Assembly (NCBI GenBank): GCA_965228125.1
Contig: OZ245791.1
Span: forward strand, 257,596-321,595
Direction of reading: 5' to 3'
Origin: Victivallales bacterium
GTDB lineage: Bacteria; Verrucomicrobiota; Lentisphaeria; Victivallales; GWF2-38-69
Length of the DNA stretch: 64,000 bases
In this document: piece by piece, positions 1-64,000 of the stretch
Numbering within the stretch: the first letter of the stretch is position 1
How the letters are laid out: every line of letters starts with the position of its first letter
Notes under the pieces: generated by a model
The model's database searches: none
What the model was told of the DNA's origin: nothing
What the model saw: the letters and a program-made list of their open reading frames with translations, nothing else
Translations under genes and position numbers: made by a program

Positions 1-1033
1 CTTCAAGGGTAGTAGCTATGGCATTAATAGTCTGAATGAACAAATTTTTAATTAACCTCTCTCTCTTAACACTTTCAGTAGTTTCTCTGACTGTGCCAAT
101 AGAGTAAACACATCTGCCTTTACTGTCAAAGATATTTTCACATCTCTCTTCAACATATTTCTCGTTTTTAAACGCTGTAATAATCCGGTGGGTAATGTGA
201 TGAGGGTGTTTAGTGTTCATGGAATCAAGATACGCTTTGTTCACTCTGTCTCTGTCATCAGGATGGATAAAAGCTAAAAATTTCTCATATGTCGGAACAA
301 AGTTTCTATCAGTAATCTCAAATATAGAAAATACCTCGTCTGTCCAAAACAGTTTATCTTTTAAAACATCAAACTCCCAATGCCCCATGATGGCTAATTT
401 ATTGGCAGCTCTAAGCCTGTTGTTAAGTTTTTGCATATCATGCTGGCTAACAAAGACGTTCTCCAGATTATCAAGAATGGTAATAAGAAAAAAAGTTGCT
501 ATCGGGAAAAAGATTAATGTCTGCAATAACGTATTCTTAAGAAACAGTGCATCATTAGGAACTTTTAAGATAAACAGCAAAACTGTTGATACTAAATAAA
601 CTAAAAAAGCAAGCATAAACACGTAACCTGGTTTGGCCAAAAAATCTTTCCTCTTCCTTAAGTAAGTATAGAGCATTCCAAGTATGCCGGATGTAATGGC
701 TATACCTATCGCAAGAATCAATTCTTCGCCTCCAATCGTAAGTTTATAGAGAACTGCTATTAATATAGAAATGACACCCCCCCATATACCTCCAATCACC
801 CCTGCGGTACAAATAATCATAGCAACTCCATCTAAGGCTGAATATAGATTGGAATAAAATGGATTGGCAAGTGGAATAACCGTCATCATCCCATACAAGA
901 AACCAGTCGCTGCGGCTCTCATCCTGTTTGCAGGAAAAACAGACTTGGCAATAAAAGAATATAAAAGAGACAGTGTAAAAATTATCGAAATATTGGATAT
1001 ATTAGAAATTAAAATATTTATGCCATTATTCAT
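1..1033 (-). CDS. Membrane sensor protein, partial (N-terminal multi-TM 5TMR/LytS-like module + PAS domain; C-terminus lies beyond the window start)
   Basis: Absent from the ORF track because it is open at the window edge. My reverse-complement translation from ATG 1033..1031 reads MNNGINILISNISNISIIFTLSLLYSFIAK... About six hydrophobic helices are followed by a PAS-like block (HWEFDVLKDKLFWTDEVFSIFE...FIHPDDRDRV...GTVRETTE). Codon-by-codon check from 1033 to about 541 found no stop; the remainder, down to base 1, was translated by eye, also without a stop. Track ORFs 213..599(+) and 864..1049(+) are antisense shadows of it. Confidence 0.6.
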   Translation of the reverse strand, partial: MNNGINILISNISNISIIFTLSLLYSFIAKSVFPANRMRAAATGFLYGMMTVIPLANPFYSNLYSALDGVAMIICTAGVIGGIWGGVISILIAVLYKLTIGGEELILAIGIAITSGILGMLYTYLRKRKDFLAKPGYVFMLAFLVYLVSTVLLFILKVPNDALFLKNTLLQTLIFFPIATFFLITILDNLENVFVSQHDMQKLNNRLRAANKLAIMGHWEFDVLKDKLFWTDEVFSIFEITDRNFVPTYEKFLAFIHPDDRDRVNKAYLDSMNTKHPHHITHRIITAFKNEKYVEERCENIFDSKGRCVYSIGTVRETTESVKRERLIKNLFIQTINAIATTLE

Positions 1034-1147
1034 ATCGAAATATCCCTGATTTTATTTTTATGACAATCAACTGGAGTTCAAGTATAGTTTATCTGAACTC
1101 AAACAACAATAGTTAAGAACCCTAATTATCGTATATCATTCATGATT

Positions 1148-1765
1148 TCAAAGACGCAGTTCCTGACACATATTATTAATCCACACTTCGAAACTATGCA
1201 GATACACATCGGAAACTTCAGGAAAACCGCCGCTCCCGTTAGCATATTTAAGCAGCAAGTTGACGAACATTTGGGCCGATTTTTCTTCTTCTTTCGAATC
1301 AGAGTTTGTCAGGATATGAGGCAAGGTTCCATTTTCATAGATGTAAGCAAGCTTAACCAACCATACGTAACTCTTTCCTCCGCTTACTACTCTTTCAAGG
1401 TGCTTTATAAGCGTTTCATATAGAAAACGGCTTGGAACACCATAGTGAGTGTTGTTTAAAATAAACGGCACTTCTTTAAGTATTTTTCCCAACTCAATGG
1501 AATTCCAAGCCAACTTGTCAAAATCCCTTACGTACTCAATTACCAGAGGGGATAAAAGAGATTTACCCTTATCTGCAAATTGAATATTAAATAACCTAAA
1601 AAGATCAACTTCAGGGGACGATTTCCTGGTTATTTTCCTAGCCCCTTTGATAATAAGATCTATTCGGCCGTAAAATGGGCTTATGCCGGAAATAATCAGA
1701 GAACTCTCCATATAAGGAGTCTTCTTCAGTACTATAAATTGGGTCGAAATAATTTTATTGGGCAT
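1148..1765 (-). CDS. recO: DNA repair protein RecO (short form)
   Basis: 205-aa ORF. The N-terminal OB-fold pattern is typical of RecO (FIVLKKTPYMESSLIISGISPFYGRIDLIIKGARK...LFRLFNIQF). Recognition is by remembered family pattern only. Confidence 0.55.
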   Translation of the reverse strand: MPNKIISTQFIVLKKTPYMESSLIISGISPFYGRIDLIIKGARKITRKSSPEVDLFRLFNIQFADKGKSLLSPLVIEYVRDFDKLAWNSIELGKILKEVPFILNNTHYGVPSRFLYETLIKHLERVVSGGKSYVWLVKLAYIYENGTLPHILTNSDSKEEEKSAQMFVNLLLKYANGSGGFPEVSDVYLHSFEVWINNMCQELRL

Positions 1766-2000
1766 AATGCTTAAAGATAAAATCAGTTTTCAGCATGAAG
1801 TATTTTCTGCTCTGCTACTACTATAACTCAGACACTACATAATCGGCAGAATAAAACCAATATTGATTCAGTTTTTTCTCGTATAAGACAGCTTTTTTGT
1901 ATGAATTGATTTTTTATAGCCCGAGTTATTGTTAAATATATAATTTCGGCTAAAATTATGATACTTTAAATATACTTCACTAGAGGAGGGAAATATTTTT

Positions 2001-3428
2001 ATGGATTACGCGAATTATCAGACAAAGAATTTCTTTGATGAGATGATGGACAAAGAAGGAAAGATACGGGAACCATATGCCAAGTTATGCGAAAAACTCA
2101 AAGATATTCCCTTGGAAGAAATTCAGCAACACCAGTTCATAGCAGAAAAAATGCTGCTGAATAAAGGCGTCACTTTCAATGTTTATTCTGAAGGAACAGG
2201 CATAGAGAGAATTTTCCCATTTGACATAGTCCCCAGAATAATATCGAACAACGAATGGAATATTCTGGAAAAAGGCCTTACTCAAAGAATTACAGCTCTT
2301 AATATGTTCATTGATGACGTGTACAATGAACAAAAGGCCATAAAAGACAAGATAATACCTCGTTCTATCGTGCTTTCCAGCAAAGACTACCTTAAAGAAT
2401 GCAAAGGCTTCAGTCCCCCAAAAGGCATCTGGTGCCACATTTCAGGAATAGATTTGATCAGGCACTCTGATGGCAATTATTATATTCTAGAAGACAATTT
2501 AAGAGTTCCTTCAGGAGTCTCTTATGTTCTTGAAAATAGAGACCTTACTAAGCGTACCTTTGCCGAACTCATGGAGAATTTGAATATCAAACCCGTGTTG
2601 AACTACCCTATGAAATTGCTTGAGATGCTTCATTTTATAAGCGAACGCCCCGATGCTCAGGCAGTTCTCCTTACCCCGGGAATATATAACTCTGCCTACT
2701 TTGAACACGCTTTTCTGGCTAAACAGATGGGAATCGAGCTTGTGGAAGGCAAAGACCTTTTTGTTGAGAATGATATAGTTTATATGAAAACAACAAAAGG
2801 CCCTAAGAGAGTCCATGTAATCTATCGAAGAATAGACGATAAATTCCTGGATCCATTGGCTTTTCACCCCGATTCTATGCTTGGAGTGCCAGGAATATTC
2901 AAAGCATACAAAAAACACAATGTAGCATTGGCAAATGCCCCCGGAACTGGCGTAGCTGATGATAAAGTGATCTGCGCATATGTGCCGAAACTCATTAAAT
3001 ATTATCTCGGAGAAGATGCTATTATTCCAAACGTTCCGACTTTCCTGTGTTCAATCAAGAAAGAGTTGAACCATGTCCTTGAAAATCTACCCAATATGGT
3101 GGTCAAAGCTGCAAACCAATCGGGTGGATACGGTATGCTGATCGGACCTGCGGCATCTAAAAAAGAATTGACCGAATTCAGGGAAAACATTATAAATAAC
3201 CCCAGAAACTATATAGCCCAGCCCGTCATGTCATTATCTACTGTGCCAACACTTATTGACGATCATCTTGAAGGAAGACACGTAGATTTGAGACCTTATA
3301 TAATTTGCGGAGAGAAGGTCTATGTAACAAAGGGCGGACTGACCAGGGTAGCTCTCAAAAAAGGATCTCTGGTAGTTAATTCTTCACAAGGCGGCGGCAG
3401 TAAAGACACATGGGTTTTAAATTCTTGA
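2001..3428 (+). CDS. Circularly permuted ATP-grasp type 2 protein (COG2308 family)
   Basis: 475 aa with family-typical length and sequence. AGGAGG-like RBS upstream. First gene of the conserved ATP-grasp / alpha-E / peptidase / transglutaminase operon. Confidence 0.85.
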   Translation: MDYANYQTKNFFDEMMDKEGKIREPYAKLCEKLKDIPLEEIQQHQFIAEKMLLNKGVTFNVYSEGTGIERIFPFDIVPRIISNNEWNILEKGLTQRITALNMFIDDVYNEQKAIKDKIIPRSIVLSSKDYLKECKGFSPPKGIWCHISGIDLIRHSDGNYYILEDNLRVPSGVSYVLENRDLTKRTFAELMENLNIKPVLNYPMKLLEMLHFISERPDAQAVLLTPGIYNSAYFEHAFLAKQMGIELVEGKDLFVENDIVYMKTTKGPKRVHVIYRRIDDKFLDPLAFHPDSMLGVPGIFKAYKKHNVALANAPGTGVADDKVICAYVPKLIKYYLGEDAIIPNVPTFLCSIKKELNHVLENLPNMVVKAANQSGGYGMLIGPAASKKELTEFRENIINNPRNYIAQPVMSLSTVPTLIDDHLEGRHVDLRPYIICGEKVYVTKGGLTRVALKKGSLVVNSSQGGGSKDTWVLNS

Positions 3429-3446
3429 TTATAAGGAGAAATTATT

Positions 3447-4388
3447 ATGCTTAGCAGGGTAGCAAGTTCTATATATTGGATGAGTAGGTACATAGAAAGA
3501 GCCGAAAATTACGCAAGGTTCATTGATGTTCTAAAAAATCTGTCTCTTGAGCTCCCCCCTACTCTTAAAGAACAATGGAATCCGCTGGTTATGATGACAG
3601 GGGATGCTCTCTTATTTGATTCAAAATACAGTTCTTACACAAAAAGCAACGTTATAAGATTTCTGACTGTTGATACAGATAATCCCAATTCAATATACTC
3701 ATGTATTTCAAAAGCTAGAGAAAATGCCAGAACTATCCGAGACACTTTGACTATTGAAATGTGGTTTCAAATTAATGAGATGTATCTTTCAGCCCAAAGC
3801 AGGCAAAAAAAGAAAAACTGGACAGATGAAACTCTTAACAACTTTCTTAAGGAAATAATAGATGGCAGTCAGCTCTTTTCGGGAATAATGCATACCACGT
3901 TTTCTCACGGGGAAGCGTGGAACTTCTCTCTCGTAGGAAGGATGCTTGAAAGGGGCGATAAGATAACAAGAATGATAGATATGAAATACTATTACCTTCT
4001 GCCAAAAGTCGAATATGTAGGCACGTCTCTGGATCTGCTGCAATGGAGCGCTATACTCAAGTCCGCAAGCGCTTATGAAATGTACAGAAAGACTTATCCC
4101 AGATTAACAGCTCCTCACATTTTGGAATTCCTGTTGTTCAACAAGGATTTTCCAAGAGCAGTAAGATATTGTGTAACACGCGCAGAGACAGGAATCCACA
4201 CCATAACAGGAACTCCTGCTAATACATATTCATGTGAATATGAAAGGGAATTGGGCAAACTGAGAGCGGATATGGATTTCACGGATACAAACGAAATAAT
4301 TAAACTTGGGCTTCACGATTATTTAATTGACATTGAGACCAGAATGAATGCTATAGGCGCAGCTATATCTGAAACATTCTTCTTCTGA
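3447..4388 (+). CDS. Alpha-E domain protein (COG2307 / DUF403)
   Basis: 313 aa. N-terminus MLSRVASSIYWMSRYIERAENYARF is the hallmark start of alpha-E proteins. Lies 18 nt after the ATP-grasp gene. Confidence 0.85.
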   Translation: MLSRVASSIYWMSRYIERAENYARFIDVLKNLSLELPPTLKEQWNPLVMMTGDALLFDSKYSSYTKSNVIRFLTVDTDNPNSIYSCISKARENARTIRDTLTIEMWFQINEMYLSAQSRQKKKNWTDETLNNFLKEIIDGSQLFSGIMHTTFSHGEAWNFSLVGRMLERGDKITRMIDMKYYYLLPKVEYVGTSLDLLQWSAILKSASAYEMYRKTYPRLTAPHILEFLLFNKDFPRAVRYCVTRAETGIHTITGTPANTYSCEYERELGKLRADMDFTDTNEIIKLGLHDYLIDIETRMNAIGAAISETFFF

Positions 4389-4439
4389 TTAAAATCTGTT
4401 GTGACTTACCAACCAGTTGCCTAAGAAAGGAAAATCTTA

Positions 4440-5168
4440 ATGACATATTGTCTTGTTTTAAAACTGGAGGATGGCCTTGTCGGGCTTTCCGATACAATGA
4501 TAACAAGCGGAAGGGAATACCTGACCGCCTCAAAAGTTTTGATCCCGCAGACTTTAGGTAATCATAAGTTTTTTATAATGAGCTCAGGCCTAAGATCGGT
4601 AAGAGATAAAGCAGTTACATATTTTCAGGAAGCTATAGAAGAAGACTCAGGAAACTTCAATAAGCTTTACAAAGTAGTAAACGCATTAGCAGCACAAATT
4701 CGGCGAGTGGCAAAAGAGGACAAAGAATATCTTAAGAGCAGCGGGTTCGATTTTAATATTCATACACTTGTCGCAGGACAGCTGGAAGACGATAAGGAGC
4801 ACATGCTGTACATGCTTTATCCTGAGGGGAATTGGGTTGAAGTAGGAGAGAATTCTCCATACTTTTCCATAGGAAATACAGGATACGGCAAGCCTATTCT
4901 CGATAGGACCATCAACTACAATTCATCCATGAATTTTGCCCTTAAAGTAGCATTTCTGGCATTTGATGCGACAAGACTTAGTTCAAACGATGTAAATTAC
5001 CCTGTAGATGTTGTTCTATATAGAAAGAATTCATTCAAAATAGCCACCCACAGGTACTCTTACAGCGACCTCTATACTTACTCCGATAAATGGAAAGACA
5101 TGATAGCCAAGTCGGTCAGAGACATGCCTGATGAATGGATAAATACAGTTTTTTCCAAACTTGATTAA
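4440..5168 (+). CDS. Proteasome-type (Ntn-hydrolase) peptidase, COG3484-like
   Basis: 242 aa. Thr2 directly after the initiator Met (MTYCLVLK...) fits an N-terminal Thr nucleophile. It occupies the conserved third position in the operon. Confidence 0.7.
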   Translation: MTYCLVLKLEDGLVGLSDTMITSGREYLTASKVLIPQTLGNHKFFIMSSGLRSVRDKAVTYFQEAIEEDSGNFNKLYKVVNALAAQIRRVAKEDKEYLKSSGFDFNIHTLVAGQLEDDKEHMLYMLYPEGNWVEVGENSPYFSIGNTGYGKPILDRTINYNSSMNFALKVAFLAFDATRLSSNDVNYPVDVVLYRKNSFKIATHRYSYSDLYTYSDKWKDMIAKSVRDMPDEWINTVFSKLD

Positions 5169-5182
5169 CAATAGGATTTCTT

Positions 5183-6031
5183 ATGAGATGCATAATAACC
5201 CACTCCACTTCCTATACCTACTCTGAAAGTGTAGGATTTGGAAATCATATCATAAAACTCACTCCGAAACCAGCAAAACACGTAACTCTAAACTCTCACA
5301 AGCTGACCATTACCCCTACTCCTTCTATGCTTTATAGATATGAAGAAACAGATGGCTCGTTGGTATACAGCGCTTTTTTCAATACAAAATCCAAAATATT
5401 AAGTTTCGAACATGTTTCAGATGTATCACTGGAAGAATATAATCCTTTTGACTTTATGATTTCCCCTCTCGAATATGTAAGAGTGCCTTTTACCATGAAC
5501 CAGTCCACTCATCCTGACCTAATGCCGTTCTTACATGAATATGAACCGCTCTCTGACGAGCTTAAGGATTTTATTCATGCTGTTTCAGATGAGCTTAAAG
5601 ATTCAACACTGGATTTCGCTATTACTATGTGCAGTAAAATTCGTGAAATGATAGCATATGGAAAAAGAATTAACCCTGCCCCGCAATTTGCCAACGAAAC
5701 TTTCCATTTAAGAAAAGGTTCATGTCGTGACATGGCCAGGATTTTCCTTCAGATTTGCCGGTATGCAGGTATCCCTTCGCGTTTTGTAAGCGGATATGCT
5801 ATCAAAGAAGTACCGGAAGGAGAAAACCCCGACCTTCACTCTTGGGTAGATCTTTACATTCCGGGAGGCGGATGGGTAGCTTTCGATCCTACATTAGGAC
5901 TTATCCCTTCAGGCGGGCAGTTAGCTTTAACTTCTTCTGCCGAGCTGAAATGCACCACACCTATTTCAGGAGGATTTATTGGTAACGCAGATTCAAAGCT
6001 AGATCACTTGCTTACTTATAAATTCCTCTAG
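5183..6031 (+). CDS. Transglutaminase-like family protein
   Basis: 282 aa. Cys-His-Asp triad context GSCRDMA ... HSWVD ... FDPT. Fourth gene of the operon. Confidence 0.85.
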   Translation: MRCIITHSTSYTYSESVGFGNHIIKLTPKPAKHVTLNSHKLTITPTPSMLYRYEETDGSLVYSAFFNTKSKILSFEHVSDVSLEEYNPFDFMISPLEYVRVPFTMNQSTHPDLMPFLHEYEPLSDELKDFIHAVSDELKDSTLDFAITMCSKIREMIAYGKRINPAPQFANETFHLRKGSCRDMARIFLQICRYAGIPSRFVSGYAIKEVPEGENPDLHSWVDLYIPGGGWVAFDPTLGLIPSGGQLALTSSAELKCTTPISGGFIGNADSKLDHLLTYKFL

Positions 6032-6160
6032 TCAGCATTACCTGCAGATACGATTCTTTAGTATACATAGACTTCAATAGCATGTTGTGTTTAGCTATTG
6101 AAAGGGATTAGCTATAAGAATATAATAACCCCATAAATCATATAAAAAGGGTTTTTATCA

Positions 6161-6574
6161 ATGAAAAAAAAATTTTTAAACGCTTTAGCTATATCGGCTT
6201 TGCTTGTTTCTTCAACAATTGTTTCATCCTGTAGATCTGCAACAAACAATACCACTAATGACACTACCCTTACCCAAGCCAATATAGTTTTAAATCTTAA
6301 AAAAGGTGAAACTACTCAGGCCGAAGTACTTAACGCTTTTGGAGCTCCTAATATCATAACGACTGACGCTTCCGGCAACGAAGTTTGGAGTTATCAAAGA
6401 AATTCAATGTCGGCTCAGACAAGCAGTGACGGGTTCTATGCCACTATAGTTTTAGCCGGATACAATTCAGGCGGCGGCGGATACAACCAATCTACAAGAA
6501 CGGCAACTCTTATAATAAAATTCGGCGCTGATAAAAAAGTCACGGATTTTAAATTTATGTCAACTTCTTTCTAA
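6161..6574 (+). CDS. Lipoprotein, possibly SmpA/OmlA (BamE-like) fold
   Basis: Signal peptide with lipobox (LLVSSTIVSSC). The segment LKKGETTQAEVLNAFGAPN resembles the BamE-like motif. Confidence 0.55.
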   Translation: MKKKFLNALAISALLVSSTIVSSCRSATNNTTNDTTLTQANIVLNLKKGETTQAEVLNAFGAPNIITTDASGNEVWSYQRNSMSAQTSSDGFYATIVLAGYNSGGGGYNQSTRTATLIIKFGADKKVTDFKFMSTSF

Positions 6575-6599
6575 CCTTAAAAAATAAACCATTATCCCT

Positions 6600-7130
6600 A
6601 TGCTAAAAAAGTTATATTTAGTCCTTTTAAGCTCTTCCTTCCTTTTCATAGTTGGCTGTGAAATGCTTAATCATCCTCCTCAAATGACTAGCCTGCAAAT
6701 ACAAGCCATTCAATCAAGAGAATTTGAAACATCTAAAGCCATAGCCTTTGCTTCAACCATGTCAGTCTTGCAGGATTTGGGGTATATCGTCTCCATGGCA
6801 AGTATAGAAACAGGTTTTATAACAGCTCAAAGCCCCACTTCGTCTGACTTCTTCTCAGGAATTCAGACAACGAAGGTTACGGCCTACATTCAAAGCATGC
6901 CAAATAGCAGTACAAAAATCAGGCTCAATTTTGTCACACAAAGTCAAATATCCCAGCCAAATGGCGGCGGGGTCATAATTACCGATACAGCTATATACAA
7001 CCCACAGCCTTATCAAGAAGCTTTCAATAAGATACAAGAGCAAATATTCATTAACACACCTTTCAGCAATGGCAAGACACCCACTGCGATGCAACAGCCT
7101 GACATGCCTTCCGGCACTCCGGCACAATAG
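6600..7130 (+). CDS. Lipoprotein of unknown function
   Basis: Signal peptide with lipobox (SFLFIVGC). 176 aa, Pro/Gln-rich tail. Confidence 0.55.
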   Translation: MLKKLYLVLLSSSFLFIVGCEMLNHPPQMTSLQIQAIQSREFETSKAIAFASTMSVLQDLGYIVSMASIETGFITAQSPTSSDFFSGIQTTKVTAYIQSMPNSSTKIRLNFVTQSQISQPNGGGVIITDTAIYNPQPYQEAFNKIQEQIFINTPFSNGKTPTAMQQPDMPSGTPAQ

Positions 7131-7160
7131 TGTTGAGTACTAAATTATGAGCTTTAGATT

Positions 7161-8165
7161 TTGAGAACAGAAATAGAAAATACGATAGCCGAAATCCCAA
7201 ATCAAAGTCTTATTAATTCTTCATTTGCCCCTTTAGAAAAGCTTCAAACAATTACTGAAAATTTGCATAAAGAGGATGTTTCAGCTTTATGCCTCCTTGA
7301 TAATGAAGGATTCATAATCGGCAAAGATGAAACTTTGGATAATTACAAGAACAGGCTAAGCAAAATATTCAATGACATCAGGGATTTAAACAACGAGCTC
7401 AAAGATAACAATACTTTTATTGTTTATGGCAGACTTGGAATAAAAAGCAGTGACAGGATAGGACAAGAGCTTTGCAAAGAAGCAGTACACATTGTTTCCA
7501 CAAAATACTCTATTGAACCTTCTTTGATCGAAAGCTTCTACGCTCCAAAAAGTTTTGGTCTATTTGTCGGAGGGTGCGCTGTGACATTCGACTCAGGATT
7601 ATCTGTCATTCTTCTTAAAAGAAAATTTAAATTCAAAAAGAAATGGCTTCTCTACACTTCATCCGAACTTCTTGCGCACGAACTCTGCCATTCTGCCAGA
7701 GCACCTATCATGGATAATAAGCTGGAAGAATTTTTCGCATATAATATTTCTGACAGCCCTTTAAGAAAACATTTGGGTAATTGCTTCAAAAGCCAGTGGG
7801 ATTCTATCTTAATTCTGCTTCCGATTTTCCTGCTTATGACAATAACAATATTTAAAGCTCTTGTATTCCCATCAATAAATACAGTTTTTTTTTGGGTGCT
7901 TATCCTTGTCTATCCTGCCTTTTTAATCATTCGTAATCACTTTGTAATGAGTAAATTTTACAGAGCCAAAGATGTTTTATCTCTCTATCTGACGAAAAAA
8001 GATAGCATCATGCCAATCTTATTCAGAAGTTCTTTTGATGAAATCTCAACTATGGCCAAAATAAAAAGCATACATGATTTTGACTCATTTATAGAGGGAA
8101 AAACTCAAGCCGAGCTTCGCTGGAAAATCATTTACTCCAGGTTTGTTAAACCGATTATAGAGTAG
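7161..8165 (+). CDS. Membrane protein with HExxH zinc-peptidase-like motif
   Basis: 334 aa with a TTG start in the track. Motif AHELCHSARAP is followed by two or three hydrophobic helices (ILILLPIFLLMTITIF, FFWVLILVYPAFLII). Function unknown. Confidence 0.4.
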   Translation: MRTEIENTIAEIPNQSLINSSFAPLEKLQTITENLHKEDVSALCLLDNEGFIIGKDETLDNYKNRLSKIFNDIRDLNNELKDNNTFIVYGRLGIKSSDRIGQELCKEAVHIVSTKYSIEPSLIESFYAPKSFGLFVGGCAVTFDSGLSVILLKRKFKFKKKWLLYTSSELLAHELCHSARAPIMDNKLEEFFAYNISDSPLRKHLGNCFKSQWDSILILLPIFLLMTITIFKALVFPSINTVFFWVLILVYPAFLIIRNHFVMSKFYRAKDVLSLYLTKKDSIMPILFRSSFDEISTMAKIKSIHDFDSFIEGKTQAELRWKIIYSRFVKPIIE

Positions 8166-9219
8166 TGTTCTGGCCAATTTTCTGGTTGGAACTGGAAAGA
8201 TTTAAGATACCTGCGATATCATCAGCGCCTAAAGTAAAATTCAAAACAAAGTTTTTCCCTTTCACTCCATTGGATATCGTATTTAAAAAAGGTAACTGGG
8301 TATTGCTTTTGGCCATCATAAAAATTTGTATCTTTAATAACGGCATATACTGATTGATAAGTCCGTTAAGGGTATTAGCCGCATCTGCATTCCGAAACAT
8401 TACTGTGGTATTTACCGTCAACTTGTCAGAAGCCGAGACTGTCAGTGTAGCCCCGATCAGATTTTTTATAATGTTTCTGAGAGATGAAGCCGGACTCTGC
8501 GGTTGTCCGTCAGGTTGTATTTTACCATCCTCCTCTTCAAGTAGAGACCTGATAGCAGGCAGAACAGCAGCGATAACATAGAGTGTTGAGTCTTTGCTGA
8601 CAAGTTTTTTTTGTTCAATCAGTCTGCCAGGCAAGGCAATAGGCTTTTTCCCTATGTATCTTGTAGCCAAAGCCACTATCGAATCCAAATAATCAGAAGC
8701 AAATAAGGTGTTTTTATCAGGCATAAACACAAACAAGGAATTACCCTGAGATTCAATTTCTGTTACCTTAAAGCTTGAGGCTTCAATTTGTCTGGTAGTG
8801 AGTTTTGATTTTCCTGGGGCTTCACCAGTAATAATTTTTATCACGCTGTCCTGTGAAATTTCCTTGTTCAGCTTAAAAGCCATAATATAGGATATAGTCT
8901 CTTTTTTCTGGGGCGTATTCTGAACCTGAATCAGATCGACTGAAAATGCAATTTCTGATAAGTCTTTTTCCGACAAACCATTAGCTGCGCCGGATGGATA
9001 AATAGCCGCGATTACATCAGAACTTGCAAACTTTGAAAGGAGATTGTTCTTAATAGCAGTATATATCTTTGTTCCCTGTAATTTTCCGGCGTCAAAATAT
9101 AGAACACAGTATGAGTTCCGGCTAACCATATAATCGGCAATATTTGAGGCTGTCACTGTAATTGTCGACAACGTGAATAGAATTGCAGCAATAAGTATTT
9201 TTTTCATTTTAAACGACAC
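8155..9219 (-). CDS. Secreted protein of unknown function
   Basis: 354 aa. Signal peptide MKKILIAAILFTLSTITVTASN; the likely true start is the second Met at 9207. Its tail overlaps the convergent gene by 11 nt. Confidence 0.5.
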   Translation of the reverse strand: MSFKMKKILIAAILFTLSTITVTASNIADYMVSRNSYCVLYFDAGKLQGTKIYTAIKNNLLSKFASSDVIAAIYPSGAANGLSEKDLSEIAFSVDLIQVQNTPQKKETISYIMAFKLNKEISQDSVIKIITGEAPGKSKLTTRQIEASSFKVTEIESQGNSLFVFMPDKNTLFASDYLDSIVALATRYIGKKPIALPGRLIEQKKLVSKDSTLYVIAAVLPAIRSLLEEEDGKIQPDGQPQSPASSLRNIIKNLIGATLTVSASDKLTVNTTVMFRNADAANTLNGLINQYMPLLKIQIFMMAKSNTQLPFLNTISNGVKGKNFVLNFTLGADDIAGILNLSSSNQKIGQNTTL

Positions 9220-9223
9220 TCAT

Positions 9224-10330
9224 TTAAGATTTATGTTTGTTTTTGACCCATGCATCAACGAACTGATCCAAATCCCCGTCAAGGACTGCCCCTGTGTTGC
9301 CTGTTTCCACTTCTGTTCTTAAGTCTTTTACCATTTGATACGGATGAAGGACATAGGATCGTATCTGGTTTCCCCACCCCATTTCAGTCTTGTCACCACT
9401 TATAGAGTTAGCTTCTTTTCTTTTTCCGTCTTCTTTCAATGCAAAAAGTTTTGCTCTTAGCATTTTCATGGCCGTCGCTCTGTTCTTGTGCTGTGAACGT
9501 TCAATCTGACAGGCAACAACTATCCCGGTGGGAATATGTGTGAGCCTGATAGCGCTATCTGTTTTGTTTACATGCTGACCGCCTGCCCCGCTGCTTCTAT
9601 AAGTATCTATTCTCAAATCCTTTTCGTCTATTTCTATCTCATCGTTGTCCTCTTCGAATTCAGGCATAACCTCGATAGAAGCAAAAGAAGTATGCCTTCT
9701 GGCATTGCTGTCAAATGGGGATATCCTCACGAGCCTGTGAATTCCTCTTTCTGCTTTAGAATAACCGTAAGCAAAAAGGCCCTTAACCAGAAATGTTGTA
9801 CTCTTTATCCCTGCTTCCTCTCCAGGCTGAAATTCTACGATCTCTTCGCTCCACCCACGCCTCTCAAACCATCTTCTGTACATTCTGGAAAGCATAGAAG
9901 CCCAGTCACATGATTCCGTTCCGCCTGCGCCGGCATGGACAGAAATATAAGCATTGTTCTTATCGTATTTGCCGGAGAGAAAACTCAAAAGTTCAGCCCT
10001 GTCTATTTTGGGAGAGACTTCTTCCCAAAGAAGTTTAGCTTCCTGCAACATATCTTCCGTAGGGTTTTCCATTACAAGTTCAGCCATGGCTGTAAAATCC
10101 CCTAAATCTTTTGAAAGCCTATCATAACTCTCAAGCACTGTTTTTGCTGCGCTTAGTTCGTTCATCAATACTTGAGACTTTTCTCTGTTATCCCAAAAAT
10201 CAACCGCAAGCATCTTTTCTTCAATATCTTTCTTAGACTGAATTTTTTCGTCTATTTTAAGGTGTTTTTTGAGGTTAAAAGTTCGCTCTTTTGCATCATT
10301 AACAAATGTATTAAGTTCATCAATGGTCAT
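9224..10330 (-). CDS. prfB: Peptide chain release factor 2
   Basis: GGQ motif (SGAGGQHVNKTDSA) and RF2-specific SPF motif (RISPFDSNARRHTSF). Full-length 368 aa in a single frame. Confidence 0.95.
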   Translation of the reverse strand: MTIDELNTFVNDAKERTFNLKKHLKIDEKIQSKKDIEEKMLAVDFWDNREKSQVLMNELSAAKTVLESYDRLSKDLGDFTAMAELVMENPTEDMLQEAKLLWEEVSPKIDRAELLSFLSGKYDKNNAYISVHAGAGGTESCDWASMLSRMYRRWFERRGWSEEIVEFQPGEEAGIKSTTFLVKGLFAYGYSKAERGIHRLVRISPFDSNARRHTSFASIEVMPEFEEDNDEIEIDEKDLRIDTYRSSGAGGQHVNKTDSAIRLTHIPTGIVVACQIERSQHKNRATAMKMLRAKLFALKEDGKRKEANSISGDKTEMGWGNQIRSYVLHPYQMVKDLRTEVETGNTGAVLDGDLDQFVDAWVKNKHKS

Positions 10331-10388
10331 ATAAACAGTTTACTCCGCTGTAAAAATCTTAGATAAATGCTAATTGATATGATATTAT

Positions 10389-11528
10389 ATGGAACAACTT
10401 AATGAAAGTAATTCTAGTAATAAACTGATTCTAATTTTAGTGCAAGGGATAGTTTGTATGTTTAACAAGCAGAGTAAAGATTTCCTGAAAAAGTTACTTA
10501 TGACTTCATCGCCATCAGGCTTTGAATGTTTCGCAGGCAGGGTTTACAGAGAATATCTGGAAACTTTCTGCGATAGAGTATTTACCGACATTATGGGAAA
10601 CAGTTTCGGGATAATCAATGAGGAAGCACCATTCAAAGTAATGCTGGCCGGGCATTATGATGAAATCGGGTTTCAGGTTGTTCATATTTGCGACAATGGT
10701 TATTTATATTTCCGTTCAGTCGGAGGAATAGATAAAATCACTCTTCCTGGCACAGAAGTAGAAATACTTACAGAAAATGGCAAAGTTCCCGGTGTTATCG
10801 GGAAAAAACCCATACATCTGGTGGAAGTTAAAGATAGGGATAAATCAATCGAAATAAAAGACCTGTGGATTGATATAGGCGTTTCGGATAAGAAGTCAGC
10901 AGAAGAACTTATCTCTATCGGCGACCCGGTAGCTTTCAAACCTAACTATACAATGCTTCGAAATGACCGGCTAATATCGAAGAGTCTGGACGACAAAATC
11001 GGCGCATTTATTGCGGCGGAAGTTATTAAGTCGCTGACTTTGAAAAAAATCAAGAATATAGGCATATACTGTGTCGGAACTGTACAGGAAGAAGTCGGTT
11101 TGAGGGGAGCGCAGACAGCCGCTTTCAGTATTCACCCTAATGTAGGTTTTGCTATAGATGTTGGTTTTGCTACAGACACTCCTGATATCAATGTAAGGCA
11201 ATACGGTATGATAAAACTCGGAAATGGGCCAATTCTTCATAGAAATGCCGACAACAACATAGTTCTGGGCAAAATATTACGTGAGACTGCCAAGAAAAAG
11301 AAAATTGACTATCAGGAAGATGCAGGAGCCAGAGCTTCAGGCGGAACAGACACCTCAGCCATTCAATTAACCAAGAGCGGCGTAGCTACAGCTCTGATAA
11401 GCATCCCAAATAGGTATATGCACACGCAAGTAGAAATGATTGATATGAAAGATGTCGAAAATGCAGTAAGACTCCTGTCAGAGACAATATCAGTCCTGCA
11501 AACAGAGCAAAGCTTCATCCCTGAATGA
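10389..11528 (+). CDS. M42 family metallopeptidase (FrvX / glutamyl aminopeptidase-like)
   Basis: Family-typical N-terminus ...LLMTSSPSGFE... and HYDEIGF metal ligand context. The more likely start is ATG 10458 (MFNKQSKDFLKKLL). Confidence 0.85.
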   Translation: MEQLNESNSSNKLILILVQGIVCMFNKQSKDFLKKLLMTSSPSGFECFAGRVYREYLETFCDRVFTDIMGNSFGIINEEAPFKVMLAGHYDEIGFQVVHICDNGYLYFRSVGGIDKITLPGTEVEILTENGKVPGVIGKKPIHLVEVKDRDKSIEIKDLWIDIGVSDKKSAEELISIGDPVAFKPNYTMLRNDRLISKSLDDKIGAFIAAEVIKSLTLKKIKNIGIYCVGTVQEEVGLRGAQTAAFSIHPNVGFAIDVGFATDTPDINVRQYGMIKLGNGPILHRNADNNIVLGKILRETAKKKKIDYQEDAGARASGGTDTSAIQLTKSGVATALISIPNRYMHTQVEMIDMKDVENAVRLLSETISVLQTEQSFIPE

Positions 11529-11548
11529 ATATGGGAAACAACTCATAA

Positions 11549-12652
11549 ATGAAAAATTTCATCCTCATTACAGGCAATGATGAACTCTCCATCAAGAGAG
11601 AAGCTATGGCTATTTCTTCTACTTTAAAAGAATCGCTAAGCGACAATGTTTCATTCGAAATGATTGATGGCGATTCTGAAAAGAAAAAACTCTCTGAAAG
11701 CATAGGCGCCTTCATTGACAGCGTAAACACTCCTTCTTTTTTCTCTGACAAGAGAGCTATATGGTTAAAAAATGTCCCTTTCGATATAGTCTGTGAATCC
11801 GAAAAAAAAACAAAAGAAGACAAGACGCTCAAAGACCTCCTGTTGCAATCACTGGAAAATGAAATTTCCAATGAAAATCTCAAGATACTCATTAGCGGTC
11901 CACATCTGCCAAAAAAAACAGCCATCTACAAGTTTTTCAAAGAAAATGGCCAACTCATTGAACTTAATGAGATATCTTCCTTTGACTCAGATTTTCAGGC
12001 AAACATAACAGCTAAGATTAGAGAATTCTTCAAAAATGACGGCAAGAGGATCAATAATGAAGCTATCGATTTTATAGCTAATGCTTCAGGGACAAACAGC
12101 GGAAGGCTATCAGCAGAGATGGAGAAAGTCTCTGCCTACACAGATGGCAAGGTTTCAGTAGAAGTGGAAGACTGTAAGGCAATATGTTCCAAAACTTACG
12201 AAATGGCAATATGGGCTTTTTCCGAAGCTCTGGCAGCAAAAAACATTAAAGATGCCCTTTATTCACTGAATATTCTAATAGATAATCCTCAACCCAAGGA
12301 TAAGTCTTCGCCAGAACTACCCTTGCTCTATACAGCTGTCAGAAAGTTCAAAGATATTTTGAACATGAAATCAGCCGCTCAGAAACTGAACATCAAAGGA
12401 GCACACAACTATTATACATTTAAAGCAAAGTTCGAATCTGTTGATAAAACATTATTACCAGACTCAATTTCAAAAATTCACCCTTTCAAGGCTTTTAAAT
12501 CCTATGAACAGTCTTTAAAATTTGGTGAAAGAGAGTTAGCCAATATTTTCTCAGCACTTCTGAACGCTAATATTGAATTGGTTTCCGGTAACCAGACGTT
12601 AAGGCTTGTTCTGGAGAATTTAACTTCATTGATTTGCTCAAAACAAACATAG
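11549..12652 (+). CDS. holA: DNA polymerase III subunit delta
   Basis: 367 aa. N-terminus (FILITGNDELSIKRE) and overall length fit HolA. Weak family, so moderate confidence. Confidence 0.6.
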   Translation: MKNFILITGNDELSIKREAMAISSTLKESLSDNVSFEMIDGDSEKKKLSESIGAFIDSVNTPSFFSDKRAIWLKNVPFDIVCESEKKTKEDKTLKDLLLQSLENEISNENLKILISGPHLPKKTAIYKFFKENGQLIELNEISSFDSDFQANITAKIREFFKNDGKRINNEAIDFIANASGTNSGRLSAEMEKVSAYTDGKVSVEVEDCKAICSKTYEMAIWAFSEALAAKNIKDALYSLNILIDNPQPKDKSSPELPLLYTAVRKFKDILNMKSAAQKLNIKGAHNYYTFKAKFESVDKTLLPDSISKIHPFKAFKSYEQSLKFGERELANIFSALLNANIELVSGNQTLRLVLENLTSLICSKQT

Positions 12653-12663
12653 GTTTCTAGGCC

Positions 12664-14310
12664 ATGAACAATGAGAAGCATTTTTTCGATCATCTTGTCA
12701 TAGGAAGCGGCGCTGCCGGACTTTCTGCTGCTCTCAGGCTCTCCAAACTCGGAACCGTCGCAGTTGTTACAAAAAAGCATCTTGACGATACTAACACATG
12801 GAATGCGCAAGGCGGAGTAGCCTGCGTTGTTGATGACAAAGATACCTATGAAGAACATATCAAAGACACTATTAATGCCGGAGCAAATCTCTGCAATGAA
12901 GAAGTCGCCAGAAAAATTATAACAAACGGCCCTGAATGCCTGGAATCCCTGATATCTATGGGAGCACATTTCACAACCAGAGGAGAAATGGGAGAAGAAA
13001 AGAATTCAACCGAATTTCATCTTGGGATGGAAGGCGGGCATCACAAGAGAAGAATTCTGCATGCTGGTGACATCACAGGAAATGAAATTCAAAGAGCTCT
13101 AATTGATACCTGCAAAAAGAACAGAAATATAACGCTCTTTGAAAATCACGCCGCAATTGACCTTATTACAAGCTGGCGATTGGGATGGATAGGCAATAAC
13201 TTCTGTTTGGGAGCCTATGTTCTTGATGGAGATGCCAATGAAGTTAAAACTTTCCTCTCATACTCTACTACTCTTGCCACAGGCGGAGCAGGAAAAGTTT
13301 ATCTATACACAAGCAATCCCGATGTCGCATGCGGAGGCGGAATAGCTATGGGCTACAGGGCCAATGCAAAAATAGCCAATATGGAGTTTTTCCAGTTCCA
13401 CCCGACTATTCTACATTCGCCCCAACATAAGACATTTTTAATCAGCGAAGCAGTGAGAGGAGAAGGCGGTATCCTCAAAATAAAGAACAGCAAAGACACA
13501 CTTGTTGAATTTATGCATAAATACAATGAAATGCAAAGCTTGGCACCTCGTGATATTGTAGCCAGAGCTATAGATAACGAGATGAAAAAGACAGGACAGG
13601 AATGTGCGTATATTGATATTCGGAAACACGAAAAAGAGTTCTTAACTAGCAGATTCCCTAACATTTATAAAAAATGTCTCGAAATCGGTGTAGATATGAG
13701 CAAAGACCCTATTCCTGTTGTCCCTGCTGCTCACTACTGCTGCGGAGGAGTACTGACCGATTCGAATGGCTTTACCGGAATCAACGGGTTATACGCAGCA
13801 GGAGAAACTGCCTGTAATGGTTTTCATGGAGCAAACAGGCTGGCCAGCAACAGTTTGCTTGAAGCATTGGTTGTTCCGAAATTTGTAGCTGAAGATGTCG
13901 CTCAAAAACTCGATGGTCTGAAAACAGGAAGGCCTTCAGGAAATATACCGGATTGGAAAACAGGCAATGCCACCGATTCGGATGAATTAGTCGTAATTTA
14001 TCATAACTGGGACGAAATAAGAAGATTCATGTGGGACTATGTCGGAATTGTAAGAACCAACAAAAGGCTCGAAAGAGCTAAAGCCAGAATAAGAAACATC
14101 AGAAAAGAAATAGAAAAATATTATTGGGATTTTTTCATCTCTCTGGATTTAATAGAGCTCAGAGATCTTTCCACAGTTGCTGAAATCATAATTGACTCAG
14201 CTCTTCAAAGAAAGGAAAGCCGTGGCTTGCACTTTAACTCAGACTATCCTAAAAGGGAACCCCAATATGACCTCATAAACACTATAATATCAAAAACTCA
14301 TGCCATCTAA
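12664..14310 (+). CDS. nadB: L-aspartate oxidase
   Basis: 548 aa. FAD-binding DHLVIGSGAAGLSAAL, the AQGGVA motif and a succinate-dehydrogenase-like flavoprotein architecture. Confidence 0.9.
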   Translation: MNNEKHFFDHLVIGSGAAGLSAALRLSKLGTVAVVTKKHLDDTNTWNAQGGVACVVDDKDTYEEHIKDTINAGANLCNEEVARKIITNGPECLESLISMGAHFTTRGEMGEEKNSTEFHLGMEGGHHKRRILHAGDITGNEIQRALIDTCKKNRNITLFENHAAIDLITSWRLGWIGNNFCLGAYVLDGDANEVKTFLSYSTTLATGGAGKVYLYTSNPDVACGGGIAMGYRANAKIANMEFFQFHPTILHSPQHKTFLISEAVRGEGGILKIKNSKDTLVEFMHKYNEMQSLAPRDIVARAIDNEMKKTGQECAYIDIRKHEKEFLTSRFPNIYKKCLEIGVDMSKDPIPVVPAAHYCCGGVLTDSNGFTGINGLYAAGETACNGFHGANRLASNSLLEALVVPKFVAEDVAQKLDGLKTGRPSGNIPDWKTGNATDSDELVVIYHNWDEIRRFMWDYVGIVRTNKRLERAKARIRNIRKEIEKYYWDFFISLDLIELRDLSTVAEIIIDSALQRKESRGLHFNSDYPKREPQYDLINTIISKTHAI

Positions 14311-15622
14311 AAAAAATTTTATCACCAGGAACATAGATCTGAACGAACATTTGGGCTCTCACGCCGTTACGGAAATCATCTACAAACTCAACCGCCATGG
14401 GTTTGAAACTTATCTAGTCGGAGGTGCCGTTAGAGACCTCCTCATTAACAGAACTCCGAAAGACTACGATGTTTCCACTTCGGCCACTCCGGAGGAAGTG
14501 AGAGAAGTTTTCTCGAGACGAAGAGCAAGAATAATCGGAAGAAGGTTCAAAATAGTACATATCAGAGACGGCAATCACATCATAGAAGTTAGTACATTCC
14601 GAAAAAGTCCATCTAAAAGTGACATACAGGAGCAGGAAAAAGAATTAGCTCTTGAGCGTGAAAAAGAAATAGAGAACATTGAAGAACAACACTCCCATAG
14701 TGACAAAATTCATCATCACCAGCACGACAAAGACAATGGCTCTCTTATAATCAGAAATGACAACGAATACGGAACTTCTTATGAAGATGCGTGGAGAAGG
14801 GATTTTACAGTAAATGCCATTTTTTACGACCCTATAAAAAAGAAAATTATCGACTACACATCAAACGGTTTGTCTGATTTAGAGAACAAGACAGTAAGAG
14901 CCATCGGGGATCCGAAAATAAGGTTTTCTGAAGATCCCGTAAGAATGCTTAGAGCTTTAAAACTCGTCGGACAGTACGGCTTCACCCTTGATGAAAACAC
15001 TCAAAATGCCCTCATAGGGATGATCAATGACATCAAACTAGCTTCTCTTTCGAGATTAACTTTAGAACTGGAAAAAATACTCTTAAAACCGTACTCATGG
15101 AAGATACTCAATGTCTTTTATGAATATGGTTTCTTGTCATCTTTTCTGCCTAATCTGCATGCGTCCTTTCAGTCAGGTGAAGCAAAGTTGTCCATGGAAC
15201 TGCTCAAAACCAGATGTGAGTACCTGTCTAAGAACAAGATACCTGATTCATTGACCAACGCGATGGCTGTCATGGCTTTACCTTACATCGCATCCAAATT
15301 CTCAGGAAAATACGACAATATCACCCACATGTACGAACACGAAGACAAGAAACCAATGAGGAAAGTGCTGAGAGAGGTTTTTTATCCGATGAACTTTCCA
15401 AGATGGATGATTTGCGAGGCTGTAGATGCGATTTTTATGCAGCACAGACTGTTTACCGGCGAAAAATGTTTCAAATCCAGAAAACACCGTTCATTTTTCT
15501 CCGCCTTTGATCTTGCCAGACTCATTAATCACTGCATAGTCAAAGATGACAAATTCGAGGATTTCTGGGTAAATGTCTTCAACAAAAACCAATCCGTAAG
15601 AAGGCGTCCCCGAAACAATTAG
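14300..15622 (+). CDS. pcnB: Poly(A) polymerase / tRNA nucleotidyltransferase family protein
   Basis: PolyA_pol head motif GGAVRDLLINRTPKDYDVSTSATPEEV and RRDFTVNAIFYD. Contains an acidic/His-rich insert (EEQHSHSDKIHHHQHDKD). Confidence 0.8.
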   Translation: MPSKKNFITRNIDLNEHLGSHAVTEIIYKLNRHGFETYLVGGAVRDLLINRTPKDYDVSTSATPEEVREVFSRRRARIIGRRFKIVHIRDGNHIIEVSTFRKSPSKSDIQEQEKELALEREKEIENIEEQHSHSDKIHHHQHDKDNGSLIIRNDNEYGTSYEDAWRRDFTVNAIFYDPIKKKIIDYTSNGLSDLENKTVRAIGDPKIRFSEDPVRMLRALKLVGQYGFTLDENTQNALIGMINDIKLASLSRLTLELEKILLKPYSWKILNVFYEYGFLSSFLPNLHASFQSGEAKLSMELLKTRCEYLSKNKIPDSLTNAMAVMALPYIASKFSGKYDNITHMYEHEDKKPMRKVLREVFYPMNFPRWMICEAVDAIFMQHRLFTGEKCFKSRKHRSFFSAFDLARLINHCIVKDDKFEDFWVNVFNKNQSVRRRPRNN

Positions 15623-16064
15623 AATTTATCCCTGCATCATAAACGGGAAAGTTGGTTGAAAAGTTCTGTAGTAATTTTTCCCTTCACAAAAAAGGGCTTT
15701 AGAGCTTTAGGAAAGTGGAGACAAAGAAACGCAGAAACTAACAGAAAAGAGCTTGCGGTTTTTCTGTGTTTTAAAAATCTTTGCTTGTTTTGGAAAACTA
15801 TCTAAAAAAAGCAGAAAAGATTTTTAAAAGTTTCCGTTTCGGGTCGAGTACCTCTAAGCGTCCCTAGAGAGGAAAATTTTCTACTAAAAATTACTATCTA
15901 AGACTCTGTCTAGCAAAAAATGATTATGTTTACATACATATAAGAAATACATATGCATCATTATTCTGTAAGATATAATATATGTATGACTGTTTTATGG
16001 TATTAATTTATATATATTAAATTCTTATCAATGTTATGTGATATAAAACAGTAAGAATCGAATT

Positions 16065-17750
16065 ATGATGAGAAAGACTGATTTGATAATAAAAGACATA
16101 AAAGAATTGATAACTAGAAAAGGATACATTTATGCCCTTTGTATGATTCTTTTTGAGGATTTTCATATTGACCCTGAACAATTGCATGAGATTGATAATA
16201 GGTCGAGATTAAGCATAAAAGAATCCTCTTTATTACTAGGATTTCTTATCCAGAATAAAATTAATTTTTCAACCCCAAATACACCACAAGATTTAATTAA
16301 CCTAAAACAAAAAACTTATGAATTGATGGAGGAACTACACAATTCTTTCAAAATTCCATTCTTTGAGAAATTAAAAACTCTTAAGCAAGAACCTAAACTT
16401 GAGAATTACAGACAAGAGCAGAAAGAGTTTTTTGGTAAAGGTGATATGCTCATAGAACCAATATTCTATTCTGGGACAGGTGTATATGATTTTCAGTATT
16501 TGGATTTCTTGGAAAAGAAATACAAATATGATAAAGACTGGTTATTTAAAAACAGAAACTTTGATATTAGAAAATCGAAAAATATTGTTATACAAATTAA
16601 AAATATTCTTCAAACGAAATCTCAAAAGATTCGTTTATATGGTTTAAAGGAAAATATACCTAAAATTATTGCGAATCTGAAAAAAGAAGATCCAGTTAAA
16701 AATTGGGAACAATATACGAAAGAGATACTTTCAATGATGGATATATATCAATATGTTGAACTGTTTTTTGAAAATTCAAGTAGTAAAAAGGATTTAAGCA
16801 CTGGAGAGATTAGAGCAGAAGGATGGAGATCGTTTTATGAAGGGTTAATTGAATTATTTGTTATTAGAAAATCTGATTTTGATGACCAAATTGAAATTAG
16901 CTCTTTTCTTGACAACTTTTCTATTTCGCTTGAAGAAAATTTGAATTCTCAATTTCTGGGGATTGGTAGTTTTAATCTAATAAATGCTAAACCTATTATT
17001 CGGCTAGACAAGGATAGATACTTGGTTCTTATTAGTTTTCTGCTATCTGAGGCAGTTTACGAAAGTCCTTTCTATTGGATGTGGAATGATAAACCTTACA
17101 GAGATCAACTTAGTAAAAATAGAGGTACAACTGGAGAAGAAATTGCATATGATTTTTTATCAGAAATATTCGGTAAGGATAAAACTTTTAAAACCGTAAA
17201 AATTACGACTAAAAAGGGGCAAGATGACACAGATATTGATGTTCTTTGCCTTCTTGGAAGTAAGGCACTTTGCGTACAAGTTAAATCTAAAAAACTTACT
17301 GAGTTTTCAAGAACAGGAAATGATGAACAGTTGCAACAAGATTTTAAGTTAGCAGTCCAAGATGCATATGAACAGGGACTCATATCACATAGAAAGATAC
17401 TTGAAAAGCAATCAAAATTTTTTGATGTAAATGGCAATGAAATAAACCTTTCAGAAGATATAGATGATGTCTACATTATGGGAATTACGACTGAAAATTA
17501 CCCATCATTAACTCATCAAACTCATGTAATGATAGATAAAAAAGGAGATGATCCATATCCAATAGTTCTAACTATTTTTGACTTGGAGTTAATAAGTTAT
17601 TATTTCAATGATCCTTATGACTTTTTGTATTATATTAGGCAAAGAACTTCACTGATGGATTATTTCAAAGCTGATGAAGAGATGGGTTTTTTAGCTTATC
17701 ATTTAAATCAAAAACTGTGGAAAATCCAGGATCTGACATATGTCTTATAG
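16065..17750 (+). CDS. Large protein with Mrr-cat/NERD-like PD-(D/E)xK core (N-terminal part of a frame-split gene)
   Basis: 561 aa. Motif GEEIAYDFLSEIFG...DDTDIDVLCLLGSKALCVQVKSKK gives E...D...QxK. The rest is unrecognised. Overlaps the next ORF by 34 nt in another frame. Confidence 0.45.
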   Translation: MMRKTDLIIKDIKELITRKGYIYALCMILFEDFHIDPEQLHEIDNRSRLSIKESSLLLGFLIQNKINFSTPNTPQDLINLKQKTYELMEELHNSFKIPFFEKLKTLKQEPKLENYRQEQKEFFGKGDMLIEPIFYSGTGVYDFQYLDFLEKKYKYDKDWLFKNRNFDIRKSKNIVIQIKNILQTKSQKIRLYGLKENIPKIIANLKKEDPVKNWEQYTKEILSMMDIYQYVELFFENSSSKKDLSTGEIRAEGWRSFYEGLIELFVIRKSDFDDQIEISSFLDNFSISLEENLNSQFLGIGSFNLINAKPIIRLDKDRYLVLISFLLSEAVYESPFYWMWNDKPYRDQLSKNRGTTGEEIAYDFLSEIFGKDKTFKTVKITTKKGQDDTDIDVLCLLGSKALCVQVKSKKLTEFSRTGNDEQLQQDFKLAVQDAYEQGLISHRKILEKQSKFFDVNGNEINLSEDIDDVYIMGITTENYPSLTHQTHVMIDKKGDDPYPIVLTIFDLELISYYFNDPYDFLYYIRQRTSLMDYFKADEEMGFLAYHLNQKLWKIQDLTYVL

Positions 17751-18379
17751 ATTCAAGTATTGCTCAGCTAATAGATAGAAATTATTATCCGATTAAAAAC
17801 GGTATAGAAATTTCAGATAAGGGCGATGCGATAAAAGCTAGATGGAAAAATGATGATTTTGATCGTTTGTGTAGTCATTTAAAATCTCTAAAGATATCAA
17901 AAACAACAGATATTATTTTCTATCTATTAGATTTTTCTGGAGAAGCCAGAGAAAATCTAATAGCCTATATTACCAAAATAAAGCAACAAACTCTGAGAGA
18001 TAAAAAGTCCCACAATTTTTCTATGCCTCCAGATGATGCCTATGTGCCTCGTGTTGGGATTACTTACATTTCATCAAGTACAAATTCTATAGAGGAATTG
18101 AGGAATAGTTTGTTAACCTTATGCCAAGTAAGAAAGTATAAATGTAAGGGAGATGTTTGGATTGGTTTTGGTAGTATAATTAATAGTTCTAATATGATAG
18201 ATGTTGTTATTTTTAATGATCAGAAATGGAAATATGATGCGGCATTAGAAGAAAAATCAAAAATCATGTTAGAAGGGCCCAATCAAGGCAGGCTTACCAA
18301 AATTGATAAAAAAATTTGTAGAAACGAGAAATGTCCATGTGGAAGTGGCTTCAAATATAAAAAATGTTGTGGAAAATAA
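17717..18379 (+). CDS. SEC-C motif protein (probable C-terminal part of the same frame-split gene)
   Basis: GTG start only and no RBS. The frame is open from 17678. The C-terminus CPCGSGFKYKKCCGK is a SEC-C metal-binding motif. Confidence 0.45.
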   Translation: MENPGSDICLIDSSIAQLIDRNYYPIKNGIEISDKGDAIKARWKNDDFDRLCSHLKSLKISKTTDIIFYLLDFSGEARENLIAYITKIKQQTLRDKKSHNFSMPPDDAYVPRVGITYISSSTNSIEELRNSLLTLCQVRKYKCKGDVWIGFGSIINSSNMIDVVIFNDQKWKYDAALEEKSKIMLEGPNQGRLTKIDKKICRNEKCPCGSGFKYKKCCGK

Positions 18380-18471
18380 AAAAATAAACAGAAAAAACTG
18401 TATATAATATACTAATAAAGGAGCTTGGTAATATAAAGGAGCTTGCGAGACAGATATTGAATTGCAAGAAT

Positions 18472-18753
18472 TTAGAACAAATCAGAATGAGTTCCAGTCC
18501 TGAAAAGATAAAGTTCTAGTTCTTGTTTTTTTATTCGATATATTAGGAGCCAATCAGGTTTAATATGGCACTCTTTAAAAGTTTCATAGTTTCCAGTAAG
18601 ACAATGGTCTCTATACTTTGCTGGTAAAGCTTTTTCAGCCATCAACAAATTCAATACAATGGCGAGTTCTTCAGAAATGGATTTACCTTTCTTGCCAAGG
18701 CTTTTAAGTTTTGTTAAATCTTTCTTGAACTGTGAAGAATAGCGAATTTTCAT
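18472..18753 (-). CDS. yafQ: Type II toxin, YafQ/RelE family mRNA interferase
   Basis: 93 aa. MKIRYSSQFKKDLTKL...HCLTGNYETFKECHIKPDWLLIY...GTHSDLF is the YafQ pattern. Lies 5 nt downstream of its antitoxin. Confidence 0.85.
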   Translation of the reverse strand: MKIRYSSQFKKDLTKLKSLGKKGKSISEELAIVLNLLMAEKALPAKYRDHCLTGNYETFKECHIKPDWLLIYRIKKQELELYLFRTGTHSDLF

Positions 18754-18758
18754 TTTAT

Positions 18759-19007
18759 TTACTTAAAAAGTTCATCAACAGAATTACAGACAAAACCACC
18801 ACCATTTTCTAGCTCTTTGATGGCCTCAAGAGTCTCTTTATTGGGTTTCTTAGTCTTAATTACAAAAGGGATGCCATTATATTCTGTGACAGCCCTTAAA
18901 AATATATTAACAGCAGTAGTCGTATTGAGACCTAAATCCTTAAGGATAGTTTCAGCCTGTTTTTTTACCGCTTTATCTGTGCGTATATGAAGCATAGTCG
19001 AATTCAT
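18759..19007 (-). CDS. dinJ: Type II antitoxin, DinJ/RelB family
   Basis: 82 aa. The ribbon-helix-helix N-terminus LHIRTDKAVKKQAETILKDLGLNTTTAVNIFLR is typical of DinJ. Confidence 0.85.
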   Translation of the reverse strand: MNSTMLHIRTDKAVKKQAETILKDLGLNTTTAVNIFLRAVTEYNGIPFVIKTKKPNKETLEAIKELENGGGFVCNSVDELFK

Positions 19008-19044
19008 AATTTCACCTCATTTTATATATCGATAAGATATATTA

Positions 19045-19054
19045 TAGATATCTA
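19045..19054. promoter_or_regulatory. Perfect 10-bp palindrome TAGATATCTA upstream of dinJ-yafQ (candidate operator)
   Basis: Read directly from the sequence, 38-47 nt upstream of the dinJ start. TA antitoxins commonly autoregulate through such palindromes. Confidence 0.3.
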
Positions 19055-19195
19055 TCTGATAATATCAATGTTTTGCAGAACTTAAATTATTCGAGCATCG
19101 GAGCGAGGAACGGTCGGGGAGTACCGGAGCCACGAAGCGCAGAATAATTTTTCATCTACCCTCAATAATCATCATCAGCCCTACTATAGCTATTT

Positions 19196-19250
19196 AGGAT
19201 ATGTCCTAATGTTAACTCTTTTATTTATCATATTAAGGATATATACTTAT
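19196..19250 (+). repeat. Copy A of a ~55-bp intergenic motif (AGGATAyrTCCTAAT...TTTTATTTAT...GGATATATrCTTAT)
   Basis: Aligns with 22013..22065 at roughly three quarters identity. Shared blocks are AGGATA, TCCTAAT, TTTTATTTAT, GGATATAT and CTTAT. Lies 27 nt upstream of the DUF4143 ATPase start. Confidence 0.6.
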
Positions 19251-19277
19251 AATTAAAATTTAATTAAAAGGAACTAT

Positions 19278-20486
19278 ATGTTTATTCATAGAAAATTATA
19301 TTGGGAAAAGATTAAGAGTTTTATTGATAAGCCTGTGGTAAAAGTTATTACAGGTATGCGCAGGGTTGGTAAAAGTTATTTTCTTAAACAAATAATAGAA
19401 GAGCTGAAATCTGATGAAGTTTCTCTTGAACAGATTATTTATATAGACAAGGAGAATATTGAATTTGACTTTATAAAAAACTACACTGACTTGTATGATT
19501 ATATAAAAAGTAAACTTATTATCAGTAAGGCTAAAAAATATCTTTTCATAGATGAAATCCAAGAAATTGAAAATTGGGAGAAAACAATTGCTTCTCTACA
19601 TAAGACAGGAGAAGCTGATATTTATATAACAGGCAGTAATGCACACTTGCTGTCTTCAGAAATTTCAACATTGATTTCAGGTAGATATATTGACCTGCAA
19701 ATATATCCTCTAAGCTATTCAGAGTACGTGTTTTTTAGAGGAGATAATTTTACTGAACATAAATCCGAATTTGAAACATATTTGAAATACGGAGGGCTTC
19801 CCGGACTTTTTCACTTTGAAAGAACTGATGAAGTTATTTATCAGTATCTTTCTTCTATATTCAATACGATCTTATTAAAAGACATTGTAAAAAGATATAA
19901 TGTGAGAAATGTTTCGCTTCTTGAAAAGATATCGGGTTTTCTATTTGATAATATCGGCAATCTCCTTACTGCAAATAATATATCAAAATATTTAAAATCA
20001 CAAAGAATCCAATCATATTCAGATACAGTCCAGATTTATTTAGATTATTTTACCTCAACTTTCATCACTCATAAAGTTTCAAGGTTCGATTTAAAAGGAA
20101 AAAGATTTCTATCTATAAATGAAAAGTATTACTTAAATGATCTTGGCATACGCCATTCCATCATTGGATACAGAAATGGCGACATTTCACAACTACTTGA
20201 AAATATAGTTTACCTCGAACTTATTAGACGAGGATACACGGTAAGTGTAGGCGTACTTGGTAACAGTGAAATTGATTTTATTGCAACAAATCAGAAAGAG
20301 AAAATTTATATTCAAGTTTCTTACCTTTTGAGCTCAGAACAGACAATTCAAAGAGAATTTACTCCATTACTCGATATAGAGGATAATTATCCAAAATACG
20401 TATTAAGTATGGACGAGAACATCTGGGGAAATGATTATAAAGGAATTAAGAGATTAAATATTATTGATTTCCTTTTGCAAGAATAA
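19278..20486 (+). CDS. AAA+ ATPase with DUF4143 (COG1373 family)
   Basis: 402 aa. P-loop-like ITGMRRVGKSYFL and Walker B YLFIDEIQ. The C-terminal region is typical of AAA_14/DUF4143 proteins. Confidence 0.8.
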   Translation: MFIHRKLYWEKIKSFIDKPVVKVITGMRRVGKSYFLKQIIEELKSDEVSLEQIIYIDKENIEFDFIKNYTDLYDYIKSKLIISKAKKYLFIDEIQEIENWEKTIASLHKTGEADIYITGSNAHLLSSEISTLISGRYIDLQIYPLSYSEYVFFRGDNFTEHKSEFETYLKYGGLPGLFHFERTDEVIYQYLSSIFNTILLKDIVKRYNVRNVSLLEKISGFLFDNIGNLLTANNISKYLKSQRIQSYSDTVQIYLDYFTSTFITHKVSRFDLKGKRFLSINEKYYLNDLGIRHSIIGYRNGDISQLLENIVYLELIRRGYTVSVGVLGNSEIDFIATNQKEKIYIQVSYLLSSEQTIQREFTPLLDIEDNYPKYVLSMDENIWGNDYKGIKRLNIIDFLLQE

Positions 20487-20509
20487 TAATAACTTCTCAA
20501 GGGGGAAAA

Positions 20510-20560
20510 TGGTGGGCATAACAGAACTCGAATCTGTGACCTCTACGATGTCAACGTAGC
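20510..20560 (-). tRNA. Truncated tRNA-Val(GAC): 3' fragment only (position 26, anticodon arm, variable loop, T-arm, acceptor 3' strand, CCA), probable att-site remnant
   Basis: The minus strand reads G CTACG-TTGACAT-CGTAG AGGTC ACAGA-TTCGAGT-TCTGT TATGCCC A CCA. No D-arm and no matching 5' acceptor strand (GGGCATA) lie upstream, so it is not a complete gene. Confidence 0.75.
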
Positions 20561-20584
20561 GTAACAGGCACATATTATTAAAAA

Positions 20585-20605
20585 ACTTACCCTTAACTTA
20601 CCCTT
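20585..20605 (+). repeat. Tandem direct repeat ACTTACCCTT-A-ACTTACCCTT (candidate integrase arm-type sites)
   Basis: Read directly, between the tRNA fragment and the integrase gene. Confidence 0.5.
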
Positions 20606-20681
20606 TTGATTGAAATGGTTCTTCATTGCTGTAAAATAATCGACAAATGATGACACTACTGTAAAGAGAGGAAAATAACAT

Positions 20682-21875
20682 ATGGCCAGACTAAAGGGAC
20701 AAGGAACAATATACCAAGATAAAAAAACTGATATTTTCTACCTTAGAATCAGAATTAATGGTAAGCAAATTGTTAAAAGTTTAAAGACTAAAAAAGAGAA
20801 GCAGGCACTTAAAAATGCTGCGGACTTTCGAAGAGATAATCAAAATATAATAAATGCTCAAACTAAAGAAGAACTAGCCGTCCAAATACAGAAAGCCAGA
20901 ACTGAACTGACTGCAAGTAAGGGTATTCTGATTGATGATGGATATAATTTTTTCCATGAAAGCCCTGCCAGGAAACAAAATACTGCTGAGGGCACACTAA
21001 AAAATTATGAAAGGATTTATAACTTATTTATATCATGGCTAAGACCAAACTATCCCAATATTACCAAAGTAGAAATAATTAATAAAGAAATCGCTCATGA
21101 ATACGCCCAGTATTTATGGAGTTCTTACCGGACATATAAAGGCCAGCAGATGTCTGAGAACACATATAATTATCATATCGGGGCCTTGCAGACAATATTC
21201 GATATTCTCACTGAAAATAAGAATCCCTGGAAGTCCATAGAAAGAAAAGATGAAAACAAGAAAAAACATAAACTTTTATCAAAAGATGAAATACGCAGTA
21301 TTCAACAGGTTTTCGCTGATGAAGGGTTTTATCTGTTGCATAAAGATGAAATGGAGATTCTAATTAATCTTGGAATATATACAGGCCTTAGGCTGATTGA
21401 CTGCATACACTTAAAATTTGAAAATATTAATAGTGTCATAAAAACGGTTCCATTTAAAACAAAAGGATTTAAAAAGACTGTTACTATCCCAATTTCTTCT
21501 CAACTCGAATCTAAGATCAGTGGGATAGAGAAAAAGGATGACAGCCCTTACCTATTGCCCCAAATACAGGAGAGATATTCCAGAAACCCGGATGGTATTA
21601 AAAACGATATAAAGAAAGTCTTTATCAAAGCAGGAATAAAGCCTGATCTTGAAGGACGACAAAACACACATTTAAAATATACAGACCAGGAAGACGAAAT
21701 TACTGGATTCCACTGCTTCAGGCATACGTTTATAACAGAATGCGTTAAGAATAACATGGATATTGTTCGTTTATCAACAATAACCGGAGATTCAATAAAA
21801 ACTCTCCAAAAGTATTATATTCATTTGAAGGATGATGTTATAAAAAAAGAGGCGGATAAGCTGCCTTGTTTTTGA
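20682..21875 (+). CDS. Tyrosine-type site-specific integrase
   Basis: 397 aa. Catalytic context GLRLID (Arg), HCFRHTF (HxxR) and LQKYYIHL (Tyr). Adjacent to the tRNA fragment. Confidence 0.9.
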   Translation: MARLKGQGTIYQDKKTDIFYLRIRINGKQIVKSLKTKKEKQALKNAADFRRDNQNIINAQTKEELAVQIQKARTELTASKGILIDDGYNFFHESPARKQNTAEGTLKNYERIYNLFISWLRPNYPNITKVEIINKEIAHEYAQYLWSSYRTYKGQQMSENTYNYHIGALQTIFDILTENKNPWKSIERKDENKKKHKLLSKDEIRSIQQVFADEGFYLLHKDEMEILINLGIYTGLRLIDCIHLKFENINSVIKTVPFKTKGFKKTVTIPISSQLESKISGIEKKDDSPYLLPQIQERYSRNPDGIKNDIKKVFIKAGIKPDLEGRQNTHLKYTDQEDEITGFHCFRHTFITECVKNNMDIVRLSTITGDSIKTLQKYYIHLKDDVIKKEADKLPCF

Positions 21876-21891
21876 CATGTTAAAAGGATTT

Positions 21892-21939
21892 GAGCCTGTA
21901 AATGAGCCTCTAAATGACACTGTAAATGAGCCCGTATAT
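21892..21939 (+). repeat. Four tandem imperfect 12-bp repeats (GAGCCTGTAAAT GAGCCTCTAAAT GACACTGTAAAT GAGCCCGTATAT)
   Basis: Read directly. Starts 17 nt after the integrase stop codon and is non-coding in all frames. Confidence 0.7.
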
Positions 21940-22012
21940 TTAGAATTACTACAGTGAATTAAACTTGAATCAACTTAGTAGCCGACAAAATGCATATTGG
22001 TGGCTTTTTTTC

Positions 22013-22065
22013 AGGATACATCCTAATATTTATCGTTTTATTTATTAAATCAGGATATATGCTTA
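22013..22065 (+). repeat. Copy B of the ~55-bp intergenic motif seen at 19196..19250
   Basis: Same block order as copy A. No plus-strand gene follows here; it abuts or overlaps the stop codon of abiEii. Confidence 0.6.
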
Positions 22066-22941
22066 TGAAGATTTAATATCAGATCTGATTTTTTGGATTA
22101 TCGGATTCAAAAAATGGCTAATATCATTTACAACTTCTAAAAAACTGTCAGGCATTTCAGGTGACGCTTGCTTATTTTTAAAGGCTTTCCACTGAACCTG
22201 CTTAAGCTTGGCAAATTCTTCAGAAAAAGCAGTTATCTTTTCTGGCAAAAAAGTTTCTCGTTTAGCGAAAGTAGAACTGATGGCTTTTGCAAGTTTATGG
22301 AGATCGAAAGCATATTGTCTGGATAATAGCCAAATATCATAAAAATCTTTCATTCGACTATTAATTTCTTTCATTTTAATCATGGTTTCAAATTTTTCAG
22401 CGATAGCACTTTCTCGACTGTAACATAGTAAAGATGGTGCTGGTGAATCCAATATACATGGCAATTCTTCCTTTTCAGGTTTCGGATATACTACATCCCC
22501 AAAACCAATATCTATCTGAATGTAAACTCTAGCTGTATCTAATGTCCCATTGAAACTTACTCTAATGCCCTCATAATCCGCATCTTCAGTAATTTTGTCT
22601 GTCGTTAAGGATTTTTTATCGTAATTCATTCCGTCAGGCTCAACTTGAATCGAAAGAACTTCTCTGATTATCGTGGAAATATTTGATTCATTATTGTCAG
22701 TCTTGCCAAGCATATCGATGTCCTTAGTAGGACGATATGTATCTGAATTCCATACTCTAAATAAAAGAGCACCCTTTAAAATAAACTTGTCAGAATATTT
22801 AGAAAGAGAAAATCTATATAGAAAACGTTCCATAGCATAATATTGAATCAGTTCATTAAAAGGACGATTTTCAATTCTGGCTTTATTAAGAAGTCTTTGT
22901 CTGATTGAAGCGGCGATATTAGTTGGATTTTTTTGGCTCAT
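22063..22941 (-). CDS. abiEii: AbiEii/AbiGii family nucleotidyltransferase toxin (type IV TA)
   Basis: 292 aa. N-terminus IAASIRQRLLNKARIENRPFNELIQYYAMERFLYR and KGALLF...PTKDIDMLG are hallmarks of DUF1814/AbiEii. Confidence 0.9.
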   Translation of the reverse strand: MSQKNPTNIAASIRQRLLNKARIENRPFNELIQYYAMERFLYRFSLSKYSDKFILKGALLFRVWNSDTYRPTKDIDMLGKTDNNESNISTIIREVLSIQVEPDGMNYDKKSLTTDKITEDADYEGIRVSFNGTLDTARVYIQIDIGFGDVVYPKPEKEELPCILDSPAPSLLCYSRESAIAEKFETMIKMKEINSRMKDFYDIWLLSRQYAFDLHKLAKAISSTFAKRETFLPEKITAFSEEFAKLKQVQWKAFKNKQASPEMPDSFLEVVNDISHFLNPIIQKIRSDIKSS

Positions 22942-23552
22942 ATTACTGCTTCAAGATAAGGTTTGACAATGTTTTCTATTCGGCATATCCTAGCATATTT
23001 AAGAAGCTTATCAACATCAAGCTTATTTCTTGACTTATAAAATTTGAGAGCTTCTATTGCTATGTCCATCCCTATTTTATTACGGAACTTAAAACAGTCC
23101 ATTATTGTCTTTTCAGGACAGTAAAAATTGACTTTTATGCCATCTATATTTTCCTGCTGAATACCCTGTGTAAAGCTATCTCTGGAAAATCTATGAACAG
23201 AGATAGGAGGATAATTAATTCGAGGAGTTTCGGCGCCTTTTGGAAGGGCAATAAATACCTTATGAGGAATCTGTGTTGTAATATTAAAATATGAAAGAGC
23301 TGATATCAGACAAAAAACTCCATTTGGGATTCTCATGGCAACAGTAAGAATATCAGGATTAGAGATCGGCTTACTCTTTGCTAGTCTAAATATTCCTCTG
23401 GAGATTTCTTCTACCACACCTTCATTACGCAGTTTATATATGGTTCTTGAATGTATTCCCGCATTAATGGCTTCTTTAGTCCTAATAATGCCATTATGCT
23501 GATTAATAATCCCTATGGCTTTAGTAGCTGCTGTTTCTTTTTTGCTGTTCAT
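22938..23552 (-). CDS. abiEi: AbiEi family antitoxin
   Basis: 204 aa. N-terminal wHTH (GIIRTKEAINAGIHSRTIYKLRNEGVVEEISRGIF). 4-nt ATGA overlap with abiEii. Confidence 0.85.
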   Translation of the reverse strand: MNSKKETAATKAIGIINQHNGIIRTKEAINAGIHSRTIYKLRNEGVVEEISRGIFRLAKSKPISNPDILTVAMRIPNGVFCLISALSYFNITTQIPHKVFIALPKGAETPRINYPPISVHRFSRDSFTQGIQQENIDGIKVNFYCPEKTIMDCFKFRNKIGMDIAIEALKFYKSRNKLDVDKLLKYARICRIENIVKPYLEAVI

Positions 23553-23561
23553 GGTTAAATA

Positions 23562-23589
23562 TACCTATACTTGTTTATATTTATAGGTA
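23562..23589. promoter_or_regulatory. Inverted repeat TACCTATA-N12-TATAGGTA upstream of abiEi (candidate autorepressor operator)
   Basis: Read directly, 10-37 nt upstream of the abiEi start. Confidence 0.4.
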
Positions 23590-23857
23590 ATATTATCCAT
23601 TTTTAATAAAACAACAATACCACTTTGTTAATTAAGAGGAAAGTTCCATTTTTCGGAAAAAAATAAAATAAATTTTTGAAGGATTAATTATGGGTGGGGC
23701 ATTGGGGATTTGGCAGCAACGTTTATTCGTGCGTATTTTCTTTGATAAATGAAAATTGCAGTCTAAGCTTCGTTAATCGGAGCTTTGTTTGCGAGCACTA
23801 ATCACTGTGATAAACAGTGGTAATAATCTGTTGCAACAAATGGGCAATCGAAATTAA

Positions 23858-23879
23858 AAATCCCTCATTAGAGGGATTT
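23858..23879 (-). terminator. Hairpin AAATCCCTC-ATTA-GAGGGATTT downstream of ardC
   Basis: 9-bp perfect stem 8 nt after the ardC stop, followed on the minus strand by a U-rich stretch. Confidence 0.55.
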
Positions 23880-23886
23880 AATATAC

Positions 23887-24822
23887 TCATCTGTTAAGAA
23901 TGTAGTTTACGGCTTTTTCGGCTTTCCCTGCAGCTATCAACAAAAGTTTGTTGTCGTTTTGAAGTCTTTCTAGCCATGATTTGATATATGCTGCATGGTT
24001 TTCTATATTTAATTTTTCTCCGGTTTCTGCCATTAAAAAGCTTGCTCCAAGTTCTGCGGTCAGCTCTTCTTTTGCATAGGTCTTAGATCCGAAAGCGAAA
24101 GACTGTCCCTCATCGTTAAATCTGTTTAGTCTACCCATGTGGCCAGTCGAATGAATTGCCTCGTGGCTAAGTGTTGAATAATAAGCATTTGCGCTTACAA
24201 ATGAATCTTTTGCTGGAATTCTGATAGTATCAAGGCTCGGGCTGTAGCATGGTGTTCCTTGTGCTGTTTCAATCTTCGGGCAGGTTTTATAATTCCTTAT
24301 TATTTCTTCTGCTGTGGGAATCTCTTTAAAATCATTTGAAACTGTCTTCGCCCTTTCAAGGTATTTTGCAGGGATATTATTAACATCGGTAATTTTGAAG
24401 ACATTGTAATATTTGAGGCAGAAAAGAACATCCTCTTCTTTTTCTCCGTCCTCTGCTACAACTTCTTTTACAAAAGGCTTCCAGAATACTACCGGAAAAC
24501 TCTTGGAACCTTTTTTTAAATTTGCACCTATGTCCTGGATTTGGTTAAAGGTTATGAAATATGGTGTATCAGATAATGACAATAAAAGTGGATTCAATCC
24601 CCTATAAATATGTCCTGTTATTAAGTTCTGAGGTCTGCACCCGTCAATAACCGGATTTTCCCATGCTATATGTCCTTTTTTTAATTGCTCTATGATTAAA
24701 TTTGTAACTTTCTCATAGATGTTAAATTTATTATTTATCTCTGACCTAGATTCTCTTGAGCCGGAAGTTGTCTTAATTTCCGAAGGGTTAAGGTTTTCGT
24801 TAAGGTTTTGGTTGTTGTTCAT
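23887..24822 (-). CDS. ardC: ArdC-like antirestriction protein (ssDNA-binding DUF1738 N-domain + zincin HExxH domain)
   Basis: 311 aa. ITGHIYRGLNPLLL...PYFITFNQ is the N-domain pattern. HEAIHSTGH and EELTAELGASFL are the metalloprotease domain. Confidence 0.85.
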   Translation of the reverse strand: MNNNQNLNENLNPSEIKTTSGSRESRSEINNKFNIYEKVTNLIIEQLKKGHIAWENPVIDGCRPQNLITGHIYRGLNPLLLSLSDTPYFITFNQIQDIGANLKKGSKSFPVVFWKPFVKEVVAEDGEKEEDVLFCLKYYNVFKITDVNNIPAKYLERAKTVSNDFKEIPTAEEIIRNYKTCPKIETAQGTPCYSPSLDTIRIPAKDSFVSANAYYSTLSHEAIHSTGHMGRLNRFNDEGQSFAFGSKTYAKEELTAELGASFLMAETGEKLNIENHAAYIKSWLERLQNDNKLLLIAAGKAEKAVNYILNR

Positions 24823-25473
24823 AATTGCGTCTCCTTTTTTTTATTAATCCCTTGACTGAGTTCCTGTCGCCGTTTTTGTTTTCGCCCTAAAACGCAGAAA
24901 CAGAGCAAGGGGGAGACTTCCCCCTTTTGCCCGTAAGCAAAAAGCAGAGCTTTAGCAAGACGAGTACAGAATGCACGCAGGTGAGGAGGTTCGAAGAAAA
25001 AGCGAGCAGAGACGACCGTCCCTTTTTGCAGGGCAAAGCTCAAGACAAGTCAGGCGAACAAAAATGGAAGATGGCAGGTATGAAGGCTTTACAAGGCATT
25101 AAAAGGAGAGCAATAATACCAAAACCAGAAAACCTTCCGAAGACAAATCACGCATTTATGCGTTAGCGCTGGAAGCCAATATAAAGCATATATCTCAAAG
25201 ATTCTTTTGGGTGAATATCCGCGCTCAACTTCAAAAACTCTTCTACAGTGTATCCAAACATCTCACATATGACAAGATTACATAGAGAAATTGCTTAGTT
25301 TGCAGGTTGGTTATGATTATTCCCTCAAGGACACCGTTGAACAGTGCCTTGTTACTTGGTTTCTGATTCCTTCAGTTTCTTCTCAGCCTTCTAGCGTTAA
25401 AGCTTTGAAGCCAAGTCTATTTTGGGGTACTGGATTACGGCTGGGTAGTCTTGTGCCGAGAGATAGTAAATAT

Positions 25474-25514
25474 TATATGGAATAGCTTATATCAGATCTA
25501 AGCTATTCCATATA
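25474..25514 (-). terminator. Perfect 16-bp inverted repeat (TATATGGAATAGCTTA / TAAGCTATTCCATATA, 9-nt loop) downstream of the C_GCAxxG_C_C gene
   Basis: Read directly. Ends 9 nt from the stop at 25523. AU-rich, so it could be a terminator or a protein-binding palindrome. Confidence 0.45.
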
Positions 25515-25522
25515 ATATCCTT

Positions 25523-25966
25523 TTAAAGATTATCTTTTTCATCAAGAATGCTTTCAAGCATTTTAACCGTATCTTTAATAATCGAAGTACAAACAATCTT
25601 ATGATTATTTTGTGATTCACCTTCAGCTTTTTTGGCGTATTTTATTAATAATTCTTTACATTCTGTAGTCCCATGTTTTTCTAGAAATTTATTTGCAAGT
25701 TCACGTACAGTATTATAAGAATCTAATTTTGTTTGTAAGTCATTAGGTTGAGTGTTGCCGTATTTTAAACCTATACTCATGAATGCACCAGTAAGAGCTC
25801 CACATGTCTTCCTTAGCCTTCCCATTCCTGCGCCAAAAGTTGAAGATATTTTCTTTGCTGTTTCTAAATCGCCGCCTAATTCTTCAGCAAATGCTATAAC
25901 AACTGATTGTGAACATGTATATCCTTCATTAAAGCATCTTTCGGCTTGTCCAATTTTATTCATCAT
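25523..25966 (-). CDS. C_GCAxxG_C_C family protein (paralogue 1)
   Basis: 147 aa. GYTCSQSV...KTCGALTGAFM is the family signature. It is a paralogue of 43514..43978. Confidence 0.85.
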   Translation of the reverse strand: MMNKIGQAERCFNEGYTCSQSVVIAFAEELGGDLETAKKISSTFGAGMGRLRKTCGALTGAFMSIGLKYGNTQPNDLQTKLDSYNTVRELANKFLEKHGTTECKELLIKYAKKAEGESQNNHKIVCTSIIKDTVKMLESILDEKDNL

Positions 25967-26042
25967 ATTTCCCTTTAACTTTAATTTATGAATACTAATT
26001 CTAAATATTCTCAGAATAGTTCTTTAATGTATTCACAATATC

Positions 26043-26052
26043 AGCATATGCT
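26043..26052. promoter_or_regulatory. Palindrome AGCATATGCT upstream of C_GCAxxG_C_C paralogue 1
   Basis: Read directly, 77 nt upstream of the start at 25966. The same 10-mer core recurs at 43460..43473. Confidence 0.45.
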
Positions 26053-26148
26053 ATTAATGAAGCTAGTAATAATTAGAATAAATAGTAAAGAAATTCCCTG
26101 AATAAAAGGAGGATTGCTCTGCCTCTATAAGAATAAAGATATACCTCT

Positions 26149-26943
26149 TTATAAGTTGATAGATACTCCGGCAGATAATGTTTCATTAGGAAAATGCTTC
26201 GCAAAAAATTCGATGACTGAAGATTCTACGCAATGGCATGGAAAAACTTTCTTAATATTATTTTCTTTTAGATAGTCTATTGTTTTCCTGGATGTATTAT
26301 CAATCTTTTTAAGATGAAAGCCACCTAAAACTGCGTAAATATTGTTAATATTAGTTATCCTTTTTGCATGCTCAATAGTATTACAAATACCTGAATGAGC
26401 GCAACCTGAGATGACTATTAATCCTTTTTGGGAAGTTATTGCTATTCCCGAATCATCAATTACAAAATCATCTCTATTTTCTTCTGATATAAATGGAGTT
26501 TCTTTGGATTCAAAAGAGTTAATTCTTGGTATTTCTCCTAAGAAAAAAACATCATCTGAAATCTTATATGATCTCTTAGAAAGAATTAGATCATAATTAG
26601 TTTCAATTTCTTCCTGAGAATACTTTAATCCAATATATGTATTGTCTCTTTTTCTATACCTTTTGATAAAACAGTCAGGATGGCACAAAAGTGATTTTCC
26701 TTTGATAAAGCCTAAACCATTCCCATGATCCCAGTGTCCATGACTTAAAACTAAGATATCAGCAGAACTTATATCTACTCCTAATATATCTGCATTTCTT
26801 AAAAAAAGATCAGAGGCCCCTGTATCAAATAAAATTTTTATATTAGAATCAGTTTGGATAAAGAGTGAAAGGCCGTGTTCGGCTATACATTTACCATTCG
26901 TTCGATTGTCAGTAAGAACAGTTATTTCCATTTTAACCTTCAA
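26149..26943 (-). CDS. MBL-fold metallo-hydrolase (COG1237-type)
   Basis: 264 aa with the LSHGHWDHGNG metal-binding motif. Confidence 0.8.
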   Translation of the reverse strand: MKVKMEITVLTDNRTNGKCIAEHGLSLFIQTDSNIKILFDTGASDLFLRNADILGVDISSADILVLSHGHWDHGNGLGFIKGKSLLCHPDCFIKRYRKRDNTYIGLKYSQEEIETNYDLILSKRSYKISDDVFFLGEIPRINSFESKETPFISEENRDDFVIDDSGIAITSQKGLIVISGCAHSGICNTIEHAKRITNINNIYAVLGGFHLKKIDNTSRKTIDYLKENNIKKVFPCHCVESSVIEFFAKHFPNETLSAGVSINL

Positions 26944-26966
26944 GTATAATTCTTTATATAAAATAT

Positions 26967-28244
26967 TTATTCGGATTTAGTAATTGACTTTTCCACTGAG
27001 TGAGTTGGTTCTGTTATTCTTTTAAGGTTATTTTCTAAATACAGTTTTAAACACTCTGCTATTGTCAGGTCAGTTTCTTCGATTCTATAAATATCAATGT
27101 AATTATTCTTTAGTTTGTAGAATGCAATTTCCCCTATTTGATTAGTAAATATCATGTCCAAGTCATACTTAATGATTACATTCACTACATTTAAGCCAAT
27201 GTGAATTTTGTTATTGAGGAATTCATTTAAATAAAAATCTTCTATTTCAAAACTATTTTTGGCTATTTTGACAACAGCAAAATAAGGAGCTCTGCCAAAA
27301 TGTCCGTATATATGAGAATCCATACCCCTAATTTCTGATACTGGAACAATTGCCTTGAGTTCCTCATTGCGGAGTGGTTCAGCATGAACAAATACCGATT
27401 CTATATTAGCAAATTTTTGCTGAATCAAATCTTCAATCTCGTCAGCAATAGAGTGTGCATTATATACGCTGATGGAAGGGTTCGTCATAAACTTCAATTC
27501 CACCATACGGAAAGTGCCTGCTTGGCGGATTTTTACATCACTGACAATATCCACACCAGAAAGATTTATTACGGTCTTTTTGATATCTGCCTGCAATTCT
27601 TTATCCAAACTAGCATCAAGTAAAATAAGAAGTGAATTCCATAAATTTCCCAGTCCCAGTTTAATGAGCAAAAGTGCTATTATAATAATAATGACACCTT
27701 CCACATAAGGGATTTTCCAATATGACATCAAAATTCCGGCTAATACTATTATTGATGAAATAATATCCAGAAATGACTCTGAAGCATTCGCTATAAGTGA
27801 AGCCGAATTTATTTCAATTCCGACGTGCTTCTCTTTGATTGCAATAAAATATGAAATGATAACAGACAGCATTGAAACTATTAAAGGAAGCAAAGGAAAA
27901 CTTATCTCTGATGGGATTATGAAAAGTTTTTTCCACCCTTCGAGTAACAGCTCAATACCTGAGTAGCATATAAAACCTCCAATTAAGAGTACCGCAAATG
28001 TCTCTGCCTTAAAAAGACCGTAGGGAAAACGTTGAGTTTTTTTTGTAGAGGCTAACCATAATCCAAAAGCTGAAGCAAAAATAGCAATAGTGTCCGCTCC
28101 GCTGTGAAATGCATCTGCTATCAAAACACTTGAACCAAAACAGTATCCGATCCCACCCTTTAGCAGTGCAAGCAGAAGCGTAAGAAGCGTTGCCCACAAA
28201 GCAACTTTTTGCCCTTTTTTGAGCTGTAAAATCAGTTTCCTCAT
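26967..28244 (-). CDS. Cation diffusion facilitator transporter fused to a C-terminal NifX/NifB-like (FeMo-cofactor-binding fold) domain
   Basis: 425 aa. Six TM helices with the CDF signature ADAFHSGADT. The C-terminal ~110 aa (YGHFGRAPYFAVVKI...) resemble the NifX-like proteins at 37502 and 41783. Confidence 0.75.
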   Translation of the reverse strand: MRKLILQLKKGQKVALWATLLTLLLALLKGGIGYCFGSSVLIADAFHSGADTIAIFASAFGLWLASTKKTQRFPYGLFKAETFAVLLIGGFICYSGIELLLEGWKKLFIIPSEISFPLLPLIVSMLSVIISYFIAIKEKHVGIEINSASLIANASESFLDIISSIIVLAGILMSYWKIPYVEGVIIIIIALLLIKLGLGNLWNSLLILLDASLDKELQADIKKTVINLSGVDIVSDVKIRQAGTFRMVELKFMTNPSISVYNAHSIADEIEDLIQQKFANIESVFVHAEPLRNEELKAIVPVSEIRGMDSHIYGHFGRAPYFAVVKIAKNSFEIEDFYLNEFLNNKIHIGLNVVNVIIKYDLDMIFTNQIGEIAFYKLKNNYIDIYRIEETDLTIAECLKLYLENNLKRITEPTHSVEKSITKSE

Positions 28245-28292
28245 TCTCTTCTCTTATTAAAATTCAGCTCTTAAACTTAGCTGCACTTATAG

Positions 28293-28499
28293 TTAGATGT
28301 CAGCATTATCAGAAATATCGAACTTTCTGGTCATCGGTGTCCCGCAGTTAGGGCAGTTTGTCTGAAAACAGGGAATTCCCCTCTGATGAGGAATCAGCGT
28401 ATTGCATCTTGGGCAAATGCAGTTTGTTTCACTTCCAATCTTACGGCATTGCCTATTTCTTACACACTTACCGGCACCTTTTCCAAATCTAAATGGCAT
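28293..28499 (-). CDS. Small Cys-rich Zn-ribbon protein, paralogue of 42478..42696 and 42716..42913
   Basis: 68 aa. NCICPRCNTLIPHQRGIPCFQTNCPNCGTPMTR aligns with the CxCPxC...CPxC pattern of the two other small proteins. Confidence 0.55.
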   Translation of the reverse strand: MPFRFGKGAGKCVRNRQCRKIGSETNCICPRCNTLIPHQRGIPCFQTNCPNCGTPMTRKFDISDNADI

Positions 28500-28575
28500 A
28501 TGGCTTTCTTCCTTCTAATTCTCAGAATTTTAATTTTTATCCTCAACAGAGATATAGAAACATAAAAATTTATTT

Positions 28576-29277
28576 CTATTTAGCCTTATTTTTTATCTCG
28601 GCTATAATGCTTTCCCCGGCTTTTACTTTGTCCCCGATTCTCAACTTTATAATGATAGTCTCATCTTTGGGGAGATATATTTCAGTTCTTGAGCCAAATT
28701 TAATCATTCCAAATCTATCCCCTTTTTTAAAAAAATCATTGCCCTTCGCCAGGCAGACAATTCTCTTTGCGACAGCACCGGAAATTTGCTTTACAGCCAT
28801 AGGGAACTCAAATCCTGATATGTTCCCTTTGCATAATAATGTGTTTGATTCATTCTCTTTAATAGCCCTCTTGTCCCTTGCATCATGGAATTTACCTTTC
28901 TTGTATATAATACGGCTGACATTTATATTACATGGAGCCCTGTTCAGATGAACATTAAAAACAGAGAGGAATATACCGACTCTGAGAACTTCTATATCTC
29001 CGAATATTTCGCTGTATTCCTTAACTTTTAAAATCTCAATATCCTTTATTATCCCATCAGCAGGAGATACCAAGACATTGTTTTTTGAAGGAATTTTTCT
29101 ATCAGGATCTCTGAAAAATGCTGCTATCGCGCACCAACAGATAAAGACAATAGAAGCAACATAGGCAAGAAAAATTATTTCAAATTCTGCATACAGGAAC
29201 AACAGTACTAGCATTAGAATAAAAGCAACTATTCCGCTTCCTAGCCATTCCCTAAGCCCATATTTTGTTAAATACAT
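28576..29277 (-). CDS. psd: Phosphatidylserine decarboxylase family protein (short, membrane-anchored type)
   Basis: 233 aa. SPADG, HLNRAP and a FGSRTE self-cleavage-like site. N-terminal TM helices. Confidence 0.85.
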   Translation of the reverse strand: MYLTKYGLREWLGSGIVAFILMLVLLFLYAEFEIIFLAYVASIVFICWCAIAAFFRDPDRKIPSKNNVLVSPADGIIKDIEILKVKEYSEIFGDIEVLRVGIFLSVFNVHLNRAPCNINVSRIIYKKGKFHDARDKRAIKENESNTLLCKGNISGFEFPMAVKQISGAVAKRIVCLAKGNDFFKKGDRFGMIKFGSRTEIYLPKDETIIIKLRIGDKVKAGESIIAEIKNKAK

Positions 29278-29331
29278 AAATATATTCCTAAAGTTTTTGT
29301 CATAATCATTTTCGGAAATCCTTACCCTCCA

Positions 29332-30738
29332 TTAGAATAATTGATCTCTTTTATTTTCATCTATTAAACGAAGCTTATCAGAAACGATTTTATTTCTGGA
29401 AGTATCAACAATTTTCTTTAACTCTTCGTCAATCAATGCAAACCCTGCTTTTCTGGTTTCCTGTGACGCGTAGTCAAGCAAATATTCCTTCAATGTAAGC
29501 AGGGCATTTGGAGTACAGAAATTTCCGATAAAGCCGGGAATAGCATATTCCATGAAATGTTTTCCCGTCCTTCCCAATCTGTAGCAGGAAGTACAAAAAC
29601 TTGGGATATAACCAGTCTTGATTAATCCTTTTATGATTTGATCTAAAGAACGGGTATCGCTAAGGGAGAACTGCTCTTTGTTACCATCCTTTATTTCTTT
29701 TCCCTTGGAATATCCGCCTAATTCTATGCACGACCCTGCATCTATCTGGGAGACTCCGAACCCGAGAGCTTCATTTCTTATTTCAGCGCTTTCTCTTGCT
29801 GTAAGAATTAGTCCGGTATAGGGAACGCTTAGTCTAAGTATGGCAATAAGTTTCAAAAAATCCTTATCTCTGACAAAATATCTGCTGTCAAGATTAACTC
29901 CGTGAGCAGGCCTGATTCTTGGGAAACTTATTGTATGGGGGCCAACTCCATATCTTTCCTGAAGATACAAAGAATGCTTGATAATCGATAAAGCTTCGAA
30001 TCTCCAGTCATAAAGCCCGAATAAAGCTCCGACTCCCATATCATCGCATCCAGCTTCAAATGCTCTGCTTAGTCCGTCCAGTCTGTAAAGGTAATCCCCT
30101 TTGCATGTATTTTGCGGATGCATTTTTCTATAGGTTTCGTGATGATATGTCTCCTGAAATATTTGATATGTCCCTATTCCTGAGCCTTTTACTGTTTTAA
30201 ATCCTTCAATGCTCATTGGAGCAGCATTGATGTTTACCCTTCTGATTTCACCATGACCTGTTTTAATGGAATAGACTTTTCTGACTGTTTCTGCGATGAA
30301 CTCAGGTGAATAGTCAGGGTGCTCGCCAAAAACAAGTACTAGCCTCTTGTGACCGACTTTTTCAAGAGTTTTAACTTCGGCAACAAGTTCGTCCGATGTA
30401 AGAGTTTTTCTGACGGTGGCACTCAAACTCCTCCTAAAGGCACAGTACTCACAGTCATTTATACAATGATTGCCTATGTAAAGAGGAGCAAATATAACAA
30501 TTCTATTGCCGTAAACTTCTCTTTTTAGTTTTCTGGCAGTCTCTTTGATTTCCTCTACAAGTTCTACATCTTTGGAGGCTATAAGCGATGCGCACTCTTC
30601 GGGGGATAACGGTTCTTTTGATAAACTTTTTGCCAAGATTTCTTTAATCTTAGATTTATCTTCTTTTGTGTTTGCAATCAGTTCTTCAACTTTTGAATCG
30701 TTGATAAAATCAACGCAGTTTTTCGAATATTTTTCCAT
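29332..30738 (-). CDS. hydG: [FeFe]-hydrogenase H-cluster radical SAM maturase HydG
   Basis: 468 aa. CINDCEYC radical SAM motif plus the HydG-specific C-terminal motif FCTSCYRLGRTGKHFMEYA...FCTPNA. Confidence 0.85.
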   Translation of the reverse strand: MEKYSKNCVDFINDSKVEELIANTKEDKSKIKEILAKSLSKEPLSPEECASLIASKDVELVEEIKETARKLKREVYGNRIVIFAPLYIGNHCINDCEYCAFRRSLSATVRKTLTSDELVAEVKTLEKVGHKRLVLVFGEHPDYSPEFIAETVRKVYSIKTGHGEIRRVNINAAPMSIEGFKTVKGSGIGTYQIFQETYHHETYRKMHPQNTCKGDYLYRLDGLSRAFEAGCDDMGVGALFGLYDWRFEALSIIKHSLYLQERYGVGPHTISFPRIRPAHGVNLDSRYFVRDKDFLKLIAILRLSVPYTGLILTARESAEIRNEALGFGVSQIDAGSCIELGGYSKGKEIKDGNKEQFSLSDTRSLDQIIKGLIKTGYIPSFCTSCYRLGRTGKHFMEYAIPGFIGNFCTPNALLTLKEYLLDYASQETRKAGFALIDEELKKIVDTSRNKIVSDKLRLIDENKRDQLF

Positions 30739-30855
30739 AATTATGTGGGGAGGTCAGATTGTTTTAGTTTTATAGTGAATTTTGAGCTACTCTGTAAACT
30801 TTCAGCTGTTGATTTCGATTCCTTCTAAACCATAAAATACTAATTTTTTGTTTTG

Positions 30856-31482
30856 TCATTTTTTAGCTGTCATAAGAAAGAGAGGGAATGCTTTCATTTC
30901 GCCACTAGATACTTCCTTTATGACTTCAGTTATAGTTTTGAATTTGATGTTTTTAAATCCAACACTAATGGCTTTATCTCTTAGCGGATTTCTCTCAAAG
31001 CCATTGTGTCCGTCAAACCCCTCTCCATGAAAAGAACCGTCTTCTCTGTCAAGATCCGCAATAAACAGGAATCCCCCAGAATCCATCATTGAATAAAAAG
31101 CGGCTAATATTTTGTCTGTATCAATGATATGGTGAAGAGTTAGCATCGTATAAATAATGTCAAACTTTTCATCCAAAGCAGGGGAGCTTATCAAATCCAA
31201 TTCAATTGGAAAAATGTTAAGAACTCCCGCCTTTGTTACTTTTCCCTTTAATACATCAAGCATACCTTTAGAACTATCGGCGCAAACTATTTTGGAGACA
31301 TGCGAACGAAGATATAAGCTCACAAGCCCGGTGCCACAGCCATATTCAAAAGCGCGGCATGGAAGCAGATTCCGGATCTCTTCAAGTATGGCATCCCCCA
31401 CTTTCTGAGCCCTGATTGTTTTTTCAACATCCATATCCCAGGTTTTTGCTCTTGAATCAAACTTACTACTCATCGGATTCAT
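30856..31482 (-). CDS. Class I SAM-dependent methyltransferase
   Basis: 208 aa with motif I FEYGCGTG. Confidence 0.75.
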   Translation of the reverse strand: MNPMSSKFDSRAKTWDMDVEKTIRAQKVGDAILEEIRNLLPCRAFEYGCGTGLVSLYLRSHVSKIVCADSSKGMLDVLKGKVTKAGVLNIFPIELDLISSPALDEKFDIIYTMLTLHHIIDTDKILAAFYSMMDSGGFLFIADLDREDGSFHGEGFDGHNGFERNPLRDKAISVGFKNIKFKTITEVIKEVSSGEMKAFPLFLMTAKK

Positions 31483-31488
31483 AAAATA

Positions 31489-32637
31489 TTAAGCTTTAGC
31501 TATAATTTCTTTAATGGCATCGACTACATCATCGACATCATGTTCTGTCATATCAGGGAAGAGAGGAATTGAACACATCCTTTCGGAGTTATACTCTGTA
31601 TTCGGAAGGACTCCGGGAGCAATATTCATTGTTTCACGGTAGTATTTCTGGACATGGGCCGCAAGAAAGTGAAGCCCTGTTCCGATATTAAGTTTCTTTA
31701 GTTCATCCATAAATTGATTGCGGTTAATTTTTTTCGAAACAACTCTGATGATAAATAGATGCCAGGCGTGAGTAAAGTCATATTTGGGTTCGCCGAGGGG
31801 AAGGATTTCAGATATGCCTTTAAGTTTTTCTCTGTAAAGCATAGCAATTTTAGTCCGCCTTTCATTGATTTGCTTTATTCTTGCAAGCTGTCTTACTCCG
31901 AGCACAGCAGCTATATCGGTCAAATTGTACTTGTATCCCGGCTCAACCACCTGCGCCTGAGGAGAACGCCCCTGCATTTTCCTGTCGAAAGCATCAACGC
32001 CCAATCCATGGAATTTTAATCGCCTTAACTTTTCTATCAATTCAGAGTCATTAGTAGTAAGCATTCCTCCTTCGCCTGTCGTGATATTTTTTATTGGATG
32101 GAATGAGTAAATGGCGGTATTTTCACAGCCGATATGTCTGCCTTTGTAAAAAGTGCCTACTGCGTGAGCAGCATCTTCTATGACGGTAATGCCATGTTTT
32201 TTGGCCAACTTGTTAATACCGTCCAAATCTGCTGCTACTCCGGCATAATGGACAGGGATAATGAGTTTTGTTTTTGGAGTAATGCATTTTTCGATAGTTT
32301 CCGGCGTGATCAGTAAAGTGTCACGGTCCACATCAGCAAAAACAGGTGTAGCCCCAGCTAGAACTATCATATTTACAGTAGAAACCCAAGTCAATGAGGG
32401 AGTAATAACTTCATCCCCATGTCCGATATTTAATGCTTTCAGCAAGATGTGCATTCCGGCTGTGGCAGAAGTCAGCGACACCCCATACTTGGCTCCTGTA
32501 TATTCACAAAGATTTTTTTCAAAATCGGCACTCCATGTGCCGGTCGTAATCCAACTTGAAAGTAAAACTTTACTTACAGCATCAGCATCTTCTTTTGTAA
32601 TAGATGGTTTGCAGAAAGGTAAAAATTCTTGTCTCAT
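31489..32637 (-). CDS. DegT/DnrJ/EryC1/StrS family aminotransferase (ArnB-like)
   Basis: 382 aa. Close to the remembered E. coli ArnB N-terminal half (FLPF..P......GWITTG...ATAGMHI.L.AL.IG.GDEVITPSLTWVST.NMI.L.GATPV..DVDRDTL). PLP-Lys context SFHPIKNITTGEGG. Confidence 0.9.
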   Translation of the reverse strand: MRQEFLPFCKPSITKEDADAVSKVLLSSWITTGTWSADFEKNLCEYTGAKYGVSLTSATAGMHILLKALNIGHGDEVITPSLTWVSTVNMIVLAGATPVFADVDRDTLLITPETIEKCITPKTKLIIPVHYAGVAADLDGINKLAKKHGITVIEDAAHAVGTFYKGRHIGCENTAIYSFHPIKNITTGEGGMLTTNDSELIEKLRRLKFHGLGVDAFDRKMQGRSPQAQVVEPGYKYNLTDIAAVLGVRQLARIKQINERRTKIAMLYREKLKGISEILPLGEPKYDFTHAWHLFIIRVVSKKINRNQFMDELKKLNIGTGLHFLAAHVQKYYRETMNIAPGVLPNTEYNSERMCSIPLFPDMTEHDVDDVVDAIKEIIAKA

Positions 32638-32670
32638 AGCATCTCCTTTGCATCTAATTTTAAAAAAACA

Positions 32671-33711
32671 TTACTTCTTCGGTAAAAACCAGAACATTGC
32701 CTTTTCAGGGCATTCTTTAATACATGTCCCGCAGGCGCTACATTTTTCATAAGAAAAAACTATCTCTTTAGGGTTACACGGTACTTCCATTGATAGGCAA
32801 TATTTTAAGCACTTGGCACAAGATAAGTTAAGTGAAAGACTTATAGCATTACTAGGGCAAAGCTTAATACACTTTCTGCACCTGTTACATATGTCAAAAT
32901 CTATGGCAGGTAGCTTAATCTGGTTGTCAAGATAATCCGAAATCAACGAAAAGGCTTCCTTGCTTGCAACTGTTTTAGACATCGAAGCATGTATTATTCC
33001 AAGATATTTCTTGCTCTTAATATGTCTGAACGACATCGAGAAATTTACATCAAATATCCAGGCAAGCTGCAAAAGTTTGAAATCATTTAAACTTCTAACA
33101 TCATCAAAGTTTACACTTTTTTTATTTAATACCGATCTATGGACGTTTTCTGAAATATCCGGCGTGTCCGGAAGATTGAGTTCTATGGCGTTGCTCTGTC
33201 TGCCGCCATTTTTTCTATCTGTATAATACTCTGTAACGACTCTGTATATGTCTAGTTTGTCCGCATCGCGAAGGAGTTTAGAAAAGAAAAGGCACTCTTG
33301 AGTTTCGTCACCAGGAAGCAGCGCGCGGTTATGGTATTTGAGCGCCTTTAATATCAGCTCTTGTTTCTCTTTGCTCAGATTGTCGAGAACTTTGTTTTTG
33401 AGAAGTATTTCAATCCCAAGTTCGGCATGATTGACAGACTTGCCGTCCATAAAAGTGCCATAGGTTTTATACTGTTCAAAGCGGCCGACATCATGAAAAA
33501 GAGCAATAATTTCCGCCAATTGCAACTCTTCTTCATTTAATCCGAGAGATTTGCCTATCTCTATAATCGCTTCGCAAACCTTCTGAGTATGCAATTCCTT
33601 AAGGTTGACATTCTCCAAAAGATCAGTTCCGCTGCCTTTGAACGAGAGAACGTAATCGGAAAACCAATTCCTAATGTTCTTCAATTCGATTTTGTTTATT
33701 CCCGTATGCAT
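32671..33711 (-). CDS. HD-domain phosphohydrolase fused to C-terminal 4Fe-4S ferredoxin-type motifs
   Basis: 346 aa. HD motif LFHDVGRFEQ. C-terminal CNRCRKCIKLCP and CSACGTCIKECP. Confidence 0.7.
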   Translation of the reverse strand: MHTGINKIELKNIRNWFSDYVLSFKGSGTDLLENVNLKELHTQKVCEAIIEIGKSLGLNEEELQLAEIIALFHDVGRFEQYKTYGTFMDGKSVNHAELGIEILLKNKVLDNLSKEKQELILKALKYHNRALLPGDETQECLFFSKLLRDADKLDIYRVVTEYYTDRKNGGRQSNAIELNLPDTPDISENVHRSVLNKKSVNFDDVRSLNDFKLLQLAWIFDVNFSMSFRHIKSKKYLGIIHASMSKTVASKEAFSLISDYLDNQIKLPAIDFDICNRCRKCIKLCPSNAISLSLNLSCAKCLKYCLSMEVPCNPKEIVFSYEKCSACGTCIKECPEKAMFWFLPKK

Positions 33712-34193
33712 TTAAAAACTTTACCCTGCTTAGAAAAATATTCGATTATATCACCCGGGACTATTTTTCCAGAAGTAATCACTCTGCAAAATAATCCTTC
33801 ATGGAGCATGACAGATTTGCCTATTATGCGGAAAATACCATTTCCATTTTCTTTATAAACTTCAGGTTTCCCTATTTGGGTTACTTCAAGCTCCACATTG
33901 CCGATTTTGAAACGGTCTAAGAGTTTTACCCCTGACAGATCCAAACCGACTGTGGTAATATTTTCAGCAAACTCTCCAGACAGAATTGCAGTTCCGACTT
34001 CTCTTGAAAACTCATCAATTCTTTCCTTGTTAATAAGGCTTACATGTCTTTCTGAGTCGGCATAGTGAGCGTCTCCTATAATTCCTTTTTCACCCACAAT
34101 TATTTCTGGAACGGGCTTTTTTATCGTCCCTTTTTGCTCTGAGATATTAACCGAAAATATCTTGCCCAAACATTTGTTTGTAATTTTAATCAT
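33696..34193 (-). CDS. MOSC domain protein
   Basis: 165 aa. The pattern GIIGDAHY...RHVSLI fits MOSC. Confidence 0.7.
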   Translation of the reverse strand: MIKITNKCLGKIFSVNISEQKGTIKKPVPEIIVGEKGIIGDAHYADSERHVSLINKERIDEFSREVGTAILSGEFAENITTVGLDLSGVKLLDRFKIGNVELEVTQIGKPEVYKENGNGIFRIIGKSVMLHEGLFCRVITSGKIVPGDIIEYFSKQGKVFKCIRE

Positions 34194-34729
34194 TAATATT
34201 CCATTCCCAGTCTAGCTTCAATTCCTTTGTCATAAGGATGTTTTATATTCTTCATTTCCGTAACAAGATCAGCTCTGTCTATGAGCGCTTCTGAGGCATA
34301 CCTCCCTGTTAAAATAAGGTCTGTACCATCAGGTTTAATATCAATAAAATCTATGACTTCCTTTTCTTTTATCAATCCAAACCATACAGCAACGATTATC
34401 TCATCCAATATGACCAGATTATATTTGGATGTCAGCATTTTTTCTCTGCATGTCAATAGCCCTTTTTCGATAGTTTGCCTGTGGGTTTCATTGACTTCAT
34501 TTTTTCGAATGCATTTCTCCCAGCCGAACTGTTCTATTTCGATGTTCTTATCATCTTTTAGATAAATGTCTTCGCCGTAAGGCCTCCCCTTCATAAATTG
34601 GGCCAGATATACTTTTCTTCCATAGGCCGCACTTCTTATTGTCATTCCGAAAGCGGACATGGTTTTGCCTTTCCCATCTCCTGTGTAGATATGAACTAAA
34701 CCTTTCATCCTAAACCTACTTATATACAA
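34193..34729 (-). CDS. cobO: Cob(I)yrinic acid a,c-diamide adenosyltransferase (CobO/BtuR family)
   Basis: 178 aa. P-loop YTGDGKGKTMSAFG typical of CobA/CobO/BtuR. Confidence 0.8.
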   Translation of the reverse strand: MYISRFRMKGLVHIYTGDGKGKTMSAFGMTIRSAAYGRKVYLAQFMKGRPYGEDIYLKDDKNIEIEQFGWEKCIRKNEVNETHRQTIEKGLLTCREKMLTSKYNLVILDEIIVAVWFGLIKEKEVIDFIDIKPDGTDLILTGRYASEALIDRADLVTEMKNIKHPYDKGIEARLGMEY

Positions 34730-34755
34730 AATTTAACTTCTTAAGCCCACCGCTC

Positions 34756-35355
34756 TTATGAAAATAGTTTAACTGCTAGTTCGGCGACCCTTCTGCCTGT
34801 ATTTTTAGCTGTTTCCATGCCAAATGTGTCGGTATTAATACCTCCCTGTTTTGCGTCATTGAAAAGAGTAGCCCCGAAATGAGCCGTAGGTTTTCCGTCG
34901 CAAACACAGACCATATCCTGACAGAACAGCGCGGATTGAACACATTGAATAGTGAGTTCCTGTCCTCCGTTTCGCACTCCGCCCACTGCTATTGCAGCGC
35001 CGACTTTCCCTTTGAATTTCCAGTTGTTTCTGCGAAACATTACGCATCTTTCAAGAAAAGCCTTGCAATGGGCAGCCATTGACCCGAAATAGACAGGCGT
35101 AGCAACGATTATGCCAGCTACCTCAGGATCGTCCAACAAAGGTATTATGCCGTTAAAATCATCATTAATGCTGCACTTTAGTTCTTTAGTACAAGCTCCG
35201 CAGGCTTTGCATGGCATAATAGTTTTTTCAGCCAGATCAACTATTTCAGTCTTTATCTTCTGTGAATATTCAGCGCAGGCATCAAGAGATGCTTTCAACG
35301 CGGTGTAAGTGCTTTGGTGTTTTCTCGGACTGCAGCAAATCCCCAGTACTTTCAT
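34756..35355 (-). CDS. Iron-sulfur flavoprotein / NADPH-dependent FMN reductase family
   Basis: 199 aa. CSPRK flavodoxin-like start and a compact Cys cluster, CKACGACTKELKC. Confidence 0.7.
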   Translation of the reverse strand: MKVLGICCSPRKHQSTYTALKASLDACAEYSQKIKTEIVDLAEKTIMPCKACGACTKELKCSINDDFNGIIPLLDDPEVAGIIVATPVYFGSMAAHCKAFLERCVMFRRNNWKFKGKVGAAIAVGGVRNGGQELTIQCVQSALFCQDMVCVCDGKPTAHFGATLFNDAKQGGINTDTFGMETAKNTGRRVAELAVKLFS

Positions 35356-35383
35356 TTTTTGACTCCTTAAATTAGTTTTGTAG

Positions 35384-35803
35384 TTATTTGGTTCGCATAA
35401 ATTTTGCGTTTGATTCTACCATCAGTTCATCATTACAAAAAATCTCAGCTTTCATATAAAAAAGATTTCTCTTGCTTGATACCAACTCACCGTACAAATC
35501 AAGTATCAGGTTGATTGGAATGGGTTTATGAAACCTCACGTTCATATCAGCAGTAACGGCTTTAACTTTCTGGTAAAAAAGGCAATGAACCATCGCTGCA
35601 TCGAGCAGCGCGCACATGACTCCGCCATGGATAATCCCGTTATACCCCTGAAGTATCCTTAATCCTCTTAAAGTAGTATGCACTCTTCCATCGCTTAGAC
35701 AGACAAATTTCAGACCTAAGCCAATAGGATTGCTGTCTCCGCATAAAAGACAGTTGCAATGCCCAAACTTCTTGCTTATCTCATTGTCTTCAGAGGCCGA
35801 CAT
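35384..35803 (-). CDS. PaaI-family hotdog thioesterase
   Basis: 139 aa. CLLCGDSNPIGLGLKF ... HGGVMCALLD is the family pattern. Confidence 0.65.
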   Translation of the reverse strand: MSASEDNEISKKFGHCNCLLCGDSNPIGLGLKFVCLSDGRVHTTLRGLRILQGYNGIIHGGVMCALLDAAMVHCLFYQKVKAVTADMNVRFHKPIPINLILDLYGELVSSKRNLFYMKAEIFCNDELMVESNAKFMRTK

Positions 35804-35844
35804 GATTCACTAACTCCTTTATTCACATAAACAGGCAAATACAA

Positions 35845-36693
35845 TCAGTTAATACTATTTTTTTTAACCAGAAAACTATTCAGTTTGCAGCCAATATCCC
35901 TTGCTATTACAGGGCATTTGACTTTGAGTAGGAAATAAATATTTTTATCTGTTCCGCTTAAGGTTTCATAATTTCCCTGCCCTTTGGAAATAATTAAATC
36001 TGACTTATCAAACATATCCCTGAATTCAGCAGAGCATTGATTCAAGACCGTCCCGGGAAGCCCCGAGCCGTTGCTTATGACAGGAACCATATCTGAGAGC
36101 CCGACCATTAGCGCGTCTTCCATCAACACGTCATTTAAAATAGCTTTCCCGCGAACAGCAAAAGTGATTTTATTCTTTGGCAATTGCTCTATAAAGAGTT
36201 TATCAAACACGATTTCCCCCGCGTTATCTCCAATATAAAGAATCTTTTCAGCTTTACCGATTTCACTTTTTAAAAACTCTGGACAGATCTCTTTTGAAGA
36301 GAGAATTTTTTTTATGTCTTCATGGATTGTTTCGTTCGTAAATTTATGGCTTGCTCCAAAATCTATCACATTTCCTGCTATCGAAAGCCGCATGGCGGCA
36401 TCAAAAGGATCAGAAGACTCAGAAACCATTCGGGAAAGCTCATCATACATTCCCATTATATACAAATTGGACTCTTTCTTTGTTTCTGCATATGAATCAA
36501 ATTCTCCATAATATTTCTCAAATATATCAAGAACACTCTTAGATATTTTCGGTGGAGAATCAGCAAAATCGGTATCTCCAAGAAGATGCAGCACTTCTTT
36601 CAATATCTTTTCATAATGGGCTGAATCCGTGCCTTTCAAAAATCTTAATGTTTGATTTACGAAACACGGAATACATTCATAATAAGTTTTCAT
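35845..36693 (-). CDS. DUF89 (ARMT1-like damage-control phosphatase) family protein
   Basis: 282 aa. The N-terminus YECIPCFVNQTLR is typical of bacterial/archaeal DUF89. Confidence 0.7.
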   Translation of the reverse strand: MKTYYECIPCFVNQTLRFLKGTDSAHYEKILKEVLHLLGDTDFADSPPKISKSVLDIFEKYYGEFDSYAETKKESNLYIMGMYDELSRMVSESSDPFDAAMRLSIAGNVIDFGASHKFTNETIHEDIKKILSSKEICPEFLKSEIGKAEKILYIGDNAGEIVFDKLFIEQLPKNKITFAVRGKAILNDVLMEDALMVGLSDMVPVISNGSGLPGTVLNQCSAEFRDMFDKSDLIISKGQGNYETLSGTDKNIYFLLKVKCPVIARDIGCKLNSFLVKKNSIN

Positions 36694-36745
36694 TCTATCT
36701 CAGCTCTATTGATAATCATTTGTTTCATCTGTCCAATGTAACCAA

Positions 36746-37483
36746 TTATACAAAACATATCCGTTTAAGCCCTGCTAGCGCAGCAGCGCCGGCAATGGTA
36801 ACGCCATAAAATATCACTTTATTTTTATTTCCGGCGTAAGAGATTATTTCATCTATGGTTCCATTAACTAAAGTTGAACCAGTGGCAAGAACTAGGTCTG
36901 CCCATGCTAGGGCAGATTCTTTATTTTTTTCGCCGTCTTCAATTTTGACGCCGAGTTTTTCCTTGCCAATGTTATCGATATCTAAATCCAAAACTCTCAC
37001 ATTGTACTTTTTTGATAACGCGTCTATGATTGCCGGCTGATATCCGACAATGGTTATTTTTTCTGTCCCGGGATACTCCTGCTGAATAAAATCATTTATT
37101 TTTGAGGCGCATATTCCGGGCATTTCATCTTTGCAGTGTTCTGTATTGTTCACTAGTTTCCAGTACCGAGCAAGAGCATTTATCGTTGAAACTTGCAGAG
37201 CTCTTCTATAATTATTGCAGGATTTCAGATTAAATACGCCTTCTAGAGACCCTTTATATCCGCCATGCATATCAGTAAAAGCCTGTCCCTTGAAACCCAT
37301 AAAATCGGCTTCCATTATTTTTTCTTTTCCTTTAAGGATTGGAAAATCGTAATTTTCAGGATTCCCTATGGCTTCTTCTGCCGAGAGCACTCTGGCTTTT
37401 ATTGTTATGTCAGCGCCGATAAGATTCTCTTCTTTAAGGCGATTGGTTACAGACTCTATTACGGTATCAAGAATATTTTTCAT
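36746..37483 (-). CDS. DUF4213/DUF364 Rossmann-like protein (putative metal chelation family)
   Basis: 245 aa. The C-terminal pattern IVGYQP...LDL...ADLVLATGSTLVNGT matches DUF364. Confidence 0.65.
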   Translation of the reverse strand: MKNILDTVIESVTNRLKEENLIGADITIKARVLSAEEAIGNPENYDFPILKGKEKIMEADFMGFKGQAFTDMHGGYKGSLEGVFNLKSCNNYRRALQVSTINALARYWKLVNNTEHCKDEMPGICASKINDFIQQEYPGTEKITIVGYQPAIIDALSKKYNVRVLDLDIDNIGKEKLGVKIEDGEKNKESALAWADLVLATGSTLVNGTIDEIISYAGNKNKVIFYGVTIAGAAALAGLKRICFV

Positions 37484-37501
37484 ACTATTTAGCGACGAAT
37501 A

Positions 37502-37840
37502 TCAATGATCGCAGACATTTGCTCCTGTTACAAGGTTCCCTGCAAGGTAAGATTTTACAACAGCCTCAGGCTCTTCGGATGGAGCGCCAACAACGACTTT
37601 TACATTATTCCCTGTAAAAAGCTGTTGGGCTCTCATTCCCATTCCACCTGCTATAATCACATTGACTCCAAGATCACCAAGCCACTTAGGTAAAACTCCC
37701 GGCTCATGAGGCGGAGGTGTTTGCACTGTTTTACTTTTAACTGCCTTAGTTTTTTCATCCGTTTCAAAAATTGTGAATACTTCACAATGGCCAAAATGCA
37801 TACAAAGTTTTCCGTCGGTTGTTGGGATTGCAATTTTCAT
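37502..37840 (-). CDS. NifB/NifX-family cofactor-binding-fold protein
   Basis: 112 aa. MKIAIPT...HFGHCEVFTIFE is the family start. Confidence 0.8.
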   Translation of the reverse strand: MKIAIPTTDGKLCMHFGHCEVFTIFETDEKTKAVKSKTVQTPPPHEPGVLPKWLGDLGVNVIIAGGMGMRAQQLFTGNNVKVVVGAPSEEPEAVVKSYLAGNLVTGANVCDH

Positions 37841-37870
37841 TTCTTATTTTCTCCTTTATTTCAGCGTTTT

Positions 37871-39127
37871 TTAGTTTGTGTTAGCTATTATTTTTTTTAC
37901 TATTTCTCTGAAGGATTCAGCAGTATCAGGAGTGACCAAATCCATAAATGATTTTCCTGAATCGCCTGAAACTACAATTTTAGATTCGATAGGAATGCGG
38001 CCAAGATATGGCGTGCTGAGTTCCTGAGCCATCCTTTCTGCTCCGCCGTGGCTAAATATATTGGAAACTTCTCCGCATTTAGGACACTTAAATCCGCTCA
38101 TATTCTCGATTACCCCCAATACGGGAAGATTAAGCTGGTCGCAGAAGGTAATTGATTTCCTTACATCGTTAACTGCTACTTCTTGAGGCGTGCTGACTAT
38201 TACGGCTCCGGCTGGATTCTTAATAAGCTGGCAGACACTGAGCGGCTCATCACCCGTCCCAGGAGGGCAGTCTATGATTAGATAATCAAGATCCCCCCAT
38301 CTTACATCCTGCAGGAATTGTTTTATCATATTCATTTTCATCGGGCCTCTCCATATAACAGGGGCGTTTTTATCCCTTAGAAGAAACCCTATCGACATTA
38401 CTTTTATTTCACCGGCCTTAACTGGCATTATATCTTCGCCTTCTCCATGAAGTGGTGAGTCTGATACGCCAAACATCATAGGAATGCTCGGACCGTGTAT
38501 ATCGACATCAAGTATGCCGACTTTTTTCCCCATTGCCGATAAAGTGGTGGCGATATTTGCCGCTACAGTGCTTTTGCCGACTCCGCCTTTGCCTGAAAGA
38601 ACAATTATTTTATTTCTTATTCTTCCTAATCTTTCATCCAGCGCCATTTTTTCATCTTTTTCAAGAAATCCAGTTTCGGATTTTCTTAGTTCGCATTCTT
38701 CTTTATCACACTTCTGGCAATCACTGTCAGGACTGTCACAAACAGCGGTTTTTTTATTGCTCTCTATGTAGTTGCGAACAGCGGCTTTCAGTGTATTAAT
38801 AGAAAGCAAAGCGCAATGTTTTGATTCGTCAGGGATATTTCCAGCAATGCAAAGAATATCCTGCTGGTCAAGCTTATCTATTGTTTCAATAGTTGCCCCT
38901 TCACCAATCAGCGCTCCTATGCTGCCGCACTTAATGGAATGAGCACATCCGTCTGTCGTGTAAGATGCGGCGCAAACTTTTCCGTCCTCGATAAACACCC
39001 AGAACTCCATTGTGTCGCCACACGGGCCTGTAATTCTCGCATTTCCGTTAGCCCCTCTCAAAGGGCCAAAGTTAATTGGCAGTTTTCTGCTGTTTGACAT
39101 TAAAATTTCTTCCATAAGTTTTCCCAT
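37871..39127 (-). CDS. NifU/IscU-like scaffold domain fused to Mrp/NBP35 P-loop ATPase
   Basis: N-domain GPCGDTMEFWV...DGCAHSIKCGS. ATPase domain VLSGKGGVGKST and CPKCG. The likely true start is ATG 39100, which overlaps the upstream stop by 1 nt (TAATG coupling). Confidence 0.85.
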   Translation of the reverse strand: MGKLMEEILMSNSRKLPINFGPLRGANGNARITGPCGDTMEFWVFIEDGKVCAASYTTDGCAHSIKCGSIGALIGEGATIETIDKLDQQDILCIAGNIPDESKHCALLSINTLKAAVRNYIESNKKTAVCDSPDSDCQKCDKEECELRKSETGFLEKDEKMALDERLGRIRNKIIVLSGKGGVGKSTVAANIATTLSAMGKKVGILDVDIHGPSIPMMFGVSDSPLHGEGEDIMPVKAGEIKVMSIGFLLRDKNAPVIWRGPMKMNMIKQFLQDVRWGDLDYLIIDCPPGTGDEPLSVCQLIKNPAGAVIVSTPQEVAVNDVRKSITFCDQLNLPVLGVIENMSGFKCPKCGEVSNIFSHGGAERMAQELSTPYLGRIPIESKIVVSGDSGKSFMDLVTPDTAESFREIVKKIIANTN

Positions 39128-39969
39128 ATATTTGTTATTTCACTTACTGCTTTTCCTTTGCCCCATTCTATGACGCTCTGCCCTGCAATTTGGGCTTGCG
39201 TAACTTCGTTATCATACGAAATACGCCCAAGCACAGTCGCTCCTACTTTCATTGAGTCGCGTTCAATAACCTCGGACATTTCGGAGTTTATGTCAAATTT
39301 ATTCACGCAGACATATAGTGGGATTTTGAAATGAGACGCTAGTTCAGCCACTCTTTTTAGATCGTGCTGCCCCGATAAAGTAGGCTCGGTTATTGCTACA
39401 ACTGCATCAGCTCCAGTGATAGACGCAATAACCGGACAGCCAATACCTGGTGGGCCGTCAATCAGGAGCATATCGGCTTTAGTTCTTCCTGATATTTTTT
39501 TTGCTTCTGTTCGCACGACACTGACAAGTTTTCCTGAATTTTCAGCCGCTATGCCAAGTTTTGCATGAACCATCTGCCCAAACCGCGTATCTGAAACATA
39601 CCACTCTCCGCAAAGCCTCTCCTTAAGCTCAATAGCATTGAAGCGGCAAAAATCATGGCACACTCCACATCCTTCACAGCTTATCGAATCAATGACATAT
39701 GAGCCATCCTTGTTTTTTTTCACAGCGTCAAAACGGCAGATTCTTTTGCATTCGCCGCATTTCAGGCAAGCATCGTTTTTAATGACTGCTTCATATCCAC
39801 TATAAAACTTATTCTTTTGTCGGATATTCGGAGATAAAATCAAATGCAAATCTGCAGCATCGACGTCACAATCTGCTAGAACAGCATTTTTGGCAAGGGA
39901 TGCAAATGCGGCTGTAATGCTTGTTTTGCCGGTTCCTCCTTTGCCGCTGATAATAACAATTTCTTTCAT
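39100..39969 (-). CDS. MinD/ParA-family P-loop ATPase with inserted 2x[4Fe-4S] ferredoxin domain (COG1149-type), copy 2
   Basis: SGKGGTGKTS plus CLKCGECKRIC and CEGCGVCHDFC. Confidence 0.85.
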   Translation of the reverse strand: MKEIVIISGKGGTGKTSITAAFASLAKNAVLADCDVDAADLHLILSPNIRQKNKFYSGYEAVIKNDACLKCGECKRICRFDAVKKNKDGSYVIDSISCEGCGVCHDFCRFNAIELKERLCGEWYVSDTRFGQMVHAKLGIAAENSGKLVSVVRTEAKKISGRTKADMLLIDGPPGIGCPVIASITGADAVVAITEPTLSGQHDLKRVAELASHFKIPLYVCVNKFDINSEMSEVIERDSMKVGATVLGRISYDNEVTQAQIAGQSVIEWGKGKAVSEITNIWENLWKKF

Positions 39970-40916
39970 TTATCGTTCCCTTTATTTATCTTATAGAAGT
40001 TTTTACCGCCAATTTGCTCTTGGGTTAAAGTCTTTTCAGCACAGAGGTGTTCAAGTAATTTAAGAATCTCGTTATAATTTACTGACATGGTATCGGAAAT
40101 TTCTTTGCTCGTACACGGCCGCCTCATCAAAAGGCTAATAAGAGCCTCCTTGTCCACAGCAAACATCTTATCCTCCTTACCTTCTTTAAAATCAGCAATA
40201 GCCTCAACTTTTCCAGGAAAACATCTGCATAGTTTTTCCAGCTCATTCTTGGAAAGGCCTGCCGCATACTTTTCACATGGCGGTCGGGCAATCGTATTGA
40301 GTTGAGTTTTTTCAGGGTTAAGCCGTTTGACTATACTCGCCAGTTCTTTAATATGTTTTTCTTCAGATGACGGACCTTTTAATAAGAAGACTTCCAGCCA
40401 GGTTTCCCCTTTAAATTCTTCAATAAATGATTTGATGCCGGATACTATTAGTTCAAATGATAATTCTTTGCAGGGACGGTTAATGTATTGAAATATTTCT
40501 TCGTTCCCCGCGTCAAGAGAAGGTATGACAACATCGGCCTTCATAAGCGCTCTGCTTACTTCAGATTTCCATAACAGTGAGCTGTTTGTTAGTACAGCAA
40601 CAGGTTTGTCTGTAAGTTTCTTAAGGGCTTCAATTATTTCCCCAACTCGAGAGTGCAAGGTGGGTTCTCCCGAACCTGAAATAGTAATATAATCAATTCT
40701 TATTTTTTCTTTCAGTTTATATTCAATGTCTGCCAATATTTCATTAAGAGGGAAATACTCTTTTATCTCAATGGTTTTATTTGTCGTATGTCCAAGCTGA
40801 CAATAGATGCAGTCAAAAGAACATGTTTTGTAAGGGACAAGGTCTATACCCAAAGAATACCCGAGGCGACGTGACGGCACAGGACCAAAAACATGTTTTA
40901 ATTTATGGCTTTTCAT
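39966..40916 (-). CDS. Radical SAM protein (COG0731-like) with C-terminal wHTH-like tail
   Basis: FGPVPSRRLGYSLGIDL...CSFDCIYC. No SPASM-type C-terminal Cys clusters. 4-nt overlaps with both neighbours. Confidence 0.85.
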   Translation of the reverse strand: MKSHKLKHVFGPVPSRRLGYSLGIDLVPYKTCSFDCIYCQLGHTTNKTIEIKEYFPLNEILADIEYKLKEKIRIDYITISGSGEPTLHSRVGEIIEALKKLTDKPVAVLTNSSLLWKSEVSRALMKADVVIPSLDAGNEEIFQYINRPCKELSFELIVSGIKSFIEEFKGETWLEVFLLKGPSSEEKHIKELASIVKRLNPEKTQLNTIARPPCEKYAAGLSKNELEKLCRCFPGKVEAIADFKEGKEDKMFAVDKEALISLLMRRPCTSKEISDTMSVNYNEILKLLEHLCAEKTLTQEQIGGKNFYKINKGNDK

Positions 40917-41779
40917 TGTGCGCCTCTATTTGATTTTACTTCCGCGGCAATATGATTAAGCAACTCCATCAATTTTCCCTGGATAATAGGCATTGCATCT
41001 ATGATAGTTTTTCCCTTTGAATAAGCTTCAGCCACGCTTCTTGAATCTGGAATCCTCAACAAAAGGGGAATGGATTCATTTGCGCAGTAATCATCCACTC
41101 TTCCGTCTCCTGAATCTGAACGGTTTAGAATAACGCCGAAAGGAATTTTCAATCCTCTGACAGTCTCAACGGCAAGTTTCAAGTCGTTAAGCCCGAATGG
41201 CGTAGGTTCTGTCACAAGCAATACAAAATCTGCGTCTTTTACGGCGCATATCATCGGACACGATGTTCCAGGCGGACAGTCAATAATCGTGATGAAATCA
41301 CAAGAAACATGCTCTTTAACTGCTCTTATGACAGGCGGCGACATTGCACGCCCTACGTCAAGCCTGCCCTGGAAAAATTGTATATTGCCGCAGACAGCTT
41401 CTTCCACAACTCCGACTGGAACTTTCTTTTCCGCAATGGCGCCGCTCTTACAGACCCTCACACACCCTCCGCAACTATGGCAGAGTTCAGGGAAAATCAT
41501 CGGCCCTGACGGTAGATTAATAATAGCATTGAAGCGGCATATCTTTGAACACTTTCCGCACAATATACACTTGTCCTTTTTAAAATAAGGAATTTGTACG
41601 GTTACATTCTGGCTTCTAATATCTTTTAAATCTAGAAATATGTGACAGTTAGGCTCTTCTACATCGCAATCAAGAAGACAAATTTCTTCAGAAGAAACAG
41701 CAGCAAGCGAGACTGAAATTGTCGTTTTCCCTGTCCCGCCTTTACCTGAAGCTACTGCAATTGTTATAGGCTTTCTCAT
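40913..41779 (-). CDS. MinD/ParA-family P-loop ATPase with inserted 2x[4Fe-4S] ferredoxin domain (COG1149-type), copy 1
   Basis: SGKGGTGKTT plus CILCGKCSKIC and CHSCGGCVRVC. Confidence 0.85.
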   Translation of the reverse strand: MRKPITIAVASGKGGTGKTTISVSLAAVSSEEICLLDCDVEEPNCHIFLDLKDIRSQNVTVQIPYFKKDKCILCGKCSKICRFNAIINLPSGPMIFPELCHSCGGCVRVCKSGAIAEKKVPVGVVEEAVCGNIQFFQGRLDVGRAMSPPVIRAVKEHVSCDFITIIDCPPGTSCPMICAVKDADFVLLVTEPTPFGLNDLKLAVETVRGLKIPFGVILNRSDSGDGRVDDYCANESIPLLLRIPDSRSVAEAYSKGKTIIDAMPIIQGKLMELLNHIAAEVKSNRGAQ

Positions 41780-41782
41780 TAC

Positions 41783-42145
41783 TTACATCCAGTGCCCTTC
41801 TACGTCAGCGCCTTCTGCAATCTTTAATCTTCCACTGATCAATTCATCAACGGCTTCTTTTACTGTTCCTGTTTCCTTAAGATATAATTTTACTTTTGAA
41901 CCGCTTAAAACCCGATAGGCTTTCGGCCCGCAGTGTCCTGTGATTATACAGTCTGCTCCTGAGTTCAAAACGTTTTGTGCCGTCTGGATACCGGCTCCTT
42001 GCGCAGCATTCAGATTTTGGATGTTATCCATTGTAGAAAAAGTATTTGCAACGCTATCATAAACAATAAAATACCTTGCACGGCCAAATCTGGGATCTAT
42101 TTGTGAATCCATACTGCTGTCTTGAGCAGAAATTGCTATTTTCAT
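41783..42145 (-). CDS. NifB/NifX-family cofactor-binding-fold protein
   Basis: 120 aa. MKIAISAQD...RFGRARYFIVYD. Confidence 0.8.
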   Translation of the reverse strand: MKIAISAQDSSMDSQIDPRFGRARYFIVYDSVANTFSTMDNIQNLNAAQGAGIQTAQNVLNSGADCIITGHCGPKAYRVLSGSKVKLYLKETGTVKEAVDELISGRLKIAEGADVEGHWM

Positions 42146-42459
42146 GATTTTCCTCCATCCATGTTTAGTGTATCGAGTCTACTTTTTATATTATCAATTT
42201 CAACTTGTAGATGTTTAAGCTCTACTTCCAAGAATTGTTTTTCGTTAACATTAGATTCAGCTCTTAAAACTGGAGCATTATAGGCAAGATATCTGTTCCT
42301 GTAACCTTTCCCTCGGCCTAAGCCTCTGCCCGAGTAGCACCTTCCGCATCCTCTCCTAGGATACGGGGCGACATTGATATTTTCACTTGCGCAATAACCG
42401 AATCCTCCGCCTGTCATTGGCCCTTCTCCCAATGGTCCTTTCCCATCTCTTCCTGGCAT
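42142..42459 (-). CDS. DUF5320 family protein
   Basis: 105 aa. N-terminus MPGRDGKGPLGEGPMTGGGFGYC and a C-terminal coiled coil, as in DUF5320. 4-nt overlap with the NifX-like gene. Confidence 0.75.
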   Translation of the reverse strand: MPGRDGKGPLGEGPMTGGGFGYCASENINVAPYPRRGCGRCYSGRGLGRGKGYRNRYLAYNAPVLRAESNVNEKQFLEVELKHLQVEIDNIKSRLDTLNMDGGKS

Positions 42460-42477
42460 AATTATTCTCCTAAGCTG

Positions 42478-42696
42478 TTATTTTCTTGTCATTTTATTAT
42501 TACATTTAGGACATAGTTTGTGTGCACATGGTTCAGATTCAATATAAATCATTTCATAACCACATGAAGGACATATACAATTCTGGTGTGATCCTTCAGT
42601 AAAAGGACCCCCCATTTTTGCTCTGTTTCCTTTTTTTATATTGACTTTACCAACTGGTCCTATACTCATAGATCCAATTCTGTTTTTCCCTGGCAT
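42478..42696 (-). CDS. Small MPGK-start Zn-ribbon protein
   Basis: 72 aa. MPGKNRIG... then NCICPSCGYEMIYIESEPCAHKLCPKCNNKMTR. Confidence 0.55.
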   Translation of the reverse strand: MPGKNRIGSMSIGPVGKVNIKKGNRAKMGGPFTEGSHQNCICPSCGYEMIYIESEPCAHKLCPKCNNKMTRK

Positions 42697-42715
42697 AATT
42701 TCACCTCCAGTTTTT

Positions 42716-42913
42716 TTATTCTCTTACCATTTTTGTTCCACATTCAGGGCACACTCTGACGCTACAGGGTTGTCCTGCTATATGGGGAACTTTATGATTG
42801 CATTTTGGACAGACACAATTTCCGCCCGGCCCGGCAGCTAACGGGCCTCTCATTCTGCCTCCTCCTCTGATAGAGTCATTGCCCAACGGCCCTGTTCCAT
42901 TTCTTCCCGGCAT
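42716..42913 (-). CDS. Small MPGR-start Zn-ribbon protein
   Basis: 65 aa. MPGRNGTGPLG... then NCVCPKCNHKVPHIAGQPCSVRVCPECGTKMVR. Confidence 0.6.
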   Translation of the reverse strand: MPGRNGTGPLGNDSIRGGGRMRGPLAAGPGGNCVCPKCNHKVPHIAGQPCSVRVCPECGTKMVRE

Positions 42914-42930
42914 ACTTTTACCTCATATTT

Positions 42931-43422
42931 TTAGATTTTACTTTCTCCTTGACCTCTTCTGCATCGGCCAGGATTGTATGTAAACTCCTGTCGTGATTGA
43001 ACTTTGCTAATAGAATCATCATTCCCGCATTCCGGGCATTTTTGAATACTGTTTGCATTCATTTCCCATTTGTGTCCGCACTTAGAACATTCATGCATTT
43101 CAAACATCAGTTTTTCAGGCTGACCATTGATACAAATAGCCTTCCCATGCAGCAGGGCATCAGCTATTTTTTTGTGAGCTGAATTAATTATATTCCCAAA
43201 CGTCTGTCGTGAAATTTTCATTTTTATCGCGGCATCAGCCTGATAAAGCAAATCAAAATCTGCCAGTCTGAGCGCTTCGAATTCATCTGGAGTCAGGACG
43301 ACTTCTTCTAGTTCACACAATGGAATCCCTCTTGGCTTAAAGTATTTGACTTTTGCCTCTGTAGATATTCTGCGGCATCTGAATGGTCTTCCAGCCATAT
43401 TCTGACTTCCTATTTTATTCAT
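42931..43422 (-). CDS. DUF134 (UPF0251) putative DNA-binding regulator with C-terminal Zn ribbon
   Basis: MAGRPFRCRRI...KYFKPRGIP...LTPDEFEALRLAD is the DUF134 signature. The likely true start is ATG 43398. C-terminal CSKCGHKW...CPECGN. Confidence 0.8.
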   Translation of the reverse strand: MNKIGSQNMAGRPFRCRRISTEAKVKYFKPRGIPLCELEEVVLTPDEFEALRLADFDLLYQADAAIKMKISRQTFGNIINSAHKKIADALLHGKAICINGQPEKLMFEMHECSKCGHKWEMNANSIQKCPECGNDDSISKVQSRQEFTYNPGRCRRGQGESKI

Positions 43423-43459
43423 TTGATTTAAAATTAAACTATCAAAGCTATATTAGTTA

Positions 43460-43473
43460 TTAGCATATGCTAA
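43460..43473. promoter_or_regulatory. Perfect 14-bp palindrome TTAGCATATGCTAA in the divergent DUF134 / C_GCAxxG_C_C promoter region
   Basis: Read directly, 41 nt upstream of 43514 and 38-62 nt upstream of the DUF134 start. Its core AGCATATGCT is also at 26043..26052. Confidence 0.5.
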
Positions 43474-43513
43474 CAAAATACAAAATAGATTTTCTAAAAA
43501 AAGGTTAAAATAA

Positions 43514-43978
43514 ATGGATAAACTTCTAAAGGCAGAAAGTTATTTTCTTCAAGGTTATGCCTGTTCTCAGTCAGTTCTCATGGCATTTGCCGAAGAAACT
43601 GGCATCGACATCGAAACAGCTAAAAAGATATCATCAACATTCGGCGGAGGCATGGGAAGACTCAGAAAAACCTGCGGGGCTCTCACAGGCGCTTTCATGG
43701 TTATCGGGTTGAAATACGGGAATAGCAAACCTGATGATATGAAAACAAAGCTTGCCTCTTACGATATGGTCAGGGATTTAGCTAAAAGATTTACGGAAAA
43801 ACACGGTACAATCGAATGCGATAAATTACTACAGAAATATACAAATAAGGCCACTGTAGAAGTAAGAGCGCACCACCATGTAATATGTAAAAATATCGTT
43901 AATGATGCTGTTAGTGTTCTTATTGATATTCTTAATGAGAAAGACTCTAATATACAAAAAGAGAAGTTTAACAGTTAA
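43514..43978 (+). CDS. C_GCAxxG_C_C family protein (paralogue 2)
   Basis: 154 aa. GYACSQSV...KTCGALTGAFM. By eye, roughly 60 percent identical in protein to 25523..25966. Confidence 0.85.
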   Translation: MDKLLKAESYFLQGYACSQSVLMAFAEETGIDIETAKKISSTFGGGMGRLRKTCGALTGAFMVIGLKYGNSKPDDMKTKLASYDMVRDLAKRFTEKHGTIECDKLLQKYTNKATVEVRAHHHVICKNIVNDAVSVLIDILNEKDSNIQKEKFNS

Positions 43979-44007
43979 CAATTTTAAATTTATAGGCATA
44001 TATATTC

Positions 44008-45585
44008 TTATAATGATATCTTAGCTATCATACCCTTACAGTGCTTTACCACACACTCGAAGTCGGCTAATTTGCGAAGATCGAAATATTTGTACTCTCC
44101 GGTTTCCTTTTTCTGATAGGTTACATTCCCCCTATTCTGAGAAAAACCATAGGATTGCTTCTGGAAAACCTCAGATTTACCAAGATCGGATTCCGCAAGT
44201 TTAGCAGCCCGTTCATCTGCCTGCCGAAAATAGATTTTATTACAAAGGTTAAGAAGCAATGTTTCCGTCTTATAAACATCAAGCTTATTAAGAAAACTGG
44301 TTGTACTTTGAGTGCTGAAAACAACAGTTGAATACGTGCTTCTTATCTTATCTACAACAGTCGAATCGTCCATGCCTTCGGCGCTTGTAACTACAGCCTG
44401 GGCCTCATCAGCAAAGAATACCAGGAGATTTTTGTTTTCTTTTTCTTCAATTGATAAGTCTTCCCGCAATTGTGCATGATAGTAAAAAAGAAGTTTCATA
44501 AAGGTATTGATATAATTCCTTTGGGAATAGACATTTGATACAGCAATACAGACAATCTTCCCACTATCAATATCCTCAAAATTGAAAGTGCTATTCTCTG
44601 AACAGAAAACTTCCACTACTTCGTCATCCGTATATGGAGATAAGTAGTTGTTGATAGTTGAAACAACTCCCTGAAACTGCTGAGGCGCCTTTCTTGATTG
44701 TTCAAGAAAATCTTCGACAAAGTATTTAACTGTTTCATCTTCATACAATTGTTTCGGCAATGATTCAAAGAGTTTATTAATACCTTTTTCTGATAGGATG
44801 TCTTTTACAGCTTTCAGGGTAACTTGGCGGTTATTTCGTTCAAACAAATATATCTTGTCTAATAATTCCATAGCATATTTGATGGCAATAGTGGCCTGAT
44901 GCTTAAAGAAGTTTTCAGTACTTCCCATACCTTTTGCCTGTCCCATGGATGAAGCTACATTTACTATCAGCTGAGCGTAAGTATGCCATGGCATTTTCCT
45001 GTAAGAAAGCAGATTAAATTTATGTCTGATATTTTGACCTGTCTTAAGAGTTATGATTTTATCATCCATGTTAAATTCAGGCACTATTTTTTCTATATCC
45101 CGATAACATGAACCTTTGGCATCAACAATAAGACCTCCCCAGTCAGGAACATGTTTAAACAACTGCCTGTAGATTGTCTGGATAGCTCCGGAAGTTTTTC
45201 CGCTTCCAGTTTCACCTGTAATAAGCCAACCTCTGCAGAATTCTCTCAAGTCCCATTTGAGACTTGAGAGATTTAAAACTGTTTTGCCTTTATCAAAACT
45301 GATAGTCTTACTTTTCCTTAGATGATAAACCAACGGCACTCCGATAGTAGGTATGACAATCATTACAGCAATATTATCGTGAAAAGATGCATAAAGCATG
45401 TAGGAAGCAATTATCAGACCTATACATGGCAGCCAATATTTTATCAATCTTAAGGGTTGTTCTGTAATTGATTCTATGTTTCTGATAGCCAAAACAGACA
45501 GTCCGAACATCAACAGAGGCAGGCATTTTTCAGGATAATTTCTGGCAAATGCGAAAACATTTTCGACTGTGCTAGAAATATCCAT
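44008..45585 (-). CDS. Type IV coupling protein (VirD4/TraG/TraD-like ATPase)
   Basis: 525 aa. N-terminal TM helices, Walker A ITGETGSGKTS, Walker B-like LLVFFADEAQ. Last gene of the T4SS operon. Confidence 0.7.
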   Translation of the reverse strand: MDISSTVENVFAFARNYPEKCLPLLMFGLSVLAIRNIESITEQPLRLIKYWLPCIGLIIASYMLYASFHDNIAVMIVIPTIGVPLVYHLRKSKTISFDKGKTVLNLSSLKWDLREFCRGWLITGETGSGKTSGAIQTIYRQLFKHVPDWGGLIVDAKGSCYRDIEKIVPEFNMDDKIITLKTGQNIRHKFNLLSYRKMPWHTYAQLIVNVASSMGQAKGMGSTENFFKHQATIAIKYAMELLDKIYLFERNNRQVTLKAVKDILSEKGINKLFESLPKQLYEDETVKYFVEDFLEQSRKAPQQFQGVVSTINNYLSPYTDDEVVEVFCSENSTFNFEDIDSGKIVCIAVSNVYSQRNYINTFMKLLFYYHAQLREDLSIEEKENKNLLVFFADEAQAVVTSAEGMDDSTVVDKIRSTYSTVVFSTQSTTSFLNKLDVYKTETLLLNLCNKIYFRQADERAAKLAESDLGKSEVFQKQSYGFSQNRGNVTYQKKETGEYKYFDLRKLADFECVVKHCKGMIAKISL

Positions 45586-45589
45586 TTGT

Positions 45590-46237
45590 TTAAGCCTTTA
45601 CGTCTGAGATTGGAGATGTTTTATCAACTGTATTTTCCTGAGGCTTTGTCTCAATGAGTTTTTTCAACTCATTTGTAGTTTCGGATTGCTTTTTAATTTT
45701 CTCATTCAGTTCATTCTGATTTTTAATCATGGCTTCGTTCTGTTTTATAAGAGAATCCATTTTTTGTGCTGATTGATTTATGTCCTGAGCTCCTTTATTA
45801 ATCATCTCAGCATATTTTTGATTATTCTGAGCTACTGCATCCCTATAATCCATGATCCTTTTTTCCATTTCAGCATATAAGGGCTTAACCTCAGAAGTGT
45901 TGGTTAATTCCGGTTCAATAAGCGTAGAACCATCTGATAGCTTTATTGGCGGATTTGGACGCCTATTCCAAGTAGATGAATTAGCAACTCTGTACAGCTC
46001 ACTCTTTTCATACATGATGTCGCTGTTATTTGGATCAATGTATCTGCCAACAGTATATACTTCGACATTTTCTGGATTCCTGACATCATTCATTCTTATT
46101 TCAGGCACATTTGTTCCAGCTACATAAACAGGTGTCATAACCTGTGTTTGAGGTTCAACTTTCGGCGTACTGCTGCAAGCGCTTAACATTAAAAAAGCTA
46201 TTCCGTAAACTATGTTTATTACTATCATTTTCTTCAT
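45590..46237 (-). CDS. Lipoprotein with C-terminal coiled coil (T4SS-associated)
   Basis: Lipobox FLMLSAC. 215 aa. It sits where virB11 would be in a canonical VirB operon. Confidence 0.5.
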   Translation of the reverse strand: MKKMIVINIVYGIAFLMLSACSSTPKVEPQTQVMTPVYVAGTNVPEIRMNDVRNPENVEVYTVGRYIDPNNSDIMYEKSELYRVANSSTWNRRPNPPIKLSDGSTLIEPELTNTSEVKPLYAEMEKRIMDYRDAVAQNNQKYAEMINKGAQDINQSAQKMDSLIKQNEAMIKNQNELNEKIKKQSETTNELKKLIETKPQENTVDKTSPISDVKA

Positions 46238-46251
46238 TTCTTATTCCTTCG

Positions 46252-47544
46252 TTATTGTAATCCTGGGTAATTTTTTAATAACATTTCTTTTTTCTGTTCC
46301 AGTTCATTGGCTTTTGGATAGATATCCTCCTGGGATGTAAATGCTTTTTCATCACTTTTTTCATTGTTATTAGTCAGATCGACACGAGAACCAGCTATTG
46401 ACGCTTTTCTCATATCGATAGTCTGTTCTACATAAAGATAAAAAGTTGATCCGGCAGGACATCTGACAAAAAAGCCATCCTTCATGATATGACTTAACAT
46501 TATATCGGCATAAAGATCAGCAGATTGCTCAAGACCTTTACCTAATGAATCAGCCCATGTACCTCCTGATTCAATCATTGCTGCTCCTCCGGACATTCCC
46601 ACAATATTATTTTTGTACATACCCTGCCCCATGCCTGCAAGCATTTTTAATGCTATGGCTTTAAGTTCGGCAAGACTTCTGTTATCGATTGTATATCCTT
46701 TGATCCCAGCACTTCCGTCTGTAATAGACCATTTTTTACCTTCTGATCCTGCAATCCTGCCATCTTCAAGAGCAATCCCTTTTACTTTTAATTCAAGCCC
46801 ATTATCTGTGCCATCAGACCTCCACACAAGAATCCATGAAGTACTTGTTGCGATATGATCTCTGATTGGCGTTGAACGTGCAGTCCCATGGACTTCAGTC
46901 CCGGAAGGGATTATAAGTTTCCCTTCGTTATACACATCTTCTGTTACAAGTCCTATTATTGGAGTTTCAGTATTAGCTGAATCAATAGTATTGATAAGTT
47001 CACAAGGAATCAGTCTTCCATAAGGAGCAAATTCTCTCATAGGTGAGCTATTATCTTGTGACTTTGCAGTGTATAGATCAAGAGGAGTAATACTAAGAGC
47101 TCTGCTGTTACTATGGATATTATTAACAGAATCCTTGTTTTGTTGCTTTGTTTCTGCTGCTTCAAAGGTTTTAACATTAGGAACAGCCCTCTTTTCTGGG
47201 ATACTTGTATCAGATTCAGAATCATTCCTAACTATAACATTTGTGGTTTCTCTCCCTGGAATAAATTTCCCCGGATTAAGATTTACTGAACCTTCAGATT
47301 CCTGAATAGTATAATTGCCGCCTTTTGGCATTTCTGCAGAAAGCAGGCTTCTTAAAAATGGAGATATAACCATAATGAACAAAAGAACAATAAAAAGCAT
47401 GACAAACTTTCCTATAGGCGTCTTTATAAAATTGATAATACTTCGTGCGTCTTTCATAAATGGAATGCTCATTTGATTAAATGACTTTATGTATAAGTCT
47501 GTAAAAATAATTGTGTTCTTCCTGATGTAGAGACTGTTTATCAA
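46252..47544 (-). CDS. VirB10/TrbI-like protein
   Basis: One N-terminal TM helix and a C-terminal domain pattern (RLIPCELINTIDS...IIGLVTEDVYNEGKLIIPSGTEVHG) resembling TrbI/VirB10. The likely true start is ATG 47472, 5 nt after the upstream stop. Confidence 0.6.
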   Translation of the reverse strand: MINSLYIRKNTIIFTDLYIKSFNQMSIPFMKDARSIINFIKTPIGKFVMLFIVLLFIMVISPFLRSLLSAEMPKGGNYTIQESEGSVNLNPGKFIPGRETTNVIVRNDSESDTSIPEKRAVPNVKTFEAAETKQQNKDSVNNIHSNSRALSITPLDLYTAKSQDNSSPMREFAPYGRLIPCELINTIDSANTETPIIGLVTEDVYNEGKLIIPSGTEVHGTARSTPIRDHIATSTSWILVWRSDGTDNGLELKVKGIALEDGRIAGSEGKKWSITDGSAGIKGYTIDNRSLAELKAIALKMLAGMGQGMYKNNIVGMSGGAAMIESGGTWADSLGKGLEQSADLYADIMLSHIMKDGFFVRCPAGSTFYLYVEQTIDMRKASIAGSRVDLTNNNEKSDEKAFTSQEDIYPKANELEQKKEMLLKNYPGLQ

Positions 47545-48223
47545 TAGGCGTATCTTTTAAAACAATTACTTTATCAGATATGGGTGTAGAAATGTTGGAT
47601 TTTTGTTGATTTTCAATCGCAGACAGTCTTTTTAGAATGTCGGATATAACATTGTTCTCATTCTTTCTAAAATCAGTCAGTTCTGATTCCAGAGAGTCGC
47701 TTCTATTTTTAAGATCATTTTTAAGGTTTGAAATATTATCGGCATACTGATTTTGCAGTGAAAATAATTCCTTCTGATAATCAGAAGCAGATTTCTTTAA
47801 GAGGCTTTCATATTTTTCTTTAAGATTTGAAATTTCATCAAGAAATTCTGAATTAATTTTCTCAATATTATCTGAATATTTTGACTCTTGATCTCTTAGA
47901 CAAACACGCTGGTTTTCCAGATCTTTATTGAAAGACTCTCGGTCGTTCTGATTTTCTGTTTTTAATTCGTCAATTTTTCTGTCGTAGTCTTCCTTTTGCT
48001 TTTTCAGTTCCAGGTCTTTTTCTTCAATCAGTCCGGCATATTTGTTCAATTTTTCTATATGATCTTTATTGAGCCTATTAAGGCTATCAGTCAGTGCATT
48101 AACCTTACTTATGAGTTCGAGCCTTTGGTTAAGCTTTACAGCTTCTTCATTTTTTGGAAGATCTTCTGCTAATAGAATTGATGATGCTGTAAAGAATATT
48201 AGTATTGCGTACAGATATTTCAT
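47477..48223 (-). CDS. Secreted coiled-coil protein (T4SS-associated)
   Basis: Signal peptide MKYLYAILIFFTASSILLA. The rest is heptad-like and rich in K/E/N/L. Confidence 0.5.
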   Translation of the reverse strand: MKYLYAILIFFTASSILLAEDLPKNEEAVKLNQRLELISKVNALTDSLNRLNKDHIEKLNKYAGLIEEKDLELKKQKEDYDRKIDELKTENQNDRESFNKDLENQRVCLRDQESKYSDNIEKINSEFLDEISNLKEKYESLLKKSASDYQKELFSLQNQYADNISNLKNDLKNRSDSLESELTDFRKNENNVISDILKRLSAIENQQKSNISTPISDKVIVLKDTPIDKQSLHQEEHNYFYRLIHKVI

Positions 48224-48237
48224 ATGTAATTTCCTTT

Positions 48238-49281
48238 CTAATTCAGCGAGTTGAGCTGTTTTTGTATTTCTGAGAATTTTTGTTGAATGCTTTCTATTTC
48301 TACTTGAGTGTTCGCTTTGTCGAGTTCACTATTCAGGTCTTTAAGCTTCTGTTCTAGGATAAGCTTTTTCATTGCGTTAGAGCTGTTATCTGGAGCATCT
48401 TTCGAAGAGTCAGGATTATTTACGGCCAGCAGTACAAGGAAATTGTTATCTACGGCCAGCCAGTTTTTACTGCCGTCAGGAGTTCCTGTTATACAGAAAT
48501 AAGCCTGAGTTGTTCCATTTGGAGGGATGACTCCGGATGCATCCGAAAGCGATGAAAAATATATTTTTTCTCCACATCTGATTGCTATGTTTGCCGGATC
48601 GTAGGTTATTTTCTGATCCGTTGAATTTGTAAGAATCACCCAGAATACAAGAGTATCAATATCATTAAATCTATAGATAGCATTGAGTTTTACCGAATAT
48701 CCTTTGTACTTGAATAGGTCTTCTCTGTGTCTGTACTGGATATTTGCGACGTTATCAGGAAACTGCTGCAATAGCAATGGATACATCTTCGCTTTGTCAA
48801 TCGCAGATACTAATAAAGACGGACCAACTCTCGGATTACAGTTACCGTTTGAAGAGCCTAAGGATGAATCAGCTATTTCAAATGTCACAGAGTTATAAGC
48901 TTCATTCTCTGAAACACTTTTTAAATTGATTACATATATTTTCCTGTTATAGACAATATTTAATGATGCTGTCTGATCACTTCTTATTGACTTGATTGAA
49001 AAGTAATAATTTCCTTCCTGATAAGTTAGCAGATATGCTCCATTATCTTTTGCTTTTGAAGGATCACTAATGATGTTTGAACCATAGATGCCCTGTATTG
49101 GAGAGGGGAACATTACAGTCGTAACACTTCCATCCTGAGCAATGTTTAAAGTATAAACTATGTTTGAATCAAGGATAAACTGTTTGATAGGCCCGGCATA
49201 CATAGAAGAGCCTAATAAGACAACCGTTATTATGTATGTAAGTTTTTTCATTTTACGACCTTTAAGCTTTATTGTTGTCAA
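48238..49281 (-). CDS. VirB9/TrbG-like protein (positional assignment)
   Basis: Signal peptide at the probable start ATG 49251 (MKKLTYIITVVLLGSSMYA). Beta-rich body. Lies between the VirB8-like and VirB10-like genes. Confidence 0.4.
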   Translation of the reverse strand: MTTIKLKGRKMKKLTYIITVVLLGSSMYAGPIKQFILDSNIVYTLNIAQDGSVTTVMFPSPIQGIYGSNIISDPSKAKDNGAYLLTYQEGNYYFSIKSIRSDQTASLNIVYNRKIYVINLKSVSENEAYNSVTFEIADSSLGSSNGNCNPRVGPSLLVSAIDKAKMYPLLLQQFPDNVANIQYRHREDLFKYKGYSVKLNAIYRFNDIDTLVFWVILTNSTDQKITYDPANIAIRCGEKIYFSSLSDASGVIPPNGTTQAYFCITGTPDGSKNWLAVDNNFLVLLAVNNPDSSKDAPDNSSNAMKKLILEQKLKDLNSELDKANTQVEIESIQQKFSEIQKQLNSLN

Positions 49282-49969
49282 GCGGGCTTGTAGCCAGGGA
49301 ATATTTTATGACAGCAAGCGGAAGCCTGAGGTTATTACCGAAATCAGGATTTTTCTGCATTAATAAGTTTAAAACAAAATTCATACCTTCCTGAAAAGGT
49401 TGTCCCCTGTATGTACCGTTTCTTATTAGCTGCCCTTTTACCTGGCATATTACCTGCCTGTCAGTTGTTCTTATTGCCTTTATAGACTTTATTTCAGCTT
49501 TCTGATGTATCAGGCGTTTTGAGAATCTGTCTGAATCTTTACTTAGCTCCTGTTTTATCTTCTCAATTGCACTATTGGAAAAAGTCTGGCTGAGAAGTTC
49601 GGCATTATCCAAACCATTAGGATTCCTGTTGAGAAAAGCTATGGCCGCAAGTTCAGCTATGTATTCGTGCATTTTTAATGCTTTTTGCATCCCAATAACA
49701 GGGTCAATATGAAAGTCTCCGGATGGATCCATAATAACAATATTTTCTTTATTTTTTGTGGAAAAGTATGTCATAAGGATCGGCTGGATTATCAGCCCTG
49801 CTAGCATTACGGAACAGCAAAACATCCAGAATCTTGCAGCCTTCATATTATTAGCAAAGAGCAAGGCAGGATTGAACTTTCTGATTATATCTATCCTATT
49901 TTTTTCTTTGGGTTTTAAATCCGTATCAGGATCCTTTTTTGCCTTCTTTTTTAAAAAAGTAAATTTCAT
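49262..49969 (-). CDS. VirB8/TrbF-like protein (positional assignment)
   Basis: 235 aa. Basic N-tail, a single TM helix (FWMFCCSVMLAGLIIQPILM), then a ~170-aa globular domain. Confidence 0.4.
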   Translation of the reverse strand: MKFTFLKKKAKKDPDTDLKPKEKNRIDIIRKFNPALLFANNMKAARFWMFCCSVMLAGLIIQPILMTYFSTKNKENIVIMDPSGDFHIDPVIGMQKALKMHEYIAELAAIAFLNRNPNGLDNAELLSQTFSNSAIEKIKQELSKDSDRFSKRLIHQKAEIKSIKAIRTTDRQVICQVKGQLIRNGTYRGQPFQEGMNFVLNLLMQKNPDFGNNLRLPLAVIKYSLATSPLDNNKA

Positions 49970-49974
49970 TATTT

Positions 49975-51033
49975 TTATTTATTTCCTTTATCTGCTGTGA
50001 ATGGTTTAACCGGATTGCCCCTTAAATCTAAGTTTGGTTTTCTGCTTCCTGTAGATGCGAATGTATTAGTTCCGGAACCATGTAATGTATTCCTGACATA
50101 ATTGCTAATTCCACTCGCAGCGTTACCTGCGGCATTAGTGATATTTTTCTGAAGATTAAAGCCGCCCATAGCTACGGCTTTTTGCAAAGCAGTCGAACCA
50201 GCCCCCATGACAGCTGTCTTTGTAACGGTGTTTAATACCGCCTGTGTTGGATCAGCTCCATTAATCAGCTTCATTACGATTATCGGACCAAGCATATAAA
50301 AAAGAACGGTGCTTATAAGGAAGAATAAAGCTGTGACAATCGAACCAAAGATCGTAAGAGGAATGGCTCCAGATATAACAGAACTCCCGGCAACAAATGT
50401 AGCTGAAGCTGTTCCTGCTGCCGCCCCTCCAAATGTAATAAGCCCTGCAATAAGATCCCATGACTGAAACATCATGAGATCAGCAATGTTAAGGCCGATT
50501 ATCCACATCATTACGCCAATTGAGGTGATAAGAAACTTAGCTCCGATTGGCCGTGTATCTTCAGGCTTGAGAAATGCTATCATCAATGGAGATAGAGCTA
50601 TAAGAACATACTCAAGACATCTCTGCATACTCAATAGAAACTTGCGCAAAATTCTTGACATCCCGAATCCAAGGTTATAAAAAAACTTAGATATTTTGGC
50701 CGTAAAATTGAATGTAGAGTTTTCTCCCTCAATTGAAGCTTTGCTCCATGTATCCATTGCCCTGTCTACCTGTACAGTGGCCTCTTTGGAAGCGTCATAT
50801 ACGGCATCTGTTCCTTTTAGAAGAAGAGGAGGATAACCCATGATCAATGCTGTAATCATGAAGGTTCCAACAATATTTTTCATCGTGTGCAAAGATGAAT
50901 TGACAGTATAGTTTTTTACCTGCCATAGCCATCCGAAGAGGATTATGATAAAAGCTATAGGCAACAACACATTTCTGATTTTTAAGGCAAAATCAAGCCC
51001 ATTGAAATCCATATTATTCTCCTGAATTACCAA
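49975..51033 (-). CDS. VirB6/TrbL-like polytopic membrane protein
   Basis: 352 aa with at least six hydrophobic helices and a Gly/Ala/Ser-rich tail. Follows the TrbJ-like gene, as in Trb operons. Confidence 0.55.
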   Translation of the reverse strand: MVIQENNMDFNGLDFALKIRNVLLPIAFIIILFGWLWQVKNYTVNSSLHTMKNIVGTFMITALIMGYPPLLLKGTDAVYDASKEATVQVDRAMDTWSKASIEGENSTFNFTAKISKFFYNLGFGMSRILRKFLLSMQRCLEYVLIALSPLMIAFLKPEDTRPIGAKFLITSIGVMMWIIGLNIADLMMFQSWDLIAGLITFGGAAAGTASATFVAGSSVISGAIPLTIFGSIVTALFFLISTVLFYMLGPIIVMKLINGADPTQAVLNTVTKTAVMGAGSTALQKAVAMGGFNLQKNITNAAGNAASGISNYVRNTLHGSGTNTFASTGSRKPNLDLRGNPVKPFTADKGNK

Positions 51034-51926
51034 AGATTCATATCGTTTCTGGCTAATGCTTTATCTTCCTGTTCCCGTAGAGAGTTATAAGCCTCTTCAT
51101 TGGTCAGATATTTAGAATTTTCTCTGTTCTGAGTCTCTTGATACGCATAGTTATTTTCTTCCAGATAATTGCGTACCGAACTGTAGATTTTCTCCCTGTT
51201 CATTAAGACTTGAAGATTCCTGTATGAATTTTCCTCCTGATCCTGAATCTGATTAAGACTTTGTTTGACAAGATCCATCCCTTTAGCATAGGCAAGTCTC
51301 TTGTTCTCTGTATCGGCATTGTCATAACAATCCTGGAGTCTTTCGAGCTCTTTCTGCAAGGTTTGTTTTTTTTCTATGTTTTCTTTTATTAAGGTGTCAT
51401 AGTCATAATACGAAGTAGCAAGTTCCTGCAGATTTTCATAATGCTGTTTGGTATTATCTCCAGTGAATCTGTAAGTAGCGTTATCTACATGTCCGTAAGC
51501 TCTTTCGAAGTTCTTCCAAAGGCTCTGGTCAGTTACAATATCTTCCGGGTTCTGATAGTAGCGATTACTGTAATAGTCATATCGCCTGACAGTTCTTTTT
51601 GTATTTGCAAGAATGCCTATTAGTTCCTGAGGATCGCCTTTGAAATCCTTGATTGTATTGATCAGGCTGTTTCGTTCTATATCGTTTTTATATATGTCCT
51701 GAAGCTTATTGAATCGGTCAATGGCATTTTCGTAGAGTTTAATGCTTTGGCTATATGCTCTTAAAGCCTCTTGTGCTCTGTCTATGCCTTCGACAATATC
51801 GTTTGTTGTCTGTGCCGAAAGCAATGAATGCGTCCCTACATCAACCACAGGAAATGCAAATATTTCACAGCATCCTAAAGTTAATATAATTACTGTAATT
51901 AATGTGCATGTAATATATTTTTTCAT
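51027..51926 (-). CDS. VirB5/TrbJ-like protein
   Basis: Signal peptide, then FPVVDVGTHSLLSAQTTNDIVEGIDRAQEAL, which resembles the TrbJ N-terminal motif. Helical, coiled-coil-like remainder. Confidence 0.45.
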   Translation of the reverse strand: MKKYITCTLITVIILTLGCCEIFAFPVVDVGTHSLLSAQTTNDIVEGIDRAQEALRAYSQSIKLYENAIDRFNKLQDIYKNDIERNSLINTIKDFKGDPQELIGILANTKRTVRRYDYYSNRYYQNPEDIVTDQSLWKNFERAYGHVDNATYRFTGDNTKQHYENLQELATSYYDYDTLIKENIEKKQTLQKELERLQDCYDNADTENKRLAYAKGMDLVKQSLNQIQDQEENSYRNLQVLMNREKIYSSVRNYLEENNYAYQETQNRENSKYLTNEEAYNSLREQEDKALARNDMNLW

Positions 51927-52195
51927 ACATCGATTGTCCTTACTGTTATGGTATGCGGAACGAATTTTACTCCGTCCACATCTGTTGGAGATTGAATTTT
52001 GTAATACTTGATGTTGTAGTTTTTATCATCGCTTTTTTTCTGCTGGTTCTGAATTATCCAGTACTGTCGTTTGACTGTATCACCCATTCCGAGATTATAG
52101 GCATCCCTGATTTCATCAGTGGACGAACAAGCTGTAATGGAGACAAGAGAAACTATTAGAGAAGAAAAGGATAATATCCTGCTTATATTGGACAT
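51923..52195 (-). CDS. Small lipoprotein (VirB7-like role possible)
   Basis: 90 aa, lipobox VSITAC. Confidence 0.4.
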   Translation of the reverse strand: MSNISRILSFSSLIVSLVSITACSSTDEIRDAYNLGMGDTVKRQYWIIQNQQKKSDDKNYNIKYYKIQSPTDVDGVKFVPHTITVRTIDV

Positions 52196-52222
52196 TTGGA
52201 TACCCTTCTATTTACTTAATTA

Positions 52223-54949
52223 TCAGGCTATAGCAATATTTCTGGAATATCTTTTTATTGCTTCGACAAGATTAGGTTCTTTTTTTAGCTGCCTTGAACG
52301 AATATCAAATAATTCGGCGTTCGAACTGCTCACATAAAGCATTTCAGGACAGCATATGTTTCTGACCGTTCCGTATTCCGGAACCGGATAACTGTCAAAA
52401 TGGTAAGTAAATGAAGCATATTTATCCAATGACTCATTATCAGCAGGGCTTTTATATTCCCTTATAATATTTTTTGCTCTTTCTGAAATAGTTATATCCT
52501 TGCTTAGATCATCAAGATCACTTCCAAGCAGTTGTTTCAAAATAAAGAACTGTTTGGAATTTCCCATTATAATCGGGCGAATGGTATCGTTTTTGAACAT
52601 CGCATATTGCTGAACTATCGTCAGAACAAAAGTATTAAGTTTTCTCATCTGGGCATAAGCTTCTGATATGATTTCTGTTCCTCCGGGAATATTCAGAAGT
52701 TTGCCTGCCTCTTCAAAGACAATTCTCTTTCTGCACTTTCTGGGCAGTGAGATTATATGATTTCTGATCTGATTACTTATGAGAAATACTACGATCTCTT
52801 TGAGTTGTTTATCTGCTGAAGAAAGTCTGCCAAGTTCAAAGTGGACAATTTTTCTATCAAACCTGACATTTGTAAATCCATCAAATAGACAACCATGTTT
52901 GCCATTGTAGCACCAATCTTTTATCTGCTGAGCGATGCTGCCAATTTCTTTATCAGATCCGAATTCAAAAGAGGACATTCTTATAAGCTCATACAGTTCT
53001 GAATGCACGGGATACTCGTTATTATTGAACCAGGCAAAAGCAACATTTTTAATACTCTCTTCATCGCTTACCATCAGCTTCGAAATATCATCCTCTGAGA
53101 TACTGTTTAATATCTCCCGGGCTATACTTTCTGGATCATTCCTGATGTCTCTGAATTCCACCCATGCTTCAATGAAAGAAGATCCTTCAGGCATTTCTTT
53201 TGTTTTGTATTTATTTACTGCAAGAACAGTCTTTGCAATGTCAGGGATCATATCCTGATGAGACTCTTTCCAGTCATTGTATTTGTCCTCATAAAGCATG
53301 TTTATATGCTCCGTAATAATTGATGTGCGCCTTTTCATAAGGCTTTCGTCTGTTGAGTGACCGCACATCATGGCAACCAGTCCTGATGCCGATGAAATAT
53401 GCTGCGGAGTTATAGGAAGCCCTCCAGTATCAAGATAGTTGATTATATAAGTCGAGTTAGGATTAAAGATCACAGGTGCTTCTCCATAAGCCCTGGTCAT
53501 CACTCCATAGGAAAGACCATCTTCGATGATGCAGCTAAAATCATAAAAACATTCAGTCTGAGAAAGAAGATCAATAATTGTCGCTGATTTTCCTGCCCCG
53601 GTAGACCCAAATACGGCAGAGTGCTGAGGCGAATTAGCTTTAAAGGTTTTAACTCCAATTATGTTGTACAGATCCCCGTCATATAGAGCTTCGGCATTTT
53701 CAAGCAATCCGGTATATGTAGAACTAAAAGGAATCATATCGGTAAGTTTGGGATCATCCTCTTCGATAGCATATCCTTCATCAGAATATTCACTGAATGT
53801 CCATCCAGGCCATGTCATGTAAAACAAATTTTTAGCTGTTGTGCAGTTAGGGATTTCCCAATACTTTGAGCCGTTCATCAGATTGATCTGACTCTTTATT
53901 ATTGATGCGTTGTTTATCAGCTGTTCTGTATTACTTGCCCAAAGCCTTATTATTACATCTGCTTTAAAGGGAATCTTTTCTCCTGATGAAATGTTATAGA
54001 GTCTGTCATGTGCTTTATCTATACTGGCTTCCAGGCTTGCTTTTCTTTCCGCAGCCATATCGCCTTTGAGTCTTTCAATGAGTCTTTCGGTCTCATCGAT
54101 TTTCACTTCGAGTTGTATCGGATAGATATTTACAGTGATGGAATAATTGATGATAGGCAATGATGTCAATTGATGCATTATTCCTGGATAAGTTGTCTCA
54201 GGCATTCTTTTTATCAGGATAATATCGTGATAATATTCATCCATGAAAAAGGCAAAATCATTGTTGATGTTTCTCTTATTATTTCCCTTGAATCCACTGA
54301 ACCAGCAATTGTCCTGTATTGTTGAATCAACTTCAAAAAGAGTTAATGGATCAAATTCCATATCTCTGTCTGAAAAAGAAGGATTTAAGAATTTTACCCA
54401 ATGCAGAAAATGGTCCTCATCAGTCATAGCCGAGACTTTTGTTGAACCATTAGAGAGGATGGCCTGAAGTTCATTAAATTTGCGATTAAAAAATAGCTCA
54501 TAGTTCTTTAGCAGGTCTGTGTAGAAATCCTCCAGTTCATCATCAGTAAGATTATTAGGCACATGTTCTTTTATTTTTTTAGTGATGTATATATACAGAT
54601 TTTCTCTTCTTAATTCTCTATTTAACATCATCTTCCAGTATCTGTTGAACCTTTCTTCCCGGACAAACTTAGTCCATTCATTTTTTGCTGTTTTTTCAGT
54701 TTCCGCTCTGTATAAAAGCAGTTCTCGTTGATAGTCAGAATCTACTCCCCATTGGAATTGAACTCTTGTATCATGCTCTATGGTTCGAAGAAATGTGTTC
54801 AATCTATGATGAATTTCGTTTAATGTCATATTAAATGACTGACGTGAGTCGCAGGTATTTATCTTGAAACCTTTTGACACATATCCTCTAGTATCAAGAT
54901 CACCGAATACTATCATATTATTTACAAACCATCCATTTGGTTGTCTCAT
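52223..54949 (-). CDS. virB4: VirB4/TrbE-family T4SS ATPase
   Basis: 908 aa. Walker A FGSTGAGKSA and Walker B-like KRIVFEEAGK. Size and position are typical. Confidence 0.85.
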   Translation of the reverse strand: MRQPNGWFVNNMIVFGDLDTRGYVSKGFKINTCDSRQSFNMTLNEIHHRLNTFLRTIEHDTRVQFQWGVDSDYQRELLLYRAETEKTAKNEWTKFVREERFNRYWKMMLNRELRRENLYIYITKKIKEHVPNNLTDDELEDFYTDLLKNYELFFNRKFNELQAILSNGSTKVSAMTDEDHFLHWVKFLNPSFSDRDMEFDPLTLFEVDSTIQDNCWFSGFKGNNKRNINNDFAFFMDEYYHDIILIKRMPETTYPGIMHQLTSLPIINYSITVNIYPIQLEVKIDETERLIERLKGDMAAERKASLEASIDKAHDRLYNISSGEKIPFKADVIIRLWASNTEQLINNASIIKSQINLMNGSKYWEIPNCTTAKNLFYMTWPGWTFSEYSDEGYAIEEDDPKLTDMIPFSSTYTGLLENAEALYDGDLYNIIGVKTFKANSPQHSAVFGSTGAGKSATIIDLLSQTECFYDFSCIIEDGLSYGVMTRAYGEAPVIFNPNSTYIINYLDTGGLPITPQHISSASGLVAMMCGHSTDESLMKRRTSIITEHINMLYEDKYNDWKESHQDMIPDIAKTVLAVNKYKTKEMPEGSSFIEAWVEFRDIRNDPESIAREILNSISEDDISKLMVSDEESIKNVAFAWFNNNEYPVHSELYELIRMSSFEFGSDKEIGSIAQQIKDWCYNGKHGCLFDGFTNVRFDRKIVHFELGRLSSADKQLKEIVVFLISNQIRNHIISLPRKCRKRIVFEEAGKLLNIPGGTEIISEAYAQMRKLNTFVLTIVQQYAMFKNDTIRPIIMGNSKQFFILKQLLGSDLDDLSKDITISERAKNIIREYKSPADNESLDKYASFTYHFDSYPVPEYGTVRNICCPEMLYVSSSNAELFDIRSRQLKKEPNLVEAIKRYSRNIAIA

Positions 54950-54951
54950 AA

Positions 54952-55296
54952 TTAATTACTCCTTGTAGAAATATATGGATTCCGTTTTTGCTGTTTTGGA
55001 TGCGGATTAATCGTGTCTCCTCTCATAAGCAGGTCTATTAAATCCTTCTGATATGCAGGCGGTTTCCCTATCCTGAATATTTTCAGGTAAACCATTACTA
55101 GAAGTAGAGGCATGATACTTACTGTTATTGCATTTATCAGCGGAAGCTTTATAAAACCAATTAGCAGTATCAGTAAGAACATAGTACTAAGCACTCCGGC
55201 TAGAAGTACAATAAAAAGATTGCCTTCAAGTCCGAAAGCCACGCCTTGTGATACCTTCATTGCGCTTGATGTCGATATTTTAAGCTCTTCATCCAT
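54952..55296 (-). CDS. VirB3-like small membrane protein
   Basis: 114 aa with two adjacent TM helices. Immediately upstream of virB4. Confidence 0.5.
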   Translation of the reverse strand: MDEELKISTSSAMKVSQGVAFGLEGNLFIVLLAGVLSTMFLLILLIGFIKLPLINAITVSIMPLLLVMVYLKIFRIGKPPAYQKDLIDLLMRGDTINPHPKQQKRNPYISTRSN

Positions 55297-55324
55297 TTTT
55301 CATCTGCCTGTTTATTCGTATATG

Positions 55325-55645
55325 TTATTGAAAATCGAAGTTGGTGGCCTGGACAGCATCGCCCATACCCATGATAGTAAATATTATTCCGACTATAAGT
55401 ATTGAAGCAGGAATCCAGAGCCCAGCTATCATGGCATTATAGGCATCACTGTCACCTTTCTTTTTTGCTTGAACGCCATGCCAGATAACTATCAGACACC
55501 ATGGAACTGAAACCACATACATAATTCCCTGTAATGTTCCGATCCCTTCTTTCAGAGTGGTTCCTTCGTCTCCAGCAAAGATGAAGTTAGAGATAAAAAA
55601 CATAGCTATAGTTACATACCATCTGTACAATCTTTTTATTAACAT
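55325..55645 (-). CDS. VirB2/TrbC-like pilin candidate
   Basis: 106 aa. Signal-like N-terminus plus two hydrophobic helices separated by a basic loop (QAKKKGD). Confidence 0.45.
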   Translation of the reverse strand: MLIKRLYRWYVTIAMFFISNFIFAGDEGTTLKEGIGTLQGIMYVVSVPWCLIVIWHGVQAKKKGDSDAYNAMIAGLWIPASILIVGIIFTIMGMGDAVQATNFDFQ

Positions 55646-55663
55646 TTTTACATTCCTTTCAGT

Positions 55664-56569
55664 TTAATTATTGATGATCATTATCTTGTTATTTCTAAGG
55701 TCGGCCTGAATCATTCCGTCAGCCAGAAAGCCATTAAGCAATCTGTTTGAAACAGCTGTCTGCACGGTAGTTTCTATACAATTTCGCAAAGGTCTTGCTC
55801 CCATGTTACGGTCAATACCATTTCGTATTACATAATTAAGGAGAGTGCTGTCGTATGAGATGTTCTGCCCAAGAAGTTTTATGCGGTTGATTTCGGAATT
55901 AAGCATACATTGCGCAATTTCTTTTTGGGTGTCATATTCGAGCTTCTTAAATACGCAGATATTCGATATTCTGGCTACAAATTCAGGTCTTAGGACAGAT
56001 TTAAGTTCGAGCATTATAGCTTTCTTTACTCTTCCATAAGTGAGGTACTTTGAATCCTTTATTCTTCCTGAACCAATATTGGATGTAAAAACAATATAGA
56101 AGTTTGAAAGATTATATTTCGCTCCTCTGGCAAGAGTGACTGTGGCCGTATCAAGAATCTGTAAAAACAGATCCAGAATCCTTTTATCCGCTTTTTCCAT
56201 TTCATCAAAGAGAAGAACACCCTCATCATGTTTTTTCAGGACTTCCTCAAGTCTTCCAATGTGTCCAGATTCATCGCCCCTGAATTCCTTGATACTGTCA
56301 AAGTGCATGAATTCAGACATATCAAATCTGTGAAGTCTTCCTTTACCGAATAAATAATCGCTGAATGTCAGAGTAATTTCGGTTTTCCCTACTCCTGTCG
56401 GCCCTAGGAAAAGGAATGATCCTTTTGGCCTGTCTTTGGACTTTAATCCAAACTCTCCATTTTGTAGCACTTGTACTATTTCAGGTATTACATGATTCTG
56501 TCCTTTGATTTTTAATTTGAGCGTAGTTTCCAGTAGTTTTAATTTGCCTGCCATTGATAAATCAATCAT
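55664..56569 (-). CDS. Stand-alone Clp/Hsp100 D2-type AAA+ ATPase (AAA_2 + ClpB_D2-small-like)
   Basis: 301 aa. LKIKGQNHVIPEI..., Walker A FLGPTGVGKTE, Walker B VLLFDEMEKA, sensor region RPEFVARI and GARPLRNCIE, as in ClpA/B/V second nucleotide-binding domains. No N-domain, D1 or middle domain. Confidence 0.8.
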   Translation of the reverse strand: MIDLSMAGKLKLLETTLKLKIKGQNHVIPEIVQVLQNGEFGLKSKDRPKGSFLFLGPTGVGKTEITLTFSDYLFGKGRLHRFDMSEFMHFDSIKEFRGDESGHIGRLEEVLKKHDEGVLLFDEMEKADKRILDLFLQILDTATVTLARGAKYNLSNFYIVFTSNIGSGRIKDSKYLTYGRVKKAIMLELKSVLRPEFVARISNICVFKKLEYDTQKEIAQCMLNSEINRIKLLGQNISYDSTLLNYVIRNGIDRNMGARPLRNCIETTVQTAVSNRLLNGFLADGMIQADLRNNKIMIINN

Positions 56570-56889
56570 TTTTCTTCTTCCTTCACTCCTGAATAATTAA
56601 TATTTTGAACTACCTTTGAGCCGCCCCTGTCAAACTCAATGCTTCCCTGCCCTTCATAGGAATAAACCGTCCTGTAGTCGTTATCGGTTTTCCATGGAAT
56701 AAGATCAGCCCGCCAGGTTTTTTCCTGTGAGACATCATTAGGAGCGTCAAGGATGTCTATTACTTCACCTCTTGTCATTCCTGATTTAACCTGTGACATA
56801 GGAGACTTTTCCGGGATATTGCTGCAGCCTGTAATTACCACACTGCTAAAAACACTTCCGCTAAGGATTAATTTGATGAGTATATTCAT
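56566..56889 (-). CDS. Lipoprotein, SmpA/OmlA (BamE-like) motif
   Basis: Lipobox VVITGC. GMTRGEVIDILDAPN resembles BamE-like proteins. 4-nt overlap with the AAA+ gene. Confidence 0.5.
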   Translation of the reverse strand: MNILIKLILSGSVFSSVVITGCSNIPEKSPMSQVKSGMTRGEVIDILDAPNDVSQEKTWRADLIPWKTDNDYRTVYSYEGQGSIEFDRGGSKVVQNINYSGVKEEEK

Positions 56890-56907
56890 ATTCCCTTTGC
56901 TTTATGA

Positions 56908-57165
56908 TTAGAGTTCGATAGTTGACAACTCGTGCCGGGTTATGGGATTTTTCATCAGATAATATCTGATCTGACCACGGCTGTACATGAAGTTCTGGTT
57001 TTTCAGAAAGTCCGCTATTTTTGCAACAGACATTCCTTTACTCTTCAGAATGACAAGCACCTCTCTTATCACATTCAAAGGCGGAGACATTGCCAGGCTG
57101 CTTGCGTTGTTTTTTACACTTTGAACTTTTTCGATTAAAAGTCCGTTTAGATTTTCATTTGTCAT
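56908..57165 (-). CDS. Small putative DNA-binding protein, first gene of the T4SS operon
   Basis: 85 aa with an HTH-like segment GMSVAKIADFLKNQNFMYSRGQIRYYL. Weak call. Confidence 0.35.
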   Translation of the reverse strand: MTNENLNGLLIEKVQSVKNNASSLAMSPPLNVIREVLVILKSKGMSVAKIADFLKNQNFMYSRGQIRYYLMKNPITRHELSTIEL

Positions 57166-57275
57166 TTAAGCATTTACCTCACTCTTTTATGGGTTTGTAC
57201 CTGAAGCAACTATTTCCATCTTTTTTCGATTTTTATAATTGCAAAAGAGAGAGTCATAAATACATTCGGTTGTTT

Positions 57276-57327
57276 TTCATTACATAAATTAGGATTATTT
57301 GCAAACATGTAATGATTCATTACATAA
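57276..57327. promoter_or_regulatory. Operator-like repeats: TTCATTACATAA (57276..57287) and a 19-bp palindrome ATGTAATGA-T-TCATTACAT (57307..57325) containing a second TTCATTACATAA copy
   Basis: Read directly, in the divergent region between the T4SS operon and the XRE-PAS gene, just upstream of the probable start ATG 57336. Confidence 0.55.
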
Positions 57328-59141
57328 GAGGGAGTATGGAATTTTATTTTGAAAAATTTAAAACTATCAGAGAGCAAAAAAATATTGCTGTAAAAGAAAT
57401 ATCTATTGCACTCAATAAACATAGAGTAACTGTCTGGGCATGGGAAAGCGGCAAGCAAAAACCTTGTCTTTCAGACATAAGGGAATTAGCTAAGATTTTA
57501 CATGTTGATATATCTGAGATCTCAGATATTAAAACAGGTCTAACAGATGATAGCGATTCTTCGAATATTGCAGATAATATCAGCGCCCCTCTTTCAATTG
57601 AAGACAGAATTTATTTACAAGGCATTGAGCATGAACTTCTGGCTTTAAGGAAAAAGGTTAGTTATCTGCAAAGAGAAAAAAAGGAACTCCAAAGCATTGC
57701 CAACAACATTCAGACCTTGATATATAGGAAGGATTCCAGTCTTAAATTTGTCTTTGCTAATAAAGCTTTTCTTGAAACTCTTAACCTCTCTACTAACAAA
57801 CTTGTAGGAACTAACAACTCCAGTTTGTTTTTAGGAGAAGAAATGAGCCTTGTTCATTCCTTGGAGGTGCGGATTCTTAAAGGCGAAAGAATTACAAATC
57901 ATGAGATTATAATTCCTGGCACAAGAAGACAACGAAAGGGCTATTTTTCAGGTAATCCTATATATGATAATAATGGAATCATATCAGGAATCGCCGTTTC
58001 TATAGAGGATATCACCGACAAATCTATAGCCATAGCAAGATATAAGCAGCTCGAAGATGCAGTTAATTTATCTCAGGATATTCTCTGGATTAAAGATATC
58101 AGGAACGAAAATAGTTATTCCTTCATCAGCAGTTCGATAGATAGGATCACAGGTTATAAAATCAAGCATTTTAATAACAATGTGAGATTCTGGATTGATA
58201 CCGTTGTTCATCCTGATTCTAAAAGGCATGTTCTGGAGTTTTACAAGAAGAGAAACTGGGAAAAACCAGTTGATTATAAAATACTAACTGCCAATGGGGA
58301 AATTAAATATCTCCGGGAAAAGTGCTATTCTGAAAATGGGATGCAGTTTGGTGTAATTGAAGATAGAACAAGCAAAATGGAAGCTGAAAAATATCAGTTA
58401 CTGCTTCTTGATATTATACACAAAGTTCCCTATGTCATATGGCTGTCAAGCGATTACGGCAAGAAGGTTGACATGATTACAGATACATATAAACCTTATC
58501 TGGATTCTAATTCAAAGTTTGTCCTCAACAGCCAGGAAATGTATGAAAAATTTATTCATCCGGAAGACACTCAAAAATACATTGACTGGAAAGAGTCGAT
58601 TAGCGACTCTAAATGGTGGAATAACAAGTCTGCAAAGACCATCAAAACCTCTCTTAAGTACAAGTTATTACTGAATGGAAAGAGTGTCTGGGTGGAAGAG
58701 CAGATTTTTTCAGATCCCATGTTAAGGAAAAAAGGCATCAGATATGGCATTCTGAGAGATATTACAGAAGAAATCCAGAATTCAACAACCTTAAGACTTT
58801 TGAAAGATGTCATTAATAAAGTCGATGACCTTATATGGGTTTGTACACCGCCGCCTAATGCCAGATATTTGTATATAAGTAATGCTATAGAGAAAATATG
58901 GGGAAGATCAGTCGAGGAATTTAAAGATGATGCAAAGAGATGGCTGGAATTTATTCATCCTGATGATAGAGATACTGAAAAAGAAGTTATTGAAAAGGAT
59001 AAATTTCCAATGCATAGAACCTACAGAATTATTCGTCCTGACGGCAAAACAAGAAAACTGCAAAGCTCCAGCTTCAGGGATATAGATGAAAACGGAAATA
59101 TAGTTGATTTTGGAGTAATCAGAGATATTACAGACAGGTAG
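57312..59141 (+). CDS. XRE-family HTH regulator fused to about four PAS domains
   Basis: N-terminal HTH_3 (IREQKNIAVKEISIALNKHRVTVWAWESGKQKPCLSDIRELAKILHVDISEI). Repeated PAS endings follow (AVSIEDITDK, GVIEDRTSK, GILRDITEE, GVIRDITDR). The likely true start is ATG 57336 behind AAGAGGGAG. Confidence 0.8.
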   Translation: MIHYIRGSMEFYFEKFKTIREQKNIAVKEISIALNKHRVTVWAWESGKQKPCLSDIRELAKILHVDISEISDIKTGLTDDSDSSNIADNISAPLSIEDRIYLQGIEHELLALRKKVSYLQREKKELQSIANNIQTLIYRKDSSLKFVFANKAFLETLNLSTNKLVGTNNSSLFLGEEMSLVHSLEVRILKGERITNHEIIIPGTRRQRKGYFSGNPIYDNNGIISGIAVSIEDITDKSIAIARYKQLEDAVNLSQDILWIKDIRNENSYSFISSSIDRITGYKIKHFNNNVRFWIDTVVHPDSKRHVLEFYKKRNWEKPVDYKILTANGEIKYLREKCYSENGMQFGVIEDRTSKMEAEKYQLLLLDIIHKVPYVIWLSSDYGKKVDMITDTYKPYLDSNSKFVLNSQEMYEKFIHPEDTQKYIDWKESISDSKWWNNKSAKTIKTSLKYKLLLNGKSVWVEEQIFSDPMLRKKGIRYGILRDITEEIQNSTTLRLLKDVINKVDDLIWVCTPPPNARYLYISNAIEKIWGRSVEEFKDDAKRWLEFIHPDDRDTEKEVIEKDKFPMHRTYRIIRPDGKTRKLQSSSFRDIDENGNIVDFGVIRDITDR

Positions 59142-59143
59142 TT

Positions 59144-59683
59144 ATGAAATTTGTTAATAAAGATTTATGCCATAAAATATGTAAAAAGCCTGAACGGATA
59201 GTCTGGGTCGTAACAAACTATAAGAAACTCAATATCTGCCCGATTGGCTGGAAGATGTTGACATCCAAAGAACCGCCTATGTTTGCCGTTAGTGTCTATA
59301 ACAAACATTATACACATAAGGCTATTTCCGAAACAGGGGAATTTGTTGTTTCGTGGCTTGGAAAGAATCTGGCAGAAGAAACTTATTTCTGCGGGACTAA
59401 CTCCGGAAATAATATCGACAAAATGAGTTTATTACCGAATCTAAAATTTGGCAAACCGGAAATTGTATCCGTTCCGATTATTGAAAATGCCGTTGCCAAT
59501 TATGAATGCAGACTGGCTCATAAACTCATTACAGGTGATCATACGATCTTTGTCGGAGAGATTTTGACTGTCTGGTCAACAGATAATCCGGAGAAGATAC
59601 TCTGTTCAATTGATGATTCAACGGGCTATGAAAAAGTGCTCGAGAAAGGCAGATTTAAGTTTGGGATTGTAGGCAATATCTAA
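59144..59683 (+). CDS. Flavin reductase-like domain protein
   Basis: 179 aa. The pattern PPMFAVSV...GEFVVSW...GDHTIFVGEI is typical of the Flavin_Reduct fold. Starts 2 nt after the XRE-PAS stop. Confidence 0.7.
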   Translation: MKFVNKDLCHKICKKPERIVWVVTNYKKLNICPIGWKMLTSKEPPMFAVSVYNKHYTHKAISETGEFVVSWLGKNLAEETYFCGTNSGNNIDKMSLLPNLKFGKPEIVSVPIIENAVANYECRLAHKLITGDHTIFVGEILTVWSTDNPEKILCSIDDSTGYEKVLEKGRFKFGIVGNI

Positions 59684-59685
59684 AA

Positions 59686-61626
59686 TCATGTTTTATTACT
59701 TAGGTATTTCTGCAGTTTATTCTGCTTGTTAATGATGTCAATAAAGGATTTATTTCTAGCTTCGGCATCAGCAATTATTGTCGAAGCACAAATAACATAA
59801 ATAAAAGCGTTTATTTTTTCATAAAACCTATAGTACATCGGCCTATCGGTAGAAAATAAAGCTTGATATCCATCTTCTAATAACAATGTAGAAAAATCGT
59901 CATCTATATCAGTAACTAAAAATGCCCATACTTCTTTAATATTATTTTTCGATTTAAATGCTTTTACATATTCTCGTAATTGCACTAGCCCTGCAAATTT
60001 CTTTCTGGCTGGTTTACTGGAATAGTCAAATGGCTTTATTTCAACAACAACAGACTTTATGTCGCTACAGGCCGTATTTGGTTCTCGTTGAAAGAACAAA
60101 GATATATCAGGTTTATCTCCATCTATATCTGTTCCTGCCTCTAAGTTAATATTTTTTAGAATACTTTTTATTGTTTTATCACTTGCTGCATAAGAGTAAC
60201 TTATAAAACGATCATCTAAAAGCCACAAGTTATTCTTGCCTATGCAATAATAATTATCATCAGTATTTTTAGGCATGAATAAATTGTGAATGAATTTTTC
60301 AACCTTTTCTTTTTTGGTATGCATAGTTTTCAAACGATCAATAATAATGACTCTGTCTTGAATATATGAAACCAATTCATTTTGTGTCAATGCTATGGCT
60401 TCCTGTAATTCTGTATCAGAATAACTATCATGGCCAATATTAGAAATAAGGCTTTCTTTGGCTAAATCGAATTTTCTTTTAGCTTTATCAATAATTTGTT
60501 TTTTGTCAATAAAACCAGCGATATCAATGTCATCATCATCTATGTATTCAATAAGATAAGGCCTTTCGTCTTGAATTGATGATAATTGTCCTTTATTAAT
60601 TTTAATGGCCTCAGGAATTTCATTTTTTATTATATTTGATATTAAGGGCTTCAAACTATTATTTATTATTTCCCAAGAAATGGGTAAATAAGCATCTGTC
60701 TTCTTGGGCATTATCGTAAATTCGTTTCTATCATTGGCTACATTCTCATCAAGATATTTCGATTCAAGCAAAAAATATCCTGAGTAGCCTTCCGGAATTG
60801 AAATCTTAAAGTCTTGCTCGGAAAATGAGGAAACTGTCCTTTTGTTAGCACAATAGAATGAATGAAATAAACCAGTTTTTTTCTCTAGCTGATACGTAAA
60901 AGTGAATTTATAAGTTTCTCCATCTGAAGTTGGAATGCTGAAAGAATCATTCTTAAAATCAGGAATGTCAGAATTTGAAATAGTTTCACATTTCCCGGTT
61001 GCAACATCTATGAATTCAATTTTGATATTTTTACCATTTTCCTTATAAAAGTAAAGAGTTGGTATCAGGCTACTTAATATATCTTCTTTAATTTTTACTA
61101 AGTCCAAAGACAATCTTTTTTCGGCAAATTTCCATTTAGTATAATAATCATTAGTTATACCTTTTAATTCCAAGGTAGTTCTATTCTCTTCTAAAGAAGA
61201 ATCATCTAAATTTTCTTTTAACGGTTCAATATTATCTAAAGAAAAATTCAAAGGAAAAGTAACCTTATACTTATCTTTGGCTAAGTAGCTTACATAGGAT
61301 ACACTTTCGAATAATTTTAAAAATAATAGCCGTCCTACACCCTTGCAGCCTAATTCTATTTTATGTGCAGTGCGGTAGTCTTTAAAAGATTTTATATTTT
61401 CATCTGTGAACCCTTCACCATTATCGATAACCTTAATTTCATCTATTTTCCTTTCATCTATCTCTCCATTATCATCTTTCAACACAGGTTGATAAGAATA
61501 AAGTTCGCATTTAATAGAGAATGCATTAGCCTGAACAGAATTAGAAATTGCCTCTAATATTATATGTCGTTGCGTAATTTTGTTGCTTATATCTTCTTTT
61601 ACTATTCTTTGAATATTTGTACTCAT
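59686..61626 (-). CDS. GHKL (HATPase_c_3/MORC-like) ATPase with C-terminal PD-(D/E)xK nuclease-like module
   Basis: 646 aa. N-box EAISNSVQANA, G1 box VIDNGEGF, G2 box GCKGVGRL. The C-terminus EKFIHNLFMP...NLWLLDDRF...KPDISLFF...VVVEIKP gives E...D...ExK. Confidence 0.65.
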   Translation of the reverse strand: MSTNIQRIVKEDISNKITQRHIILEAISNSVQANAFSIKCELYSYQPVLKDDNGEIDERKIDEIKVIDNGEGFTDENIKSFKDYRTAHKIELGCKGVGRLLFLKLFESVSYVSYLAKDKYKVTFPLNFSLDNIEPLKENLDDSSLEENRTTLELKGITNDYYTKWKFAEKRLSLDLVKIKEDILSSLIPTLYFYKENGKNIKIEFIDVATGKCETISNSDIPDFKNDSFSIPTSDGETYKFTFTYQLEKKTGLFHSFYCANKRTVSSFSEQDFKISIPEGYSGYFLLESKYLDENVANDRNEFTIMPKKTDAYLPISWEIINNSLKPLISNIIKNEIPEAIKINKGQLSSIQDERPYLIEYIDDDDIDIAGFIDKKQIIDKAKRKFDLAKESLISNIGHDSYSDTELQEAIALTQNELVSYIQDRVIIIDRLKTMHTKKEKVEKFIHNLFMPKNTDDNYYCIGKNNLWLLDDRFISYSYAASDKTIKSILKNINLEAGTDIDGDKPDISLFFQREPNTACSDIKSVVVEIKPFDYSSKPARKKFAGLVQLREYVKAFKSKNNIKEVWAFLVTDIDDDFSTLLLEDGYQALFSTDRPMYYRFYEKINAFIYVICASTIIADAEARNKSFIDIINKQNKLQKYLSNKT

Positions 61627-61650
61627 ATATATTGCCCGTCCCGTCTTTTA

Positions 61651-64000
61651 TTAGGCTTCTAAAACTTCGTGGATGGATTTTGCATCTTTAAAGTTAACTC
61701 CCAAAGCGTCAAAATGAGCTTTACCGCAATCAACTTTTTTGTTTTCAGTTTCACGTCTCTTTTCACGATCAAGAGTGCTCTTTGTCTCCCGTACCAAGTA
61801 CAGTTTGTGAGAATCTTCTACCACAACCGCCCAGTCCGGATTGTAATCTCCCAATGGCGTAGCAACTGTAAACCAACGAGGCAATTTACAAAAGAATTTA
61901 ACTTTCTCATCCTGATCAAGAAGTTTCGCAATTTCTTCTTCTACTCCACTATCATAAGCAATGAAATTATATGGAGTCCTATTATCAGTGCTTTTAACTT
62001 CATAAAGTCTGCTTAGGTATTCCTCAACTTCTCTTTCTTCAAAGAGACGCATCTCATATGATTGTCCAACAATAGGTTCATATTTTATTCCATCGATTAT
62101 CAATTCATGCAGAGCTCTATTTATAAGCTTTGCTGTTTCAGTCATAAACACTTGAGGATTTATAGCAAACTCTTTTATCCGATTTGATGATCTAAGGATT
62201 TTAACAATGGTATTTCTGGTTAATTCGGTTTCTCTTTGCAGGAAAGCCAATATGTCAGGAAGAGGCTGCTCATTACTCACTATATGGGTTCTATTGCCTG
62301 TAATCCTGCCCCCCTCAAGCCCTGATTCTTTTATTTCTAAATCTCTTTTTGTTATCTCTATTCTGGCAGTTCTAATTTCCGCCATTTTATTTATTTTATC
62401 TGTTGCTGACTCTACAAGCTTTTTAGAATCAAATTCAACAGAATAACGTGTTTTCCTGCTGATCTTATCCCACAAGATTTTAAAATCTGGGTTTAGCTCA
62501 ACTCTCTTATTATAAGTTACCTTTTCTCTCTTCCTTGCATTTTTTATGATGTCTCTTGGCATGAACTTTCTCATACGCCCTATAACAGCTTCTTCCAAGC
62601 CTGAGTATTTTTCAGGAAGCATGAATTTAAAATCAAGCTTATCCGGTTGGAAGGTATTCGTAAAATCACCTTTTGCATCGATAAGCCCTTTCTCTAGAAC
62701 AAAGTCCCATATTTCTTTTGATTCTTCCTGTGATAAGTAGTTCTCTCCTGTAGGGCTTAAAAGCGGAGTAAACGCAATTTTAGAAACTCTGCCAAACTTG
62801 AAGTTCCCATCCGGGTCTATAGCATTTTCAATATCAGTCTGCAAACCCTTGGCAAAGTTTTCAAAAGTTTCATTTGCTATAACAGTAAGCCTATTTATCT
62901 GTTCATCATACACTCTGTCTCCATTATTATTTACCGGAAGACGAAGCCCGCGTCCAATTGTCTGCCTGCGCTCTCTGTCTGTTCCCATTTCTCTTAGAGT
63001 GCAAATTTGAAACACATTAGGATTGTCCCATCCTTCTTTTAGGGCCGAATGACTGAATATAAAGCGTAAAGGTTCCTCTTCTGAAAGCAGCCTTTCCTTG
63101 TCTTTCATTATAAGTTCATAGGTTTCATCATCTTTCTGCGTGCTTCCTGACGTATCAAGTAAATCAACAATTTTACCCTTCTTTTTGTCAACAGAAAAAT
63201 AACCGTCATGAACTTCATCAGCACTGTAAGATAGCAATCCATTATACATAGGTTTTTGGCTGGTTTTATTATAAATTTCCTCAAACCATTGAGCTATTTT
63301 TTCTTTTACAGGTAGCCCTTCTTCGTCATAAGATCTGTAACTCTTTACATGGTCTATAAAAAACAGAGACAATACTTTTATTCCCTTGCCCTTGAGTTTC
63401 TTTTCTTTGGCAAAATGTGCTTCGATAGTTTGCTCTAGCTGGCTCTTTATCCGCTCATCTCCCATACCACCTGATTCCTGGTACAGCTCAATTATCCTGT
63501 TGTTCTGAAATTCTATATATTCATTGCCAGGTTCAGCATTAATATTTGTAACAAGATAACCTTCATAATCGGAACGTTTTGTTTGGCTGGAAATATCAGT
63601 ACCATGTTTAATTTTTATCTGCTTTTCTTTTGTGCCGTTTTCCGAATCATCAAAAATTGTTACCTTGGCCATAGGAGTTTTTGAATTTTTCGGATAATAA
63701 ACAGAATCAAGTCTTATAAAAGTCTGGTTGTAGTCGCTTGTTCCTGAAGCATCTATTACTTCAATTTGTTTGACAAGCCTCAAATCATAAGCCTTGATAG
63801 GGTCTAACTGATAAATCAGATTATAAGGATTTATATGGGTAGCAGAGTATCTCAAACAAAACAAAGGATTAAGGTTCTTTATAGCCTTTTGGGATTTTTC
63901 AGTATTATCAACGCTCTGAGGTTCGTCTATGATTAAAACAGGATTTGTTGACTGCACATACTCAATCGGGCGTCTTCCAGACATCTTGTCCTGTTCCTGA
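61651..64000 (-). CDS. res: Type III restriction Res-like SF2 helicase with C-terminal PD-(D/E)xK endonuclease domain (N-terminus beyond the window end)
   Basis: The frame stays open to base 64000; the track starts it at an internal Met. Motif II LIIDEPQ, motif III YSATH, motifs V/VI SALKEGWDNPNVF...QTIGRGLRLP, nuclease NPDWAVVVED...LVRETK. Confidence 0.8.
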   Translation of the reverse strand, partial: QEQDKMSGRRPIEYVQSTNPVLIIDEPQSVDNTEKSQKAIKNLNPLFCLRYSATHINPYNLIYQLDPIKAYDLRLVKQIEVIDASGTSDYNQTFIRLDSVYYPKNSKTPMAKVTIFDDSENGTKEKQIKIKHGTDISSQTKRSDYEGYLVTNINAEPGNEYIEFQNNRIIELYQESGGMGDERIKSQLEQTIEAHFAKEKKLKGKGIKVLSLFFIDHVKSYRSYDEEGLPVKEKIAQWFEEIYNKTSQKPMYNGLLSYSADEVHDGYFSVDKKKGKIVDLLDTSGSTQKDDETYELIMKDKERLLSEEEPLRFIFSHSALKEGWDNPNVFQICTLREMGTDRERRQTIGRGLRLPVNNNGDRVYDEQINRLTVIANETFENFAKGLQTDIENAIDPDGNFKFGRVSKIAFTPLLSPTGENYLSQEESKEIWDFVLEKGLIDAKGDFTNTFQPDKLDFKFMLPEKYSGLEEAVIGRMRKFMPRDIIKNARKREKVTYNKRVELNPDFKILWDKISRKTRYSVEFDSKKLVESATDKINKMAEIRTARIEITKRDLEIKESGLEGGRITGNRTHIVSNEQPLPDILAFLQRETELTRNTIVKILRSSNRIKEFAINPQVFMTETAKLINRALHELIIDGIKYEPIVGQSYEMRLFEEREVEEYLSRLYEVKSTDNRTPYNFIAYDSGVEEEIAKLLDQDEKVKFFCKLPRWFTVATPLGDYNPDWAVVVEDSHKLYLVRETKSTLDREKRRETENKKVDCGKAHFDALGVNFKDAKSIHEVLEA

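Follow-up and report, generated by a model that had tools for sequence, protein, structure and literature searches.

Positions 37502 to 43422 of the window analyzed here, a 64,000-nt stretch of the genome of a Victivallales bacterium, hold ten tightly packed genes on the minus strand, which raises the question of what kind of system this gene run encodes. An ORF check located all ten ORFs that an initial annotation had reported, and Pfam and NCBIfam models confirmed the gene families as it had named them. That annotation had left the module unnamed and of unknown kind, and here we depart from it: the gene run belongs to the known but little-understood orange protein (ORP) system and is, judged by homology, an extended variant of the Fe-S gene cluster of Desulfovibrio (DVU2103-2109). 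Taken jointly, the assignment to an extended ORP-type operon and the cluster-assembly mechanism proposed below have, by our estimate, a probability of about 0.6.

The orange protein homolog and the paired ATPases

ORP, a metal-sulfur protein system specific to anaerobes, was first described in Desulfovibrio. The system closest to ours is that of D. vulgaris Hildenborough and D. alaskensis G20, with Orp3, Orp4, Orp5, Orp7, Orp8, Orp9 (MrpORP) and the regulator OrpR. Both systems come from strict-anaerobe lineages and have in common an orange protein, two paralogous 2x[4Fe-4S] MinD-type ATPases, a CXXC-containing Mrp/NBP35 carrier, a Di-Nase domain marked by CxHFGHCE, TPPPHxPG and CDH, and a small Cys-containing protein encoded 5' of the ATPases. 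They differ in that the window has a single co-directional operon, whereas Desulfovibrio has two divergent ones. In addition, the place of the sigma54 activator OrpR is taken in the window by a DUF134 HTH/ribbon protein, which has a palindrome of its own, MrpORP is apparently split with its Mrp part joined to an IscU-type NifU_N domain, an rSAM (radical SAM) gene lies between the ATPase genes, two additional six-Cys ribbon mini-proteins are present, and the operon continues through DUF364 and DUF89 to other genes of cofactor type. The DUF364 and DUF89 (ARMT1-like) genes, identified with Pfam, lie directly 3' of the module on the same strand (35845..37483); DUF89 adjoins rSAM or ORP genes in eight other loci, and the two genes probably extend the module. 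We found no experiments in the literature on any rSAM-containing ORP cluster, this one included.

The first NifX-like gene (NifX1, 41783..42145) encodes a single NifX-fold domain of the Nitro_FeMo-Co family (PF02579, 71.6 bits), and its best match in the PDB is the D. gigas orange protein (2WFB, E 4.7e-19), to which it aligns over its full length (residues 2-113 to 6-118); it is thus an Orp8 homolog. Pfam and motif searches identified the two ATPases, MinD-Fd1 (40913..41779) and MinD-Fd2 (39100..39969), as MinD/CbiA P-loop proteins with two Fer4 domains each. Both contain the deviant Walker A motif KGGTGKT and two CX2CX2CX3C [4Fe-4S] motifs, which in MinD-Fd1 read CILCGKCSKIC and CHSCGGCVRVC. 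The two proteins are 30% identical and 48% similar, against a published similarity of 41% between Orp3 and Orp4, and by homology this pair corresponds to Orp3 and Orp4. In Desulfovibrio, Orp3, 4, 5, 8 and 9 associate in one complex, and [4Fe-4S] clusters pass from MrpORP to Orp3/Orp4 in vitro (PMC6345978). The multiprotein metallocluster machine proposed in the initial annotation agrees with that work on the homologous complex, whose biochemistry is described further in PMC6345978 and PMC8359166 and whose function is described as unclear (PMC8359166).

Alternatively, the MinD-like ATPases could be positioning factors for division or the septum, the role originally suggested for the Desulfovibrio complex, with the metal clusters serving only structural or regulatory ends. 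D. vulgaris orpR mutants are morphologically defective, MrpORP is polar, and Orp3 and Orp4 have MinD-like amphipathic tails (PMC6345978, PMC8359166); the C-terminus of MinD-Fd2, ...ITNIWENLWKKF (...NIWENLWKKF), looks amphipathic as well. However, the neighbors in the window and in related loci (CDF-NifX transporter, HydG, MOSC, DUF364, DUF89, Fur, NicO and Feo genes) are metal and cofactor genes rather than division genes, and the scaffold/carrier fusions described below point to cluster supply. We regard a division role as quite unlikely.

The initial annotation had emphasized overlaps at four consecutive junctions. All three 4-nt ATGA overlaps (42142/42145, 40913/40916 and 39966/39969) are real, but the overlapping junctions are not consecutive, since a 3-nt gap at NifX1/MinD-Fd1 lies between them. 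The 1-nt TAATG overlap at 39100 exists only if the NifU_N-Mrp gene begins at its third in-frame ATG (MSNSRK...), which has the better Shine-Dalgarno-like sequence (GGAAGAA); the longest ORF instead starts at 39127 and overlaps MinD-Fd2 by 28 nt. Short gene overlaps are commonplace in operons. The non-trivial fact is not the overlaps but the recurrence of the module's gene order, which we observed in unrelated metagenomic loci.

The carrier protein, its scaffold domain and the second NifX-like protein

The NifU_N-Mrp gene (37871..39127, or from 39100 if the later start is used) encodes an IscU-type NifU_N domain (PF01592, 53 bits; cutoff 22), a Cys-rich linker (CX6CX2CX4C) and an Mrp/NUBPL ParA domain. 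We compared it and the last NifX-like gene of the run (NifX2, 37502..37840, also Nitro_FeMo-Co) with the MrpORP model NF041136. Residues 168-417 of the NifU_N-Mrp protein match model positions 2-252 with 374.6 bits, and NifX2 matches positions 265-365 with 135.6 bits; each of the two genes falls below the model's cutoff of 450 bits, and their simple sum is 510. The motifs described for MrpORP and its Di-Nase domain (PMC6345978) are present, with CPKC in the Mrp part and CMHFGHCE, TPPPHEPGVLP and a terminal CDH in NifX2. Thus the Mrp part, including CPKC, resembles the N-terminal two thirds of MrpORP, and NifX2, which had been taken for a mere NifX-like protein, matches its detached Di-Nase domain. 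From these matches, the Mrp gene and the last NifX-like gene together probably represent a split MrpORP (Orp9).

The NifU_N domain keeps the three cluster-ligand cysteines, in GPCGD (C36), DGCAHS (C61) and KHCAL (C105), with residues counted from the upstream start at 39127. NifU_N-Mrp fusions also occur in four other loci, the Mrp and Di-Nase parts are fused in five sister loci, and these two fusion types and all-separate forms are all found within one kind of locus. Such domain shuffling provides Rosetta stone evidence for the ORP-type reading, and the scaffold/carrier fusions point to cluster supply.

The radical SAM enzyme and its neighborhoods

The rSAM gene (39966..40916) scores 63.6 bits against PF04055 (cutoff 29.5), and its product has the CX3CX2C motif as C32-C36-C39 (CSFDCIYC). 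An AF2 model (pLDDT 88) shows a partial TIM barrel followed by a winged helix at the C-terminus. Foldseek matched it with probability 1.0 to PFL-AE, viperin, TYW1 and NifB, the best match for the core being PFL-activating enzyme; the fold matches in the PDB are generic only. None of the curated NCBIfam families reached its cutoff with this protein, and the motifs GPVPSRRLG, PSLDA, WLE, QLNT..RP and RRPC are invariant in its family. On these features, we assign the rSAM protein to a large uncharacterized family with a winged-helix tail.

Several known enzymes were considered and rejected as identities for this protein. For MoaA and the tungsten-cofactor maturase, scores were 45 bits with TIGR02668 (cutoff 325) and 42 bits with TIGR04317 (cutoff 380). 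NifB was absent from the 20 NCBIfam matches, and the rSAM protein has the winged-helix C-terminus and only one invariant Cys outside CX3CX2C, and so has none of the auxiliary clusters that a cluster-fusing enzyme like NifB would be expected to hold, a point that also counts against the mechanism proposed below. The likeness to nitrogenase cofactor assembly (NifB/NifH/NifU/NifX-NafY) is one of protein types, namely an rSAM enzyme whose core fold matches include NifB, a SIMIBI Fe-S ATPase, an IscU scaffold and NifX-fold carriers of anionic clusters bound non-covalently. In contrast to that pathway, the window contains neither nitrogenase nor NifEN, the rSAM protein carries no fused NifX domain, has no NifB extra cluster ligands and matches no NifB model, and the ATPases are of the MinD-ferredoxin type, not NifH.

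One of two outcomes that the initial annotation had set beforehand as counting against it was that the rSAM protein is a known tRNA-modification enzyme. The TYW1 model TIGR03972 gave 35.4 bits, far below its cutoff of 317.95. TYW1 (COG0731) shares its core fold with the rSAM protein and lends an automated label to many members of the family, but the rSAM protein has no second cluster motif and has the winged-helix tail. To our knowledge, bacteria carrying this rSAM protein are not expected to make wyosine.

It could still be that a housekeeping RNA-modification enzyme of the COG0731 type sits inside the operon by chance. Many homologs are labeled 'wyosine synthetase' by JGI, a winged-helix tail could bind nucleic acid, and about one quarter of the well-flanked homologs lie away from ORP genes, beside housekeeping genes (CYTH, YegS-like kinase, KdsA-like), which also speaks against the main reading given here. 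However, of 25 homologous rSAM loci flanked by 4 kb or more in both directions, 19 have MinD-Fd, NifX or Mrp genes on the rSAM strand no farther than 6 kb away, and 13 have both MinD-Fd and NifX; seven other loci have MinD-Fd genes on both sides of the rSAM gene, and in the window its 4-nt overlaps are with both ATPase genes. Together with the TYW1 score, this makes a chance insertion highly improbable. Three Pfam-annotated contexts agree with the rSAM-ORP linkage, and L092, a locus retrieved through its DUF134 gene, carries genes for DUF134, DUF5320, NifX, a fused MinD-Fd pair, Mrp, NifX, DUF89 and rSAM. The co-conservation in other genomes that the initial annotation had called for is shown by gene neighborhoods, and these place the uncharacterized rSAM family, which is present in many anaerobes, within the ORP module.

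Small proteins, the probable DUF134 regulator and a proposed mechanism

Three small proteins are encoded upstream of NifX1. Two of them, sp1 (42716..42913) and sp2 (42478..42696), have no Pfam family; sp1 has an MPGRNGTGP start, a Gly/Arg-rich linker and a six-Cys ribbon (CxCPxC...PC....CPxC), and alignment of the family gives the same ribbon in sp2, its diverged paralog. With 2281 representatives at E<=1e-3, the six-Cys-ribbon proteins form, by alignment, a widespread unnamed family whose members begin with MPRGDGTGP and continue with a Gly/Arg-rich stretch and the ribbon; in some relatives the ribbon is fused to Nitro_FeMo-Co, DUF134 or FeS domains, a further piece of Rosetta stone evidence. 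The third is a DUF5320 protein (42142..42459; PF17253, 84.8 bits) with an MPGRDGKGP start, a cationic Gly/Arg/aromatic middle containing three Cys, and a coiled-coil tail; its residues 1-62 have a pI of 9.9, 16 Gly and 10 Arg+Lys. It adjoins an ORP homolog and ATPases in seven other loci. Encoded before the ORP homolog and both ATPases, it occupies the place of Orp5 (Dde_3197), a characterized protein that binds [2Fe-2S] and is its putative counterpart, which the initial annotation had missed.

The shared start of these proteins could be a recognition tag, such that the rSAM enzyme recognizes DUF5320, sp1 and sp2 by the N-terminal nonapeptide and modifies them to yield a protein- or peptide-borne metal-binding cofactor. 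As many as three small proteins in one locus have the near-invariant MPRGDGTGP start with different tails, the enzyme whose fold best matches the rSAM core, PFL-activating enzyme, acts on a protein loop, and the additional winged-helix domain carries the invariant RRPC. However, the rSAM protein has no SPASM or twitch auxiliary cluster, and its C-terminal helix-helix-helix-hairpin is as in ArsR/MarR and not a strand-first RiPP recognition element. Moreover, no small proteins are detectable in many rSAM loci, the MPxxDGTGP motif occurring in 17/85 loci (18 of the 86 sequences scanned, the window included), and the small proteins are conserved like folded proteins and found fused to NifX or DUF134. 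We therefore consider modification of these proteins unlikely.

The cationic Gly/Arg/aromatic proteins also parallel the thioferrate-binding tail of IssA from Pyrococcus furiosus, whose NifX-fold domain, extended by this cationic tail, binds anionic thioferrate and can rebuild [4Fe-4S] ferredoxin (PMC5524996). The module could accordingly serve Fe-S storage or buffering of the IssA type, with iron and sulfide stored as thioferrate-like polymers by the small and NifX-fold proteins, loaded or mobilized by NifU_N-Mrp and the ATPases, and no special cofactor being made. DUF5320 and the sp proteins are Gly/Arg-rich with pI values of 9.3-9.9, NifX-ribbon fusions exist, and genes for Fur, Feo and DtxR occur in the vicinity of related loci. 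Unlike in IssA, the window has the cationic sequence in small proteins of its own, although in some relatives it is fused to the NifX fold, and beyond their charged tails these proteins have invariant Cys ribbons or a coiled coil. NifX1 is also closer to the orange protein than to IssA, and storage leaves the conserved rSAM enzyme and the two ferredoxin-ATPases, which have no equivalent in IssA, without explanation. A storage role thus seems rather unlikely to us.

The operon is headed by the gene for a DUF134 (UPF0251) HTH protein (42931..43422; PF02001, 80.9 bits, cutoff 27), whose C-terminal CxxC...CPxC ribbon is conserved in three other loci. It has 3810 homologs, including an 84% identical paralog on the same 3.08-Mb contig. 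The window annotation lists no Sigma54_activat gene in or beside the operon, and OrpR is reported to be restricted to Deltaproteobacteria (PMC8359166). In the divergent promoter region between the DUF134 gene and a C_GCAxxG_C_C gene lies the palindrome TTAGCATATGCTAA (43460..43473), which we propose as a candidate DUF134 operator. Its core, ATTRGCATATGCYAAT, which closely precedes DUF134 in the window, recurs 10-65 nt upstream of DUF134 genes in seven other loci, namely two selected by rSAM and every one of the five fetched independently by DUF134; a scan of 902 kb of loci for the exact ATTRGCATATGCYAAT 10-mer gave two occurrences, each directly before a DUF134 gene. In three loci, the palindrome directly follows -10-like boxes. 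A second exact copy of AGCATATGCT (26043..26052) lies 77 nt upstream of a C_GCAxxG_C_C gene at the far end of a 25-gene array. The core is likely a DUF134 DNA target conserved across several phyla. The palindrome at DUF134 promoters in at least eight loci supports the control of the module by DUF134 that the initial annotation had suggested, and DUF134 is probably the transcription regulator of the operon. On comparative-genomic grounds, we conclude that the MPRGDGTGP/six-Cys mini-proteins and the palindrome-linked DUF134 belong to the module.

In our best reading, the module would use ATP to assemble or traffic an anionic metal-sulfide cluster. NifU_N-Mrp would build [4Fe-4S] clusters and pass them to both ATPases, as MrpORP does to Orp3/Orp4 in vitro, and ATP would drive low-potential electron transfer or cluster insertion by the ATPase pair; ATP-coupled electron delivery by such MinD-Fd proteins is suggested by analogy only. 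The rSAM enzyme, encoded between the ATPase genes, would be the likely recipient of the electrons or clusters. The NifX-fold proteins and the cationic small proteins may hold a non-covalently bound anionic metal-sulfide species, for which the ORP Mo-Cu-S cluster, NifB-co and IssA thioferrate are candidates, and the rSAM enzyme would perform a radical step on this cargo or on a carrier protein. DUF134 would bind ATTRGCATATGCYAAT, overlapping its own promoter, and so control the operon.

More tentatively, and with considerable doubt, we suggest that the module represents a widespread, nitrogenase-independent assembly line by which anaerobes would make a complex anionic metal-sulfide cofactor, and in which IscU-Mrp feeds two ATPases that power an rSAM enzyme acting on a NifX-held cluster, with MPRGDGTGP/Cys-ribbon proteins as adaptors and DUF134 as a metallo- or redox-sensing repressor operating through the palindrome core. 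If true, this would for the first time assign a defined role to the ORP complex and to DUF134.

A relative of the orange protein cluster

The initial annotation had described ten minus-strand genes at 37502–43422, all of which we found, and the gene families it named were upheld by Pfam and NCBIfam searches. They encode a DUF134 protein (42931–43422; 80.9 bits in Pfam) whose C terminus bears a CxxC...CPxC ribbon; two small six-cysteine ribbon proteins without a Pfam or NCBIfam family match, sp1 (42716–42913) and sp2 (42478–42696); a DUF5320 protein (84.8 bits in Pfam); two Nitro_FeMo-Co (NifX-fold) proteins, NifX1 (41783–42145) and a second at 37502–37840; two CbiA/MinD ATPases with two Fer4 motifs apiece, MinD-Fd1 and MinD-Fd2; a Radical_SAM family protein (rSAM, 39966–40916); and a protein that joins NifU_N to a NUBPL/Mrp domain. 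Four consecutive gene overlaps had also been reported. Three ATGA overlaps are real, but the NifX1/MinD-Fd1 junction that falls between them is a 3-nt gap. Whether TAATG at 39100 is a fourth overlap depends on which start is used, since the longest open reading frame begins at 39127. Short gene overlaps are normal in operons, and what matters is that the weight of the module rests on its conservation in other genomes rather than on its overlaps.

Residues 168–417 of the NifU_N-Mrp protein match positions 2–252 of the NCBIfam model NF041136 ("iron-sulfur cluster carrier protein MrpORP") with 374.6 bits, and the NifX-like protein at 37502–37840, which has CMHFGHCE, TPPPHEPGVLP, and a terminal CDH, matches positions 265–365 of the same model with 135.6 bits. 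The best solved relative of NifX1 is the D. gigas orange protein 2WFB, which it matches over its full length (E 4.7e-19). In MinD-Fd1 and MinD-Fd2, which share 30% identity, the Walker A motif is deviant (KGGTGKT) and CX2CX2CX3C occurs twice in each, as published for the Desulfovibrio ATPases Orp3 and Orp4. Together, these matches and motifs identify the module, by sequence comparison, as a relative of the orange protein (ORP) cluster DVU2103–DVU2109, so that its core is of an already known kind. A cell-division role for the module is very unlikely.

Knowledge of the ORP complex goes back to 2011. The products of DVU2103–DVU2109 form this complex, the orange protein binds a cluster, as does the Di-Nase domain, and MrpORP passes [4Fe-4S] clusters to Orp3/Orp4 in vitro (PMC6345978). 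The published work on homologs of the module also describes expression only at low redox potential, and a 2021 paper called the role of the complex unclear (PMC8359166). Lentisphaerae already appear among the carriers of MrpORP-type fusions in the supplement of the MrpORP paper (PMC6345978). The window has a radical SAM protein, an IscU fusion, and DUF134, whereas the Desulfovibrio model has none of the three.

In the loci compared, the Mrp carrier occurs in three forms. The first, NifU_N-Mrp with a separate Di-Nase gene, is that of the window and of four comparison loci (L002, L008, L013, and L047); the second is the canonical MrpORP (Mrp-DiNase), usually with a NifU_N gene near or adjacent (L024, L033, L036, L037, and L051); and in the third all three parts are separate (e.g., L052). 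This domain shuffling, as read from the gene sequences, links MrpORP with an IscU-type scaffold; the paper describing MrpORP explicitly left the source of its cluster open (PMC6345978). The linker between NifU_N and Mrp in the window contains CX6CX2CX4C (CDSPDSDCQKCDKEEC; 38725–38772, residues 120–135 counted from the ATG at 39100), which is reminiscent of the additional N-terminal cluster motif in Nbp35 and of the noncanonical cysteine motifs of MrpORP.

The radical SAM protein and its genomic neighborhood

A scan of genome contigs with the single rSAM protein returned 2 loci, and we used instead a metagenome scan with an alignment of the rSAM family (A1), which returned 80 loci whose open reading frames we searched with the window proteins. 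Co-conservation of the module's genes in other genomes, on which the initial proposal depended, was found. At least 4 kb of sequence lies on each side of rSAM in 25 loci; in 19 of these a MinD-Fd, NifX-like, or Mrp gene is present on the same strand within 6 kb of rSAM, and in 13 MinD-Fd and NifX occur together. According to Pfam, ORP genes also adjoin rSAM in three distant homologs, from Syntrophus gentianae (L003), a Spirochaetales MAG (L004), and another MAG (L006). The closest locus, from a Lentisphaerae bacterium (L002, 72% identity), is syntenic with the window from rSAM down to the methyltransferase, and by this match the window's genome belongs to Lentisphaerota. Two others (L008 and L013) share the window's order of DUF134, small proteins, ORP homolog, ATPase, rSAM, ATPase, and Mrp, with L008 additionally containing DUF5320 and a downstream Di-Nase gene. 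This rSAM-bearing variant is widespread, occurring in Lentisphaerota, Spirochaetota, Planctomycetota, Syntrophia-type bacteria, and other anaerobes.

A MinD-Fd gene directly adjoins rSAM in 18 distinct loci, and 7 of these (L008, L013, L018, L044, L047, L052, and L077) match the window in having one on each side of rSAM. Such flanking argues against the possibility that rSAM lies within the module by chance adjacency, which we regard as extremely improbable. The other well-flanked loci place rSAM near housekeeping or metal-linked genes (CYTH/YegS/KdsA-like; DUF6125; TrmO_N; Fur with DUF362), and the link between rSAM and ORP genes, as judged from gene neighborhoods, is therefore strong, although not obligatory.

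The rSAM family is very large, with all but 1 of 8000 scored candidates significant and the best 120 scoring at least 333 bits, and it has the invariant blocks GPVPSRRLGxSLGxD..P.K.C...C.YCQLG, PSLDA, WLE, QLNT..RP, and RRPC. The concern, raised initially, that rSAM might prove to be a known tRNA-modification enzyme was answered by the TYW1 model (35 bits versus a cutoff of 318), and the "wyosine synthetase" label of some homologs is only the name of COG0731. Model scores together with motifs likewise rule out MoaA (45 bits versus 325), the tungsten maturase (42 versus 380), and viperin; NifB gave no model match in the NCBIfam search, and its motifs disagree. No curated NCBIfam model came close to its cutoff for rSAM, and a PDB sequence search returned zero matches. 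Profile and Foldseek searches (AF2 model, pLDDT 88) recovered generic cores only, those of PFL-AE, viperin, TYW1, NifB, and RlmN, at 15–19% identity and a TM of about 0.5. The last ~60 residues are a predicted winged helix of three helices and then a hairpin, an order that resembles ArsR/MarR/AspA domains rather than a RiPP recognition element.

Several further genes recur in this neighborhood. A CDF transporter-NifX fusion lies directly downstream of rSAM in three unrelated loci (L003, 8999–10264; L009, 6287–7549; L046, 10984–12246) and is present in the larger cluster of the window (26967–28244). TrmO_N-domain proteins recur beside rSAM or DUF134-NifX pairs (L003, 7433–7984; L042, 1348–1830; L090, 8053–8544). 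An MBL-fold (Lactamase_B) gene without an NCBIfam name (26149–26943), also found in 19 of 85 related loci, is among the most frequent rSAM/ORP companions and often adjoins Mrp or MinD-Fd genes.

The putative ORP/rSAM operon forms the upstream part of about 25 codirectional genes (25523–43978), with C_GCAxxG_C_C genes at both ends. The array also holds DUF364, DUF89, a 4HBT thioesterase, an FMN reductase-type flavoprotein, CobO-like, MOSC, and HD-Fer4 proteins, a DegT aminotransferase, a methyltransferase, HydG, a PS-decarboxylase-like protein, a third ribbon miniprotein, the CDF-NifX transporter, and the MBL-fold protein; much of it recurs in L002 and parts in L004, L006, and L092. A search of RNA-seq runs found none containing the sequence. 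Its HydG-like gene (29332–30738) matches the curated HydG equivalog TIGR03955 with 493 bits (cutoff 312), and one lies near ORP/rSAM genes in L006 too; neither HydE nor HydF was found among the array genes scanned. The array is bracketed (22063–24822 and 44008–57165) by ArdC-like and AbiEi/AbiEii genes on one side and a TrwB-type coupling protein on the other, and no tRNA gene was found in the window; the metal-cluster array may be the cargo of an integrative conjugative element. Homologs of rSAM (P0004, 71% identical) and DUF134 (P0272, 84% identical) lie outside the window on apparently the same 3,081,560-bp contig, which makes a second, diverged copy of the cluster probable in this genome.

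DUF134 and a candidate operator

The palindrome TTAGCATATGCTAA lies at 43460–43473, upstream of the DUF134 gene, and the same core precedes DUF134 in two loci fetched with rSAM (L013 and L069), with a near match in L008. The exact 10-mer has only 2 occurrences in 902 kb of loci, both 19–30 nt before a DUF134 start, where about 0.9 would be expected anywhere. We also selected, using only similarity to DUF134, five of its homologs from different lineages, and ATT[AG]GCATATGC[CT]AAT was present 10–65 nt upstream of DUF134 in all five. The palindrome comes immediately after a -10-like box in L089, L090, and L091; four of the five loci have DUF134 followed by a NifX-like gene, once with DUF5320 between, and one of the five, L092, is a complete DUF134-headed ORP cluster ending in the window's rSAM family. 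Further sites precede a DUF5320-headed ORP operon (L069:952) and a DUF89-rSAM pair (L078), and the window has a second copy, at 26043, upstream of the terminal C_GCAxxG_C_C gene of the 25-gene array. The divergent C_GCAxxG_C_C/DUF134 arrangement also occurs in L088. Operator-like sites in the GC-rich L047, L010, and L069:9488 have no confident gene assignment, and a generic scan for sigma70 promoters and terminators gave no useful signal (60 sites versus 55 expected).

The initial suggestion of control by DUF134 thus gains comparative backing, which is not proof: DUF134 would autoregulate and control ORP genes. In window-type clusters it would stand in for OrpR, the sigma54 activator restricted to Deltaproteobacteria (PMC8359166). 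One rSAM locus (L006), containing ORP, MBL, and HydG-like genes, closes with an OrpR-type PAS/sigma54 activator (11120–12227), so the OrpR-type and rSAM-containing forms are able to coexist. Most homologs of the window DUF134 have a precomputed match to PF27353 (MJ0401), which the window protein lacked in our scan; this family probably corresponds to the C-terminal ribbon.

A proposed cluster pathway

The small proteins sp1 and sp2, a third copy at 28293–28499, and DUF5320 form a set that starts with a near-invariant MPRGDGTGP, from which the window versions have diverged. A Gly/Arg-rich stretch is followed by a coiled coil (DUF5320), by a six-cysteine ribbon (CxCPxC...PH..G.PC....CPxCG), or by nothing. 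With a profile of the ribbon class, a search of 1.84 billion cluster representatives found 2281 at E<=1e-3 and 618 at E<=1e-10; the longer members are fused to Nitro_FeMo-Co, DUF134, or an FeS domain together with a DUF5320 N terminus. One giant protein (P0121, 1430 aa) combines PDZ domains with three Nitro_FeMo-Co and five six-cysteine ribbon modules. That rSAM modifies the small proteins is, in our view, quite unlikely.

The ORP Mo-Cu-S cluster and NifB-co are both anionic and both noncovalently held. The former has been described as noncovalently bound (PMC6345978) and the latter as likely anionic (PMC5524996). The small proteins are basic and glycine rich (pI 9.3–9.9) and in this resemble the cationic tail of IssA, which binds anionic thioferrate (PMC5524996); IssA-like iron-sulfur storage is nonetheless an unlikely role for the module. 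Because an anionic, noncovalent theme is common to the ORP cluster, NifB-co, and thioferrate, we infer an anionic metal-sulfide cargo. In the pathway that we propose, the NifU_N-Mrp protein would supply clusters; the ATPase pair, by analogy with NifH-type proteins, would couple ATP to low-potential electron transfer or insertion, its likely client being rSAM, whose gene is enclosed by those of the two ATPases; NifX-fold carriers and the cationic small proteins would hold the anionic metal-sulfide species; and rSAM would perform a radical step. Weak points are the lack of an auxiliary-cluster motif in rSAM and the occurrence of some members of its family away from ORP genes.

The literature searched, whose scope stopped short of two key papers (Fievet 2011, PMC3133258, and Maiti 2016), held no description of the rSAM-containing, DUF134-headed, IscU-fused ORP form, of the DUF134 site, or of the ribbon family. 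Full-text searches for a link between orange protein and radical SAM, a neighbor that a published synteny figure outside their scope may mention, and for DUF134, DUF5320, and COG numbers returned nothing relevant.

The variant offers concrete experiments on the ORP system. As a catalytic enzyme, rSAM provides one handle, with only a few co-encoded proteins to consider as its substrate, and the domain fusions place the players in the order scaffold, carrier, Di-Nase and join the ribbon proteins to NifX and DUF134. The uncharacterized DUF134/UPF0251 family gains a sharply defined candidate operator, usable for regulon mapping in the genome of any anaerobe. Should the system prove to build or traffic a special metal-sulfur cluster, it would bear on how strict anaerobes mature their many Fe-S and heterometal enzymes.

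What the first reader, a model, noticed from the sequence alone, without database searches (positions are those of the whole stretch)
59686..64000. Res-type helicase-nuclease co-transcribed with a GHKL ATPase that carries its own PD-(D/E)xK module: candidate unclassified defence pair
Seen in the sequence:
- Two minus-strand genes are separated by only 24 nt.
- The upstream gene (61651..>64000) has SF2 helicase motifs (DEPQ, SAT, GWDNPNVF, QTIGRGLR) and a C-terminal D...ETK nuclease core.
- The downstream 646-aa gene has Bergerat-fold boxes (EAISNSVQANA, DNGEGF, GCKGVGRL).
- Its last ~200 aa read EKFIHNLFMP...NLWLLDDRF...KPDISLFF...VVVEIKP. An acidic helix followed by D and ExK is an arrangement that reminds me of DUF4263/Shedu-type nuclease domains.

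Established: COG3587-type Res subunits normally pair with a Mod methyltransferase. Comparative genomics has linked prokaryotic MORC-like GHKL ATPases to restriction-modification loci.

Inference: the locus combines two NTPases with two nucleases. It may be a Type III R-M with an unusual GHKL-nuclease accessory, or a methylase-independent system. Whether a mod gene exists cannot be seen, because it would lie beyond base 64000.
Basis: partly seen in the sequence, partly recalled or inferred. Interest (0 to 1): 0.7.

Follow-up and report, generated by a model that had tools for sequence, protein, structure and literature searches.

The report
Type III restriction gene beside GHKL-Shedu nuclease
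The two genes are real, but they are two already-described phage-defence systems sitting side by side, an ordinary Type III restriction enzyme and a single-gene "Shedu" nuclease with a GHKL ATPase head, rather than a new two-gene system.

Summary
Two minus-strand genes lie 24 nt apart, and every quoted motif is present.

The upstream gene is a conventional Type III restriction subunit (PADLOC REase_III, E 2.5e-221; Pfam RE_endonuc, E 8e-35). In 59 of 60 loci carrying its close relatives, a Mod methyltransferase lies upstream on the same strand. None of 39 such loci has a GHKL gene downstream.

The 646-aa protein has a GHKL ATPase domain, an S5/transducer-like middle domain and a C-terminal PD-(D/E)xK nuclease. 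This architecture is already described three times:
- as paraMORC3 (Iyer, Abhiman and Aravind 2008);
- as GHKL-type "Type 1D" Shedu (Gu et al.);
- as VcSduA of Vibrio cholerae, shown in 2025 to defend against phage as a single gene.

Homology to VcSduA is direct: hhalign probability 99.7 %, E 3.9e-26. A 53 %-identical relative is on the published VcSduA hit list.

Across 79 genomes, homologues have no constant neighbour. About a quarter sit in Type I, IIG or III restriction-modification loci, which is also a published pattern.

Verdict: a new member of a known kind, and low interest. PADLOC-DB 2023 and Pfam SduA_C do not recognise the protein, which explains why it looked unclassified.

The parts
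61651..64000 (-). 3' part of a Type III restriction subunit gene (res). About 190 N-terminal codons lie beyond base 64000. It carries SF2 helicase motifs II (DEPQ), III (SAT) and VI (QTIGRGLR).
   Evidence: PADLOC REase_III PDLC03647, E 2.5e-221, matches model positions 195-970 of 989. NCBIfam type III R-M endonuclease, E 7.5e-73. Translation.
61678..61980 (-). C-terminal PD-(D/E)xK endonuclease domain of Res (NPDW ... VRETK).
   Evidence: Pfam PF19778 RE_endonuc, E 8e-35, residues 674-774 of the 782-aa fragment.
61627..61650 (-). 24-nt spacer between the res stop codon and the start codon of the Shedu gene. It holds no terminator-like or strong promoter-like site, so read-through transcription is likely (inferred, not shown).
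59686..61626 (-). Complete gene for a 646-aa GHKL-type Shedu protein (VcSduA / paraMORC3 family).
61132..61626 (-). GHKL (Bergerat-fold) ATPase domain, about aa 1-165. Motif I is E25/N29, motif II is D68xG70xG72, and motif III is G93xK95G96xG98R99.
   Evidence: Pfam HATPase_c_3 at residues 21-140. The motif residues are invariant. Foldseek matches MutL, PMS1, GyrB, TopoVI-B, SMCHD1 and HtpG at E 3e-10 to 1e-7.
60691..61131 (-). Alpha/beta middle domain, about aa 166-312, resembling the S5/transducer domain. It holds the family-specific motifs CANxR (C259, R263) and YLDxxVxxxRNxF (R300).
   Evidence: Foldseek alignments of 290-515 columns extend past the GHKL domain into the MutL LN40, GyrB 43K and TopoVI-B transducer regions. 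These motifs also align with VcSduA.
60316..60690 (-). Helical linker, about aa 313-437, made of long helices.
   Evidence: DSSP on the AlphaFold2 model gives helices 318-336, 340-354, 375-395 and 404-437.
59689..60315 (-). C-terminal PD-(D/E)xK nuclease domain, aa 438-646: E443 ... D471 ... P506-D507 ... E529-x-K531 ... Q549xxxY553 (the RecB-like QxxxY helix).
   Evidence: These residues are invariant in 35 sequences. The domain model (pLDDT 83.7) has the alpha-beta-beta-beta-beta-alpha-beta core, with D507 and ExK on adjacent strands. This domain aligns with the nuclease domain of the P. aeruginosa clade that is on the VcSduA list.

Best explanation
Two independent, already-described anti-phage systems lie head to tail and are probably transcribed together.

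(1) Type III restriction-modification system. Only res is visible. mod is inferred to lie just beyond base 64000. By established knowledge of the EcoP15I class, Mod methylates one strand of an asymmetric site. Res is an ATP-dependent SF2 motor/switch. Its C-terminal PD-(D/E)xK domain cuts unmethylated invading DNA.

(2) A single-gene Shedu system of the GHKL type (paraMORC3, Shedu Type 1D, VcSduA-like). The N-terminal GHKL ATPase and its S5/transducer-like middle domain are expected to dimerise on ATP binding and form a clamp. This clamp would gate the C-terminal PD-(D/E)xK nuclease, which degrades phage DNA directly rather than killing the host.

Shown here: domain identities, conservation of catalytic residues, homology to VcSduA, and the absence of a conserved partner gene.
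Taken from the literature: VcSduA alone protects E. coli and V. cholerae, and the E27A and K557A mutants are dead. Those residues correspond to E25 and K531 in the window protein.
Inferred: the ATP-gated clamp mechanism, co-transcription with res, and the presence of mod.
For: Res:
- Searches give the profile matches.
- mod lies upstream on the same strand in 59 of 60 loci carrying relatives that are 48-87 % identical.

646-aa protein, structure and sequence:
- HATPase_c_3 scores above the Pfam cut-off.
- The full-length AlphaFold2 model (pLDDT 79) matches MutL/PMS1 N-terminal domains, SMCHD1, GyrB 43K and TopoVI-B over 290-515 columns, E 3e-10 to 1e-7.
- E25, N29, D68, G70, G72, G96, G98, R99, E443, D471, D507, E529, K531 and Q549 are invariant.

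646-aa protein, homology to VcSduA:
- hhalign of the family profile against the first 399 aa of VcSduA (AWB73059.1): probability 99.7 %, E 3.9e-26, 340 columns.
- BLASTP: 29 % identity over 261 aa, E 3e-13.
- P0046 (Carboxylicivirga, 53 % identical to the window protein) is hit 540 in the published list of VcSduA HMM hits.
- The window clade aligns end to end, nuclease included, with the P. aeruginosa 666-aa clade that is also on that list: probability 99.9 %, E 2.2e-34, 581 columns.

Literature:
- VcSduA is a stand-alone system and is equated with paraMORC3 and Shedu Type I-D (PMC12137116).
- paraMORC3 is defined as GHKL + S5 + RecB-like E-D-ExK nuclease, found in Proteobacteria and Bacteroidetes, either R-M-linked or solitary (PMC2292703).
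- Shedu genes occur inside Type I-IV R-M loci in 602 of 5,499 cases (PMC10441436).

No obligate partner:
- The largest neighbour cluster occurs in 8 of 79 loci.
- 0 of 39 loci with Res relatives have a GHKL gene downstream.
Against: - The window protein does not hit Pfam SduA_C (DUF4263) or the PADLOC SduA model. Only 10 of 35 relatives give sub-threshold SduA_C hits, at 13-15 bits against a cut-off of 27.
- The isolated nuclease-domain model found no significant PDB match, and no solved Shedu structure (best E 0.05). Assignment to 'Shedu' therefore rests on homology to VcSduA and on the literature, not on a direct match to canonical SduA.
- Only the first 399 residues of VcSduA were available. 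The nuclease-domain homology to VcSduA is indirect, through the P. aeruginosa clade.
- Identity to VcSduA is low (about 20-29 %), and no member of the window's own clade has been tested experimentally.
- The 24-nt spacing, and the recurrence of the gene directly after Type III res in five other genomes (gaps of 21-111 nt), leave room for functional coupling.
- mod was not seen.
Confidence: 0.8

Rival explanations
1. Composite system. The GHKL-nuclease is a true accessory subunit of this Type III R-M system, as in the paraMORC model of Iyer et al. It would loop or clamp DNA between the recognition and cleavage sites, or act on the DNA ends that Res produces. The three genes would then work as one machine.
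For: - The gap is 24 nt with no terminator.
- The same position, directly after a Type III res gene, recurs in L004, L008, L011, L015 and L033.
- Homologues are embedded with overlapping reading frames between hsdM and hsdS in L048, L061 and L077.
- Iyer et al. proposed exactly this role.
[quoted passage not shown] 2025) appears in the reference list seen (title only, paper not read). On that basis, restriction cuts could feed such a nuclease.
Against: - 0 of 39 close Res relatives have the gene.
- The Res proteins next to homologues belong to a different Res subfamily (PDLC03650, not PDLC03647).
- About three quarters of homologues have no R-M neighbour.
- VcSduA works alone in E. coli and in its native host.
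- Iyer et al. themselves note solitary paraMORC3 genes.
Confidence: 0.1
2. Mobile-element cargo aimed at other mobile DNA. The gene pair belongs to the neighbouring conjugative (type IV secretion) element. It would mainly serve exclusion of, or competition against, plasmids and integrative elements rather than phage defence.
For: - Type IV secretion genes lie at 44-55 kb: a TrwB/VirD4-like coupling protein, a TrbI/VirB10-like protein and a VirB4-like ATPase.
- Gu et al. report a strong association of Shedu with mobile elements.
Against: - The boundaries of the element were not mapped.
- A PAS regulator and a flavin reductase on the opposite strand separate the secretion genes from the defence genes.
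- The one tested family member acts against phages.
Confidence: 0.06
3. Housekeeping DNA-repair or chaperone-like GHKL protein (MutL-like or Hsp90-like) with no role in defence.
For: The best structural matches are MutL/PMS N-terminal domains and HtpG.
Against: - The distribution is patchy across phyla at about 50 % identity.
- Neighbourhoods are variable and rich in defence genes: Type I, IIG and III R-M, GmrSD, AbiC and HEC-01.
- The protein carries a fused PD-(D/E)xK nuclease, not the MutL C-terminal domain.
- It is homologous to a validated defence protein.
Confidence: 0.02

Closest known systems
VcSduA of Vibrio cholerae A1552 (A1552VC_00276, AWB73059.1). Adams et al., Nat Microbiol 2025 (PMC12137116).
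   Same: - Same architecture: N-terminal GHKL ATPase, middle clamp-like domain, C-terminal PD-(D/E)xK nuclease.
- Similar size (673 aa against 646 aa).
- The tested catalytic residues have counterparts: E27 corresponds to E25, and K557 to K531.
- Homology was measured here: probability 99.7 %, E 3.9e-26.
- A close relative of the window protein is on the authors' own hit list.
- VcSduA is also encoded next to another restriction-type system (GrwAB, which is GmrSD-like), but acts independently of it.
   Different: - Identity is only about 20-29 % over the part that could be compared.
- The window protein belongs to a separate clade, found mostly in Bacteroidota and metagenomes, whose members are about 50 % identical to it.
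- Its neighbour is a Type III res gene rather than a Type IV system.
- It is untested.
paraMORC3 family. Iyer, Abhiman and Aravind, Biol Direct 2008 (PMC2292703).
   Same: - GHKL + S5 + a C-terminal RecB-like restriction-endonuclease-fold domain with E-D-ExK motifs.
- Prevalent in Proteobacteria and Bacteroidetes.
- Found in R-M operons with SF2 helicases (Type III Res, HKD-SNF2) or as solitary genes.
- All of these points match.
   Different: The family was defined only in silico. No member identifiers were available here for a one-to-one check. The equivalence to the family in the window rests on matching features and on the statement in PMC12137116.
Canonical Shedu, SduA (DUF4263 / Pfam SduA_C, PF14082). 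Bacillus cereus and E. coli SduA; classification of Gu et al. (PMC10441436).
   Same: - A single-gene defence system with a C-terminal PD-(D/E)xK nuclease regulated by a variable N-terminal domain.
- The GHKL (HATPase_c_3) plus 'N24' middle-domain class is listed as Type 1D.
- Frequently located inside R-M loci.
   Different: - The window protein does not reach the SduA_C or PADLOC SduA models.
- Its nuclease-domain model does not retrieve solved Shedu structures.
- Adams et al. report that a VcSduA tetramer model was poorly supported and a dimer was favoured.
- The sensor here is an ATPase.
Type III R-M restriction subunit (Res of the EcoP15I / EcoP1I class).
   Same: - SF2 helicase motifs plus a C-terminal PD-(D/E)xK domain (RE_endonuc).
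- Strong matches to Type III models.
- Relatives are preceded by mod.
   Different: - Truncated by the window edge.
- The NCBIfam equivalog score (246 bits) is below that model's cut-off (564), so it belongs to a different subfamily from the model's seed sequences.

Membership tests
GHKL-type Shedu (VcSduA / Shedu Type 1D / paraMORC3) | N-terminal Bergerat-fold GHKL ATPase with intact nucleotide-binding motifs | tested here: met
   - HATPase_c_3 scores 27.7 bits against a cut-off of 25.
- 34 of 35 relatives hit the same model.
- E25, N29, D68, G70, G72, G96, G98 and R99 are invariant.
- Foldseek matches MutL, GyrB and TopoVI-B.
GHKL-type Shedu (VcSduA / Shedu Type 1D / paraMORC3) | S5/transducer-like ('N24') middle domain after the GHKL domain | tested here: met
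   - Structural alignments of 290-515 columns cover the GHKL plus second domain of MutL LN40, PMS1, GyrB 43K, SMCHD1 and TopoVI-B.
- TM-scores are modest (TMt 0.3-0.54), so the fold class is supported but the exact subtype is not.
GHKL-type Shedu (VcSduA / Shedu Type 1D / paraMORC3) | C-terminal PD-(D/E)xK nuclease with E-D-ExK motifs (RecB-like) | tested here: met
   - E443, D471, D507, E529, K531 and Q549 are invariant, and Y553 is mostly conserved.
- The model topology places D507 and ExK on adjacent strands, followed by the QxxxY helix.
- Relatives give weak hits to PD-(D/E)xK families: HSDR_N, VRR_NUC, Tox-REase-9 and NucS_C.
GHKL-type Shedu (VcSduA / Shedu Type 1D / paraMORC3) | Sequence homology to the experimentally validated member VcSduA | tested here: met
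   - hhalign probability 99.7 %, E 3.9e-26, over 340 columns of VcSduA residues 1-399.
- BLASTP E 3e-13.
- The relative P0046 is hit 540 of the published VcSduA model.
- Full-length profile match to another listed clade, E 2.2e-34.
- The C-terminal 274 residues of VcSduA were not available.
GHKL-type Shedu (VcSduA / Shedu Type 1D / paraMORC3) | Single-gene system with no obligate partner gene | tested here: met
   No neighbour cluster is present in more than 8 of 79 loci. 0 of 39 loci with Res relatives carry it.
GHKL-type Shedu (VcSduA / Shedu Type 1D / paraMORC3) | Confers phage resistance that depends on the motif I glutamate and the ExK lysine | not testable with these tools
   Shown for VcSduA E27A and K557A only (PMC12137116).
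Canonical Shedu nuclease domain (Pfam SduA_C / DUF4263, PF14082) | Match to the SduA_C profile at or above the gathering score | tested here: not met
   - No SduA_C hit for the window protein at E <= 1.
- 10 of 35 relatives hit only below threshold: best E 0.0078, 13-15 bits against a cut-off of 27.
- The PADLOC SduA model hits 1 of 35 at E 0.033.
Canonical Shedu nuclease domain (Pfam SduA_C / DUF4263, PF14082) | Structural similarity of the nuclease domain to solved SduA structures | tested here: inconclusive
   Foldseek of the 211-aa domain model against the PDB gave no match with E <= 0.001 and no Shedu entry in the top 50. Foldseek is weak on divergent PD-(D/E)xK cores, so this does not exclude a relationship.
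Type III restriction-modification system | Res subunit: SF2 helicase plus C-terminal PD-(D/E)xK endonuclease | tested here: met
   REase_III E 2.5e-221. RE_endonuc E 8e-35. Helicase motifs II, III and VI are visible.
Type III restriction-modification system | Adjacent mod (N6/N4 methyltransferase) gene upstream of res | not testable with these tools
   It would lie beyond base 64000, and the source contig could not be extended. Indirect evidence: 59 of 60 loci with Res relatives have a Mod homologue upstream on the same strand.
MORC proper (prokaryotic MORC of Iyer et al.) | The MORC-specific GhXhhpXXRhl motif in the S5 domain | not tested
   paraMORCs are defined as lacking this motif. It was not searched for, and the protein is not filed as a MORC.

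The most novel reading that the evidence does not exclude
The tight res-Shedu junction could reflect real cooperation. Type III cleavage, or stalled Res translocation, would create the DNA ends or structures that the GHKL-gated nuclease then processes. The locus would then be a two-layer restriction machine rather than two neighbours. The same position recurs after a Type III res gene in five genomes and inside three Type I operons, which would fit such a link.
Probability: 0.1. Interest if true: 0.55.

Novelty: new member of a known kind. Interest (0 to 1): 0.2.

Why it matters
The practical value is modest.

The window carries an intact, untested representative of a large clade of GHKL-type Shedu proteins. 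The search found 557 or more relatives, and the 120 best hits listed are about 50 % identical to it. They come mostly from Bacteroidota and uncultured bacteria.

Two widely used models, PADLOC-DB v2.0.0 and Pfam SduA_C, do not detect this clade. Automated defence annotation will therefore leave these genes as 'ATP-binding protein'.

The mechanism by which a GHKL ATPase gates a Shedu nuclease is unsolved, and no structure exists. Extra diverse members help with modelling and with choosing candidates for structural work.

The locus does not open a new class of system.

Tried and rejected
1. Extending past base 64000.
- Exact-protein look-ups for the 646-aa protein and for the flavin reductase returned only one 10,979-bp ENA contig. 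It is an inverted-duplicate (palindromic) assembly that breaks inside res.
- A contig longer than 1 Mb is indexed but was not delivered.
- The plasmid collection gave no match.

2. Sequence search of the PDB with the family profiles found only marginal GHKL hits (E >= 0.02) and no Shedu entry.

3. Foldseek of the isolated nuclease domain gave no significant match.

4. Locating VcSduA among the homologues of L079 failed. The top 120 hits were all at least 69 % identical beta- and gammaproteobacterial proteins, with none from Vibrio.

5. Literature access.
- PMC11805627, the final Gu et al. paper, is not held, so the preprint PMC10441436 was used.
- The hit table in the Nature Microbiology supplement is truncated. 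The bioRxiv supplement supplied the hit list and the first 399 residues of VcSduA.
- The supplement of the paraMORC paper holds no member lists.

6. I considered and rejected a conserved Res-GHKL operon. I also rejected MORC proper, histidine kinase and Hsp90 chaperone readings: the protein has no kinase or chaperone context and carries a fused nuclease.

Full report
**1. Observation**

The region holds two minus-strand genes.
- The first, at 59686..61626, encodes 646 aa.
- The second ends at 61651 and is still open at base 64000, with 782 codons readable.

The res stop codon (61651-61653) and the next ATG (61624-61626) are separated by exactly 24 nt. No terminator-like hairpin occurs anywhere in 59-64 kb. 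Promoter-like matches are at the level of shuffled sequence: 19 found against 19.4 expected. Co-transcription is therefore plausible but not shown.

**2. The upstream gene is an ordinary Type III Res**

Profile matches:
- PADLOC REase_III PDLC03647, E 2.5e-221, covering model positions 195-970 of 989. About 190 N-terminal residues therefore lie beyond the window.
- NCBIfam type III R-M endonuclease, E 7.5e-73.
- Pfam RE_endonuc, E 8e-35, at the C-terminus.

A scan of metagenome contigs returned 80 loci encoding relatives 48-87 % identical.
- In 59 of the 60 loci with at least 3 kb upstream, a Type III Mod homologue lies upstream on the same strand.
- In none of the 39 loci with a complete Res C-terminus and at least 2 kb downstream is there a homologue of the 646-aa protein.

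So mod almost certainly lies just beyond base 64000 (inference). The GHKL gene is not part of this Res family's conserved operon.

**3. Anatomy of the 646-aa protein**

Pfam gives HATPase_c_3 just above threshold (27.7 bits against 25, residues 21-140). PADLOC-DB v2 and NCBIfam give nothing.

The protein has more than 550 relatives. The 120 best hits listed are about 50 % identical to it over its full length. They occur in Bacteroidota, Armatimonadota, Babeliae, Planctomycetota and many metagenomes, and are annotated only as 'ATP-binding protein'.

In an alignment of 35 sequences reaching down to 19 % identity, the invariant residues fall into two sets:
- E25, N29, D68, G70, G72, G96, G98 and R99, which are Bergerat motifs I-III.
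- E443, D471, D507, E529, K531 and Q549, which form an E-D-ExK nuclease core followed by a RecB-type QxxxY helix.

An AlphaFold2 model (pLDDT 79.2) matches the following at E 3e-10 to 1e-7 over 290-515 aligned columns:
- MutL, PMS1 and PMS2 N-terminal domains;
- SMCHD1;
- GyrB 43K;
- TopoVI-B;
- HtpG.

The match therefore covers the GHKL domain plus the S5/transducer-like second domain.

A separate model of residues 436-646 (pLDDT 83.7) shows the alpha-beta-beta-beta-beta-alpha-beta PD-(D/E)xK core. However, it finds no significant PDB neighbour. No solved structure is detectable by sequence either.

**4. Neighbourhoods of homologues**

A genome scan gave 79 loci. I clustered all ORFs from these loci. 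No neighbour family is present in more than 8 loci. The recurrent contexts are all restriction-type (annotation):
- **Type III Mod-Res followed by the gene, same direction:** L004, L008, L011, L015, L033, with gaps of 21-111 nt.
- **Convergent with a Type III Res:** L046, L067, L080.
- **HKD-SNF2 helicase + Type IIG enzyme-methylase + SMC-like ATPase + the gene:** L005, L012, L013, L022, L038, and partly L017 and L019.
- **hsdM, the gene, hsdS, GmrSD or a Schlafen-like protein, hsdR:** L048, L061, L077, with overlapping reading frames.

That makes about 18 of 79 loci. The rest have unrelated neighbours. A Res of the window's own subfamily accompanies a homologue only in L046.

**5. What is already known**

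- **Iyer, Abhiman and Aravind (2008, PMC2292703)** defined paraMORC3 as GHKL + S5 + a C-terminal RecB-like restriction-endonuclease-fold domain with E-D-ExK motifs. They found it prevalent in Proteobacteria and Bacteroidetes. It occurs in R-M operons with Type III (Rad25-like) or SNF2/HKD helicases, and a subset is solitary.
- **Gu et al. (preprint PMC10441436)** list GHKL (HATPase_c_3 plus 'N24' middle domain) fusions to the Shedu nuclease as Type 1D. They report 602 of 5,499 Shedu genes inside Type I-IV R-M loci.
- **Adams et al. (2025, PMC12137116)** showed that VcSduA, with this same architecture, protects E. coli and V. cholerae as a single gene. The E27A and K557A mutants abolish protection, and protection holds at all multiplicities of infection, which indicates direct immunity. 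The authors state that such proteins were previously annotated as paraMORC3.

**6. Membership tested here**

The bioRxiv supplement of Adams et al. lists the hits of their VcSduA model, with sequences.
- Hit 540 (Carboxylicivirga SLQ26_RS11830) is identical over the visible residues to my P0046. P0046 is 53 % identical to the window protein.
- The supplement also gives the first 399 residues of VcSduA.
- The family profile aligns to those residues with hhalign probability 99.7 %, E 3.9e-26, over 340 columns. The alignment includes family-specific motifs of the middle domain.
- Pairwise BLASTP gives 29 % identity over 261 aa, E 3e-13.
- The P. aeruginosa/Burkholderia 666-aa clade is also on the published list. 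It aligns with the window clade over 581 columns, nuclease domain included (probability 99.9 %, E 2.2e-34). In L079, a member of that clade, the ExK lysine is residue 557.

Two tests went against membership of canonical Shedu:
- Pfam SduA_C and PADLOC SduA do not reach significance for the window protein, and are only sub-threshold in relatives.
- Foldseek did not retrieve Shedu structures.

I therefore file the protein in the VcSduA/paraMORC3 family. I treat its placement under 'Shedu' as the literature's classification, not as something independently verified here.

**7. Mechanism**

Most likely (0.8), these are two autonomous defence layers.
- **Type III R-M.** Mod methylates the host's recognition sites, and Res restricts unmethylated DNA.
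- **GHKL-Shedu.** ATP-driven dimerisation and clamping would license the PD-(D/E)xK nuclease to cut invading DNA. This mechanism is inferred from GHKL enzymology and from the VcSduA mutants.

The near-invariant R300, in the conserved ERxxF motif of the middle domain, is a candidate for the basic 'finger' that S5 domains supply. This is my inference and is untested.

The main rival (0.1) is real cooperation with Res, as Iyer et al. proposed. It is kept alive by the tight junction and the recurrent position after res. It is weakened by three points: 0 of 39 Res relatives carry the gene, the Res subfamily differs in the other loci, and VcSduA acts autonomously.

**8. Verdict**

The sequence reading was accurate and the Shedu hunch was correct. 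The locus is not an unclassified pair. It is a new, untested member of a known family lying next to a standard Type III res gene, in an arrangement already documented in the literature. Interest is low (0.2). One practical point remains: current PADLOC (2023) and Pfam SduA_C models miss this clade.

Noticed in passing
L001 and L081 (ENA ERZ25074342 ctg26938, 10,979 bp): The only public contig delivered for this locus is a perfect inverted duplication: PAS gene, flavin reductase, 646-aa gene, res 3' end, then the mirror image. It is almost certainly an assembly artefact that folds back inside res. It cannot be used to extend the window.
   Followed up: partly
window 44008-56569 (-): A block of conjugation / type IV secretion genes lies here:
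- TrwB/VirD4-like coupling protein, 44008-45585;
- TrbI/VirB10-like protein, 46252-47544;
- 908-aa VirB4-like ATPase, 52223-54949 (weak AAA_10 match);
- short ClpB-like AAA_2 ATPase, 55664-56569.
The defence genes therefore sit next to a probable integrative conjugative element. Its boundaries were not mapped.
   Followed up: partly
window 57312-59683 (+): A multi-PAS protein of 609 aa, whose first ~70 residues look to me like a helix-turn-helix (no profile match), is followed 2 nt later by a 179-aa flavin reductase. The reductase stop codon (59683) lies 2 nt from the stop codon of the Shedu gene (59686), so the two transcription units converge with almost no spacer.
   Followed up: no
L005, L012, L013, L022, L038 (also L017, L019): Several Bacteroidota genomes share a recurrent cassette: HKD(PLD)-SNF2 helicase (PADLOC C3a139), a Type IIG enzyme-methyltransferase, an SMC-like/AAA ATPase of about 650 aa, and then the GHKL-Shedu homologue. 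Gaps run from -20 to +7 nt in four of the five core loci (+234 nt in L038). This is the tightest conserved context found. It resembles the SNF2/HKD operons drawn by Iyer et al. in 2008. Whether it acts as one system was not examined.
   Followed up: partly
L048, L061, L077: Distant homologues (about 28 % identity) are inserted between hsdM and hsdS of Type I R-M operons with overlapping reading frames. They are followed by GmrSD (L048) or a Schlafen/AlbA_2 + HATPase_c_4 protein (L061), and then by hsdR.
   Followed up: partly
L011 5516-7303; L033 5506-7265: An AAA_21 ATPase plus DUF4276 pair (PADLOC HEC-01A/HEC-01B) is inserted between mod and res of a Type III system, upstream of the GHKL-Shedu homologue. 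This makes three defence modules in one co-directional string.
   Followed up: no
window 59686-61626, and family-wide: PADLOC-DB v2.0.0 has no model that detects this protein. Pfam SduA_C stays below threshold for the whole family. Standard defence-annotation pipelines of that vintage will therefore miss the clade.
   Followed up: yes
window 16001-22000: G+C content drops to 0.29-0.33 with positive GC skew, against about 0.37-0.41 on either side. This may be another horizontally acquired segment.
   Followed up: no
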